Shown here: piece by piece, positions 1 to 32,000 of the stretch
Position numbering within the stretch: position 1 is the stretch's first letter
Layout of the letters: every line of letters begins with the position of its first letter
Source of the DNA: Pirellula staleyi DSM 6068
Lineage (GTDB): Bacteria; Planctomycetota; Planctomycetia; Pirellulales; Pirellulaceae
Assembly: GCA_000025185.1 (NCBI GenBank)
Contig: CP001848.1
Coordinates: forward strand, 2,310,001-2,342,000
Direction: 5' to 3'
DNA length: 32,000 nucleotides
Translations under genes and position numbers: made by a program
The notes under the pieces: generated by a model
Told to the model about the DNA's origin: nothing
The model's input: only the letters and a program-made list of their open reading frames with translations
The model's database searches: none

Positions 1-2
1 CT

Positions 3-1172
3 GAAAAGCTCGAAGACATTTTAAAGAGGATCGACGAACTGGGAGGGCGTAATTCGTATGGACATTACGCAGCCGGATGGGCCGTAGCTGGCGACACCCC
101 ATTTACCTGGACCAAGCAAGTGGCATCAAGCTTTGGTGGCACTCGCAATGGGATGATTGTTCATTGGCCGAAAGGGATTAAATCGAAGAATGAGGTGCGC
201 AGCCAGTTCCACCATGTCATCGATATCGCCCCTACCGTGCTCGAAGCCTGCGGTTTGCCCGAACCACAAGAGGTTAATGGTTTCAAGCAGCGTCCCATCG
301 AAGGGGTGAGCATGGCCTATTCGTTCGAAGACGCGCAGGCAAAGGAACGGCACACAACACAGTACTTCGAAATCTTCTGCAATCGGGCAATCTACCACGA
401 CGGGTGGGTGGCCGGGACCGTGCATAAGGCCCCCTGGGAGCCTAAGCCTCGCGTCGATTCCTTCGATGACGACCGATGGGAACTTTACAACGTGGCCGAG
501 GACTTTAGCCAGTCAACGGACTTGGCGCAGAAGTACCCGGAGAAGTTGAAGGATCTCCAAGCTCTCTTCCTTAAAGAGGCGGAGGAGTTCCAAGTGCTAC
601 CACTGGACGATCGCCTGTTCGAGCGGTTCATCGCCTCGTTGGTGGGCCGTCCCGACCTTATGGAAGGTCGCACCTCGATGACCCTTCACGAGGGGATGAC
701 TGGCATGATGGATAACGTGTTCATCAACGTGAAAAACCGGTCGCACACAATCACCGCTGAGTTAGAAATTCCCCAGGGTGGGACCGAGGGGGTGATCATC
801 TGCCAAGGGGGCCGGTTCGGTGGGTGGAGCCTCTACACCAAAAGCGGAAAGTTGAACTACACATACAATTGGGTTGGCCTAGAACAGTACCAAATCACCA
901 CGGACAAGCCGCTACCCACCGGCAAGGTGATGGTCAGGTTCGAGTTCGTTTACGATGGTGGTGGGCTCGGCAAAGGGGGGAAGGGGACTCTGTTCGTAAA
1001 CGAAGAAAAAGTCGCCGAGAAACGGATCGAGCACACTGCGAGTGTCATTTTCTCACCCGACGAGACAGCGGACGTCGGTGTGGACGAGGCCACCAACGTG
1101 ACCAACGACTATCAGGAGCGGGACAACAAGTTCACCGGCAAGATCGAAAAAGTGATTGTTCGTCTTCAGTAG
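3..1172 (+). CDS. Sulfatase-family (arylsulfatase-like) protein, C-terminal part; the 5' end lies outside the window
   Basis: Frame 3 is open from the first bases of the window (EKLEDILKRIDELGGRNSYGHYAAGWAVAGDTPFTWTKQVASSFGGTRNGMIVHWP...) and runs into the 120..1172 ORF. The segments GGTRNG-VHWP, HHVIDIAPTVLEACGLP and NRAIYHDGW resemble the C-terminal half of type I sulfatases. Confidence 0.8.
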   Translation, partial: EKLEDILKRIDELGGRNSYGHYAAGWAVAGDTPFTWTKQVASSFGGTRNGMIVHWPKGIKSKNEVRSQFHHVIDIAPTVLEACGLPEPQEVNGFKQRPIEGVSMAYSFEDAQAKERHTTQYFEIFCNRAIYHDGWVAGTVHKAPWEPKPRVDSFDDDRWELYNVAEDFSQSTDLAQKYPEKLKDLQALFLKEAEEFQVLPLDDRLFERFIASLVGRPDLMEGRTSMTLHEGMTGMMDNVFINVKNRSHTITAELEIPQGGTEGVIICQGGRFGGWSLYTKSGKLNYTYNWVGLEQYQITTDKPLPTGKVMVRFEFVYDGGGLGKGGKGTLFVNEEKVAEKRIEHTASVIFSPDETADVGVDEATNVTNDYQERDNKFTGKIEKVIVRLQ

Positions 1173-1267
1173 TGAGGCAGTTCCGGTTCTGTTTAGTTGA
1201 TTTCGCAGGGGCTTTGGATTGGGCCCGAGTGATTTTCGAAGTAGGCAAGCCGATGCTTAGCCTGTAT

Positions 1268-2548
1268 CTAGATGTCCGACCAGGAATCGGGCGCCAATGT
1301 CTCGCAGCATGCGCCGCGGCCAAACCGCCAGGTTAACCCCAGGCCGATCCAATAGCTTTCGATGGACGAAGTAGTGAAATTGCCGAGTTGCTCCGTGTCG
1401 CGGAACATCCCGCCAGCCATCATATCCATGTCAATGCCGGGCAGCACATCGGTTACTCCAATACCAAAAGAGATGCGGTGTTGGCTGGTAATGGCTAGTA
1501 GGCCCTGTGTGTATCGTACGGCGGCCAAATCGCCGGGCTGTACGACGCCGCCGATATTGGCTCCCGGCGTATTGTCAATGGGATTCTCTGCCCAAGTGTA
1601 GCCGGTGCGAAATCGGTAGCGACCGTGCGTGAACTGTGCTCCGAGTTGCACAATCAATTGGTTGTCGTAGACAGCCTGATACATGTCGGCTTGATCCCAC
1701 AGCTTGTAAACAACATCCACCCCGAGCAGCAGACGTCCATCTATCATCGAGTTATTGGCCACACCAATCCCAATGTTCTGCGGAAGATCCATTTCCACGT
1801 CCGCGGAAGTTTGCCCCACGCCCGGATTTAGCAAAAAGGCGTTGTCGAATTCATAGGACTGAGCCGTCTGGTAATAGCCACCGATTGTCGTGCTATCCGT
1901 GAGCAAATAATTCATTCCAAGAGTCCCTCGCAAAGCGTAGTCGGAGGTCATTCCGCCAACGCCGACGAATGGGCCGTCAAAAAATGCAATCCCCAGCGAC
2001 AGACTCGCCCCAATCGCGAGTCGATCCGATAGGTCGACGCCTAGCGCGACGGGCATATTGAAAATCGTCTGACCCGTGTTGGTGCCGTGGCTTTCTGGAA
2101 CATGGCGGAAGTCGGCAAAACCGCCAGCCGTCGTGATGAAGCCAATGCCGAACGTGGCAGGCAGCCCCAGTTCACTTATGTCCTGAGTCAGGCCAATGTT
2201 TCCCAGAGGAGTTCCTGGGGCGGTTGACTTAGCGGAAAATGGCTCGATTAACGGCGTACCGATGCTTGGAATATTGCTGGTCTGCGTCAGGTTGAACGTG
2301 GGTTCGGCCCAGCCGCCACCAAAGATGAACTGAGTCCCGTGGAACTGCGTCAGTGCAGCAGGATTTGCATTAAGAGCACTGGTCAAGTCTTGCGGTCTCG
2401 CGATACTGACGCCACCCATGCCACCCGAGGCTGGCATTAAAGTGTTATGCAGTTCCACGCCAAACGACTGACCATAGGCGGCTGTGCCCCCGCCAAATAT
2501 GCACATCGCACATGTAAAGAACCAAAGCCCGAAACGTCTCATGGTCAT
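1268..2548 (-). CDS. Outer-membrane beta-barrel protein, FadL/TodX (OMPP1)-like
   Basis: I prefer the internal start MTMRRFGLWFFTCAMCIFGGGTAAYGQ, which gives a signal peptide. The N-terminal motif GGMGGVSIARPQDLTSALNANPAAL resembles the FadL family. The sequence shows alternating Gly/aromatic beta-strand patterns throughout, with a barrel-closing LTWRF near the C-terminus. It is convergent with the sulfatase gene. Confidence 0.6.
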   Translation of the reverse strand: MTMRRFGLWFFTCAMCIFGGGTAAYGQSFGVELHNTLMPASGGMGGVSIARPQDLTSALNANPAALTQFHGTQFIFGGGWAEPTFNLTQTSNIPSIGTPLIEPFSAKSTAPGTPLGNIGLTQDISELGLPATFGIGFITTAGGFADFRHVPESHGTNTGQTIFNMPVALGVDLSDRLAIGASLSLGIAFFDGPFVGVGGMTSDYALRGTLGMNYLLTDSTTIGGYYQTAQSYEFDNAFLLNPGVGQTSADVEMDLPQNIGIGVANNSMIDGRLLLGVDVVYKLWDQADMYQAVYDNQLIVQLGAQFTHGRYRFRTGYTWAENPIDNTPGANIGGVVQPGDLAAVRYTQGLLAITSQHRISFGIGVTDVLPGIDMDMMAGGMFRDTEQLGNFTTSSIESYWIGLGLTWRFGRGACCETLAPDSWSDI

Positions 2549-2859
2549 GGACCTTGTTGCATTGCGTTGCCGAACCGCTTGGGGCTTGTCGCATAAGCCC
2601 AAGGTTCGGAGTCAACAGCGATCGGCTAAGAGGTTCCTGGCTGTGTGGATCTGAAGACCCACACAGCTGGTCCCACTGAATTGCGTGTGCCATGAGCTTA
2701 AATCGGCATAAATCTATTTTTCCTCTTGTAGCGATTGTGCAGGCCGCAAAGTCTATCCAGGCTTCCAGGCTTACCGCTGGTCCATGCACGATGGATTGCA
2801 ACCAGTGGGGGCGTCGCGAGCCTTCTAAGACAGGGGCACGCGAGTATCGGTACTACTGA

Positions 2860-3414
2860 TGCGCTCGCTACAACTCCGCAGGACATCCTCGCGTTCGTCT
2901 GGTGGAATCGAAACTAGATCGGCAAATGCTCGATCTGTTTCAGACGATGCGAATTGAAGATGAGGGAGTTCGCCGCTGGGTGGTCGAAGTGCTTCGTGCC
3001 AAGTCCACAACTGCGGAGCAAGATGCGACGGCTGAGCGCGATGAGCTGCAGCGAGAACTCGACGCTGTTCGGAAGCAGAAAGATCGTCTGCTAAGCCTGC
3101 GTCTCCTCGATGAGATTGAGTCGGAGACTTTTGCAGCGAAGCAGTCGAAGAAAACGAAGCTGCAAACGCGACTCGAAGGAACTGCTCGTCAGCAGTCGGA
3201 AAGAGGCGATTGGGCGGTGAAAGTGTTTGAACTTTCGCAAGCTCTTGGGGCTAAATGGCTTGCGGCCGATATCGCAGAAAAGCGACTGCTTCTAGAAATC
3301 GTCTGTTTGAACTTGAAGCTCGTCGACGTAACTCTAGTCCCAGAAATGAGAAAGCCCTTCGACATGCTCGCCGAAGGGCTTCTTATCTCATCAAGTCGGG
3401 GTGACTGGATTTGA
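2860..3414 (+). pseudogene. Remnant of a large serine recombinase (C-terminal coiled-coil part only; catalytic N-terminus missing)
   Basis: The frame opens just after a TGA at 2857 and has only a GTG start. The translation (DELQRELDAVRKQKDRLLSLRLLDEIESETFAAK ... EKRLLLEIVCLNLKLVDVTLVPEMRKPFDML) resembles the coiled-coil C-terminal region of large serine recombinases. No resolvase catalytic domain lies upstream. The last 19 nt overlap the 3' end of the tRNA-Pro. Confidence 0.5.
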
Positions 3415-3470
3415 ACCAGCAACCTTCTGCACCCCATGCAGACGCGCTATCCAGGTTACGCTACACCCCG
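3396..3470 (-). tRNA. tRNA-Pro (anticodon GGG)
   Basis: The reverse complement reads CGGGGTG-TA-GCGT-AACCTGGATA-GCGC-G-TCTGC-ATGGGGT-GCAGA-AGGTT-GCTGG-TTCAAAT-CCAGT-CACCCCG-A. This gives a 7-bp acceptor stem, a D arm, a 5-bp anticodon stem with a 7-nt loop carrying GGG, a canonical T arm and a discriminator A. CCA is not encoded. Length is 75 nt. Confidence 0.9.
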
Positions 3471-3771
3471 ATGGTGTTTCTTGAGGAATGAAAGGGGAGG
3501 GTGCTTGTGGAGGCTTAGCCTGTCACAAACATCGCTGGGAAGCGTCTGGAGAAGGGACACTTCACTACCCGACCGGTTCACTCAAGTCCCGAATTATGCC
3601 AGATGGGAAACGTTGCTGCAATGCGGCTAATCAGCTCGTTGCTGCTGGGCATCCGGTACGATGCTTTCAGCCAACAGTCGTGGCATCGAGTGCAGTCGGA
3701 CTCCGCTGCGCTAAGATTGGCCCAGCCGTTGTGCGCGGCAGCGGCGCTGTAACGCTAATTCTCAAAGTAGT

Positions 3772-5448
3772 TTAGGAGAATAGTCGTACCAGGAAGACGA
3801 CAAACACCGTAACCAGAATGACCACCGAAGCGAGTCCGCAAAGGATGCCGACAAACTGATAGAGGTCGTTGATTTGGACCGACAGCCGCGTCCATTCCAC
3901 TTCCTCTTGTTCCTCGGTCAGTTTTTCAAAGACCCCGCGCACAAACGCCTGCTGATCTTCGGTGTCGCCGGTGGCGGCGAAGTAACAGCCACTGAAAGCG
4001 ATCGGTTCGGCTGGATTCTTTTGGTTTGATTCGTAGCCAAAGCCCCCGGAGAGAACTTCGCGGAGAACGCCAGCAAGGTTCGAGCGCATCTGGCAGAGCA
4101 GACCGTAGAGTCGCGTATTGCCGGGGCGCGAGAGGGCTTCTGCTTCGCGGAAGAGGGTGTGAATCCAGTCTTCAAAGACCCCGGTGATTTGTCCACAAAG
4201 ATTTGTCACCTGTTCGGCGGTGGCGATCATGCGGACATCGAAGCGGCGACCAAAACGCTGGGTGGCAGCTCGTTCGCGTCCCACGCGGCGAACCAGTTCG
4301 CGAAAGCCACGCTGATTTTGCATGCCGGTGATGAGAGCGGTGACAGGGCAGCGGACCGTGAGTTCGTTTTGAATGATCGTGAGATCGGCGCGCACGGCAC
4401 GCTGCATCTCTTGCGTTTCGCGCTGGGTCGCCTGGAATACGTCGAATGGGAGCAGTGTGAGGACACCATTGAGCGGGCACAAGGGCCGACGTCCGCGACG
4501 CAGGAGTTGGCAAACGTATTCGAGCCGCTGCTGTTGTCGCGACGACTCTTGCGGCGAGAGCAGGGCAGGCTGATCGCTGACCGACGACGAAACGGAGGGG
4601 ACAAAATCGTCTTTGTCGTCGACCTCTTGGCTGCTCGATTGGGCTGAAGCTTCAGCAGCGGCAGCGAGCGATTGTTTTTCCATGACGAACTGATCGAGCA
4701 TGATCGTGCCACGATTGCGTTCGGCCCGTTTGGCGGGTGCGGGTGTCGAGGCCGTGGTGTTGATTGGCGCAACCGGTGCCGGAACTATGTTTTGCGGCAT
4801 CGAGAGGTCGGTGGGTGGCGCGCCCGAAGCGATGAGTTCGTTGCGACGTTTTTCGACGAGCGCCGCAAGCGAACTGGCCCAGCTTGCCTGGGTGCAAAAC
4901 AGATAGATTCCGTCGGGACCGGCATACCAGTGCAGCGGCGCAGGACCATCGGGAAGTTCTCGCATCCGCAGCGCTACGCCCGAGGCTCGCATGAGCGAAC
5001 GTTCCTGATTAATTCCGGGAGTGCCGACAATCAGAAACAAGGGCGCGCTGCTGAGAGAAAGACCGCTCCGCGAAAGTTGCTCGAGCCCCGTTTGCCAGGC
5101 GTAGTCGATATCGGGAAAAGGAGATTTGTCCCCTTCCATCCAGAGTCGAATGGCGTAGTAAAGCACGATTGGAATCGTGATGACGAGCATCACTTCGAGC
5201 GTCACCCGGAGCCACGACATCGAATGTCGCCACGGGACATTGTTGCTATCGACGAGAAAAACGATCCAAACCGTGATCAGCAGAATGGTGAGGACGAGAC
5301 TGGTGAGGCAACTAGCGCAGCCGGCTGTCGTAATCTTGCTGGGCCACGCCATCAGCCGCGCAAAGAACCCGGGCTGAGCGGGCGCTTTCGCCTTCTTCTC
5401 GGGCTTCTTTTCGGGTTTGGTTTCTTCAGCGGGTGCTTCGTCGCTCAT
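3772..5448 (-). CDS. tssM: TssM/IcmF-like T6SS membrane protein, short form (TM1-TM2, cytoplasmic domain, TM3, then stop)
   Basis: Two N-terminal TM helices are present (CLTSLVLTILLITVWIVFLV and VMLVITIPIVLYYAIRLW). PLFLIVGTPGINQERS sits at the position of the IcmF P-loop but lacks GK[ST]. HWYAGPDGIYLFCTQAS matches the DWWFT..AVLIDTAGRY region. RRPLCPLNGVLTLLPF matches the ImcF-related N-domain motif, and GCYFAATG matches YFTSG. A final TM helix (ILCGLASVVILVTVFVVFLV) comes 5 residues before the stop. Confidence 0.8.
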   Translation of the reverse strand: MSDEAPAEETKPEKKPEKKAKAPAQPGFFARLMAWPSKITTAGCASCLTSLVLTILLITVWIVFLVDSNNVPWRHSMSWLRVTLEVMLVITIPIVLYYAIRLWMEGDKSPFPDIDYAWQTGLEQLSRSGLSLSSAPLFLIVGTPGINQERSLMRASGVALRMRELPDGPAPLHWYAGPDGIYLFCTQASWASSLAALVEKRRNELIASGAPPTDLSMPQNIVPAPVAPINTTASTPAPAKRAERNRGTIMLDQFVMEKQSLAAAAEASAQSSSQEVDDKDDFVPSVSSSVSDQPALLSPQESSRQQQRLEYVCQLLRRGRRPLCPLNGVLTLLPFDVFQATQRETQEMQRAVRADLTIIQNELTVRCPVTALITGMQNQRGFRELVRRVGRERAATQRFGRRFDVRMIATAEQVTNLCGQITGVFEDWIHTLFREAEALSRPGNTRLYGLLCQMRSNLAGVLREVLSGGFGYESNQKNPAEPIAFSGCYFAATGDTEDQQAFVRGVFEKLTEEQEEVEWTRLSVQINDLYQFVGILCGLASVVILVTVFVVFLVRLFS

Positions 5449-5566
5449 GTGACTGCTCGTTCCGCAGATCCGTGGAACTTGTGCTTAAGGATTCAAGTGT
5501 TCTTCAGGAATTACTTGCGATTTTGTGGGGATTTCTTAAGGAGTAAGTTCAAAGTTGTTCAGGACG

Positions 5567-6199
5567 TTATCCGTAAAACAGATACACGGCTGAAGTGGCT
5601 GCAATGAGGATCATGGTGAGTCCCGACCACAGCAAGATCATGCGACCGCGCTGGGGTGGAGCACCGCTGATCTCGCGACGCTTCCCATTCATGTTGGGGC
5701 GACCTTGGCCAAGTCGCACCGACATCGAGGCCTGCTTGGCCCAACTTTCGATGTCGGGAGGGAGTCCCAGATTCTGGATCGAGTAGATCGCTAGTTCGGG
5801 ATCGCGATAGACGCCGCGAAAGCCGAGGACGACACAAACGTAGTAAACTTCCAGCGCATCACGCGACGTGAGTGACGATGCCTCTTTCGCCCGCTCGTAG
5901 AACTGTTCGTAGCAGGTACGAGTGCTGAAGAGTTCGACTTCGAGCACGTTGTTGCTCCACCAATCGCGCCCCTCCCACGGAGCATCGACCAGCATTTCGT
6001 CGGCCCACGAGCAAATGGCATACTTGGCGAGCTGCCAGTCGGGCGAACTGCCGAGAATCGCTTCGGCCTGATCGATGAGTGTGCGAATGCGCAGTCGCTC
6101 ATCTTGCGGGGAGAGTTTTTCCTCGCGCGCAATCCGATCGAGCACCGACAAGATGTGGAGCATGATCGGGTCGACGGCATGGGCAAACTTGGGCGTCAT
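5567..6199 (-). CDS. tssL: TssL (DotU-family) T6SS membrane protein
   Basis: Cytoplasmic DotU-like domain: the segment YAICSWADEMLVD ... ALEVYYVCVVLGFRGVYRD matches the LGF.G.Y signature. A single C-terminal TM anchor follows (MILLWSGLTMILIAATSAVYLFYG). There is no OmpA/peptidoglycan-binding extension. The gene lies between tssK and tssM. Confidence 0.85.
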   Translation of the reverse strand: MTPKFAHAVDPIMLHILSVLDRIAREEKLSPQDERLRIRTLIDQAEAILGSSPDWQLAKYAICSWADEMLVDAPWEGRDWWSNNVLEVELFSTRTCYEQFYERAKEASSLTSRDALEVYYVCVVLGFRGVYRDPELAIYSIQNLGLPPDIESWAKQASMSVRLGQGRPNMNGKRREISGAPPQRGRMILLWSGLTMILIAATSAVYLFYG

Positions 6200-6311
6200 C
6201 AGTGACCGGTCGAAGAAAGCTTCGTGCTATGGCTACTCTGTTTCGCTGTCAGTAGCGACGTCGCGCTTGGGGCGAAGCGTCGCTACTCCAGTGCCGCTAT
6301 CGTAGTGCGAA

Positions 6312-7784
6312 TCACTGTCTGTTGGGAACAGCGAATAGTGCGAACTGCAGCGGCACTTGTTTGCCACGATGCGAGATCACCATTTGGCGTTGGCCCTGCA
6401 GCCGATCGAGGTTCACGATCAGCGAATCCTTCAGACGCATTGCCAGCGTTTGGGTTGCTTGCACATCGCGCCAGGCGGGGGATTCGTTCTTGCTCACCTC
6501 GTAGTAAACCCACTCTTGCTGCACGGGCAGAGCACGAATCGCTCGATCCATCGGATTGAGCCGCACCCCTTCCGCACGCTGTTTGAACAGGATTTCCACC
6601 TGCCGACTGCTACCGAGTTTCCAGTCGAGTTGGCCGGGCGAAAGCAGGTCGCGGATTTCCTGGGTCGTGAGGTCACCCTTGTTCACTCCGACATACCACT
6701 GCCAATCGCTGTTGAACCACTTGGATTCGAGCGAAACTTGCATCCCCAGACCGACACCTTCGAAGTATCGCTGTTCGTACTCGTAGTCGCGCACCATGTT
6801 CAGCAGCGTTTCGATGCGCAGCTTCACGTCGCGGAAAATCTCGCACAGATTGTCGTGATCGTACGGAAGTACGGGATCGGTGCGTCGTTCGGGGGCAAAG
6901 ATCGAGAGTTGACCAACGATGCGGCAAAGCTCGGTGTAGGCCGCGATAGGATGCACCCCTTGCGCGAAGCCGAGAATTGCCAGTGCGTTGTAGGCCGCGT
7001 TGATTTCCGACAGCATCAGCAGACGATCGAGATCGCCCGGATGGCGGCTTTCGAGGCCGACACCGCGGCTGGTGATCTGGCCTGCTAGCACTTCGATTTT
7101 TTGGCCGATGACGTCGTAGATCGAGCGGACAATATCGCGTGCTAAATACTGCCAGGCATCGATCGCCACGACAGGCGGAATATAGCTGTCGTCGAGCTGG
7201 GGTCGCGCGTTGCTGGCGCTCGCACGCTTCACTTGCGCAATTGGCAAGCATTCGTAGCCGGTGCGATCTTGTGTCGAGAGCAGCAGTTTGACGTTGAGAT
7301 TGCGCAGCTCGATTTCTTGCTCGTTGCCACCCATCGCTTCGTCTTGCGAGAGCATGCGCTGCGAGATGTAGCGTGGTGGTGGTTCGGTGTCGGTGGTGTT
7401 GGCGACATTCGCGCGTCCCATTTTCAGTTTGGGAACGGCGAGATAGACCCGCACGACAGGCCGAGCATCGAAAGCTTCTTCGAGGCTCGCGAGCGCTTGA
7501 TTCATCGCTAGCACATCATCGCGCAGATTGAGGCGATCAGGTTCCTCGCCAAACTCTAGCGACACCAGTGTGCCATCTTGCATGCGGGCTTTGAGCACAC
7601 GCACTTCGAATTGATTGTTGGCGAGTGCTTCGCGACTGATATCGAGAGCGACAAGACCATAGTTGTAAGGATGATCCCACTGCTCGCCGGTGGCAGCATG
7701 TTCCGAGGCAGCGCGATCGGCTGCTTGGAAGTGGTGGGGCCTTAGGAAGAGACCTTCGTACCAATGGACCGGTAGATTCCGCAT
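6312..7784 (-). CDS. tssK: TssK T6SS baseplate protein
   Basis: The N-terminus PVHWYEGLFLRPHHFQAADR matches the conserved V.W.EG..L.PQHFQQ.D opening of TssK. The length (490 aa) fits. A GAGG lies 7 nt upstream of the ATG. It is first in a tssK-tssL-tssM series. Confidence 0.9.
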   Translation of the reverse strand: MRNLPVHWYEGLFLRPHHFQAADRAASEHAATGEQWDHPYNYGLVALDISREALANNQFEVRVLKARMQDGTLVSLEFGEEPDRLNLRDDVLAMNQALASLEEAFDARPVVRVYLAVPKLKMGRANVANTTDTEPPPRYISQRMLSQDEAMGGNEQEIELRNLNVKLLLSTQDRTGYECLPIAQVKRASASNARPQLDDSYIPPVVAIDAWQYLARDIVRSIYDVIGQKIEVLAGQITSRGVGLESRHPGDLDRLLMLSEINAAYNALAILGFAQGVHPIAAYTELCRIVGQLSIFAPERRTDPVLPYDHDNLCEIFRDVKLRIETLLNMVRDYEYEQRYFEGVGLGMQVSLESKWFNSDWQWYVGVNKGDLTTQEIRDLLSPGQLDWKLGSSRQVEILFKQRAEGVRLNPMDRAIRALPVQQEWVYYEVSKNESPAWRDVQATQTLAMRLKDSLIVNLDRLQGQRQMVISHRGKQVPLQFALFAVPNRQ

Positions 7785-8008
7785 GGAGACCTCAGGCTGG
7801 GGAGTAAAGGCACGCCCAAGTTATCAGAAACAGAAAAAAGTGGTAGTTCGTTCGATAAAAGGTGTCGTTACAGCCGATACATCCGGAAAGGTTTGCCTAA
7901 ACTGCACGACCGGTATTGCTAGCGACGATCGAGCTGGCTGATAGCGGCGGTGGAAAGGCAACATGTTCTTCCAGATTAAAAGCTTCGGAACCTGCTGTGG
8001 CTGCACCC

Positions 8009-9922
8009 ATGCCAAAAGCGAGGACGGGAAGTTTGCGAGCGATCGCAAGCTTCGCGTTGCTGCTAGCGACAAGTTCGCTGGCGGCACAGGATCCGTATGC
8101 GCCGGTGGGTGTGCCAGCGGCATATCCTTCATCGGTCCCGGCACCAACGTTTGGCCTGCCGAATCTGCCAGCAGGTCAAATGCCAGCCCGCGTGCAGCCA
8201 GCACCGTATTCGCCGCCCCATGCTGGTAATTGGGTCGCGCCGCCAACTTACGCGAATCTTCCGCCTCAGCAACCACCTGGGGTGCCACAAAGCGGAACCA
8301 GCTTCGTGCCGCCGCTCCCGGCAGCACAGCCTCCAGTGCCCCCCGGCTATGTTCCCCCACAGCCCCCTCGTAGCACGGTGGTCCAGGCCCCTTACTTCGG
8401 CCAGCAAGCCGCTCAGCCCGTTCTTTCAAGCACGTCGCAACCTGCTGTGCAGCAAACAGTGACCGCACAAGCGGCCCCTTCACAGCCTCCAGCATCTGGC
8501 TGGAAGTCGTGGGTTCCAAAACTCCCTTGGAACCCCTGGAACGACGTTGCTCCGAGCGATACACCGGTGGTGGCCCCACCATCAGCTTCCGACCCCCGCA
8601 GCAGTGCGGCGACAGCAATGCCGGTCCCTGGTCGTCCTGGAACCACCCTGGTTCGCATCCCCGATCCGGTCATTTCCCCCACCGGCGAAATCGTCATGCC
8701 GTCGAGTGTCGGCAGCAACTTCGGTGTGCAGCAAGCTGCTTACAGCGAAGATGTTACGTCAGCCGTCGGCACTGGCCCAGTGCGTAATGCCATCGAATGG
8801 GGAACTGTTCACCCCGCCGGATCGGTCCAGCAGGCGTCGGCCCTCCAGCCAGCCATGATGGGTGAGCCTCTCCCCACACCAGCTGGTATGCCCATGCCAG
8901 GGGGTGATTTCATGATGAACAACAGCTTCGGACAGGGGTACACCACCACCTATCAATCCCAACCCGGAGCACCAGATTCTGCTAGCCCCATATTCGGCGA
9001 TCTCTTGGGCGAGCAAGGCTTTACGGAAACCGCGAGCGATGCCTGGCTCGGAGATTGGTCGGACGGATACTACGGCGATCCGGTGCGTGAAGCGGGCATT
9101 GGACGCGAGCGCGTGCAGGCGGCTCCCTTCGAAATCGATATCGCTCAGCCGCAAGCCAGTTTTACGTTCCGCACCCAAGCTGGTTGGAACGTCGGGTTCC
9201 CCGACCGGTCGGAATACTTTTTCGCTAAACCGGGGCGCGGACCAGCGGCCGACACCGGTGCCGATTTCCAAGACTTCCGTTTTCAGCTCGAGGTGGGTGG
9301 TGGGTCGGCTTCGGTGATTACCGATATTCCGATCCGTGTCCTCGATCCGGAAATCAACCCCAACACAACCGGTATCGGCGACATGTCGACCACCGCCAAG
9401 GTGGTATTGATGCAGGGGGGAGACTGGATGATGACCCAGGTGACCAAAACCACGTTCAACAGTGGTAATGCTCGCAAGGGTTTAGGCACGGGGCACGTCT
9501 CGATCGAGCCCGGTATGCTGTTCCGCTATAACTCGAGCGACATCACCTACTGGCATGGCGAACTGAAGGTCAATTTCCCTATCGCGGGTGACCCAGCCCA
9601 CAGCGGACAAGTTCTGAAGTGGGGCATTGGTGTCAGCCATGTGATCTACGAAACCGATGCCTTTGCCATCATTCCGACGTTTGAGTACACCAACATGTGG
9701 TTCCTCGATGGTGGGCAAACGGTGATCGATCCGCCGCTTCCTAACACCATCATCGATGTCGATGGCGACGGTCTCTCGTACTTCACCGAAGGGGCCCGCC
9801 TCATTTTCGATACCGGTGGAGATCTCGGTTTGATGGAGGTCGGCATCTGTGCTCAGCAGCAGATCGGTTCGCTGGGCTATCTCGATGCGATGCTGAAGTT
9901 CGACCTGCGATTCATCTACTAG
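8009..9922 (+). CDS. Secreted protein: signal peptide, Pro/Gln-rich linker and a C-terminal beta-barrel-like outer-membrane domain
   Basis: I prefer the internal ATG at 8009, giving MPKARTGSLRAIASFALLLATSSLAAQ (Sec signal with an A-A-Q cleavage-like site). About 190 aa of low-complexity Pro-rich sequence follow. The last ~270 aa alternate hydrophobic and polar residues, are Gly/aromatic rich (GLGTGHVSIEPGMLFRY, KWGIGVSHVIYE) and end in an aromatic residue (KFDLRFIY), as in OM barrels. The gene is divergent from tssK. Confidence 0.65.
   Translation: MPKARTGSLRAIASFALLLATSSLAAQDPYAPVGVPAAYPSSVPAPTFGLPNLPAGQMPARVQPAPYSPPHAGNWVAPPTYANLPPQQPPGVPQSGTSFVPPLPAAQPPVPPGYVPPQPPRSTVVQAPYFGQQAAQPVLSSTSQPAVQQTVTAQAAPSQPPASGWKSWVPKLPWNPWNDVAPSDTPVVAPPSASDPRSSAATAMPVPGRPGTTLVRIPDPVISPTGEIVMPSSVGSNFGVQQAAYSEDVTSAVGTGPVRNAIEWGTVHPAGSVQQASALQPAMMGEPLPTPAGMPMPGGDFMMNNSFGQGYTTTYQSQPGAPDSASPIFGDLLGEQGFTETASDAWLGDWSDGYYGDPVREAGIGRERVQAAPFEIDIAQPQASFTFRTQAGWNVGFPDRSEYFFAKPGRGPAADTGADFQDFRFQLEVGGGSASVITDIPIRVLDPEINPNTTGIGDMSTTAKVVLMQGGDWMMTQVTKTTFNSGNARKGLGTGHVSIEPGMLFRYNSSDITYWHGELKVNFPIAGDPAHSGQVLKWGIGVSHVIYETDAFAIIPTFEYTNMWFLDGGQTVIDPPLPNTIIDVDGDGLSYFTEGARLIFDTGGDLGLMEVGICAQQQIGSLGYLDAMLKFDLRFIY
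8087..8668 (+). repeat. Low-complexity Pro/Gln/Ala/Val-rich coding tract (linker) inside the 8009..9922 CDS
   Basis: The translation is dominated by short P-rich motifs (PPQQPPGVPQ, PPLPAAQPPVPPGYVPPQPP, APSQPPASG, VVAPPSASDP) with no exact tandem unit. Confidence 0.6.
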
Positions 9923-10611
9923 TCTCCAGCTAACGAACAGCAACTTGACGCATGGCATTTGATTGCTCAAATCACCACGCGATTTGGTCTGGTTTTGCCA
10001 CTAATGGGGTGGCTGTTCGTGGCCCTTAAGGACCGCTTTCCGGGGCTGCGAAATCGGTGGGATCGATGCTGTGGCAGCGATCGTGCCAATTGAGCGAATT
10101 TTTCGTGATCGCTGCTTGTTTTTGCAACCTGCGAGGTTTAGAAACTAGCGCAGATACGGTCTTTTGCGGCAAATCCCCCTTCCACGTCAACGATGACAGC
10201 TTCGCTTGGAAGCTGCTCCCGGAGGCGTACTTGATCGACATTCTTGGGTGGCATGCAAACATCTGGGGACGCGCCGCAGCAAGGGATTGCGTAGGTTTCA
10301 TAAGGTTTTTTGAGCAGTAAGTGCTGCGACGACTAGGGAAGCTAAGTTGCCCCTGCAAAGGCATCTCGCGAGCGACTCGGTTTCTATTTTTTCCAGAAAC
10401 TTGGTGCACGATTCCCAATAGAACGCGGTGCTCGACGAACCCTGTGTGAACAATTTCTGGACTTCGAAAAAAACCATTTGCTGCGCTCTTGCGTGCCTTA
10501 CGCATAACGTAGAGTTGGTGCCAACGAAGTCTGGGACGACGAGGAATTGCCAGCGACGGATTGCAACTGTGGAGACAGTAAATTCTTGGAAGGGCTAGTG
10601 CCACACCCGAC

Positions 10612-11706
10612 ATGATTAGCAACCTAGATATCGATAAACTCCTCGCGCCAATCTCCGAAGATTCGCCGTGTGGAGAGAACCTTGAGTACGACGCCGACTA
10701 TGCCGAAATGGCAAAGGCAGCCGAAGGAAAAGGGGACCAGCAGTTCGGAAAAACGGTGATTGCCGCCGAAGAACCTGACTGGAAAACCGTTCGTTCCCTC
10801 GCCGTTTCGCTCCTCGGTCGATCAAAAGATCTCCGAATTGCCGACTTCCTGACGCGAGCCTCGATTCGTCTCGATGGCCTCCCAGGACTTCACGGCGGAC
10901 TCTCCGTTATTCACGGTCTCTGCGAGCGATTCTGGCCGACCGTTCACCCGCAACTCGATCCCGACGACGACAACGATCCCACGATCCGCGTCAACACGAT
11001 CGCCACGCTGTGCGATCCCCTCACCACCCTCAAAGCTGTCCGCGAAATGCCGTTTGTGAAGAGCAAACTGGGCATGTTCAGCTACCGCGACCTGCTGGTG
11101 GCTCGTGGCGAAATGCCCCCGCCAGCGTCGGGCAACAAAACAGAAATGTCGTCGCTCGATGCCGCTTTTGCCGAGTGCGACCCGAATCTTTTGCTATCGC
11201 TGGCCGAGAGTGCCAAAGAGTGTTTGCGGCTGTCGATGGGCATCGAAGCTGTCGTGACCGATCAGGTGGGGACGTCGAACGCTCCCAACCTCGAAGACCT
11301 CACCGACATGCTGCGGGGCATCAACAAGCACCTGCAAGATCGTGTCCAGCAGCGCGGGCTCAATAAGCAACCCGAGCCAGAACCGGTGGAAGAGGATGCC
11401 CCGGCGGAGTCGTCCAGCGGATCAACGGCTACAGCTTCAACATCGGCCTCTCAACCTATGCGAATCACTGGCGAAATCAGCAGCCGCGAAGATGTCATTC
11501 GAACGATCGACAAGATCTGCGAATACTACCGCCGCTACGAACCATCGAGCCCTGTCCCGTTGTTTCTGAATCGTGCCAAGCGTTTGGCGTCGAAGAGCTT
11601 TCTCGACATCTTGCGAGATCTCACTCCCGATGCCTTGTCGCAAGCTCTTTCGCTCGGAGGTATCTCCGATGCGAGCGAGTTGCAGGCCGATGACGACGAT
11701 ATGTAA
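10612..11706 (+). CDS. tssA: TssA (ImpA-family) T6SS protein
   Basis: ImpA N-domain opening LLAPISEDSPCGENLEYDADYAEM ... DWKTVRSLAVSLLGRSKDLRIADFLTRA. An acidic/Ser-rich linker follows, then the C-terminal YEPSSPVPLFLNRAKRLASKSFLDILRDLTPD typical of TssA. Confidence 0.85.
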   Translation: MISNLDIDKLLAPISEDSPCGENLEYDADYAEMAKAAEGKGDQQFGKTVIAAEEPDWKTVRSLAVSLLGRSKDLRIADFLTRASIRLDGLPGLHGGLSVIHGLCERFWPTVHPQLDPDDDNDPTIRVNTIATLCDPLTTLKAVREMPFVKSKLGMFSYRDLLVARGEMPPPASGNKTEMSSLDAAFAECDPNLLLSLAESAKECLRLSMGIEAVVTDQVGTSNAPNLEDLTDMLRGINKHLQDRVQQRGLNKQPEPEPVEEDAPAESSSGSTATASTSASQPMRITGEISSREDVIRTIDKICEYYRRYEPSSPVPLFLNRAKRLASKSFLDILRDLTPDALSQALSLGGISDASELQADDDDM

Positions 11707-12100
11707 CGCGACAAAAACAGCGTTGCCGACGTGACAGTTCAGAGAGATGGATCGGACTGATAGAGCCTGCTGAATAGCGTAGAGATCCCATAATCCTGTC
11801 AATGCGAATTACAGGAGCTTGTCGCACAGCTCATGCGAGCGTTATCGCTTGTCTAGCCTGCGAGAGCCCTTGTAGCTTGCAAAGTTGATAGAGGCCTCAG
11901 GTTTTCGCGTGGTTTCCTCGTCGGACGACCCCGGAACTGAGGACTTTAGCGGAATAAAACAACTGATCGTCGGCTGCGGTAACTCGAGCACGATCCAAAA
12001 CATCCATTCTCACGGTCGTGTTGCTAGCGAGCCTAAATACTGGCATAGTTTCGCGCCGATGAGGAGCAGCAAGTCATCCCCCAAGTAAAGGAGCCTTACC

Positions 12101-12613
12101 TTGGCCAAAACCAGCAGCCAGAAGTTCATTGCACGAAACCGTGCCCCTCGCGTGCAGATCGAATACGATGTGGAAGTTTACGGAGCTGAGAAAAAAGTTC
12201 AGCTTCCGTTTGTGATGGGCGTGATGGCCGACTTGTCGGGTAAGCCTGCTGAACCTCTGGCCGCAGTGGCTGATCGCAAGTTCCTCGAGATCGACGTCGA
12301 CAACTTCGACGAACGCCTCAAGAGCATGAAGCCCCGCGTGGCATTCAACGTCCCCAACACCCTCACCGGTGAAGGCAATGTGGCCGTTGATATCACCTTC
12401 GAGAGCATGGACGACTTCTCACCCGCTGCGGTGGCACGCAAGGTGGAAGCGCTCAACAAGCTGCTCGAAACCCGCACGCAGCTGGCCAACCTGCTGACGT
12501 ACATGGACGGCAAGAGTGGCGCCGAAGACCTCATCGGCAAGGTCCTCAAAGATCCTTCGCTGTTGCAAGCTCTGGCCTCGGCTCCCAAGCCGGAAGCCCC
12601 CGCTGCTGAATAA
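12101..12613 (+). CDS. tssB: TssB (VipA) small sheath subunit
   Basis: RAPRVQIEYDVEVYGAEKKVQLPFVMGVMADLSG and ITFESMDDFSPAAVARKVEALNKLLE are hallmark TssB segments. The start is TTG, with AAAGGAG 8 nt upstream. Confidence 0.92.
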   Translation: MAKTSSQKFIARNRAPRVQIEYDVEVYGAEKKVQLPFVMGVMADLSGKPAEPLAAVADRKFLEIDVDNFDERLKSMKPRVAFNVPNTLTGEGNVAVDITFESMDDFSPAAVARKVEALNKLLETRTQLANLLTYMDGKSGAEDLIGKVLKDPSLLQALASAPKPEAPAAE

Positions 12614-12700
12614 TTCCCTGCAAGGCGTTGGTGGCTCGCGTCGAGCCCCCGCTGTTGCTCCACAATTCAAAGCCTTCCACTTCCGGTCGGAGTATTCAAG

Positions 12701-14200
12701 ATGTCGATGGATCCCAGTTTGCAGTCAGCCCAGCAAGGTGCCGAAACCACCTTCGCTTCGAGCGATTTTTCGTCGCTCCTCCAAAAAGAATTCAAACCCA
12801 AGAGCGATCGTGCTAAGGAAGCCGTTGAGTCGGCTGTAAAGACCTTGGCTCAGCAAGCTCTCGAAGGGACCGCTGTTGTTTCCGACGACGCGATCAAGAC
12901 GATCCAGGCCATCATCGCCTCGATCGATCAGAAGCTCTCGGAACAGGTCAACCTGATTCTGCACAACCCTGATTTTCAGCAGCTCGAAGGTGCCTGGCGT
13001 GGTTTGCACTACCTCGTCAACAACACCGAAACCGACGAAATGCTGAAGATCCGCGTCTTCAACATCTCGAAGAAAGAACTCGGCAAGACGCTCAAGAAGT
13101 TCAAGGGAACGGCTTGGGATCAGAGCCCGATCTTCAAGAAGATGTATGAAGAAGAATACGGCCAATTCGGTGGCGAGCCCTACGGCTGCCTCGTGGGTGA
13201 TTATCACTTCGATCACAGCCCACCCGATGTCGAATTGCTCGGCGAAATCTCGAAGGTTTGCGCCGCTGCTCACGCTCCGTTCATCGCCGGTGCTTCCCCC
13301 ACGCTCATGCAAATGGATTCGTGGCAGGAACTCTCGAACCCTCGCGATCTGACCAAGATCTTCGGCACCGCCGAATACGCTCCTTGGCGTTCGCTCCGCG
13401 AATCGGACGATTCACGCTACATCGGCCTAGCGATGCCACGCTTCCTCTCGCGATTGCCTTACGGCGCGAAGACCGACCCAGTCTCGGAATTCGACTTCGA
13501 AGAGGATGTCGAGAACGCTGATCACAGCAAGTACACCTGGTCGAACGCTGCTTACGCGATGGCCACGAACATCAACCGTTCGTTCAAGCTCTACGGCTGG
13601 TGCTCGCGTATTCGCGGTATCGAATCGGGCGGTGCCGTGGAAGGCTTGCCTTGCCATACGTTCCCCACCGACGACGGTGGCGTGGACATGAAGTGCCCCA
13701 CCGAAATCGCGATCAGCGACCGCCGCGAAGCGGAACTCGCCAAAAACGGTTTCATGCCACTCGTGCACAAGAAGAACTCGGACTTCGCCGCGTTCATTGG
13801 TGCTCAGTCGCTCCAGAAGCCACAGGAATACGACGATCCCGATGCCACGGCCAACGCCAACCTGTCGGCCCGTCTCCCTTACTTGTTTGCCACTTGCCGC
13901 TTCGCTCACTATCTCAAGTGCATCGTTCGCGACAAACTGGGTTCATTCAAAGAAAAGGAAGACATGCAGGGTTGGCTCAACCGCTGGGTGTCGAACTACA
14001 TCGAATACAACCCGAAGCTCGCTTCGGAAGAAGACAAAGCTCGCCGCCCACTCGCTGCAGCTGAAGTGACCGTCGAAGAAGTGGAAGGTAACCCAGGTTA
14101 CTACTCTTCGAAGATGTTCCTCCGCCCCCACTACCAGCTGGAAGGTTTGACCGTGTCGCTGCGACTCGTGTCGAAACTCCCATCGGGCAAGGGTGGTTAG
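12701..14200 (+). CDS. tssC: TssC (VipB) large sheath subunit
   Basis: 499 aa with WRGLHYLV, HAPFIAGASP, YAPWRSLRESDDSRYIGLAMPRFLSRLPYG and FAHYLKCIVRDKLGSF, which are typical TssC blocks. It lies directly downstream of tssB. Confidence 0.93.
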   Translation: MSMDPSLQSAQQGAETTFASSDFSSLLQKEFKPKSDRAKEAVESAVKTLAQQALEGTAVVSDDAIKTIQAIIASIDQKLSEQVNLILHNPDFQQLEGAWRGLHYLVNNTETDEMLKIRVFNISKKELGKTLKKFKGTAWDQSPIFKKMYEEEYGQFGGEPYGCLVGDYHFDHSPPDVELLGEISKVCAAAHAPFIAGASPTLMQMDSWQELSNPRDLTKIFGTAEYAPWRSLRESDDSRYIGLAMPRFLSRLPYGAKTDPVSEFDFEEDVENADHSKYTWSNAAYAMATNINRSFKLYGWCSRIRGIESGGAVEGLPCHTFPTDDGGVDMKCPTEIAISDRREAELAKNGFMPLVHKKNSDFAAFIGAQSLQKPQEYDDPDATANANLSARLPYLFATCRFAHYLKCIVRDKLGSFKEKEDMQGWLNRWVSNYIEYNPKLASEEDKARRPLAAAEVTVEEVEGNPGYYSSKMFLRPHYQLEGLTVSLRLVSKLPSGKGG

Positions 14201-14305
14201 TAGCGAAAGTCTCCACCAGATCAAGCGGCGGCGCGGCCCACAAAGGCACGCCGCTCGTAAGCTCTGCTGGTGACTGGCAATCGAAGCGGATCAAACGAAC
14301 AAAGT

Positions 14306-14353
14306 CGCGGAGTCGGAGGGTTCCATCCTGAAAACTCCCTCCGCGATTTTTTT
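14306..14353 (+). terminator. Rho-independent terminator downstream of tssC
   Basis: CGCGGAG(tc)GGAG pairs with CTCC-CTCCGCG, giving 11 GC-rich bp with a 2-nt bulge. It is followed by A plus a run of seven T (14347-14353), about 105 nt after the tssC stop. Confidence 0.7.
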
Positions 14354-14880
14354 CGAATGGGGCCTGCCAGGGATGTGCTCATCACCTGTTAGGCCAAGGA
14401 TTAGGATGCTTGTCCACGGAGCGGCACTCCCAGCGGATGGGGTTTCACCGGAGGAGAGGCGAACCAGATTTCCTGAAAGATTTGGTTCTGGAAGGTGAGT
14501 AGGGCGGGGCATGTGTGAAACACAGCCTGTGGCAAATTGCCAACGGCTGATGGGCTTTTGCAGCAACCTCGAGCACTGCTCGCCAGTGGTTTTCGAACGA
14601 TGGGGTTAATTTTCCCCAAGAAAACGATTCCCCAGGTAGTAATCTCCCTCACGACTTGGCAGAATTTTCGAAAATCGTTCCAAGGAATCAAAAAAGTCGG
14701 CGAATACGTTGCGTCTGATCTGGCCACAAGCGGAGAAGAGGCAGCAAATTCCAAGACGGATTTAGATCAGAAATCAAACTGCAGCGGTGCTGGTGATCGT
14801 GCTCACACGGCCCGCTGCCATCGTAGTAATTCGTGGGCAAAACAGTTTTCTGTCTCGCATTGAACTAAAGGAACGTTCGC

Positions 14881-15381
14881 ATGATTCTGCTCAAACTTGA
14901 TGGTGTTACCGGCGACTCGCAGATCCCAGGTTACGAAGACTGGATTGCCTGCACCAGCTGCAGCTGGAACATTGAACGTACGTTTTCGGAATCGGCCAAG
15001 GCTGGTACCCTCGACGTGAACGTCGGTGTTGCTGAAATCCCACCAATTACCCTCGGCAAGTCGTTTGACGTGGCGAGCGTCTACCTGATGCAAAACGCCA
15101 TCGCTGGCGGTGCTCTGGGAACCGCTGCTCAGATCCACTTCCTCAGCACTTCGGGTACCGAAGGCACTGGCGCTATCTACCTCGAATACAAACTGTTCAA
15201 TCCGATTGTGGCCAGCTGGAGCATCAGCGGCGACGAAGATGAACGTCCGACGGAAGAAGTGACCCTGTGGTACTGGAAGATTTGGATGCAGTACTACGCC
15301 TCGACCGACGGTAAGAACTACGTCGGTAAGGGTAACAAGGGTTGGGATCGTACCAAGAACAAGTCGTGGGACGGCAAGTAA
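14881..15381 (+). CDS. hcp: Hcp (TssD) tube protein
   Basis: 166 aa. MILLKLDGVTGDSQIPGYEDWIACTSCSWNI matches the Hcp opening (F/LKIDGI.GES......WIE..SFSW.). AAAGGA lies upstream of the ATG. It sits in the tssC/tagJ neighbourhood. Confidence 0.88.
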   Translation: MILLKLDGVTGDSQIPGYEDWIACTSCSWNIERTFSESAKAGTLDVNVGVAEIPPITLGKSFDVASVYLMQNAIAGGALGTAAQIHFLSTSGTEGTGAIYLEYKLFNPIVASWSISGDEDERPTEEVTLWYWKIWMQYYASTDGKNYVGKGNKGWDRTKNKSWDGK

Positions 15382-15410
15382 TTTGCCCCTCCCCGATAGG
15401 CAGCGGGTTC

Positions 15411-15436
15411 TCTCGGGAAGCCCACGTTTCCCGAGA
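15411..15436 (+). other. Stem-loop 30 nt after the hcp stop (9-11 bp)
   Basis: TCTCGGGAA (15411-15419) pairs with TTCCCGAGA (15428-15436). There is no U-tract afterwards. Confidence 0.5.
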
Positions 15437-15487
15437 TCTCTGCTGCCAATCAGTGTCAGATTTCGGCTGACTGGACGAGTGGCTATC

Positions 15488-15515
15488 GCAGCGTGAGCGT
15501 TTTTTGCTCCGCTGC
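15488..15515 (+). other. Stem-loop in the hcp-tagJ spacer (10 bp, one bulge, U-rich loop)
   Basis: GCAGCG(t)GAGC - GTTTTTT - GCTCCGCTGC. Confidence 0.45.
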
Positions 15516-15561
15516 TGGATGACAGCTCGACGCCGAATCTAGCGACCTTCGCTCGAGAATA

Positions 15562-15596
15562 TCGCCTGCCAGTTCCAACTCGGAGTTGGCAGGCGA
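15562..15596 (+). other. Long stem-loop or palindrome in the hcp-tagJ spacer (15 bp including 2 G-U, 5-nt loop)
   Basis: TCGCCTGCCAGTTCC - AACTC - GGAGTTGGCAGGCGA. No U-tract follows, so it is not a classical terminator. Confidence 0.55.
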
Positions 15597-15716
15597 CAAC
15601 TCTCCTGGATCCTTCAGCGTGCTGCACGAAGCGCACGTCAGTCGAGCCTCTGCGATACTTCCATCGCTGGCTTGTCATCAACATGATTATTACGCTGATT
15701 TACTTCGCGAGAGAAA

Positions 15717-16658
15717 GTGAGCCCTTCGGTGGACGCCCTCAGTACCCTTCGCGATGGCAATCTCGACACCGCTCTAGCCGAATTGAGCCAGAAAATCCGC
15801 AGCAATCCGGGTGATCCCAAGCTGCGAGTTTTTCTCTTTCAGTTGCTTTGCGTTCAAGGCCAATGGGATCGCGCTCTCACGCAACTCGGCGTCTCGGGCG
15901 ATATGGACCCGATCGCGATGCCGATGGTGCAGACCTATCGGGAAGCGATTCGCTGCGAACTTTTGCGAAGCGACATTTTCACCGGCAAACGCACACCGCT
16001 GATCTTCGGCGAACCGGAGGAATGGATCGCGCTGCTGATGCAGTCGCTCGAGCAAACGGCGAAGGGTCACATCGCTGAGGGGGAAACGCTCCGCCAACAA
16101 GCGTTCGAGCTCGCTCCCGTCACTTCCGGCGTGATCAAAACGGCGAATCGAGTTCCCGAAGGGGAGAGCGAGTCGTTCACCGAAACCCCGTTTGAATGGC
16201 TCTCGGACGCCGATTCGCGTCTCGGTCCGATCATCGAAGCGATCGTGAACGGCCGCTATTACTGGATTCCTCTGCATCGCATTCGCCGCATCGATGTCGA
16301 GAAACCCGAGGATTTGCGCGACTACGTTTGGACGCCGGTCCATTTCCAGTGGGCCAATGGTGGTGAAGTGGTGGGGCTCGTCCCCACACGCTATCCGCTG
16401 ACCTTCAACAGCACCGATCCACTGCTGAAGCTCTCGCGCAAGACTGAGTGGAACGAAATTGCCGAAGGGGTTTACCACGGCCTCGGGCAACGAATGCTCA
16501 CCACCGATGCCGGCGACTATGCTCTGATGGATGTGCGACAAATTCGCCTCGATGTGGCTCTCGATGCGTCGATGAAGAGCCCTGAAGAAGCGGTCGCCCT
16601 CGACGTTTCGCCAGAACTACGGGCCGGTAGCGTCGACGGAGAGTCCACGGATGGCTGA
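15717..16658 (+). CDS. tagJ: TagJ / ImpE (SciE)-family T6SS accessory protein
   Basis: N-terminal TPR-like LRDGNLDTALAELSQKIRSNPGDPKLRVFLFQLLCVQGQWDRALTQL and C-terminal GRYYWIPLHRIRRIDVEKPEDLRDYVWTPV match the ImpE family. The GTG start is uncertain. The stop overlaps the tssE start (ATGGCTGA). Confidence 0.8.
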   Translation: MSPSVDALSTLRDGNLDTALAELSQKIRSNPGDPKLRVFLFQLLCVQGQWDRALTQLGVSGDMDPIAMPMVQTYREAIRCELLRSDIFTGKRTPLIFGEPEEWIALLMQSLEQTAKGHIAEGETLRQQAFELAPVTSGVIKTANRVPEGESESFTETPFEWLSDADSRLGPIIEAIVNGRYYWIPLHRIRRIDVEKPEDLRDYVWTPVHFQWANGGEVVGLVPTRYPLTFNSTDPLLKLSRKTEWNEIAEGVYHGLGQRMLTTDAGDYALMDVRQIRLDVALDASMKSPEEAVALDVSPELRAGSVDGESTDG

Positions 16659-17154
16659 GTTAACCACGCAAGAGCGTTTGCAGCCGTCGCTCCTCGATCG
16701 GCTTACTGATGAAGAGCCGCAGCAAGGACAGGAATCTCGCAATCGGCGCGTGTTGTCGCTGCAACGTTTGCGCGAAAGTGTGCTTCGCGATCTTGCCTGG
16801 CTCCTGAACACCACGAATCTCGGTGACCGAACCCTGGAGTACGAAGCCCCGTTTGTTGAATCGTCGGTGCTGAACTATGGGGTGCCCGATTTCGCGGGGC
16901 TCACCAGCAGCAGCGTCGACGGGGGCCAGTTGCAGCGACTGGTGAAGCAAGCGATCTGGAATTTCGAGCCCCGCATTCTGCGCGAGACACTCGAAGTGAA
17001 CATCAGCGCCGATGGTGGCCGGATGGACCAAAACAGTTTGATTTTTGAGATTTCGGGAGAGCTCTGGGCCCAGCCGGTGCCGCTCGAATTGTTCCTCAAG
17101 ACCCAAGTAGACCTCGAAACTGGAAGTATCTCGATTGCCGACTTTGTCCGTTGA
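16651..17154 (+). CDS. tssE: TssE (gp25-like) baseplate protein
   Basis: LQPSLLDRLTDEEP ... SVLRDLAWLLNT ... SVLNYGVPDFAGL are typical of the TssE/GPW-gp25 family. 167 aa. An 8-nt overlap with tagJ suggests translational coupling. Confidence 0.88.
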   Translation: MAELTTQERLQPSLLDRLTDEEPQQGQESRNRRVLSLQRLRESVLRDLAWLLNTTNLGDRTLEYEAPFVESSVLNYGVPDFAGLTSSSVDGGQLQRLVKQAIWNFEPRILRETLEVNISADGGRMDQNSLIFEISGELWAQPVPLELFLKTQVDLETGSISIADFVR

Positions 17155-17219
17155 TTAGCAGGGGCAGCCCCTCGTTTTCATCGCCGCGCAGTCAGGTTGG
17201 AAGGAACGCTCCCTCAGTC

Positions 17220-19097
17220 ATGGATCCTCGGCTCCTCAAATTCTATAACCGCGAACTACAGCATCTCCGTGAGATGGGGGCGGAGTTCGCATCGGAATTC
17301 CCCAAGATCGCCGGACGATTGACCCTCGATGGTTTCGAGTGCGTCGATCCCTACGTCGAACGATTGCTCGAGGGCTTTGCATTTCTTGCTGCTCGCGTTC
17401 AGCTCCGCATCGATTCGGAGTTCCCTCGCTTTACGCAGCATTTGTTTGAAATTGTCTACCCGCACTATTTGGCTCCGACCCCCTCGATGGCTGTGGTGCA
17501 GTTCGAGCCCGACTTGAAGGTCGGCGCGCTCGCCGATGGCTACACCATTCCGCGAGGTGAGTCGATTCGCAGTTTGCTTGGCAAAGGGGAAACGACTGCC
17601 TGCGAATATCGCACTGCCCAAGACTGCACGCTGTGGCCCCTCGAGATCGTCGAGGCGGAGTATTTCAGCCGCGATGCCGCTTCGATCGAAGTGCCGAATG
17701 TGGCAGGGCTCAAGGCGGGCATTCGATTGCGGATTCGTACGACCGCTGGCCTCAAGTTCAAAGACACCAAACTCGATCGTCTGACGTTGTTCCTGCGTGG
17801 CGCTGGCGATTTGCCGATGCACCTCTATGAGCAAATCTTGGGCAATCCGCTTGGATTTGTCGTGCGTCCGACGACCCGCCCGATCCCGTGGCAAGTGGTG
17901 AATGAAGCGAGCAAGATCCAGCCTCGCGGCTTTGCCGAGAACGAAGCGCTCCTCCCTTACGGCCCTCGATCGTTTCAAGGCTATCGGCTGCTGCAAGAGT
18001 ATTTTGCTTTTCCCCAGCGGTATCTGTTTGTCGATCTGACCGGGCTGAAGTCGGCCGTATCGCGCTGCGAAGAGCAAGAACTCGACATCATTATTCTGCT
18101 GTCGCGAGCCGAACAGCGTCTCGAGTCGTATGTCTCGGCCGAGTCGTTTTCGCTTCACTGCACCCCGGCGATCAACTTGTTTCCCAAGTCGGCTGATCGT
18201 ATTCACCTGAGCGACAAGTTCAGCGAGCATCACGTCATTCCCGATCGCACCCGTCCGATGGACTTCGAGGTGTACGAAGTGAAGGGAATCCAAGGCTACG
18301 GCGCTGAAGTCGAAGATGAACAGACGTTCTTCCCGTTTTATGCCTCGAGCGACGTGAACTCGGGACACGACGGGATGGCCTACTACACGGTGCATCGTTT
18401 GCCACGTGTGCTCTCGACGAATCAGAAAAAATACGGCCCCCGCTCGAGCTATATCGGCTCCGAAGTTTTTGTCTCCCTCGTTGATGGTCGTGAAGCGCCA
18501 TACTCTCACAATCTGCGGCAACTGGCCATCGATACGCTTTGCACGAATCGCGATCTTCCGCTGCAAATGCCGGTGGGAAAGAGCACGACTGATTTCACGC
18601 TCGATACCGGAGCGCCGGTGAATTCGGTTCGCTGCTTGTCGGGCCCCACACGCCCCAAACCCTCGCACAGCTTTGGCGAAGGGGATTTCGTGTGGCGCTT
18701 GATCAGCCACTTGTCCCTGAATTATTTGTCGCTGGTCGATGGCGACGAGCGTCATGGGGCGGCTGCGCTCCGCGATATCTTGCGGCTCTATGGCGATGCC
18801 AATGACGCTGCGATTCGGAAGCAAATCGAAGGTGTGCGATCGGTGGCCGCCCGTCCAATCACTCGCCGCATTCCGACTCCGGGGCCGATCACGTTTGGTC
18901 GTGGCCTCGAGATTGCAATCACCTGCGATGAAGCGGCGTTTGAAGGAAGTGGCGTCTTCCTGCTCGGCGCTGTGCTCGAACAATTTTTCGCCCGTTACGT
19001 TTCGATCAACTCCTTTACTGAAACGGTCGTCCACTCGAGCGACCGTGGCACTGTGATGCGATGGCCAACGAGAATCGGACGTCGACACACCGCGTAG
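17220..19097 (+). CDS. tssF: TssF baseplate protein
   Basis: I prefer the ATG at 17220 (GGAAGGA upstream). MDPRLLKFYNRELQHLREMGAEFASEFPKIAGRL is the canonical TssF N-terminus. 625 aa. Confidence 0.9.
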   Translation: MDPRLLKFYNRELQHLREMGAEFASEFPKIAGRLTLDGFECVDPYVERLLEGFAFLAARVQLRIDSEFPRFTQHLFEIVYPHYLAPTPSMAVVQFEPDLKVGALADGYTIPRGESIRSLLGKGETTACEYRTAQDCTLWPLEIVEAEYFSRDAASIEVPNVAGLKAGIRLRIRTTAGLKFKDTKLDRLTLFLRGAGDLPMHLYEQILGNPLGFVVRPTTRPIPWQVVNEASKIQPRGFAENEALLPYGPRSFQGYRLLQEYFAFPQRYLFVDLTGLKSAVSRCEEQELDIIILLSRAEQRLESYVSAESFSLHCTPAINLFPKSADRIHLSDKFSEHHVIPDRTRPMDFEVYEVKGIQGYGAEVEDEQTFFPFYASSDVNSGHDGMAYYTVHRLPRVLSTNQKKYGPRSSYIGSEVFVSLVDGREAPYSHNLRQLAIDTLCTNRDLPLQMPVGKSTTDFTLDTGAPVNSVRCLSGPTRPKPSHSFGEGDFVWRLISHLSLNYLSLVDGDERHGAAALRDILRLYGDANDAAIRKQIEGVRSVAARPITRRIPTPGPITFGRGLEIAITCDEAAFEGSGVFLLGAVLEQFFARYVSINSFTETVVHSSDRGTVMRWPTRIGRRHTA

Positions 19098-20098
19098 AGC
19101 TGCTCAAAGCTCTCGCGGCGGCGCCCCATCAATTCGATTTCTATCAGGCACTGCGTCGTATCGAAGCAGTGTTTAAGGACAAGCCGCGCATAGGTGAATC
19201 GCTGCGATTGGCCGATGATCCCGTTCGTTTTGCCCAAGAGCCGAGCTTGATCTTCGCGCCATCGACCATCGCCGCGCTCGAACAAGGAAAACAGGGACAC
19301 CCGCCCCGCCTGGTTGTGCGTCATGTTGGCATGTTTGGACCCAACGGTCCCCTTCCACTGCACCTCACCGAATATGCCCGCGATCGACTTCGCAATTCGC
19401 AAGATCCGACATTCGTTCGGTTTGTCGACATCTTCCATCATCGCATGTACTCGCTGTTCTACCGGGCCTGGGCCGTAGCACAGCCCACCACGCAGTTCGA
19501 TCGTCCAGAATCCGATCGCTTTGCCGACTATGTTGGTTCGCTCTTCGGCATCGGCATGGCGTCGATGAACGATCGCGATGCAATGCCCGATTTGGCCAAG
19601 CTCTACTTCAGTGGGCGCTTTGTCTGTCAAACGCGTCATGCCGAAGGTTTAGCGGCGATTTTGAATGCGTTCTTCTCGATCCCGATGGTCCTCAAAGAGT
19701 TCGTGGGTCAGTGGCTGCCGCTGCCGATGAACTGCCGCACCAATCTCGGTCTCGGCAGTGATACCGGTGTGCTGGGGATGAGCGCGACGATTGGCGAACG
19801 GGTGTGGGATTGTCAGCAGAAGTTTCGCATCGTGGCTGGTCCGATGGATTTCCGTCAGTACCGGCGTTTGCTACCCCAGGGAGAAAGTCTCGCGTCGCTC
19901 ATTTCGGTGGTCGACAACTACGTCGGTCTGGAACTCGATTGGGATGTGAATCTGATTCTGAAAAAGGAAGAAGTTCCCCCGATCCAGCTCGGAAGTATGG
20001 GGCAACTTGGGTGGACCTCGTGGCTGAAGAGCCGCGAGCGTGAAGAGGACGCTGCAGATTTGATTTTGCGTCCCCGGGCGGAACGGACTGCTGCTTAG
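19061..20098 (+). CDS. tssG: TssG baseplate protein
   Basis: LAAAPHQFDFYQALRRIE ... DDPVRFAQEPSLIFAPSTI matches the TssG opening. 345 aa. It overlaps tssF by 37 nt. Confidence 0.88.
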   Translation: MANENRTSTHRVELLKALAAAPHQFDFYQALRRIEAVFKDKPRIGESLRLADDPVRFAQEPSLIFAPSTIAALEQGKQGHPPRLVVRHVGMFGPNGPLPLHLTEYARDRLRNSQDPTFVRFVDIFHHRMYSLFYRAWAVAQPTTQFDRPESDRFADYVGSLFGIGMASMNDRDAMPDLAKLYFSGRFVCQTRHAEGLAAILNAFFSIPMVLKEFVGQWLPLPMNCRTNLGLGSDTGVLGMSATIGERVWDCQQKFRIVAGPMDFRQYRRLLPQGESLASLISVVDNYVGLELDWDVNLILKKEEVPPIQLGSMGQLGWTSWLKSREREEDAADLILRPRAERTAA

Positions 20099-20287
20099 AT
20101 CCTCATGAAACGAACCATTTCAGAGAAAATTCTGCCGACTGAACAGTTCGGGACCAAACGTGTCATGAGTTAACTCAATAGTAACTCTTGCGTATGTCCT
20201 GAGAAAATCAGTCGTTGTTACGAAGAAACTTTTTACAAGTTATTTAGCACTAGAAGTCACTGCAAAGTCTCTCGGAGAAACTGCCAC

Positions 20288-23035
20288 ATGGCTGAGATTA
20301 GTCGCGTAGCCCTTTTTGGAAAACTTAACAGCCTCGCTTATCGCGCGATTGAGGCCGCCACCGTCTTTTGCAAGATGCGTGGCAATCCTTACGTCGAGTT
20401 GGCTCACTGGCTGCATCAGATTCTGCAGCTTCCCGATTCTGACGTGCACAAAATCATTAAGCAGTTCAATCTCGAGCCAAGTCGTTTGGCGCGTGATCTG
20501 ACCGAAACACTCGATCGTTTTCCACGCGGCAGTTCCAGCATCTCGGACCTTTCGAGCCATCTCGAAGATGCGACTCAGCAAGGCTGGGTCTATGCCACGC
20601 TGATGTTCAAGGACTCGCAAGTCCGGACTGGTTACTTGATCGTCGGCATGATCAAAACCAAAACGCTGAACAACGCACTGCTGAGCATTTCGAAAGAATT
20701 TGGCAAAATCAACGCCGATACGTTGATCGACAAGTTTGCTGAAGTGGTGGCAGGCTCGCCCGAAGATTCGCTCCGCGCCAGCGATGGAACCCAGGTCGGT
20801 GGCGGCGCTGTTCCTGGCGAAGCGAGCGGCGCGATGGCTCCCGCTGCGATGGGCAAGCAAGAGGCGCTCAAGCAATTTTCGATCGACCTGACCGAGCGTG
20901 CTCGCAAAGGGGAGATCGACCCGATTGTTGGTCGCGACGAAGAGATTCGTCAACTTGTCGACATTCTGATGCGTCGTCGTCAGAACAACCCAATCCTCAC
21001 CGGTGAAGCAGGTGTGGGTAAAACTGCGGTGGTCGAAGGTTTTGCCCTCCGCATTGCTTCGGGCGATGTTCCTCCGTCGCTGAAAGATGTTTCGCTTCGC
21101 TCGCTCGACATCGGTCTCTTGCAGGCCGGCGCGAGCATGAAGGGCGAGTTCGAAAATCGCCTTCGTCAGGTGATCGAAGAAGTGCAATCGAGCGAACAGC
21201 CGATCATTCTGTTTATCGATGAAGCTCATACTCTCATCGGAGCTGGTGGAGCCGCTGGAACTGGCGACGCTGCTAACTTGCTCAAGCCAGCACTGGCTCG
21301 CGGAAAGTTGCGCACGGTCGCTGCGACGACCTGGGCCGAATACAAGAAGCACATCGAAAAAGATCCTGCTCTCACGCGCCGCTTCCAAGTGGTTCAAGTC
21401 GGTGAACCAAGCGAAGACAAAGCGATTTTGATGATGCGAGGCATGGCCTCGACCCTCGAGCAGCACCATCGCGTGCAGATTCTCGACGAAGCGCTCGAAG
21501 CCTCGGTTCGTCTCTCGCATCGCTATATCCCCGCTCGTCAGTTGCCCGATAAGTCGGTCAGCTTGCTCGATACCACGTGTGCTCGCGTGGCGATCAGTCA
21601 GCACGCTGTGCCTGCAGAAGTCGAAGATTGCCGCCGCAAGATCGAAGCTCTCGAAGTCGAGCAGGGAATCATCGCCCGCGAAAAAGCTGTCGGTGTAGAT
21701 ACCACCAAACGCGAAAAAGAAGTCGATTCAAAACTAGCCATCGAGCGTGAGCGTCTGAAGGGGCTTGAGCAGCGCTGGACCGACGAAAAGACGCTGGTCG
21801 ACGAGATTCTCGACATTCGCGGCAAGCTCCGCGGTCAAACGGGCAAGGTCGAGGGGACGCATAGCAAACTCGAAAAAGCTGCTGACAAGGCTGCCAAAGA
21901 AGCACCACCTGTAGCGGCTCCTACGCCTCCGCTCACCGAAGCCGAACGGGCTCCGCTGCTGGCAAAACTCACCGAACTGCAAGCCAAGCTCACCGCCCTG
22001 CAAGGCGAATCGCCACTGATTCTTCCCACGGTCGACGAGCAAGCGGTCGCTTCGGTCGTGGCCGACTGGACCGGCATTCCGGTCGGTCGAATGGTGAAGA
22101 ACGAAGTCGAAGCTGTGCTCAAGTTGGCCGAGACCCTCGGTCAGCGCGTGATTGGCCAAGACCATGCGATGAAGATGATTGCTCGCCGCATTCAAACTTC
22201 GCGTGCCCAGCTCGAGAATCCAAACAAGCCAATCGGCGTATTCTTGCTCGCCGGCACGTCGGGTGTTGGTAAAACCGAAACCGCTCTCGCTTTGGCCGAA
22301 GCTCTTTATGGTGGCGAACAGAACGTCATCACCATCAACATGAGCGAGTTCCAAGAGGCTCATACCGTGAGCACCTTGAAGGGTTCGCCTCCCGGTTACG
22401 TGGGCTACGGCGAAGGTGGTATTCTCACCGAAGCCGTCCGCCGCAAACCTTACAGCGTGGTGCTCCTCGACGAAGTCGAAAAGGCTCACGGCGACGTGCA
22501 CGAACTCTTCTTCCAAGTCTTCGATAAAGGCTGGATGGAAGATGGCGAAGGACGCGTGATCGATTTCAAGAACACGCTCATCCTGCTGACGTCGAATGCC
22601 GGTAGCGACTTGATCATGAACATGTGCAAAGATCCGGAACTGCTTCCCGATCCTGAGGCCATTGCCAAGTCGCTGCGCGATCCGCTGCTGAAGGTCTTTC
22701 CCGCAGCATTGCTCGGCCGCCTCGTGACCATTCCTTACTATCCGCTCAGCGATTCGATGATCGCTGCGATCACTCGTTTGCAGCTGCGTCGCATCGAGAA
22801 GCGAATCGGCGTCAATCACAAGGTTCCGTTCACCTACAGCGACGAAGTGCTCAAGCTCATCGTCAGCCGCTGCACGGAACTCGAGAGCGGTGGTCGTATG
22901 ATCGACTCGATTCTCACCAACACAATGCTCCCCGCGATCAGCGAAGAGATTCTCAAGCGGATGATGGTGGGTAGCGCGGTGAAGAAAATCGAAATCACCG
23001 CGAAAGGTAGCGAATTCCACTACAACTTTGATTAG
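20288..23035 (+). CDS. clpV: ClpV (TssH) AAA+ sheath-recycling ATPase
   Basis: 915 aa Clp/Hsp100 architecture: a ClpV-type N-domain, two Walker A motifs (GEAGVGKTAVVEG and GTSGVGKTETALALA), a middle coiled coil and a C-terminal small domain. GGAGAAA lies upstream of the ATG. Confidence 0.93.
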   Translation: MAEISRVALFGKLNSLAYRAIEAATVFCKMRGNPYVELAHWLHQILQLPDSDVHKIIKQFNLEPSRLARDLTETLDRFPRGSSSISDLSSHLEDATQQGWVYATLMFKDSQVRTGYLIVGMIKTKTLNNALLSISKEFGKINADTLIDKFAEVVAGSPEDSLRASDGTQVGGGAVPGEASGAMAPAAMGKQEALKQFSIDLTERARKGEIDPIVGRDEEIRQLVDILMRRRQNNPILTGEAGVGKTAVVEGFALRIASGDVPPSLKDVSLRSLDIGLLQAGASMKGEFENRLRQVIEEVQSSEQPIILFIDEAHTLIGAGGAAGTGDAANLLKPALARGKLRTVAATTWAEYKKHIEKDPALTRRFQVVQVGEPSEDKAILMMRGMASTLEQHHRVQILDEALEASVRLSHRYIPARQLPDKSVSLLDTTCARVAISQHAVPAEVEDCRRKIEALEVEQGIIAREKAVGVDTTKREKEVDSKLAIERERLKGLEQRWTDEKTLVDEILDIRGKLRGQTGKVEGTHSKLEKAADKAAKEAPPVAAPTPPLTEAERAPLLAKLTELQAKLTALQGESPLILPTVDEQAVASVVADWTGIPVGRMVKNEVEAVLKLAETLGQRVIGQDHAMKMIARRIQTSRAQLENPNKPIGVFLLAGTSGVGKTETALALAEALYGGEQNVITINMSEFQEAHTVSTLKGSPPGYVGYGEGGILTEAVRRKPYSVVLLDEVEKAHGDVHELFFQVFDKGWMEDGEGRVIDFKNTLILLTSNAGSDLIMNMCKDPELLPDPEAIAKSLRDPLLKVFPAALLGRLVTIPYYPLSDSMIAAITRLQLRRIEKRIGVNHKVPFTYSDEVLKLIVSRCTELESGGRMIDSILTNTMLPAISEEILKRMMVGSAVKKIEITAKGSEFHYNFD

Positions 23036-23221
23036 TCTTGCGAAATCCCAGTCGATCGCGGTGGAAAGGCTTTCTTTCCACCGCCTCGGCTGAAATTCCA
23101 AGATTCCAGCGCCACCAACGAACTAGAATCGCGCGAAGGCATTCCCTTTCGCGCGATTTTGCATAGCTACTTCCTACTCTATCGCTCCACACGACCTTGC
23201 AACCAGCTGAGAGGCTCCTTT

Positions 23222-24301
23222 ATGGCCAGCAGTACGAAAGTGAAGTTTGACAAAAAGGGAAACCTTTCGGTCGAAAATGGAAACCTGCTGGAGAGCGCCC
23301 GGAAGGACTTCAAAGAATGCCTGAAGATCAATGCGTTCATCGTGAGTGTTGAAGTGCCGATGGACGAGAAAGTGACGAACGAAAAAGAGATCATCGAGCA
23401 GGTGACCGAAGGACTGGATGAAATTGAACGCCAACTCTACGACTTCCTTAAGGATTTGAATGAAAGGGTCGAGAAGCTCCTCAAGGAAGAGAAAGCTGGC
23501 AAGAAGACGGCTGCCGATGAAGCGAAAAAAGCGGTGGATCAGACCGAGAAAAAAATCAAAGATGTCGCCGACGAACTCGGTGTTTTTGTTCGCAAAACGG
23601 TGCAAAAGGAAGTGAGTCGACAGCTGGGGGGCAAAAAACTTCAACTTCGCTCGACCAGTCGCAACACCTTCCGCGGCGTTGATTTACAGAAGTTCATCTT
23701 TGAAGGTGGATCGTCCGATGCAGAGAACAGCCCCTTCTTCCTTGAAGTGGGTAAGACGATGAGCACGATGGGAAAAGAGATCTTCAAAAAGGCTGCGGAA
23801 GAGAAGACACAGCGAGGTGAAATTGTAGGTGAACTCAATACCTACGTCGCCAAATTCGCCGAGGCCAAGAAGGCGAACACCGCACTCACGATGTCGGAGT
23901 TTTACAAGGCGAATGCCAAATTGGTGAAAAGCGTCGAAGATAGCGGAAAGAAATACTCCGACTTTTTGGCAGCTTACAAAGACGCGATTGAGAAAATTGA
24001 GGCAGAGTTTGCCAAGCTCGAAACGCTCATCAAATCCGACGACGAGCTAAAGAAAGATTCGAACGTCAAAAAGATCACCAAGAGCTTCACGGATGCTGCG
24101 AAAACGATCGTCGAAATTGTTGATCCCCGGACCAAAATGATCACCTCGACGATGAAGACGCTCAAGTCGGCCGTCGTTTATAGCACCATCTCTGACCAGG
24201 CATCGGACTTAGAGAAACTCAAAGGCGTTACCAAGTCGGCAAAAGCAATCGAAGAAGCTGGTAAGGAATTCGAAGCGATGGGAAAAGCGATGGACAAGTA
24301 G
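23222..24301 (+). CDS. Hypothetical Lys/Glu-rich, predicted all-helical protein (359 aa), no signal peptide
   Basis: I prefer the ATG at 23222 (GAGAGG upstream). The ORF is uninterrupted, with heptad-like K/E/A-rich sequence (EKLLKEEKAGKKTAADEAKKAVDQTEKKIKDVADEL). I recognise no family. It lies immediately 3' of clpV and is followed by a terminator. Confidence 0.7.
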   Translation: MASSTKVKFDKKGNLSVENGNLLESARKDFKECLKINAFIVSVEVPMDEKVTNEKEIIEQVTEGLDEIERQLYDFLKDLNERVEKLLKEEKAGKKTAADEAKKAVDQTEKKIKDVADELGVFVRKTVQKEVSRQLGGKKLQLRSTSRNTFRGVDLQKFIFEGGSSDAENSPFFLEVGKTMSTMGKEIFKKAAEEKTQRGEIVGELNTYVAKFAEAKKANTALTMSEFYKANAKLVKSVEDSGKKYSDFLAAYKDAIEKIEAEFAKLETLIKSDDELKKDSNVKKITKSFTDAAKTIVEIVDPRTKMITSTMKTLKSAVVYSTISDQASDLEKLKGVTKSAKAIEEAGKEFEAMGKAMDK

Positions 24302-24393
24302 GCTGCTTACTTGAGCCCAGTAGATGCAAAAGGTTCTGTGCTGGAAGAAAAAAATTCCCTCCAGGGCAGCAAGCCGAGCGTCACAAGAAAAAC

Positions 24394-24438
24394 AAAACCC
24401 AGCTGGCGAATCAATCGCGAGGTGGGTTTTTTGTTGTT
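24394..24438. terminator. Bidirectional intrinsic terminator between convergent genes
   Basis: AAAACCCAGCTGGCGA - ATCAA - TCGCGAGGTGGGTTTT forms 14 bp with two G-G mismatches. It is flanked by a T-rich run on the plus strand (TTTTTTGTTGTT) and an A-rich run upstream (T-rich on the minus strand). It lies about 93 nt from each flanking stop codon. Confidence 0.7.
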
Positions 24439-24522
24439 GGTCGAAAGCAGGAATCTTGGAGCAGATTGGTGGGTAAACGTGACCGATATGCCGATCACTC
24501 GCTGCCAAGAGCTAAGCTTTGC

Positions 24523-25077
24523 TTACGTATTCTCTGCAGGGGCTTCTTCTTCGTCAGGCTGGAGCACAAAGAAGTATTCAGAGCAGAGATTGGGCAATCG
24601 CTGCGGAAGATCGGCCAGTTCGAGTGGCTCGCCCGAGAGATCTTCGGGTTCGACAAAGTCGTAATCGATCGGCATGTCGTCGCCAGTGGCGTTGACGTAG
24701 GCATCTTCGGCCAGAGTTAGGATGTCGGGCAGATAGAGATCGTCGATCATCTGCTCATCTCCCGCCATGCTGTCGGGATCGGCGACCACTTGCTCGAAAA
24801 ACTGCTGTCCCTGCGAGATAAGCCAACCACGAAACCCGTGGAAGTCGTCTTCGTCGCAGCGCTCTTTCAGGATGACGAAAATCGCCCCGGAAAGATTGTA
24901 GGTGTAAGCCTTCCAGTACAGATCGCGCATGATCCGCTGAAAGCCCACGATCTCTTCGGGGGGAAGTTCCTCGAGCAAGTCTTGTAGCTCGTCGAGCAGC
25001 TCTTGTTTTTCATCGTCGCGTCCCATCGATGCCATCGTGGCTTCGTTGATCAGCGACCAGAATTTCGTCTCGTCCAT
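24523..25077 (-). CDS. DUF4240-like protein
   Basis: MDETKFWSLINEA ... LPPEEIVGFQRIMRDLYWKAYTYNL ... CDEDDFHGFRGWLISQGQQFFEQVVADPDSMA resembles, from memory, the DUF4240 pattern (FW.II ... sp.EI..F ... Y.W.LW.AAY.I.GGCSDDGF.YFR.WLI.QG...Y..A..DPDSLA). The C-terminal tail is acidic. It is the last gene of the minus-strand operon. Confidence 0.6.
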   Translation of the reverse strand: MDETKFWSLINEATMASMGRDDEKQELLDELQDLLEELPPEEIVGFQRIMRDLYWKAYTYNLSGAIFVILKERCDEDDFHGFRGWLISQGQQFFEQVVADPDSMAGDEQMIDDLYLPDILTLAEDAYVNATGDDMPIDYDFVEPEDLSGEPLELADLPQRLPNLCSEYFFVLQPDEEEAPAENT

Positions 25078-25214
25078 GGCAGTATCTCGTCGTACCTAAG
25101 AGGTGCTCCGGAGTGGGATCGATCACCGCTCCGAAAGGCCTCGTCTTATGACTCAGTATGTGCTAACGATCGTGTGGACTGGTGGAAGTTGGCTTCACGC
25201 TACGGGCGAAGGCA

Positions 25215-28200
25215 TTATGGATCCTTCGGCTGTGCGTCGGGACCTAGGGCGAGCATCGAAGTCTCGGCATTCGTGCCGAGTTCCGAGATCTTGGTGGTGG
25301 TTTCGTTGAGCTCGGCAACCAGTTGATCGAGGATTTCTTTCACACGGTTGGCCTTGTCAGGGTCACCGAGTTTACCGGCAGCCTCTGCTCGACGTGGCAT
25401 CAGCGAAAGGGATTTGATCAGCAACGAAGCAGGTCCAACGAGCGATGGTGCTTCTTTCGAGGCAGCCTTGAGAACCTTCATCAGTTCGGCACCAGCGCCG
25501 GTGGAGTAGTCGGTGATATCCTGCACGCTGCGGCCGGTGGTGCTTCCCACGGCCGATTGCGCCGTGCCGATGGCATCGGTGATTCGCTTGGCAGCGGTCG
25601 TGGTTTTCTTGAAGTTCAAAGCGGCTTTCACACGAGCTGCTTTGTCCCCTTCGATCGCAGCGAGCGTTTTTCGCGACTCGCTCTTGGCTGCCGCCGACAA
25701 ATCGTTGAGGTAGTCCTTGAACTCGGGGAATTCTCGATCCCCGGTCGGACCCGTTGCCAGCGGTGTGTAGCTATCGAGTGCCGTGGCCAGAATCATCAAG
25801 TTCTTCGAATGCGTCACCCATTCGTCGTAGGTATCGACCGTCGAGATATCGAGGCTCACCACCACTTTGGCCGATGTTTCGACGAGCTTGAAGCCGTTGT
25901 CGATCGAAGCCGTGGGGGAGGGCGACTTGAGTACGAAATTGTTCTTCGGATTGCTGGCTGCTTCTTTGTTGGCCATCCACGAGGCGAGTGTCATCGGCGC
26001 ACCAGCTTCTGGGGCAAAGCGAGTGACCACGCCAACCACTTGGATGTCGTCGGAGAACTTGGCTTCGAGGAAGCGGACCACCTTCTCGGCGCTTGTGTTC
26101 TCATCGGCGAGCACCGCATCGTTGAGATTGCAGCTGCGGAGGGCTTCGCGAGCAAACGGATCGTTCATTTCGAGCGCGCCGTAAGCGACAGCATACTTGG
26201 CAAGGGTCGCGTTGCTCTTGAGCGACTTCACAACCAGCACGCGGTCGCGCGGGTTATCGAGCGCTTTGCGATACTTGGCCCAGGCTCGTTTCACCTTCCT
26301 CTCTTGGAACTTGCGGCTGAGGAAGTCCTTGGCCTGAGCGAATGCCTCGAGAGCACCGTTGGCTGCTTTCAGCGCGGCACCAGCGGCAGCTCCATAGCCC
26401 GAGAGGTCGGCAGCAGCGGCACCGGTAATCAAGATGGCCTGGCCCAGGGCCACAGCGGCATCGATGACGTCGTTGGTGAGTTGTCGCTTGAGTTCGCTCA
26501 CTTGTGCCAGCAAAGCAAAAGCTTGCGGGCTGGCAGCTTTCTTAGCGTCGGAAACAAGTGCGGTGAATGTGCAGAGCTCTTGGCTGCGGCGAACAGCAGC
26601 GACGACGTTCATGGCGAATTGCTTGGCCTTGAGCACACCACCCAGCTGCGGAACGATCAGCGTGACGACGCCACCTACAGCATCCAAAATGCCGTTGAGC
26701 AGCGCGATTTGAGCTTTGTCAGCTTCGATCTGTGCGATCAGTTTATCGATATCGTACAGGTCCGAGAGGAGAGCCATATCTTCGTCGTCGGCACCCACAC
26801 CTACACCCATCGCCAGCGAGAGACTCTTGCAGTAGGTCTCGTGAGCTTCTTCGAGTTCGGCGTTGGTTTGTTCGGCACCCGCTTCGATCGCGAGCTTCTC
26901 GATCGCTTCAGGATCGGGAGCAGTACCAATGAGTTCGCTGAGGTTTTTGGTGATTCCCGCGATATCGATACCTTCGATCTTCTCGGTCTCTCCCTCTTGT
27001 TCTTTGGTGAGCTCCTTCACCTGACGATCGTATTCAGGATCACCTTCGGCGAGCCCCTCTTTCTCGAGCTTTTCTTTGAGATCGAGAAGATCGGGGTAGT
27101 GCTTCATGAACTTGACGAGGTCTTTGGTCCCTTGCTTCACCTCGGTATCGACGATGGCACCAATCTTGGCGAGCAAGAGCTTGGTGTTCACGGGAGTGGC
27201 TTGCAAGAGATCGAAAATCTCTTTGCCAGCCATGCCGGAGCTGACCTTGCTTTTGATTTGTGCGCCAACGGTGTCGAAGATCTTGCTGAACTTGTCGTCC
27301 TTGGTTTTGGCCGAGATCGACGAGCCGATGACGCCGAAGGCTGCTTCGAGAGCGTCGCCAATCAAGTCGCCAGCTTCGCCATTGCTCCGCTCCGAGAGCT
27401 TTTTGACGACAAGTCCGGTGTTGGCGACTGTCAGAAACGCGGCTTTGGAGACGTCGCCCCAAGGTTCGGGAACAGCAGCTCCTAGGATGGCACCGATGTT
27501 GGTGGTGCAACCCTTCAAATCCTTGGCGAGTGCGTTAGAAAGGAGATTGGCACCTGCCCGAGCGCACTTGGTGGCAAGTTCCAGGATCTCTTTGGCTTTA
27601 GGTCCGGTGCCGACGATCGACAGAACGACGTCGACCACTGAAGCGCCGATGCCGAGTACTTCGTCAGCATCTTGCAGCAAGCCTCGCGCGGTAGCAAAGC
27701 GTTCTTCTTCCTCGCGAGCCTTCACTGCACAGCGTTCGCGGTATAGGGCATTGGCACCTTCCCACAGCTGCAACACGCGGCTGAACTCTTGCGGGCATTG
27801 ATCCTCGGAGATGATCCGCTCGCGAACGAGGGGAGTCCAAATCTCCTCCATCAATTCATTGGGAGTGAACTTGGCGTCGCCGTTGTCGCGAATCTCGTTG
27901 GTAAGGGCCATGAGCTGATCCATGACCAGCTTGAGCGCCTGCAGTTGTGCGTCGGTGGGGCCCTTACCAGCCACACGACGATCGCCGTCGTGGACTTCAC
28001 TGTACTGCTTGTCGACCTCGTTTCCTTGGGTCTTCGTGCGCTTGGTTGTCGAGCCGGGTAAGCCTTCACGTTTGACGACATATTTCAGGTCAGTCGTTTT
28101 TGAAATCTCGGCCTTTTGCAGTTCGAGGAGATCACGCACCTTCTTCAAGGCTTCGTCTTTGGCTTGACGCGCTGTTTCAAAATCGTCGGCCTTTTCGGCG

Positions 28201-28469
28201 ACTCCCGGAATTCCCGCTGCTGCGAGGGCTTCCTTGATTTTGGCGATCTCGGCCTTCTTCGATTCGTCGAGCTCGGTCCCCTTGGCCAGCTCTTCGTCGA
28301 ATTCCTTCACCTTTTTGAGGGCTTCGCGGGTATCCTGCGGCGCTCCATCGACTTCGATGTTGGCATTCCACGGAACTTCCACCCCCAGCTGACGCGACAG
28401 CCATGCTTTCTGAGCAGGGTCGAAACCAGTTTTCTTCGAGACTGGAGGTGCGGTAGTGGGAGATGCCAT
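25215..28469 (-). CDS. Hypothetical 1084-aa helical protein with internal Gly/Ala-rich hydrophobic helix pairs
   Basis: Long uninterrupted ORF with GAGGAT 7 nt upstream of the ATG and no signal peptide. It is K/E/A-rich with hydrophobic segments at aa 271-290, 324-356, 588-613 and 668-706. I recognise no family. Confidence 0.75.
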   Translation of the reverse strand: MASPTTAPPVSKKTGFDPAQKAWLSRQLGVEVPWNANIEVDGAPQDTREALKKVKEFDEELAKGTELDESKKAEIAKIKEALAAAGIPGVAEKADDFETARQAKDEALKKVRDLLELQKAEISKTTDLKYVVKREGLPGSTTKRTKTQGNEVDKQYSEVHDGDRRVAGKGPTDAQLQALKLVMDQLMALTNEIRDNGDAKFTPNELMEEIWTPLVRERIISEDQCPQEFSRVLQLWEGANALYRERCAVKAREEEERFATARGLLQDADEVLGIGASVVDVVLSIVGTGPKAKEILELATKCARAGANLLSNALAKDLKGCTTNIGAILGAAVPEPWGDVSKAAFLTVANTGLVVKKLSERSNGEAGDLIGDALEAAFGVIGSSISAKTKDDKFSKIFDTVGAQIKSKVSSGMAGKEIFDLLQATPVNTKLLLAKIGAIVDTEVKQGTKDLVKFMKHYPDLLDLKEKLEKEGLAEGDPEYDRQVKELTKEQEGETEKIEGIDIAGITKNLSELIGTAPDPEAIEKLAIEAGAEQTNAELEEAHETYCKSLSLAMGVGVGADDEDMALLSDLYDIDKLIAQIEADKAQIALLNGILDAVGGVVTLIVPQLGGVLKAKQFAMNVVAAVRRSQELCTFTALVSDAKKAASPQAFALLAQVSELKRQLTNDVIDAAVALGQAILITGAAAADLSGYGAAAGAALKAANGALEAFAQAKDFLSRKFQERKVKRAWAKYRKALDNPRDRVLVVKSLKSNATLAKYAVAYGALEMNDPFAREALRSCNLNDAVLADENTSAEKVVRFLEAKFSDDIQVVGVVTRFAPEAGAPMTLASWMANKEAASNPKNNFVLKSPSPTASIDNGFKLVETSAKVVVSLDISTVDTYDEWVTHSKNLMILATALDSYTPLATGPTGDREFPEFKDYLNDLSAAAKSESRKTLAAIEGDKAARVKAALNFKKTTTAAKRITDAIGTAQSAVGSTTGRSVQDITDYSTGAGAELMKVLKAASKEAPSLVGPASLLIKSLSLMPRRAEAAGKLGDPDKANRVKEILDQLVAELNETTTKISELGTNAETSMLALGPDAQPKDP

Positions 28470-28482
28470 CAGCAGATCCTCG

Positions 28483-28508
28483 AATTAAAAAGCGCTCAGA
28501 GAGCGCTT
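28483..28508 (-). terminator. Short intrinsic terminator or attenuator hairpin between the two giant genes
   Basis: On the minus strand, AAGCGCTC-TCT-GAGCGCTT (8-bp stem) is followed by TTTAATT. It lies 90 nt after the upstream stop and about 14 nt before the SD of the 1084-aa gene. Confidence 0.4.
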
Positions 28509-28597
28509 GGCAAACTGTCGGAAGTCGGGAACAAAACGAAACAGAGTCAAACAAGAGACAGTCAAACGGGACGAGCAAAATCGTCTCGCGTGGAGAA

Positions 28598-31500
28598 CTA
28601 TTCCACCGCTCGTTGCAAGTTCAGATCGAGATCGTTGATGGCGCGGAGCAGTGGAAGACCAAGCACCGAGCCACCATCGCGGCTCCAAGGGTTGTTTTCC
28701 ATGATCACCGAGCGGAAGAGGGGACCTTTCTGCACCATGTCGCGATAGCGACGAAGTTTGGCGAGTGCCTGTTCGCGGAGCTTTCGCTTCTTGGCCAGGT
28801 CGGCTTCTTTCTTCTTACCACCGGGGGAGTCGCTGGCGAGCACTAACAGCTCTTGCTGGAAGGCAGCTGGGTCGAGCTGATCCTTCATGCGAGTGGTGAC
28901 CTTCGTGTTGAAGGTCCGCGTGATATCGGCGGGGGTGACATCAGGAGTGCCATCGGCGCTCTTTTCGATCGCCTTCTCGAGACCGCCGAGCGAGTCGAGC
29001 AGGGTCTTGATGCCATTGGTCCAGCGAGGATTGAGCTCTTTAAGATGTTTCTTGCCACGATCGGTGGTTTGGCTTGCCAGCGGATCTTTGTCGAGCTGAA
29101 GAGCGAGTTGATAGGCCAGTACCATCGACCGACGAGCTCCGGCGATGTCCTTTTTCTTGTACATCTTGGCCGCTTCTTTCGCGAGTGAATCGATGCGCGA
29201 CAGCTCGGTCTTGTCGATTCCGCTGGACTTCTTCAGCTTCTCTTTGAGTGGGCCATAGAGAAGCTTGGTGTCGTCGTATTCCCCCTTAAGCTTCTGCTCG
29301 GCGTCGAACTTTTCCTTCTCTTTTTTGGCATTCTTTTTCGACTCATCGAGCAGCTCATTACCGGTTCCTTGCGCTGCATCTTCGATGGCAAATTGCAGCT
29401 CTTCGGCGAGGGCGATGAGCTGCTTATCGGCGATCTTAAGTGCCTCTTCCGACTCGCCAGCGGAGATCTGCTGCAGCAAGTCCTTGGCTTGCTGATAGAT
29501 CGGCACATTGGTCGCCGAAATCGTTTCATTCGAGACCCGCAGCAGGGTTGTGCAGTACTCGCCCGCGACGTCGGCCATGATCTTTTCGGCCTTCTTCACC
29601 AGCAGGCTACGCTGGGACTTGATCTTGTCGAGCAGGGCAAGTAGCTCGTTTTTGGCGGTGGTGAGTTCGCCCGTGATGAGCGTTTCCCACTTGGTGTAGT
29701 TCTTCGACATGGTGCCAGGACCATCTTTGCTGATGCCATCTTTGGCTTCGGTGAGACGTTCCAGCAGCTTGCCATGTTCCTGAGTGAGTGTCTTCTTGAG
29801 CTCTTTGACGTTGATTGCCTTAAAGAGAGCTGAGAGGAGATCTTTCAGCTTGCCGTAGTCGGTTTTCGGAGCGCGAGGATTGATACGGTCGGAGTAGTAC
29901 TTGAAGGCCTCTTCCGCTTCGCGTGTCATTTCGATAACGCGGGCGTTGAGATCGCGTAGCACGCCGACACTGTCAGCTTTGGCGTTGAGCTCGATCTTTT
30001 TCAGTTCTTCGGAGGCATCGATGTGCCAGGTGGCTTCACGGAAGGTGAGCCAGCGTTCGACCTTCAAAAGCTTCTGCAGAGCTTTGATGTTGTTTTCGAG
30101 TGTGAGCCGTTCGTTGGGAACCGCATTGGTGGCGGTGGTGGCGCGGGTCGTGGCGTCGTTGATCACATCGTCGAGCGGTGCCGACTTGTCGAGATAGTTT
30201 TGCTTGTGCGTGGCATACATCGACGAATCGTTTTCGACGACTGCATCTTGGATCAGTTGCAAGACAGCTCGGGCTTCGTTGACTTTGACGTTCCAGCCAT
30301 TGATCAAAGCCTTATCGCCGACAGGATCAAAATCGAGTCCCTGGTAGGTAAACACGGCGTCGGCCGCTGCTTTAATCTTGGCAGCGAGTGGTTTGACGAA
30401 CTTGCTGAGATCTTCGGAGTCGTCGATATCCTTCTGCATTCCCGCGACTTTGAGGTCGTCTTGGCAGTCGAGGACTTTGTTCTTGAGGTCGGTAAATTTC
30501 CCCTCGAACGTCGAGATGAGAGAATTGGCTTCCCCCGAGGTGGCGACGTTTTTGGCTTTGAGGAACTCTTCATAGAGCTTGTTAAAGTCATCGCGGAAGG
30601 TGAGTGCGAACGATTGATTTTGGCCAGCTAGTCCATCGACAATCCGCTGAACTTCTTCCTTCGCAGCCAGGAATTCGGCTGCCTTGGGATTGATGATATT
30701 AAAAGCCTTGAGGACTTCACGGGCCTCGGTTTGGGCTTCGTCGAACTGGCTGATGCCGGTGGCGTAGTCCTTCGTCCGTTCGGTGGTGGCAATCACGTCG
30801 GCGAGTTTGGCGAGCGCCATGTTCATGAACGGGCCGTCCGTGATGGCGGCGAGTTCGGTTTTGATTTTGTTGTACTGATTGGTGCGCAGCTCTTGCCAGC
30901 CGCGATAGTTGCTCTCGACCGAGGCGAGCCGTTTGCGAAGTTCAGCGACGAAGAGTTCGTTGACCTGAGCGCCGGCGACATTCCACTGCAGGCGGAGGGC
31001 GGCATCTTGGCCGGTGTAATAGGCATTGATCAAATCGCGACGATCGGTCTCGGGGAGCATCTCTTCGATCGAAACGATGAGGGCGCGAGCATCCTTTTTG
31101 TGTTTGTTGTAGATCCCTTCACCCTTGTCGTAGGCATTTTTGGTGAGGGTCCACTTGGCGTTGAGTTCGGCCAGCTTTTCCTTTTGAGCAGCGCGATCGG
31201 AAGCGGCATACCAGTCGAGTTTTTTGAAGGGTAAGTAGGCTTCCGTGATGATCTTGGCGGTATCGGCGTCGTAGTTGCCGAAGGATTTGACGAGTTCCAT
31301 TCCTTTCGCGAGGAGCGCCTCGGCATCTTCGCAAATCTTCAGCTCAACTTTTTTTCCTTTGAGCGATTCTTTCGAGCGTTTGCGTTCAAGTTCTTTTTTG
31401 TCGACTTCAGTACTGAGTTCTTGCCCTACATTTTCGAGCTCGACGGTTTGCAGCTTCATCTTCTCGCGAAGTTTTTCAAGGTGCGCCTCGGCTTGCTTGA

Positions 31501-31870
31501 TGGGGGCTTCCCACAGCTTCTTCTCTTCCTTGGTTTGCTGCTTGATCGCGATCGTCGGCTGACGTTCTTTGAGTTCCTTGAGGAACAGCTCTTGAGCGGC
31601 GTATTCCTTGCTGATGACCTGCATGTCCCACGCCAGATTGACGTAGCGATCTTGCAGGTCTTGCATTTCGGGGGTCAGATCGCCGAACGTAAGCTGCTCG
31701 AGCTTCTCGAGTTTGTCTTTACCAAGCGTGGCAGCGTTTTTAAGTTTGCTGCGATCCCCGGTCCCCACTATTTTCATGGCCAGGATTTTGCGAGCTTCGA
31801 CGCACCACTTGTAAGCCGTGGCTACGGTGACTTGTTTTTTGTCTTCGGGAGTAGGTGTTCCGACGGACAT
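28598..31870 (-). CDS. Hypothetical 1090-aa all-helical Lys/Glu-rich protein
   Basis: Long uninterrupted ORF. I prefer the ATG at 31870, preceded by GGAAGGAAG; the track's TTG at 31888 would place that SD inside the gene. There is no signal peptide or TM segment, and the composition is coiled-coil-like throughout. I recognise no family. Confidence 0.75.
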   Translation of the reverse strand: MSVGTPTPEDKKQVTVATAYKWCVEARKILAMKIVGTGDRSKLKNAATLGKDKLEKLEQLTFGDLTPEMQDLQDRYVNLAWDMQVISKEYAAQELFLKELKERQPTIAIKQQTKEEKKLWEAPIKQAEAHLEKLREKMKLQTVELENVGQELSTEVDKKELERKRSKESLKGKKVELKICEDAEALLAKGMELVKSFGNYDADTAKIITEAYLPFKKLDWYAASDRAAQKEKLAELNAKWTLTKNAYDKGEGIYNKHKKDARALIVSIEEMLPETDRRDLINAYYTGQDAALRLQWNVAGAQVNELFVAELRKRLASVESNYRGWQELRTNQYNKIKTELAAITDGPFMNMALAKLADVIATTERTKDYATGISQFDEAQTEAREVLKAFNIINPKAAEFLAAKEEVQRIVDGLAGQNQSFALTFRDDFNKLYEEFLKAKNVATSGEANSLISTFEGKFTDLKNKVLDCQDDLKVAGMQKDIDDSEDLSKFVKPLAAKIKAAADAVFTYQGLDFDPVGDKALINGWNVKVNEARAVLQLIQDAVVENDSSMYATHKQNYLDKSAPLDDVINDATTRATTATNAVPNERLTLENNIKALQKLLKVERWLTFREATWHIDASEELKKIELNAKADSVGVLRDLNARVIEMTREAEEAFKYYSDRINPRAPKTDYGKLKDLLSALFKAINVKELKKTLTQEHGKLLERLTEAKDGISKDGPGTMSKNYTKWETLITGELTTAKNELLALLDKIKSQRSLLVKKAEKIMADVAGEYCTTLLRVSNETISATNVPIYQQAKDLLQQISAGESEEALKIADKQLIALAEELQFAIEDAAQGTGNELLDESKKNAKKEKEKFDAEQKLKGEYDDTKLLYGPLKEKLKKSSGIDKTELSRIDSLAKEAAKMYKKKDIAGARRSMVLAYQLALQLDKDPLASQTTDRGKKHLKELNPRWTNGIKTLLDSLGGLEKAIEKSADGTPDVTPADITRTFNTKVTTRMKDQLDPAAFQQELLVLASDSPGGKKKEADLAKKRKLREQALAKLRRYRDMVQKGPLFRSVIMENNPWSRDGGSVLGLPLLRAINDLDLNLQRAVE

Positions 31871-32000
31871 CGTTTCTTCCTTCCGCAACCTGAGGAATCA
31901 TCACGCAGTCGCCCGGCCATGAACGGAGTCATCGCCGCGGGCTCGTGGTGCCAAGTTGGTAACTTACAAGTGATCGTGGAGTTCGAAGCTGGCGAGCAAA

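Follow-up and report, generated by a model that had tools for sequence, protein, structure and literature searches.

Background

In the canonical type VI secretion system (T6SS-i), the TssJLM complex, and notably the periplasmic domain of TssM, provides the trans-envelope conduit and the first step of assembly. The cytoplasmic loop of TssM and TssL bind TssK and TssG. A Walker A motif (GxxxxGK[ST]) is found in many, not all, functional TssMs. Several variations of this scheme exist. T6SS-i of the Agrobacterium/Rhizobium imp type and of Acinetobacter lack TssJ but keep a full-length TssM, together with a TssL carrying an OmpA-like peptidoglycan-binding domain. In the divergent T6SS-ii of Francisella, the IcmF-family protein PdpB has no functional Walker A motif; its periplasmic domain is large, and the lipoprotein IglE is its partner. 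Finally, T6SS-iii of Bacteroidota, which uses TssN-R, and T6SS-iv of Amoebophilus are contractile T6SS-type machines which have lost TssJ, TssL and TssM altogether, and with them the TssJ-TssM channel.

We analyzed a T6SS cluster contained in a 32-kb stretch of the Pirellula staleyi DSM 6068 genome (hereafter the window), in which a sequence-only reading had noticed an unusually short tssM. The cluster resembles TssJ-less T6SS-i by its divergent two-operon layout, and no TssJ lipoprotein gene was found in it, but its TssM and TssL are both short. Like PdpB, its IcmF-family protein has no functional Walker A; unlike PdpB, it has no large periplasmic domain, and no IglE-type lipoprotein was found with it. 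With T6SS-iii and T6SS-iv it shares the apparent absence of a TssJ-TssM trans-envelope channel, but TssL is still there, as is the cytoplasmic half of TssM, and its remaining genes are typical of T6SS-i, TssB being up to 85% identical to proteobacterial homologues.

Architecture of the short TssM

The gene (3772..5448, minus strand, as are all its subdivisions below) starts with an ATG and encodes 558 aa; the product is Psta_1824 (100% identity). The ORF, its PF14331 match and the AlphaFold model (AF2, pLDDT 85.7) describe a three-TM inner-membrane protein with only the cytoplasmic module of TssM. Hydropathy and the model agree on the TssM topology, i.e. a hairpin at the N-terminus, then the cytoplasmic domain and, behind it, a third helix. 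TM1 (aa ~43-66, 5251..5322; model helix 41-66) and TM2 (aa ~80-103, 5140..5211; model helix 79-105) are joined by the periplasmic loop DSNNVPWRHSMSW (aa 67-79, 5212..5250). TM3 (aa ~531-554, 3787..3858; model helix 521-557) is followed only by RLFS and the stop codon. The TM1-TM2 loop is thus the only sizeable part of the protein exposed to the periplasm. It is strongly conserved: the consensus DPxNVPWRHxMSW is kept across an 83-sequence alignment, and among 25 diverse homologues R74 is invariant while D67, W73 and H75 reach at least 90%.

The cytoplasmic part comprises a Walker A remnant (aa 142-151, 4996..5025), a low-complexity insert (aa ~208-298, 4555..4827) which is predicted to be disordered (pLDDT 45-57), and the IcmF-related_N domain (PF14331, aa 304-496, 3961..4539, E = 8e-15). 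The insert, of about 90 aa, is not found in canonical TssM; its length varies among homologues and is the main source of their size spread (530-700 aa). PF14331 is the sole Pfam match (55.2 bits for a cut-off of 25). The periplasmic TssM domains PF06761 and PF06744 gave no Pfam match in Psta_1824, and TIGR03348, which models full-length TssM, scored 17.5 bits, where its cut-off is 388, and aligned over model positions 189-364 of 1168 only. The claim that the protein has no periplasmic domain is thereby confirmed, the ORF ending 4 residues past TM3.

Two canonical proteins of the IcmF family (TIGR03348/COG3523) served as comparators: the 1199-aa TssM of Skermanella sp. TT6 (plasmid pTT6-1) and the 1128-aa ImcF protein of Granulicella tundricola (pACIX901). 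The canonical protein has the same TM1-TM2 hairpin, cytoplasmic domain and TM3, and a homologous IcmF-related_N region (hhalign probability 93-95%). This region is the only part of Psta_1824 with detectable homology to canonical TssM: residues 313-492 align with residues 207-385 of Skermanella TssM (probability 93%), and residues 311-394 with a 3-sequence canonical profile. The two IcmF N-terminal motifs recognized in the sequence-only reading fall within the Skermanella alignment, where RRPLCPLNGVLTLLPF is paired with RRQPLNGLLVAIAV and GCYFAATG with GAYFVSGT. After TM3 the two proteins part: Skermanella TssM continues for 720 aa, so that a periplasmic domain of ~700 aa is missing in Psta_1824. 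Sequence searches of the PDB, either with Psta_1824 alone or with the 83-sequence profile, returned only chance matches to transmembrane segments, and Foldseek comparison of the model to the PDB gave nothing at E < 0.1. NFeoB G-domains recur in the Foldseek list (E 0.2-1.3), a mere hint of a GTPase-like fold.

Degeneracy of the Walker A position

The P-loop had been described as degenerate, and this holds for the whole family. At 4996-5025 the sequence reads GTPGINQERS, with NQE in place of GK[ST], and both GK[ST] and DxxG are missing in all 24 short TssM sequences that were read through. The family consensus at this position is GSxGxRQExA, in which G142 is invariant and E149 is present in at least 90% of the sequences. 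Compared with canonical TssM, GPPGSGKT is replaced by GTPGINQE and DTAG by CTQA. In the AlphaFold model, GTPGINQERS is placed in a strand(137-141)-loop-helix(146-156) arrangement. The best local alignment to a canonical Walker A region (APLFLIVGTPGINQERS and IPWYVIIGPPGSGKTTA) pairs it with GPPGSGKT of Skermanella TssM; this alignment is weak (z = 3.75, score reached in 2 of 500 shuffles), and profile-profile alignments to canonical TssMs never extended into the P-loop half of the protein. The weak local alignment and the predicted secondary structure suggest that the N-terminal half may correspond to the canonical NTPase domain. Since the Walker A lysine and the following Ser/Thr are replaced by Gln-Glu throughout the short family, nucleotide hydrolysis by TssM would play no part in the mechanism proposed below.

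Conservation and distribution of the short form

A short protein of this kind could result from a recent accident. The sequence-only reading had considered a locus crippled by a deletion. According to this explanation, tssM has recently lost its periplasmic half, for example through the event that left a tRNA-Pro and an integrase fragment downstream. The surroundings of the gene lend themselves to it: the spacing of about 300 bp noted between tssM and a tRNA is exactly 301 bp from the stop codon to a tRNA-Pro(GGG) (3395..3470, minus strand, ARAGORN), which bounds the cluster on its left side, and a C-terminal integrase fragment lies beyond it (phrog_95, E = 1e-6), a typical recombination hot spot. 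The GC content along the window is flat (53-60%) and does not point to a genomic island.

The distribution of the short form speaks against a deletion. The closest relatives (87% and 61% identity), in which a full-length tssM had been envisaged, are equally short, and the same TM3 C-terminus is found in them and in each of several hundred homologues, with identities as low as 30%. A word-index search yielded 670 matches, the best 120 of which are proteins of 394-701 aa with PF14331 only. An exhaustive HMM search yielded 801 representatives at 50% identity (E <= 1e-30). Length was checked on the best 150 of these 801: all are at most 695 aa long, and wherever the match reaches the C-terminal end of the profile, at most about 40 residues separate it from the end of the protein. 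In 24 of 24 homologues read through, the protein ends 3-8 aa after TM3. Downstream of many of these homologues the surroundings differ and no tRNA is present. The gene is clearly under purifying selection, dozens of its residues being invariant. Every homologue examined thus shares with Psta_1824 its architecture, its dead P-loop and its end in TM3, and the truncation hypothesis is scarcely credible. Psta_1824 is almost certainly an intact and conserved form of TssM, present throughout the planctomycete lineage, and not a broken gene.

All 78 genomic loci that were found with a short tssM belong to Planctomycetota. The operon tssK-tssL-tssM is kept in about 70 of them, and canonical VgrG genes occur in related loci, which are therefore regarded as bona fide T6SS. 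Boyer et al. 2009 merely list Rhodopirellula baltica as T6SS-positive. The planctomycete T6SS with a short TssM is a novel variation on an established type of system; no description of it, or of the short protein itself, was found in the literature searched.

Organization and divergence of the T6SS cluster

In P. staleyi the minus-strand operon begins with tssK (6312..7784, PF05936, E = 5e-70) and continues with tssL (DotU, 5567..6199, PF09850, E = 4e-28) and the short tssM. TssL, of 210 aa, has by hydropathy a single C-terminal TM (187-208) followed by 2 residues, and no periplasmic or peptidoglycan-binding domain. Skermanella TssL differs in the same direction as TssM: it is 434 aa long, with its TM at 221-253 and a periplasmic C-terminal part of ~180 aa. 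The cytoplasmic machinery is encoded on the plus strand (10612..23035) by tssA (10612-11706), tssB (12101-12613), tssC (12701-14200), hcp (14881-15381), tagJ (15717-16658), tssE (16651-17154), tssF (17151-19097), tssG (19061-20098) and clpV (20288-23035). TssA, B, C, Hcp, E, F, G, K and ClpV all match Pfam or TIGR models (TIGR03344, weakly, for Hcp), and the cytoplasmic core of a T6SS-i is therefore complete. An ORF at 14803-15684 on the minus strand, which overlaps hcp on the opposite strand, was discarded as a shadow ORF. The Skermanella cluster has the same arrangement, tssM following tssK and tssL, and tssK-L-M being divergent from tssA-B-C-hcp-E-F-G.

The divergence from proteobacterial systems is unequally distributed among the genes. 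The cluster of the gammaproteobacterial plasmid pTs485 (Ca. Thiodictyon) has the gene order of P. staleyi, and the identities to it are 85% for TssB, 80% for TssC and 73% for ClpV; TssF is 58% identical to proteobacterial clusters. The identities to such clusters fall to 25-29% for TssK, 29% for TssL, 33% over 69 aa for TssM and 28% for Hcp. Sheath proteins and ClpV being 73-85% identical where TssK, TssL, TssM and Hcp reach at most 33%, we infer that the envelope-facing module has been remodelled. A tblastn search of 72,556 plasmids with the short TssM gave no match, though 579 of them have tssC; the similarity of canonical plasmid TssMs to the short form is too low for detection by tblastn.

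This very low similarity, together with the dead P-loop, could be taken as a sign that the short TssM has left type VI secretion and serves, for example, as a membrane scaffold in another process. In dozens of genomes the gene strictly shares an operon with tssK and tssL, most often next to tssA-B-C-hcp, which makes such a repurposing very improbable.

Search for TssJ and a separate periplasmic domain

Another way to reconcile a short TssM with a conventional system is a split gene, in which an anchored periplasmic domain of TssM and a TssJ are encoded elsewhere, giving a near-canonical TssJLM complex. VgrG and PAAR were not found within the window, so T6SS genes must be dispersed in the P. 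staleyi genome, and the missing parts might be so as well. The searches do not favor this explanation. Among all plausible ORFs of the 32-kb window, Pfam revealed no TssJ (PF12790), IcmF periplasmic or OmpA domain. ORFs of the IcmF-periplasmic or TssJ type were likewise absent from the 78 loci (+/-10 kb) and from the further neighbourhoods around barrel homologues (see below). The periplasmic parts of Skermanella TssM and TssL, used as tblastn queries, had no match in the window or in the 78 loci. All-against-all clustering of neighbouring ORFs gave as conserved extras only an outer-membrane barrel candidate, a sigma factor with a small partner, and a giant TM protein. The Skermanella cluster, which has the closest canonical layout, is also devoid of an annotated tssJ within 20 kb, and the periplasmic domain of TssL has been lost too, which suggests a coordinated loss. 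On the evidence of the window and of these loci, a split gene is considered unlikely.

In a second planctomycete clade, the genes downstream of the short tssM were considered as periplasmic parts and rejected: the product of one (235-260 aa) resembles, by eye, a sigma-70-type factor, and the other encodes a soluble protein of ~130 aa.

A candidate outer-membrane component

Between tssK and tssA, and transcribed divergently from tssK, lies a gene (7916..9922, plus strand) which AF2, Foldseek and linkage designate as a candidate outer-membrane component. The likely start of the protein is MPKAR at about nt 8006. Its predicted layout comprises a signal peptide (MPKARTGSLRAIASFALLLATSSLAA-QD), a Pro/Gln/Ala-rich linker of ~330 aa, a short helix and a beta-barrel of ~12 strands (nt ~9101-9919, AF2 pLDDT 90), which ends in ...FDLRFIY, i.e. 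with an aromatic last residue. The protein has no Pfam match; PF13557 is present in distant homologues only. Foldseek relates the model to FapF (5o68, E = 4e-9, TM 0.62) and to a COG4313 channel (4rl8, E = 4e-6). FapF and the COG4313/MetA-like channels (5o65/5o68, 4rl8) share with it the ~12-strand barrel, the short helix that precedes it and an N-terminal extension which is long and periplasmic, but sequence identity is about 10%. The extension of FapF is a coiled coil, whereas that of the P. staleyi protein is of Pro/Gln-rich low complexity, and its gene is linked to the T6SS and not to fap genes.

The barrel gene is linked to the short tssM in 24 of the 28 informative loci of the P. staleyi clade. 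Its presence tracks the phylogeny of TssM, and it stays between tssK and tssA in homologues down to 34% identity. Look-ups starting from the barrel found it linked to a short tssM in three of five close homologues, the other two having no T6SS genes within 7 kb, and a paralogue of 28% identity adjoins ExbB. Because the 14 loci of the second clade have a short TssM and no barrel nearby, the barrel is not a universal partner. Hardly any of TssM or TssL reaches into the periplasm, and the 13-residue TM1-TM2 loop is the sole obvious, putative, binding site for the tether.

Gene linkage and fold make this protein the best, still unproven, candidate for the outer-membrane part, and we tentatively propose it as the partner of the T6SS of the P. 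staleyi clade. The alternative is that the system has no dedicated outer-membrane component: TssL and the short TssM would anchor the baseplate to the inner membrane, the contracting sheath would drive the Hcp-VgrG spike by force across both the peptidoglycan and the outer membrane, and the barrel would be an unrelated porin-like protein. The existence of T6SS without TssJLM, i.e. T6SS-iii and T6SS-iv, is in keeping with this, as are the second clade, with its short TssM and no linked barrel, and the two close homologues without T6SS linkage. The position between tssK and tssA, maintained at 34% identity and following TssM phylogeny, argues for a functional link, and a long Pro-rich periplasmic extension is atypical of a simple porin. 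We regard the absence of any outer-membrane component as possible but rather unlikely.

Proposed mechanism and implications

As the conserved and intact TssM stops inside the inner membrane, planctomycetes would have to cross the envelope by a way other than the TssM-TssJ channel. In the mechanism that we propose, the cytoplasmic module of the short TssM consists of an alpha/beta domain, whose nucleotide-binding loop is dead, and of the IcmF-related_N helical region behind it; the protein ends in TM3. With the short TssL it would form an inner-membrane-only anchor for the TssK-TssEFG baseplate, a docking role which is probable by analogy with canonical T6SS. The channel across periplasm and outer membrane, normally formed by the periplasmic part of TssM and TssJ, would be absent. 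The FapF/COG4313-like barrel, on its periplasmic tether of ~330 Pro-rich residues, might provide the outer-membrane portal in the P. staleyi clade. Taken as a whole, i.e. an intact short TssM, inner-membrane docking with TssL, and the barrel as the candidate portal, this is the explanation that we consider likely. The sequence-only reading had offered, as one of two alternatives, that other proteins make up the envelope-spanning part; this fits the data, the linked barrel being a putative protein of this kind.

These results have consequences for genome surveys. Equivalog models such as TIGR03348 miss the short TssM, and systems of this type could be scored as TssM-less. More generally, a natural family of at least 800 clusters at 50% identity discards the periplasm-facing parts of TssM and TssL and retains an otherwise textbook T6SS-i, with a sheath 80-85% identical to that of proteobacteria. 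The cytoplasmic module of TssM thus has a role separable from the channel, presumably the docking of the baseplate. Passage through the outer membrane can be solved differently, which provides a natural experiment on the need for a periplasmic channel, and candidate replacement parts for this channel are now named. It is conceivable, although we hold it with some doubt, that planctomycetes possess a new T6SS subtype in which the TssJ-TssM channel is discarded, the anchor is confined to the inner membrane, and passage through the outer membrane is left to lineage-specific proteins: in the P. staleyi clade the tethered barrel, in the second clade perhaps giant single-pass proteins of 1450-1760 aa. 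Such a subtype may have arisen as an adaptation to the planctomycete periplasm, which is unusually wide and dynamic.

Architecture of TssM(short)

The tssM gene of the window (3772-5448 (-)) is 100% identical to Psta_1824 of Pirellula staleyi DSM 6068 and encodes a 558-aa protein, called here TssM(short). Hydropathy analysis gives three hydrophobic cores (aa 43-66, 80-103 and 531-554) and a C-terminus that reads RLFS*. The AlphaFold model, for which 83 homologues were used (pLDDT 85.7), has helices at 41-66, 79-105 and 521-557. IcmF-related_N (PF14331, aa 304-496) is the sole Pfam domain; TIGR03348, the equivalog of full-length TssM, scores 17.5 bits for a cut-off of 388 and aligns over model positions 189-364 of 1168 only. 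Using hhalign, aa 313-492 were matched to residues 207-385 of the 1199-aa TssM of the Skermanella plasmid pTT6-1 (probability 93%), and both IcmF motifs quoted in the sequence-only reading fall inside this region. In Skermanella TssM, TM3 (452-478) is followed by 720 periplasmic residues, whereas nothing follows it in TssM(short). All the elements that the earlier reading had described are present: an IcmF-type module ending at TM3, the lack of a periplasmic domain, and a degenerate P-loop.

The P-loop position reads GTPGINQERS (nt 4996-5025), without GK[ST], and lies in a strand-loop-helix element of the model. When the N-terminal cytoplasmic half of TssM(short) is aligned locally with that of Skermanella TssM, it gives the top match (APLFLIVGTPGINQERS and IPWYVIIGPPGSGKTTA, respectively), with z = 3.75 and a score reached in 2 of 500 shuffles. 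This alignment places it at the canonical Walker A position, GKT having therefore become NQE; the positional counterpart of the canonical Walker-B-like DTAG is CTQA. Profile-profile alignment to canonical TssM did not reach the N-terminal P-loop half, and the correspondence of the two halves is supported but not strongly proven. Both GK[ST] and DxxG are missing in 24/24 homologues read; the consensus is GSxGxRQExA, in which E149 is nearly invariant.

Conservation of the short form

The earlier reading had also envisaged a locus crippled by a deletion. Local truncation of tssM would fit the integrase fragment (2902-3414, phrog_95) and the tRNA-Pro beside the gene, which mark a recombination-prone edge, but the short form is common to the homologues. 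A word-index search gave 670 of them, and the best 120 of the 670 measure 394-701 aa and carry PF14331 only. Twenty-four homologues, 40-87% identical to TssM(short), were read through; all end 3-8 residues past TM3, so that the full-length tssM looked for in relatives was not found among them. Exhaustive searching by HMM, over 1.84 billion representatives (clusters at 50% identity), retrieved 801 clusters at E <= 1e-30, a number that rises to 1841 at E <= 1e-3. The 150 best matches measure 695 aa at most, and those reaching the C-terminal end of the profile do so at most about 40 residues from their own end.

A scan with one genome per species yielded 78 loci, all from Planctomycetota (Pirellulales, Planctomycetaceae and Lacipirellulaceae); among them are the cultured Aporhodopirellula aestuarii and 'Planctomycetales bacterium 10988'. 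In about 70 of the 78, tssM(short) is the last gene of a tssK-tssL-tssM(short) operon, which pairs the protein with TssK and a short TssL. The downstream context varies (a tRNA in the window, a VgrG gene in locus L018, a sigma factor-like gene in another clade), and therefore the end of TssM(short) is not set by local rearrangement. These results show that TssM(short) is a cytoplasmic TssM module that is intact, conserved and embedded in the inner membrane, has no nucleotide-binding signature, and is not the product of a local deletion.

Search for the missing periplasmic parts

No TssJ, IcmF periplasmic or OmpA domain turned up when every plausible ORF in the window, small ORFs of intergenic gaps included, was scanned with Pfam. 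The periplasmic portions of Skermanella TssM and TssL, used as tblastn queries, had no match at E <= 1 in the window or the 78 loci. A split gene, with the periplasmic part of TssM encoded elsewhere in the P. staleyi genome, beyond the searched window, is unlikely in view of these results.

When the ORFs of the loci were clustered all against all, three recurrent families outside the T6SS core emerged near the operon, and no others. The first comprises homologues of the 668-aa protein described below. The second, which follows tssM(short) in a second, 'type B' clade, associates a soluble protein of about 130 aa with a protein of 235-260 aa that by eye resembles a sigma-70-type factor; tssA-B-C comes next (L029, L030, L033, L039, L043, L045, L049, L051, L060). 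This suggests a dedicated sigma/anti-sigma regulator of the type-B T6SS cluster. The third consists of giant proteins (1450-1760 aa) that carry a TM helix at the N-terminus and match essentially nothing in Pfam, located upstream of tssK in L019, L025, L029, L030, L031, L046, L052 and L078, and found also at L086 9287-14125 and L087 8487-13193. They recur beside tssK in the barrel-less type-B clade and also adjoin barrel genes, once without T6SS genes nearby. The window holds no homologue. This family may be another envelope component of the planctomycete T6SS.

A candidate outer-membrane barrel

The 668-aa protein (7916-9922 (+)), encoded divergently from tssK, has a predicted signal peptide (MPKARTGSLRAIASFALLLATSSLAA|QD), a Pro/Gln/Ala-rich region of about 330 residues and a C-terminal domain ending in ...FDLRFIY. 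This domain is modelled as a short helix and a beta-barrel of about 12 strands (pLDDT 90). Foldseek matched the barrel to the FapF amyloid-secretion channel (E = 4e-9, TM 0.62) and to a COG4313 channel; distant homologues carry PF13557. The barrel-family HMM has a match in 24 of the 42 loci (of 78) with at least 2.5 kb upstream of tssK, and its presence tracks the TssM(short) phylogeny (distance tree): 24/28 informative loci outside the type-B clade, 0/14 inside. When sampling started from the barrel, three of five close homologues (34-43% identity) adjoined tssK-L-M(short) or tssA-B-C and two did not; a 28%-identical paralogue adjoins ExbB. Linkage to T6SS genes is strong but not exclusive; a role of the barrel in the T6SS is inferred. 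At the same position, divergent from tssK, the T6SS of an acidobacterial Granulicella tundricola plasmid has an 816-aa hypothetical protein (L083 12934-15384); that system possesses a full-length 1128-aa TssM.

Remodelling of the envelope-facing module

TssL (5567-6199 (-)) has only 210 aa and a single TM at 187-208, two residues from its end, whereas Skermanella TssL (434 aa, TM 221-253) continues into a periplasmic C-terminal part of about 180 aa. As judged from sequence comparison, the envelope-facing module is remodelled as a whole. Compared with proteobacterial clusters that share the gene order, identities separate into two groups: TssB 85%, TssC 80%, ClpV 73%, TssF 58%, TssE 53%, TagJ 53%, TssG 52% and TssA 41%, versus TssM 33% (over 69 residues), TssL 29%, Hcp 28% and TssK 25-29% (best of 528 plasmid records). 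Divergence is thus mosaic: regions 12101-14200 and 20288-23035 (TssB, TssC, ClpV) are close to plasmid T6SS, whereas 3772-7784 is distant; TssM(short) had no tblastn match in 72,556 plasmids (579 with tssC). The Ca. Thiodictyon syntrophicum pTs485 cluster, the source of the 85%, 80% and 73% values, shares the window's gene order tssABC-hcp-tagJ-EFG-H and has no tssJ, K, L or M within 20 kb.

Hcp (14881-15381 (+)) is unusually divergent (TIGR03344 23.6 bits, cut-off 58.9), with 22-28% identity to proteobacterial Hcps from otherwise very similar clusters. A 293-aa ORF overlapping it on the opposite strand (14803-15684) has no family match and was taken as a shadow ORF.

In TssM(short), only the 13-residue loop between TM1 and TM2 (5212-5250 (-), DSNNVPWRHSMSW) is exposed to the periplasm. 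Few stretches of the family are as well conserved (DPxNVPWRHxMSW; R74 invariant, D67, W73 and H75 at least 90% in 25 diverse sequences). Such conservation, unexpected for a short connector, suggests a periplasmic contact site.

Gene cluster and flanks

The T6SS cluster looks complete, with tssK (6312-7784 (-)), tssA (10612-11706), tssB (12101-12613), tssC (12701-14200), tagJ (15717-16658), tssE (16651-17154), tssF (17151-19097), tssG (19061-20098) and clpV (20288-23035) in addition to the genes already located. VgrG, PAAR and TssJ genes are absent from the 32-kb window; four related loci (L006, L018, L026, L071) do have canonical VgrG genes, with 32-40% identity to Skermanella VgrG, and the one in L018 lies directly downstream of tssM(short).

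At the left edge, the 170-aa ORF at 2902-3414 (+) overlaps or abuts tRNA-Pro(GGG) (3395-3470 (-)). Its phrog_95 integrase match (E = 1e-6) is restricted to the C-terminal third of the family (positions 419-547 of 651), and it looks like what is left of an integrated element. Composition gives no island signature, GC content being flat at 53-60%. Beyond the tRNA, the C-terminal part of a sulfatase-family protein (120-1172 (+)) and a 444-aa protein with a weak FadL/Toluene_X outer-membrane-transporter match (1268-2602 (-); E = 2e-5, below cut-off) are probably unrelated to the T6SS.

Genes downstream of clpV are without known function. A 380-aa Lys/Glu-rich protein without significant family match (23159-24301 (+)) directly follows clpV, and a DUF4240 protein comes next on the opposite strand (24523-25077 (-)); neither was seen in the related loci, which seldom reach past clpV. 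Two proteins of about 1090 aa (25215-28469 (-) and 28598-31888 (-)) have no Pfam or NCBIfam match and were found in none of the 78 loci. One of them, translated (1084 aa), is Ala-, Lys- and Glu-rich and mostly helical in appearance. They may encode strain-specific cargo or effectors, or have nothing to do with the T6SS.

Proposed mechanism and known variants

In canonical systems the cytoplasmic loop of TssM, like TssL, binds TssK and TssG, and the baseplate is recruited by the membrane complex. By analogy, TssM(short) would be an inner-membrane docking platform, and the absence of the periplasmic parts suggests that no TssM-TssJ channel is formed. The tethered barrel might serve as outer-membrane portal or landmark in the P. 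staleyi clade; the main alternative is that there is no portal and the spike breaches the envelope mechanically. If a portal or landmark exists, other proteins would fill this role in the type-B clade.

TssJ-less T6SS-i of the Agrobacterium and Acinetobacter types keep a full-length TssM, whereas the planctomycete protein is the cytoplasmic half only. Francisella PdpB is likewise a Walker-A-less IcmF homologue but keeps the periplasmic domain that TssM(short) lacks. T6SS-iii and T6SS-iv are wholly devoid of TssJLM, while the planctomycete system keeps TssL and the cytoplasmic half of TssM. In NCBI, short TssM proteins are annotated as 'IcmF/TssM N-terminal domain-containing protein', and no description of the short-TssM architecture or its distribution was found in the literature searched. 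A T6SS-i that retains TssL together with just the cytoplasmic half of TssM matches none of these known variants; T6SS specialists should find it truly interesting, but its significance hinges on experiment.

Follow-up and report, generated by a model that had tools for sequence, protein, structure and literature searches.

The locus and its genes

The window that we analyzed, a stretch of 32,000 nucleotides of Pirellula staleyi DSM 6068 (contig CP001848.1, positions 2,310,001 to 2,342,000), carries a T6SS locus in which tssK, tssL, and tssM lie on the minus strand and the genes from tssA to clpV on the plus strand (Table 1). Between them is a gene encoding a putative outer-membrane beta-barrel protein, hereafter the barrel gene. 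Its open reading frame (ORF) of 637 codons, and the 224-bp spacer that separates it from the start of tssK (7784, minus strand), are exactly as described in the initial annotation. Two other in-frame starts exist: the TTG at 7916 would give a protein of 668 aa, and the TTG at 8033, which is the start of the public protein P0214, one of 629 aa. The spacer differs at 1/224 positions from that of a 98.65%-identical public assembly (L088). We found in it no sigma-70 consensus promoter and, when reading it by eye, no convincing match to a sigma-54 site.

Table 1. Features of the T6SS locus and of the barrel protein (positions in the window)
Feature	Positions	Strand	Evidence or remark
Short tssM, 558 aa	3772-5448	-	IcmF-related_N match only
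tssL/DotU, 210 aa	5567-6199	-	PF09850; hydropathy
tssK, 490 aa, divergent partner	6312-7784	-	PF05936, E 5e-70
Divergent intergenic spacer, 224 bp, tssK to barrel gene	7785-8008		Presumed shared regulatory region
Gene for putative T6SS-linked outer-membrane beta-barrel protein	8009-9922	+	637 aa from ATG; stop TAG 9920-9922
Signal peptide, residues 1-26	8009-8086	+	Predicted cleavage between LAA and Q, read from the sequence
Pro/Ala/Val/Gln-rich low-complexity disordered tract, residues 27-212	8087-8644	+	Composition, pLDDT
Conserved linear hairpin motif TLVRIPDPVISPTGEIVMPSSVG, residues 213-235	8645-8713	+	Model confidence, alignments
Variable disordered linker, residues 236-362	8714-9094	+	pLDDT mostly <50
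Conserved lead segment GIGRERVQAAPFEID, residues 363-377	9095-9139	+	Short helix 364-371; candidate plug or latch
Predicted 12-stranded beta-barrel, residues 383-637	9155-9919	+	Structure models, Foldseek
Downstream T6SS genes	10612-23035	+	Pfam matches; hcp identified separately
tssA	10612-11706	+	Pfam
tssB	12101-12613	+	Pfam
tssC	12701-14200	+	Pfam
hcp	14881-15381	+	Identified separately from Pfam listing
tagJ	15717-16658	+	Pfam
tssE	16651-17154	+	Pfam
tssF	17151-19097	+	Pfam
tssG	19061-20098	+	Pfam
clpV	20288-23035	+	Pfam

Compared with L088, the barrel gene shows 21 synonymous and 4 nonsynonymous changes, the counts for residues 1 to 215 being 12 and 4. These counts indicate that the gene, low-complexity tract included, is translated and under purifying selection. 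Public gene calls break it into pieces of 336 and 253 aa, or of 434 and 88 aa. A frameshift or a pseudogene is ruled out as the reading of these calls, since those public assemblies contain the ORF whole and without gaps, and automated gene callers are thus shown to split this gene. Within the gene, the minus strand carries two sites that resemble terminators, a number that does not exceed chance expectation.

The neighboring membrane proteins are short of periplasmic material. TssL has a C-terminal membrane anchor (residues 187-208) and carries no peptidoglycan-binding or other periplasmic extension. The hydrophobic segments of TssM are at residues 39-71, 77-104, and 526-558, so that, by hydropathy, the protein stops in its third membrane helix and therefore has no periplasmic domain. 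This is a general trait of its relatives, 32/33 of which end 0 to 6 aa past the third helix. TssM also lacks a Walker A motif, and the pattern GxxxxGK[ST] occurs in 0/33 relatives. Together, TssL and the short TssM would expose only 0 to 6 residues to the periplasm. Elsewhere in the window we found no separately encoded periplasmic domain of TssM, no Pfam match to TssJ, and no ORF with a plausible lipobox; the sole lipobox-like ORF is antisense inside a 1084-aa gene. The system at this locus really is stripped down, having neither a periplasmic TssM nor a TssJ in the window, as had been claimed.

In the H1 gene order of Pseudomonas, tssJ and fha lie in the interval between tssK and tssA. The barrel gene occupies the same interval of an H1-like locus in which TssJ and the periplasmic part of TssM are both missing. 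The earlier placement of the gene in the "fha/tssJ slot" is thus right for the interval but not for the strand: the gene lies on the strand of tssA, not on that of tssK. Two other candidates in the window were discarded. A FadL/BamG-like protein (1268-2602), considered as a second conserved partner of the T6SS, has no homolog in any of 87 related loci, and a 293-aa minus-strand ORF (14803-15684) is an antisense artefact of hcp.

Organization of the barrel protein

The barrel protein has no match in Pfam (E<=10) or NCBIfam, and none in the PDB by sequence or profile. Its sequence starts with a signal peptide, MPKARTGSLRAIASFALLLATSSLAA followed by Q, which, as read from the sequence, has a basic n-region followed by a hydrophobic core and a cleavage site of the AxA type. 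Equivalent AxA sites followed by Q occur in the homologs, and the AlphaFold model places a helix at residues 5-25, within the signal peptide. The N-terminal region spans 336 residues and is predicted to be disordered. It opens with a low-complexity tract where pLDDT stays below 50 and where residues 27-215 contain 25% Pro, 14% Ala, 11% Val, 9% Gln, and 9% Ser, which bears out the earlier description of a secreted protein with a Pro/Gln-rich tract of about 190 aa. The tract itself cannot be aligned with homologs. Still, long low-complexity N termini recur among the relatives, in which comparable tracts reach about 700 aa, and the length of the N terminus varies extremely in the family, from about 50 to 700 aa.

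Within the N-terminal region, the AlphaFold model shows beta-bridges and increased confidence only at a linear hairpin motif, for which the family consensus is V[GR]LPVPQxxxxGxLxVxPNV. The mean pLDDT of its 10-residue blocks is 69 (residues 211-220) and 88 (residues 221-230). Alignments A1 and A2 both show conservation of the motif, a strict regular expression matches 36/84 members, and relatives with long N termini carry the variant RPKIIFQPAV..GR.VLRP.V.V. The distance from the hairpin to the barrel ranges from 93 to 178 aa in homologs. Just before the barrel comes the lead segment, where alignments show G365 to be invariant and G363 and R368 to be nearly so. Its 8-residue helix (364-371; GIGRERV) is present in both the full-length and the barrel-only model and is a candidate plug, by analogy with the plug helix of FapF (PMC5557850).

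The barrel itself (residues about 384-637) is predicted to consist of 12 long strands, whose pLDDT exceeds 90; the AlphaFold2 model of the barrel alone has a pLDDT of 94.3 and a pTM of 0.88. It includes a motif rich in invariant positions (GLGTGHVSIEPG, residues 491-502), and several of its charged residues are invariant or nearly so (E402, D458, H496, E500, E559, R597, D605, and R634). The protein ends in the C-terminal beta-signal DLRFIY, and the last residue is aromatic (F, Y, or W) in 75/84 family members. The top structural matches of the barrel model in the PDB, as retrieved by Foldseek, are all outer-membrane barrels. The modeled protein thus carries the sequence and fold marks of an outer-membrane barrel (signal peptide, 12 strands, beta-signal), as initially proposed from its C-terminal domain and final aromatic residue, and it is probably located in the outer membrane. 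The family comprises 1240 representative clusters. Named genome matches to the barrel protein are all from Planctomycetota, except for one metagenome-assembled genome (MAG) labelled Alcaligenaceae (L079).

Genomic neighborhood of the barrel gene and of short TssM

We surveyed the synteny of 80 loci from species-representative genomes of Planctomycetota, among which 61 close homologs of the barrel gene were informative. The link to the T6SS had initially been described as only positional. It is now one of deeply conserved synteny: 58/61 homologs lie in a T6SS neighborhood, and 53 of the 61 are divergent from, and adjacent to, tssK in a tssK-tssL-tssM group. Five further homologs adjoin tssA or an island of vgrG and FHA-DUF6931 genes, and the three remaining ones (L011, L047, and L061) have no T6SS gene in their available flanks. 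In related loci, vgrG comes with FHA-DUF6931 genes. The junction between tssK and the barrel gene is kept in two whole-locus architectures and also where tssKLM is split from the sheath genes (e.g., L001, L002, and L005). On all four long metagenome contigs, a short tssM, tssL, and tssK are divergent from the barrel gene, and in MAGs with two copies both are linked to a T6SS (L022/L042; L054/L056). Among the more distant relatives in Gemmatales and Isosphaerales (28 to 33% identity), T6SS genes are found within 10 kb in 6/10 informative loci. The constant neighbors of the gene are tssK, tssL, and tssM. We conclude with high confidence that this is a dedicated T6SS gene. Furthermore, in a neighbor-joining tree of TssK drawn without support values, the loci with a linked barrel gene are spread over the entire short-TssM clade, which suggests that the barrel gene and the short TssM are ancestral partners.

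The reverse test gives a different picture. We scored about 31 informative metagenome loci with a short TssM for the presence of a barrel gene nearby, and only 8 proved to have one adjacent. Of the approximately 23 loci without an adjacent barrel gene, at least 9 have in the slot a giant protein of 1470 to 1670 aa anchored in the inner membrane, 3 have tssA, and 11 have neither; on a contig of 1 Mb (L090) no barrel gene lies within 10 kb. In the other type of locus, the gene between tssM and tssA is not a divergent homolog of the barrel gene, and its product, when the sequence is read by eye, resembles a sigma-70-family factor. Since about 23/31 short-TssM loci have no barrel gene beside them, and at least 9 of these have another, giant protein, short-TssM systems do not universally require the gene, which at the locus level is not a core gene. 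This weakens the initial suggestion that a T6SS with such a TssM would need the barrel.

Likeness to known systems

The best structural match of the barrel protein is FapF, the transporter of functional amyloid in Pseudomonas (5o65/5o67/5o68; PMC5557850), with E 2e-9, a TMq of 0.61-0.67, and a TMt of 0.62-0.70. In both proteins a 12-stranded barrel follows a short helix and a disordered linker that bears an N-terminal extension. In FapF, experiments place this extension in the periplasm, which it was suggested to be capable of spanning (PMC5557850). The two proteins differ in other respects. They share about 10% identity and no sequence-profile match, and the N-terminal trimeric coiled coil of FapF is lacking in the barrel protein, where the corresponding region is Pro-rich and disordered, with no helix of more than 5 residues and pLDDT below 50. 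Nor is there a fap operon around the barrel gene, whose context is a T6SS.

The second-best match is a COG4313 channel, Pput2725 (4rl8), which has the same class of 12-stranded fold (TMq 0.59-0.60, E 3e-6). This gives partial support to the initial proposal of a family resembling Phenol_MetA_deg (PF13557): 6/70 relatives of the barrel protein match this profile weakly (best E 2.5e-6), but the protein itself has no match at E<=10. In contrast to the barrel protein, the matched PDB chains (about 270 residues) have neither the long tether nor the hairpin motif, and the barrel gene is linked to a T6SS rather than associated with catabolic genes.

Comparison with the canonical T6SS-i, which has TssJ and a periplasmic TssM, reveals no homology. 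Unlike the lipoprotein TssJ, the barrel protein would be an integral beta-barrel, with no lipobox and no match to PF12790. It has no match to IcmF_C or to IcmF-related profiles either, and its gene is on the opposite strand from tssK. In the T6SS-iii of Bacteroidota, a membrane complex of TssN, TssO, TssP, TssQ, and TssR, which are unrelated envelope proteins, stands in place of TssJLM and so sets a precedent for a lineage that has replaced this complex. The system described here is distinct from T6SS-iii, since it keeps TssL and the cytoplasmic TssM, and the other components show no homology. A closer parallel in terms of logic is offered by accessory factors such as TsmK of Acinetobacter, TagV of Serratia, and TagL, where a lineage-restricted gene is found when a feature of the membrane complex is missing (PMC13584744). 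Yet none of these is an outer-membrane beta-barrel, and none has been reported from Planctomycetota. According to the same review, T6SS accessory factors often compensate for, or regulate, the assembly of the membrane complex; it mentions no barrel component (PMC13584744).

Possible roles of the barrel protein

A structural role in the outer membrane is the best candidate mechanism that we can propose for the barrel protein. We give about an even chance to the reading in which this is a Sec-exported, dedicated T6SS component, specific to Planctomycetota, that acts as the outer-membrane element of the envelope apparatus and carries a periplasmic tether. The barrel would be inserted in the outer membrane, and its tether would hang into the periplasm, an orientation suggested by the N-terminal extension of FapF. 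There, the conserved hairpin could dock on peptidoglycan or on another partner. In this way the outer membrane would be kept in place, or labeled, above the spot at which the anchor formed by TssK, TssL, and TssM assembles the baseplate. The barrel protein would then substitute for TssJ and the periplasmic part of TssM in function but not by homology. It would not be the conduit of the tube, since the dimensions of the barrel and of Hcp make a 12-stranded barrel far too narrow for the Hcp tube. A physical link to the inner-membrane complex, and a requirement for secretion, may follow from such a role. Because TssL and the short TssM have so few residues in the periplasm, they offer no obvious docking site for a bridge made by the tether.

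This last difficulty would vanish if the N-terminal region were displayed at the surface, threaded through its own barrel or exported alongside it, as a flexible filament for contact, adhesion, or target sensing that aids contact-dependent firing of the T6SS. The order of domains (extension, short helix, C-terminal 12-stranded barrel) is that of classical type Va autotransporters, the beta-domains of EspP, Hbp, and EstA are significant Foldseek matches (TMq 0.44-0.53), and the barrel of FapF was termed "AT-like" by its authors (PMC5557850). The range of N-terminal lengths would also suit a surface spacer. We nevertheless consider surface display unlikely. These TM-scores are below those of FapF, the nearest structure, which keeps its N-terminal region periplasmic; a helix of 8 residues is too short to span the pore as autotransporter linkers do; and there is neither a folded passenger nor a match to the Autotransporter profile (PF03797). 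The tight linkage to tssKLM, and not to modules of effectors and vgrG, also fits a part of the machine better. The same linkage bears on the idea of a plugged outer-membrane channel of the FapF or COG4313 type that is co-regulated with the T6SS, e.g., for the uptake of hydrophobic compounds from prey or the export of an unfolded peptide or signal. The two best fold matches, a polypeptide transporter and a proposed channel for hydrophobic compounds, point to such a function, as do the weak matches of some relatives to PF13557. Conserved charged residues in the barrel and a pre-barrel helix are typical of a gated lumen, and a channel would explain how some short-TssM loci do without the gene. 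But no candidate substrate or fap-like partner gene is conserved among the neighbors, where only tssK, tssL, and tssM are constant. Linkage across 28 to 60% identity and through rearrangements of the locus would be unusual for a nutrient channel that is merely co-regulated, and the hairpin motif and the long tether would be left unexplained. A channel therefore seems to us quite unlikely.

The position of the gene, where H1 loci keep tssJ and fha, could alternatively suggest, in place of a structural part, a sensor in the outer membrane that responds to contact or to damage of the envelope by triggering assembly of the T6SS, functionally like TagQRST-PpkA of the Pseudomonas H1-T6SS. This idea could draw on the FHA-DUF6931 genes found with vgrG in related loci and on the regulatory part that accessory factors often play in the assembly of the membrane complex (PMC13584744). 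It is improbable in our view: the window has no kinase, phosphatase, or FHA gene, neither TssL nor TssM has a periplasmic domain that could act as a receiver, and nothing in the sequence of the barrel protein indicates signaling. Finally, an unrelated porin that neighbors the T6SS by chance would account for the three close homologs without T6SS genes in their flanks and for the many short-TssM loci without a barrel gene, the link being a genomic one. Yet T6SS linkage in 58/61 homologs compares with less than about 1% for a random gene, a value that we infer from a locus length of about 25 kb and a genome size of several Mb, and the divergent arrangement with tssK is found again in loci of differing architecture and in those that are split. 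Chance proximity is thus very improbable indeed.

Implications for the T6SS of Planctomycetota

In the literature accessible without a subscription, we found neither the membrane complex of a planctomycete T6SS nor any beta-barrel component of a T6SS described, and no paper on the barrel protein, which appears to be previously undescribed. If it acts as the structural element that we favor, Planctomycetota could possess a third kind of T6SS envelope apparatus, after TssJLM and the TssN-R complex of Bacteroidota. It would consist of TssL and of a TssM devoid of periplasmic residues and of a Walker A motif, with a FapF-like barrel coupled to the firing site by its tether and hairpin or, in some lineages, the giant periplasmic protein of about 1500 aa, anchored in the inner membrane, in the same slot instead. 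We put this scheme forward tentatively, as a possibility somewhat short of even.

Models of the T6SS are currently built on the trans-envelope complex TssJLM. The systems described here touch on how, in its absence, the tube gets through the periplasm and outer membrane of the attacking cell itself: a large lineage, widespread in the environment, retains the complete contractile machine and the baseplate with a cut-down TssM, no TssJ, and a conserved, unannotated barrel gene at the junction with tssK. Such a crossing is especially puzzling in Rhodopirellula, Stieleria, and similar strains, whose periplasm is enlarged and invaginated. The synteny gives a context to about 1240 clusters of hypothetical proteins, and the gene offers a target for deletion in such strains. 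If the barrel is a part of the machine, this would be a new design of the membrane complex and the first integral beta-barrel component of a T6SS.

A reduced T6SS and its divergent neighbor

The T6SS locus in the window has an H1-like gene order, with tssM, tssL and tssK on the minus strand and, on the plus strand, the barrel gene, tssA, tssB, tssC, hcp, tagJ, tssE, tssF, tssG and clpV. The initial annotation proposed that this system lacks both TssJ and the TssM periplasmic domain, which we confirm for the 32 kb covered. The canonical periplasmic and outer-membrane T6SS parts are absent from the 32-kb window, which has no match to TssJ (PF12790), IcmF_C or IcmF-related and no credible lipobox ORF. 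TssM has hydrophobic segments at residues 39-71, 77-104 and 526-558, the last at the C terminus, and therefore ends inside its third membrane helix. Among 33 aligned relatives, 32 terminate 0-6 residues past this helix and none has a Walker A motif. The family (relatives P0084-P0203) gave 670 matches, the best 120 of which are all 394-701 aa long with PF14331 only. The short TssM is a TssM without the periplasmic part and, judging from its sequence, probably lacks NTPase activity.

No vgrG or PAAR genes were identified within the window; vgrG islands are located elsewhere in related genomes. Two adjacent genes for ~1090-aa proteins and one for a 380-aa protein directly following clpV gave no matches in Pfam or NCBIfam; their products may serve the T6SS as cargo or accessory factors. 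The FadL/BamG-like protein encoded near short tssM was a candidate second T6SS barrel; it has no homolog among 87 related loci and is an unrelated neighbor. Also rejected was a 293-aa ORF that overlaps the real hcp in antisense, despite tblastn matches in related loci, and is a trap for annotation based on ORF length. Directly beyond short tssM lies a tRNA-Pro(GGG), beside an ORF whose product weakly resembles large serine recombinases (CcrC/XisF) in their C-terminal part. At this edge of the T6SS locus, the pair may represent the boundary of an island or what remains of an integrase.

The barrel ORF starts 224 bp from the tssK start (7784), in agreement with the divergent spacer initially described. 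Alternative in-frame TTG starts lie at 7916 and at 8033, where the public protein P0214 begins. Relative to GCA_002483025.1 (98.65% identical), the gene has 21 synonymous and 4 non-synonymous changes and no indels; residues 1-215 hold 12 of the former and all 4 of the latter. The low-complexity part is truly translated, as this pattern shows. Both in that assembly and in one from Logan, the reading frame runs through uninterrupted, although gene callers split it: public calls of the same gene (L088:5526-7351, L089:5526-7485) give two ORFs, of 336 and 253 aa or of 434 and 88 aa. The low-complexity tract is presumably the cause of these splits, which may be the reason why the full-length protein was missing from the first homolog search. 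Between the barrel gene and tssA, no convincing ORF, Rfam match or predicted terminator was found, and tssA may have its own promoter in this gap.

Features of the window, the barrel protein and related loci (L-numbers, from public genomes and metagenomes)
Feature	Position	Strand	Description
FadL/BamG-like gene	1268-2602	-	444 aa, outer-membrane protein
Recombinase-like ORF	2902-3414	+	170 aa
tRNA-Pro(GGG)	3395-3470	-	
short tssM	3772-5448	-	558 aa, IcmF-related_N as sole domain
tssL	5567-6199	-	tail-anchored, no peptidoglycan-binding extension
tssK	6312-7784	-	
barrel gene	8009-9922	+	intact ORF, 637 codons, ATG start
gap	9923-10611		689 bp
antisense ORF	14803-15684	-	293 aa
hcp	14881-15381	+	166 aa
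380-aa protein gene	23159-24301	+	
~1090-aa protein genes	25215-28469, 28598-31888	-	
Signal peptide	residues 1-26		cleavable-looking, MPKARTGSLRAIASFALLLATSSLAA before Q; homologs have AxA before Q at the same position
Low-complexity tract	residues 27-215		25% Pro, 14% Ala, 11% Val, 9% Gln, 9% Ser
Hairpin motif	residues 213-235		linear motif conserved across the family
Variable linker	residues 236-362		
Lead segment	residues 363-377		GIGRERVQAAPFEID; invariant or nearly invariant Gly and Arg, short helix
Barrel	residues about 383-637		C-terminal end ...DLRFIY
Giant-protein genes divergent from tssK	L116:2769-7199, L126:2574-7586, L149:2792-7432, L163:840-5252, L167:1159-5709, L171:2310-7334		
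Further giant-protein gene	L107:2751-7688		
FHA-DUF6931 genes	L002:2463-3263, L015:11629-12597, L020:10892-11905, L038:5868-6923		

Protein architecture and predicted fold

The proposal of a secreted protein with a Pro-rich tract and a C-terminal barrel holds in both parts. The protein has a predicted Sec-type signal, ahead of the Pro-rich tract, and a predicted BAM-type signal at the C terminus. A full-length AlphaFold2 model, built on a 70-sequence alignment, has an all-beta domain at residues 360-637 (pLDDT >90), and residues 34-352 are mostly at pLDDT <50. The exception in this low-confidence region is the hairpin motif, where the ten-residue blocks 211-220 and 221-230 have mean pLDDT values of 69 and 88. 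Modeled separately, residues 355-637 are confidently predicted to form a barrel of 12 transmembrane-length strands (pLDDT 94.3, pTM 0.88).

The protein is unmatched in Pfam (E<=10), in NCBIfam and, by phmmer and by profile, in the PDB. Weak matches to the suggested Phenol_MetA_deg family (PF13557) occur in 6 of 70 relatives; the window protein itself falls below the PF13557 threshold. Foldseek against the PDB gave FapF as the top match (E 2e-9, TMq 0.61-0.67, TMt 0.62-0.70, ~10% identity), followed by NanC, with TMq 0.50, and 4rl8, the COG4313 channel, with TMq about 0.6; PcoB, KdgM, OmpG and autotransporter barrels are lower. FapF is a plugged 12-stranded barrel; its N terminus, a coiled coil with a disordered linker, lies in the periplasm and, as proposed, could reach across it (PMC5557850). 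The window protein shares this layout of a tethered 12-stranded barrel, but its N terminus is a Pro-rich disordered region; lacking the coiled coil, sequence homology and fap context, it is not a FapF. Nor is it a TssJ.

A profile search over 1.84 billion representatives returned 1240 clusters of the barrel family with E<=1e-3, 677 of which reach E<=1e-30; many of the clusters have N termini 200-700 residues long. Among six of these long members that were read, five carry a signal peptide, and each of the six has an S/A/P/Q/T-rich low-complexity stretch and, after it, a recognizable form of the hairpin motif (RPKIIFQPAV..GR.VLRP.V.V). The Pro/Gln tract of the window protein could not be aligned with its homologs; a long and disordered tether, whose conserved hairpin lies 93-178 residues ahead of the barrel, is nevertheless a trait of the family. 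The mature N-terminal region of the window protein spans 336 residues, with an estimated extended contour of ~100 nm and an estimated random-coil radius of gyration of ~5 nm; by these estimates, the tether is amply long to cross a periplasm. The top match of the family search, P0204 (665 aa), has a near-exact internal duplication of the linker and first barrel half, probably an assembly artefact.

Association with T6SS loci

A barrel-domain search found 83 homologs (35-59% identity), and the four on long contigs are all divergent from tssK-tssL-short tssM, including contigs with sheath genes elsewhere. A scan limited to a single genome for each species turned up 160 relatives; 80 loci were kept, and their T6SS genes were detected with profile HMMs. 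These are labelled Planctomycetota, mostly Pirellulales, with the sole exception of L079, a MAG labelled Alcaligenaceae. Close homologs are T6SS-linked in 58 of 61 informative loci: 53 adjoin tssK in divergent orientation and 5 have tssA or a vgrG/FHA-DUF6931 island beside them, leaving 3 with no T6SS gene in their flanks (5 more were uninformative). By estimate, for a ~25-kb locus in a several-Mb genome, such proximity should occur for well below 1% of randomly chosen genes. The initial view that the link is positional only is thereby superseded, and a coincidental neighborhood is strongly disfavored. The synteny with the tssKLM module is deep, the tssK/barrel junction being retained in the architectures M-L-K <> barrel-A-B-C... 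and F-E-..-C-B-A-M-L-K <> barrel. Relatives at 28-33% identity (Gemmatales, Isosphaerales) have T6SS genes within 10 kb in 6 of 10 informative loci. An FHA (Yop-YscD_cpl) and DUF6931 protein is regularly encoded beside vgrG in planctomycete T6SS islands, and in L015, L020 and L038 the barrel gene lies inside such an island, not adjoining tssK.

The anticipated co-occurrence with short-tssM loci holds in this direction and only partly in reverse. Seeding a metagenome scan with the alignment of short TssM gave 80 loci, about 31 of them informative; the barrel family was adjacent in only 8 of these 31, in 6 divergently from tssK and in 2 on the downstream side of tssM. Because most informative loci have no adjacent barrel, the barrel is not indispensable at the tssK-adjoining position. 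The slot in the remaining 23 holds a 1470-1670-aa protein (9, divergent from tssK), tssA (3) or neither (11); the giant protein is also encoded in three more loci, whose flanks are shorter. It has an N-terminal membrane anchor (one sequence read, L163) and a C-terminal CarboxypepD_reg domain (Pfam match in L163, related transthyretin-like match in L149), with no Pfam matches beyond these, and is a candidate periplasm-spanning substitute. There is also an architecture tssK-L-M-...-tssA-B-C-C, with two tssC paralogs and an extra gene between short tssM and tssA (L122, L127, L128, L136, L149, L151, L163, L171; e.g., L136:12106-12807), whose ~230-250-aa product looks, when read by eye, like a sigma-70-family factor. 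On the 1-Mb contig L090, no barrel lies near tssKLM, and insertion-sequence genes are nearby.

Possible roles and evolution of the barrel

We hold with high confidence that the barrel gene is dedicated to the T6SS; our confidence in a structural outer-membrane role is moderate, at about even chances. In such a role, the barrel would be the outer-membrane element of this T6SS, its tether would lie in the periplasm, by analogy with FapF, and the hairpin could dock on peptidoglycan or another partner, holding or marking the outer membrane over the baseplate anchor. Against this, TssL and TssM give no periplasmic docking surface, and the reverse association is incomplete. The lumen of a 12-stranded barrel is too narrow for the Hcp tube, and the protein therefore cannot be the conduit. 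In rival readings, the tether could be displayed at the surface, autotransporter-like, as a contact factor, autotransporter barrels being among the lower fold matches. The protein could also be a co-regulated channel of the FapF/COG4313 type or an envelope sensor.

In Bacteroidota T6SSs, TssJLM is replaced wholesale, a conceptual likeness to the barrel case. Conceptually, the barrel also resembles compensatory T6SS accessory factors such as TsmK, TagV and TagL (PMC13584744). In the literature searched, neither a T6SS component with a beta-barrel nor a description of the membrane complex in planctomycetes turned up; two papers only record T6SS genes as present in planctomycetes (Rhodopirellula baltica, freshwater Planctomycetacia).

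In a rough neighbor-joining tree of TssK, without support values, barrel-linked loci occur across the whole clade, giant-protein loci form nested sub-clades, and loci with neither are scattered. Most simply read, the partnership with the barrel is ancestral, with relocations and, in some lineages, replacement coming later.

What the first reader, a model, noticed from the sequence alone, without database searches (positions are those of the whole stretch)
25215..31870. Convergent operon of two ~1090-aa all-helical orphan proteins abutting the T6SS locus: candidate giant cargo
Two consecutive minus-strand genes encode proteins of 1090 and 1084 aa. Both lack signal peptides, show no motif I can assign to any enzyme or T6SS family, and have helical K/E/A-rich sequence throughout. 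They are not obviously paralogous to each other. They end head-to-tail with a small DUF4240-like gene and face the clpV unit across a shared bidirectional terminator. Their size, orphan status and position at the variable edge of a T6SS locus fit effector or cargo islands. The absence of a nearby VgrG, PAAR or adaptor makes the delivery route unclear. The link to the T6SS may be coincidental.
Basis: inference. Interest (0 to 1): 0.68.

Follow-up and report, generated by a model that had tools for sequence, protein, structure and literature searches.

The report
T6SS-linked helical three-protein module
The two giant helical genes are real but not orphans: with a third gene just outside the window they form an uncatalogued three-protein module found in many bacterial phyla, and it sits next to type VI secretion genes far more often than chance, so it is probably secretion cargo or an accessory.

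Summary
Both ORFs are confirmed: A is 25215-28469(-), 1084 aa; B is 28598-31870(-), 1090 aa. A is all-helical by AlphaFold; B's helicity is inferred. They are not paralogous.

The unit has four genes: X (~490 aa, just beyond 32000), B, A and DUF4240. A is not an orphan. Its family has 539 clusters at 50% identity across at least seven phyla.

No A, B or X protein matches Pfam, NCBIfam, PADLOC or PDB sequences. A confident model of A (pLDDT 81) has no fold match.

X-B-A is a conserved gene trio with no other constant partner. T6SS genes lie within 10 kb in 7 of 41 loci. These loci are scattered over the A tree, and in three of them the module lies among T6SS genes. A PAAR or PAAR-like gene lies within about 3.5 kb in three loci.

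So the T6SS link is real but not obligate: 34 of 41 loci lack it, and three have ABC or T1SS exporters instead. There is no toxin domain, no conserved immunity gene, no polymorphic C-terminus and no conserved transmembrane hairpin.

Best reading (0.4): an immunity-less, spike-associated multi-subunit T6SS cargo. Rivals are a T6SS accessory scaffold or an unrelated cytoplasmic complex.

The parts
28598..31870 (-). Gene B, 1090 aa. K/L/A/E-rich protein of the module. Family members range from 764 to 1834 aa.
   Evidence: ORF. Orthologues at 30-57% identity in L004, L005, L009 and L011. No Pfam hit in 27 family members. No internal repeats.
28601..29293 (-). Conserved C-terminal domain of B (about aa 860-1090). 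This is the only part of B recognisable across phyla.
   Evidence: BLAST matches of this region in L013, L015, L019, L026, L030, L039 and L068. Dense invariant columns in alignment A2.
25215..28469 (-). Gene A, 1084 aa. All-helical protein belonging to a family of 539 clusters at 50% identity.
   Evidence: AlphaFold model with pLDDT 80.9 and pTM 0.66. No PDB or BFVD fold match.
27729..27887 (-). Conserved block 1 of A (aa 195-247). Contains P213, R216, E222, S230 and Y243.
   Evidence: Conservation across 72 diverse members.
25890..26777 (-). Conserved core of A (aa 565-860). Signature AW..YK.AL..P.DR....NPTLAKYA.AYGA...YLE....DD. Invariant residues are W730, N753, T755 and D808.
   Evidence: This is the region shared with homologues in other phyla.
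25218..25592 (-). C-terminal helical extension of A (aa about 960-1084). Present in about 20% of family members, the same clade that carries DUF4240.
   Evidence: Occupancy of about 0.2 in alignment A8. Tail-length distribution. DUF4240 occurs only in loci of this clade.
24523..25077 (-). DUF4240 gene, 184 aa, very acidic (net charge -36). Fourth gene of the module in the Pirellulales-type clade only.
   Evidence: Pfam PF14024 at E=2.6e-36. Composition. Orthologues in L004, L005, L008, L009, L011, L013 and L044.
31871..32000 (-). Part of the 188-bp spacer between gene X and gene B. X is 491 aa and lies outside the window, ending at about position 32059.
   Evidence: The same locus extended as L001: X at 4936-6411, B from 6600. 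X has a conserved N-terminal domain of about 115 aa, Pro-rich linkers and a helical C-terminal domain of about 200 aa.
28490..28508 (-). Hairpin followed by a T-rich tail in the B-A spacer. Not conserved in relatives, so probably incidental.
3772..23035 (.). Adjoining T6SS core locus: TssM-N, TssL, TssK, a 668-aa unassigned gene, TssA, TssB, TssC, Hcp, TagJ, TssE, TssF, TssG and ClpV.
   Evidence: Pfam results. NCBIfam.
23222..24301 (+). 359-aa K/E-rich helical orphan lying between clpV and DUF4240. It separates the module from the clpV unit.
   Evidence: No homologue in any other locus.

Best explanation
Genes B and A belong to an ancient, self-contained module of three helical proteins in the order X, B, A. 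The Pirellulales-type clade adds an acidic DUF4240 subunit.

The module is functionally tied to type VI secretion in this genome and in several distant lineages.

The most likely mechanism is as follows. X, B and A form a cytoplasmic hetero-complex that is recruited to the T6SS spike tip (PAAR/VgrG) and expelled as cargo.

The module has no conserved immunity gene and no polymorphic toxin end. The cargo would therefore act on non-kin targets such as eukaryotic grazers, or have a non-toxic role, rather than act as an antibacterial toxin.

DUF4240 would bind the clade-specific C-terminal extension of A, as a chaperone or accessory subunit.

Shown: the genes, the conserved trio, the family's breadth, the lack of any catalogued domain or fold, and the non-random genomic linkage to T6SS and PAAR genes.

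Inferred: complex formation, spike loading, secretion, the target, and the role of DUF4240.
For: - Conserved order X-B-A in about 60 loci. An X-B fusion occurs in L024.
- T6SS genes within 10 kb in 7 of 41 loci that hold at least 12 kb. The window has the full T6SS core.
- L043: X-B-A-tssA-tssB-tssC-hcp x3 on one strand.
- L066: clpV, an IglG-like DUF4280, X-B-A, then tssBC.
- L068: tssM (E=9e-214), tagF, pppA, B, A, X, M15 peptidase, ompA, ppkA.
- L044: module, then PAAR, then tssM/L/K.
- L046: tssC 8 kb away.
- L020: a 97-aa PAAR gene divergent from X, with no other T6SS gene nearby.
- Linked loci are dispersed over the A-core tree. They share only 24-35% identity, and locus GC ranges from 49 to 68%.
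- Assuming an expectation of 1 locus, P(>=5) = 0.004. Seven were observed. The expectation itself is my estimate, not a measurement.
- No conserved immunity-like neighbour.
- B is net basic or neutral while A, X and DUF4240 are acidic, which is compatible with complex formation.
Against: - 34 of 41 loci show no T6SS gene within 10 kb. This includes the window's closest relatives with both flanks held: L004, L009 and L011.
- No vgrG or PAAR lies in the window.
- No known cargo marker or adaptor was found (MIX, FIX, DUF4123, DUF1795, DUF2169) and no toxin domain.
- A's architecture is uniform and its order with B and X fixed, which looks more like machinery than an effector.
- Three loci carry ABC or T1SS exporters instead.
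- A combined mass of about 300 kDa would be an unusually large spike load.
- Genome-level T6SS presence or absence could not be tested.
Confidence: 0.4

Rival explanations
1. T6SS accessory scaffold. X-B-A is a non-secreted cytoplasmic complex that helps some T6SSs assemble, position or regulate firing. It would be a lineage-variable 'Tag'-type component, not cargo.
For: - Fixed gene order, uniform architecture and a conserved core are typical of machinery.
- In L043 the module is co-oriented directly upstream of tssA-tssB-tssC.
- In L068 it lies between pppA and ppkA, which are regulatory genes.
- No toxin domain and no immunity gene.
Against: - The module is absent from most T6SS loci, and most module loci lack T6SS genes.
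- It occurs both with a truncated TssM (window, L044) and with a canonical TssM (L068), so it does not replace a missing part.
- The lone PAAR next to the module in L020 fits cargo better.
Confidence: 0.2
2. T6SS-independent cytoplasmic helical complex, such as a scaffold, a nucleoid-associated complex or a membrane-associated complex. Its occasional proximity to T6SS genes would reflect co-residence in accessory or competition islands.
For: - 83% of loci have unrelated and mostly housekeeping flanks, such as ribosomal proteins, hemD, Tex and sarcosine oxidase.
- No signal peptides. Transmembrane-grade helices are not conserved.
- Only generic helical-bundle fold resemblance.
Against: - Seven T6SS-linked loci in scattered branches, three of them with the module among T6SS genes, are hard to ascribe to chance.
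- A PAAR or PAAR-like gene lies within 3.5 kb in three loci.
Confidence: 0.25
3. Secreted tripartite membrane-active toxin. It would be an alpha-helical pore former made of three components and exported by whichever system is at hand, T6SS, T1SS or an ABC exporter.
For: - Three co-transcribed helical proteins.
- The window's A has hydrophobic helices at aa 586-615 and 667-690 inside the conserved core.
- T1SS ABC plus HlyD lie directly upstream in L042. Full ABC exporters lie directly downstream of A in L014 and L016.
Against: - Transmembrane-grade hydrophobic segments are not conserved. 25 of 72 members have none, and only 29% share the 600-619 segment.
- No fold match to ClyA, Hbl, YaxAB or colicin-type toxins despite a confident model.
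- The proteins are two to three times larger than known tripartite pore formers.
- In L042 the two upstream hypothetical proteins are the more usual position for T1SS substrates.
Confidence: 0.1

Closest known systems
VasX of Vibrio cholerae (large T6SS cargo effector; from my own knowledge, not tested against its sequence)
   Same: About 1085 aa and largely helical. No signal peptide. Encoded beside T6SS genes. Delivered on the spike. Active against amoebae.
   Different: VasX has an N-terminal PH domain, a colicin-like C-terminal membrane domain, a DUF4123 adaptor (VasW) and an immunity gene. None of these features was found here. The module here is a fixed trio of proteins.
Francisella PdpC/PdpD with the IglG (DUF4280) PAAR-like tip (from my own knowledge)
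   Same: Domain-less proteins of more than 1200 aa secreted by a T6SS without immunity genes. An IglG-like DUF4280 gene sits 1.7 kb upstream of X (about 7.6 kb upstream of A) in L066.
   Different: No sequence relationship was detected. The T6SSs here are of the canonical TssB/TssC type, not the Francisella type.
Binary or multi-protein T6SS effector modules, in which a co-effector and an effector need each other for secretion (from my own knowledge)
   Same: Several adjacent non-homologous proteins are inherited as a unit next to T6SS genes.
   Different: Those modules carry a known marker such as MIX plus a toxin domain and immunity. Here there are three subunits, no marker, no toxin domain and no immunity.
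Lineage-specific T6SS structural sets, such as Bacteroidota TssN-TssR (PMC10781749, seen)
   Same: Unannotated genes that recur inside T6SS clusters of particular lineages.
   Different: Those are membrane proteins present in every cluster of that lineage. X, B and A lack conserved transmembrane segments and are absent from most T6SS loci.
ClyA-family tripartite alpha-pore-forming toxins (AhlABC, Hbl, Nhe; from my own knowledge)
   Same: A three-gene operon of all-helical proteins without classical signal peptides in Gram-negative bacteria.
   Different: Their subunits are 350-450 aa with a conserved hydrophobic head. No fold match and no conserved hydrophobic hairpin were found here.

Membership tests
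T6SS spike-loaded cargo effector | Genetic linkage to T6SS core, vgrG, hcp or PAAR genes | tested here: met
   7 of 41 loci have T6SS genes within 10 kb. A PAAR or PAAR-like gene lies within 3.5 kb in L020, L044 and L066. The linkage is not universal: 34 of 41 loci lack it.
T6SS spike-loaded cargo effector | T6SS-dependent secretion | not testable with these tools
   Needs secretome proteomics of wild type versus tssM or clpV mutants.
T6SS spike-loaded cargo effector | Known cargo marker or adaptor (MIX, FIX, PAAR fusion, DUF4123, DUF1795, DUF2169) | tested here: not met
   No meaningful Pfam or NCBIfam hit in the window's A or B, in 31 A members or in 27 B members (only two singleton noise hits among B members), nor in X. 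No recurring family in 95 flanking ORFs.
T6SS spike-loaded cargo effector | Recognisable toxic or enzymatic domain | tested here: not met
   No domain hit. No conserved His or metal-binding motif. Only one partly conserved Cys, C780 at 79%. No PDB fold match.
Antibacterial effector-immunity pair / polymorphic toxin | Cognate immunity gene conserved immediately downstream | tested here: not met
   All-versus-all clustering of neighbours finds only X, B and A conserved. DUF4240 occurs in one clade only.
Antibacterial effector-immunity pair / polymorphic toxin | Conserved N-terminal part with highly variable C-terminal toxin domains | tested here: not met
   The tail after the P903 equivalent is 35-75 aa in most of 124 members. 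One clade has a 100-236 aa helical extension.
VasX/colicin-like pore-forming effector | Conserved C-terminal transmembrane or hydrophobic helical hairpin | tested here: not met
   25 of 72 members have no 19-residue window with Kyte-Doolittle hydropathy above 1.6. The best-shared segment occurs in only 29%.
ClyA-type tripartite alpha-pore-forming toxin | ClyA/Hbl-like elongated helical bundle fold with a hydrophobic head | tested here: not met
   Foldseek of the pLDDT-81 model against PDB gives best E=0.24 and TM<=0.15 among the top-ranked hits (<=0.33 over the 50 listed). No ClyA-family chain is listed.
T6SS core or named accessory proteins (TssA-M, Tag) | Match to a Tss or Tag family model | tested here: not met
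   No Pfam or NCBIfam T6SS model matches A or B; X was scanned against Pfam and PADLOC only and matched none. Neighbouring T6SS genes match strongly in the same searches.
DUF4240 (PF14024) | Profile match above the gathering score | tested here: met
   The 24523-25077(-) protein scores 125.1 bits against a cutoff of 27, E=2.6e-36, covering the full profile. The family's function is unknown. No paper mentions it.
Anti-phage defence systems (PADLOC) | Match to a defence-system protein model | tested here: not met
   Only noise-level hits with E>=0.005. The family is absent from viral contigs.

The most novel reading that the evidence does not exclude
X-B-A is a previously unrecognised, phylum-spanning T6SS-associated tripartite complex built on a fold with no solved relative. 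It would be either a new class of giant, immunity-less, multi-subunit cargo loaded on PAAR-type tips, plausibly aimed at protist grazers, or a new optional module of the T6SS apparatus itself.
Probability: 0.45. Interest if true: 0.75.

Novelty: new variant of a known kind. Interest (0 to 1): 0.62.

Why it matters
T6SS biology is known mainly from Proteobacteria and from toxin-immunity pairs. This study defines three uncatalogued protein families: A, with 539 clusters at 50% identity, plus its constant partners B and X. They are always inherited together, span at least seven phyla, and are repeatedly placed beside or inside T6SS and PAAR loci. They show no toxin domain, no immunity gene and no known fold.

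If they are cargo, they would be a new and very large class of multi-subunit effector in environmental bacteria such as Planctomycetota, Verrucomicrobiota, Acidobacteriota and Burkholderiales. If they are machinery, they would be a new optional T6SS module.

Either way the result gives concrete families, signatures and loci to test. It also warns against reading 'orphan next to a T6SS' from a single genome.

Tried and rejected
Family and structure searches that found nothing:
- Pfam, NCBIfam and PADLOC on A, B, X and DUF4240, and Pfam on 31 A and 27 B family members, returned nothing usable.
- PDB sequence profiles for A, B and X returned only designed helical repeats and coiled-coil noise.
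- The first AlphaFold run with a 6-sequence alignment was poor (pLDDT 57). Its vinculin/talin-like Foldseek hits (E>=0.04) disappeared with the better model, so I rejected them as evidence.
- BFVD returned only tape-measure-like generic helices.

Searches that were wasted or uninformative:
- The indexed homologue search for B found only one relative, even with a profile, because low-complexity K/E words saturated the candidate list.
- Literature searches for DUF4240, PF14024, Pirellulales T6SS and similar terms returned nothing relevant.

Hypotheses tested and rejected:
- A-B and X-B paralogy.
- Internal repeats in A or B.
- Conserved RNA or regulatory elements in the module's spacers. Only the ribosome-binding site is conserved.
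- Phage origin: no viral contig carries the family.
- Plasmid-borne mobility: only one non-mobilisable megaplasmid carries it.
- The X N-terminal domain as a promiscuous cargo marker. It is confined to X proteins.
- The RefSeq name 'VapC family toxin' for the Qingshengfaniella A homologue. No PIN domain was found.

Correction of my own course: after the first 35 loci I held that the T6SS adjacency was coincidental. I overturned this after sampling further contexts.

Full report
**What is in the window**

- A is 25215-28469, 1084 aa.
- B is 28598-31870, 1090 aa from the ATG.

A DUF4240 gene follows at 24523-25077(-) (Pfam E=2.6e-36).

The rest of the window is a genuine T6SS locus: TssM N-terminal part, TssL, TssK, TssA, TssB, TssC, Hcp, TagJ, TssE, TssF, TssG and ClpV. 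No vgrG or PAAR is present.

The module does not face clpV directly. A 359-aa K/E-rich orphan (23222-24301, +) lies between them. The bidirectional terminator-like hairpin is at about 24395-24430, and clpV has its own hairpin at about 23060-23085.

Neither A nor B matches Pfam or NCBIfam. Neither has an N-terminal hydrophobic segment. They are not paralogous.

**The unit is larger than two genes, and A is not an orphan**

The same locus on a longer contig (L001) shows a third gene, X (491 aa). It lies 188 bp upstream of B, just past position 32000.

Orthologous X-B-A-DUF4240 units occur in five other Pirellulales-type loci at 30-64% identity.

An exhaustive profile search finds 539 A-family clusters at 50% identity, 386 of them at E<=1e-30. 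Typical lengths are 850-1250 aa.

Genome and metagenome scans place the family in:
- Planctomycetota (Pirellulales, Gemmatales, Singulisphaera)
- Verrucomicrobiota (Puniceicoccales)
- Acidobacteriota and Myxococcota
- Desulfobacterota
- Alphaproteobacteria and Betaproteobacteria, including the cultured Siccirubricoccus phaeus, Ideonella aquatica and Pelomonas sp. KK5, plus a Qingshengfaniella megaplasmid

In nearly all loci a B-type gene (764-1834 aa) lies immediately upstream of A. An X-type gene usually precedes B. X and B are fused in L024.

All-versus-all clustering of neighbours finds no other conserved partner. DUF4240 is confined to one clade.

**Anatomy**

- X has a conserved N-terminal domain of about 115 aa, Pro-rich linkers and a helical C-terminal domain of about 200 aa.
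- B varies in length and sequence except for a conserved C-terminal domain of about 230 aa. It has no internal repeats.
- A has two conserved blocks: aa 195-247 and aa 565-860. The second carries the signature NPTLAKYA.AYGA...YLE....DD. W730, N753, T755 and D808 are invariant.
- About 20% of A members, the DUF4240 clade, carry an extra helical C-terminal extension of about 120 aa.

With a 72-sequence alignment AlphaFold gives a confident all-helical model of A (pLDDT 80.9, pTM 0.66). Foldseek finds nothing in PDB (best E=0.24) or BFVD (best E=0.019, generic tape-measure helices).

None of 31 A members matches any Pfam family, and the 27 B members give only two singleton noise hits. There is no conserved His or metal-binding motif, and transmembrane-grade hydrophobic helices are not conserved.

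**The T6SS question**

My first survey argued against a link.
- Five Pirellulales relatives sit among unrelated genes.
- tblastn with all window T6SS proteins hit none of 30 genome loci.
- A Pfam survey of 95 flanking ORFs showed no recurring family.

Further sampling reversed that view.
- L043: X-B-A-tssA-tssB-tssC-hcp-hcp-hcp on one strand.
- L044: X-B-A-DUF4240, then a PAAR gene 2 kb downstream, then tssM/L/K.
- L066: clpV, an IglG-like DUF4280, X-B-A, then tssBC.
- L068: canonical tssM (E=9e-214), tagF, pppA, B, A, X, M15 peptidase, ompA, ppkA.
- L046: tssC 8 kb from the module.
- L020 (Puniceicoccales): a textbook 97-aa PAAR gene divergent from X.

Counting the window, that makes 7 of 41 loci that hold at least 12 kb (38 loci, plus L066-L068).

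The linked loci fall in four separate branches of the A-core tree, interleaved with unlinked ones. Their A proteins share only 24-35% identity, and locus GC ranges from 49 to 68%.

Assuming a chance expectation of one locus, P(>=5)=0.004. That expectation is my estimate, not a measurement. Seven is rarer still.

In the window the module is at the clpV end of the cluster. In L044, which has the same T6SS type (a shared 668-aa gene next to tssK), it is at the tssM end. The association therefore persists through rearrangement.

**Limits on the cargo reading**

- 34 of 41 loci have no T6SS gene nearby.
- Three loci instead have export genes of another kind. A T1SS ABC plus HlyD lies directly upstream in L042. 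Full ABC exporters lie directly downstream of A in L014 and L016.
- No cargo marker, adaptor or toxin domain was found.
- No conserved immunity gene was found.
- A's architecture is uniform, not polymorphic.

**Interpretation**

The best-supported account is that X, B and A form a dedicated hetero-complex functionally tied to T6SS. It is most likely an immunity-less, spike-tip-associated cargo, and DUF4240 is a clade-specific accessory to A's extra C-terminal helices (confidence 0.4).

Rivals:
- a non-secreted T6SS accessory scaffold (0.2)
- a T6SS-independent cytoplasmic complex whose adjacency reflects island co-residence (0.25)
- a secreted tripartite membrane-active toxin using several export routes (0.1)

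Complex formation, secretion and the target are all inferred. Only the genes, the families, their conservation and their genomic linkage are shown.

**Comparison with known systems**

In size and context the proteins work most like VasX or Francisella PdpC/PdpD. They fail every testable membership criterion for VasX-like, polymorphic-toxin, ClyA-type and Tss/Tag families (see the membership table). They are not in Pfam, NCBIfam, PADLOC or the PDB. I found no paper describing them.

**Verdict**

The finding is best filed as a new variant of a known kind: three uncatalogued, phylum-spanning families forming a T6SS-associated module. It is of moderate-to-high interest (0.62), mainly because the families, the signature and the linked loci now make the cargo-versus-machinery question directly testable.

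Noticed in passing
window 3772-5448 (-); L044 17351-19432 (-): The window's TssM is only 558 aa and matches only the N-terminal (IcmF-related_N) part. Its match to the full TssM model is weak (E=7.6e-4, model positions 189-364 of 1168). The L044 homologue (693 aa) is similar. This Pirellulales-type T6SS seems to lack the periplasmic TssM domains, and no TssJ was seen.
   Followed up: partly
window 7916-9922 (+): A 668-aa ORF divergent from tssK has no Pfam or NCBIfam hit. It has a 35-40% identical homologue in the same position next to tssK in L044, so it is a real, unassigned T6SS-cluster gene. Local GC is 62.6% with strongly negative GC skew.
   Followed up: partly
window 23222-24301 (+): A 359-aa K/E-rich helical orphan lies directly downstream of clpV. 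It has no homologue in any of the 60-plus fetched loci and only coiled-coil noise hits (ZorA or LmuB tails).
   Followed up: partly
L001 2419-3924 (+), about 1 kb upstream of X, outside the window; L009 17572-19137: A 501-aa protein with a Walker-A motif (GEKGSGKT), weak AAA_16 similarity and internal hydrophobic helices. A homologue lies about 4 kb on the other side of the module in L009. Any relation to the module is unclear.
   Followed up: no
L042 10138-13206 (Qingshengfaniella alkalisoli plasmid NZ_CP042263): RefSeq names the A-family protein 'type II toxin-antitoxin system VapC family toxin'. Pfam finds no PIN domain, so this is probably a misannotation. The module there follows two large hypothetical proteins and a T1SS ABC/HlyD pair.
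   Followed up: yes
L024 1618-5613: In a Pseudodesulfovibrio MAG the X N-terminal domain is fused to a B-type protein, giving a single 1331-aa ORF. This fusion supports a physical X-B interaction.
   Followed up: partly
L020 11370-13285: Two tandem paralogous genes (293 and 319 aa, 40% identical) lie directly downstream of A in the PAAR-linked Puniceicoccales locus. A 239-aa putative lipoprotein lies next to the PAAR gene. These could be immunity-like genes specific to this locus.
   Followed up: no
L066 13507-15270 (-): TssB (VipA) and TssC (VipB) domains are called as one 587-aa product. This is either a sheath-gene fusion or a gene-calling artefact.
   Followed up: no
window 28490-28508 (-): A stable 8-bp hairpin followed by TTTAATT lies in the B-A spacer. 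It is not conserved in relatives, so it is probably incidental, but it could attenuate read-through from B into A.
   Followed up: yes
window 120-1172 (+) and 1268-2602 (-): A sulfatase C-terminal fragment and a weak FadL/TodX-like outer-membrane protein flank the tssM end of the T6SS locus. This is consistent with a planctomycete genome.
   Followed up: no
window 28347-28424 (-) = A residues 16-41: The N-terminus of A carries a Q..WL....G motif (W23 is 83% conserved), followed by DG....T..AL..V..F. This superficially resembles a peptidoglycan-binding PG_binding_1 pattern, but no Pfam hit supports it.
   Followed up: no
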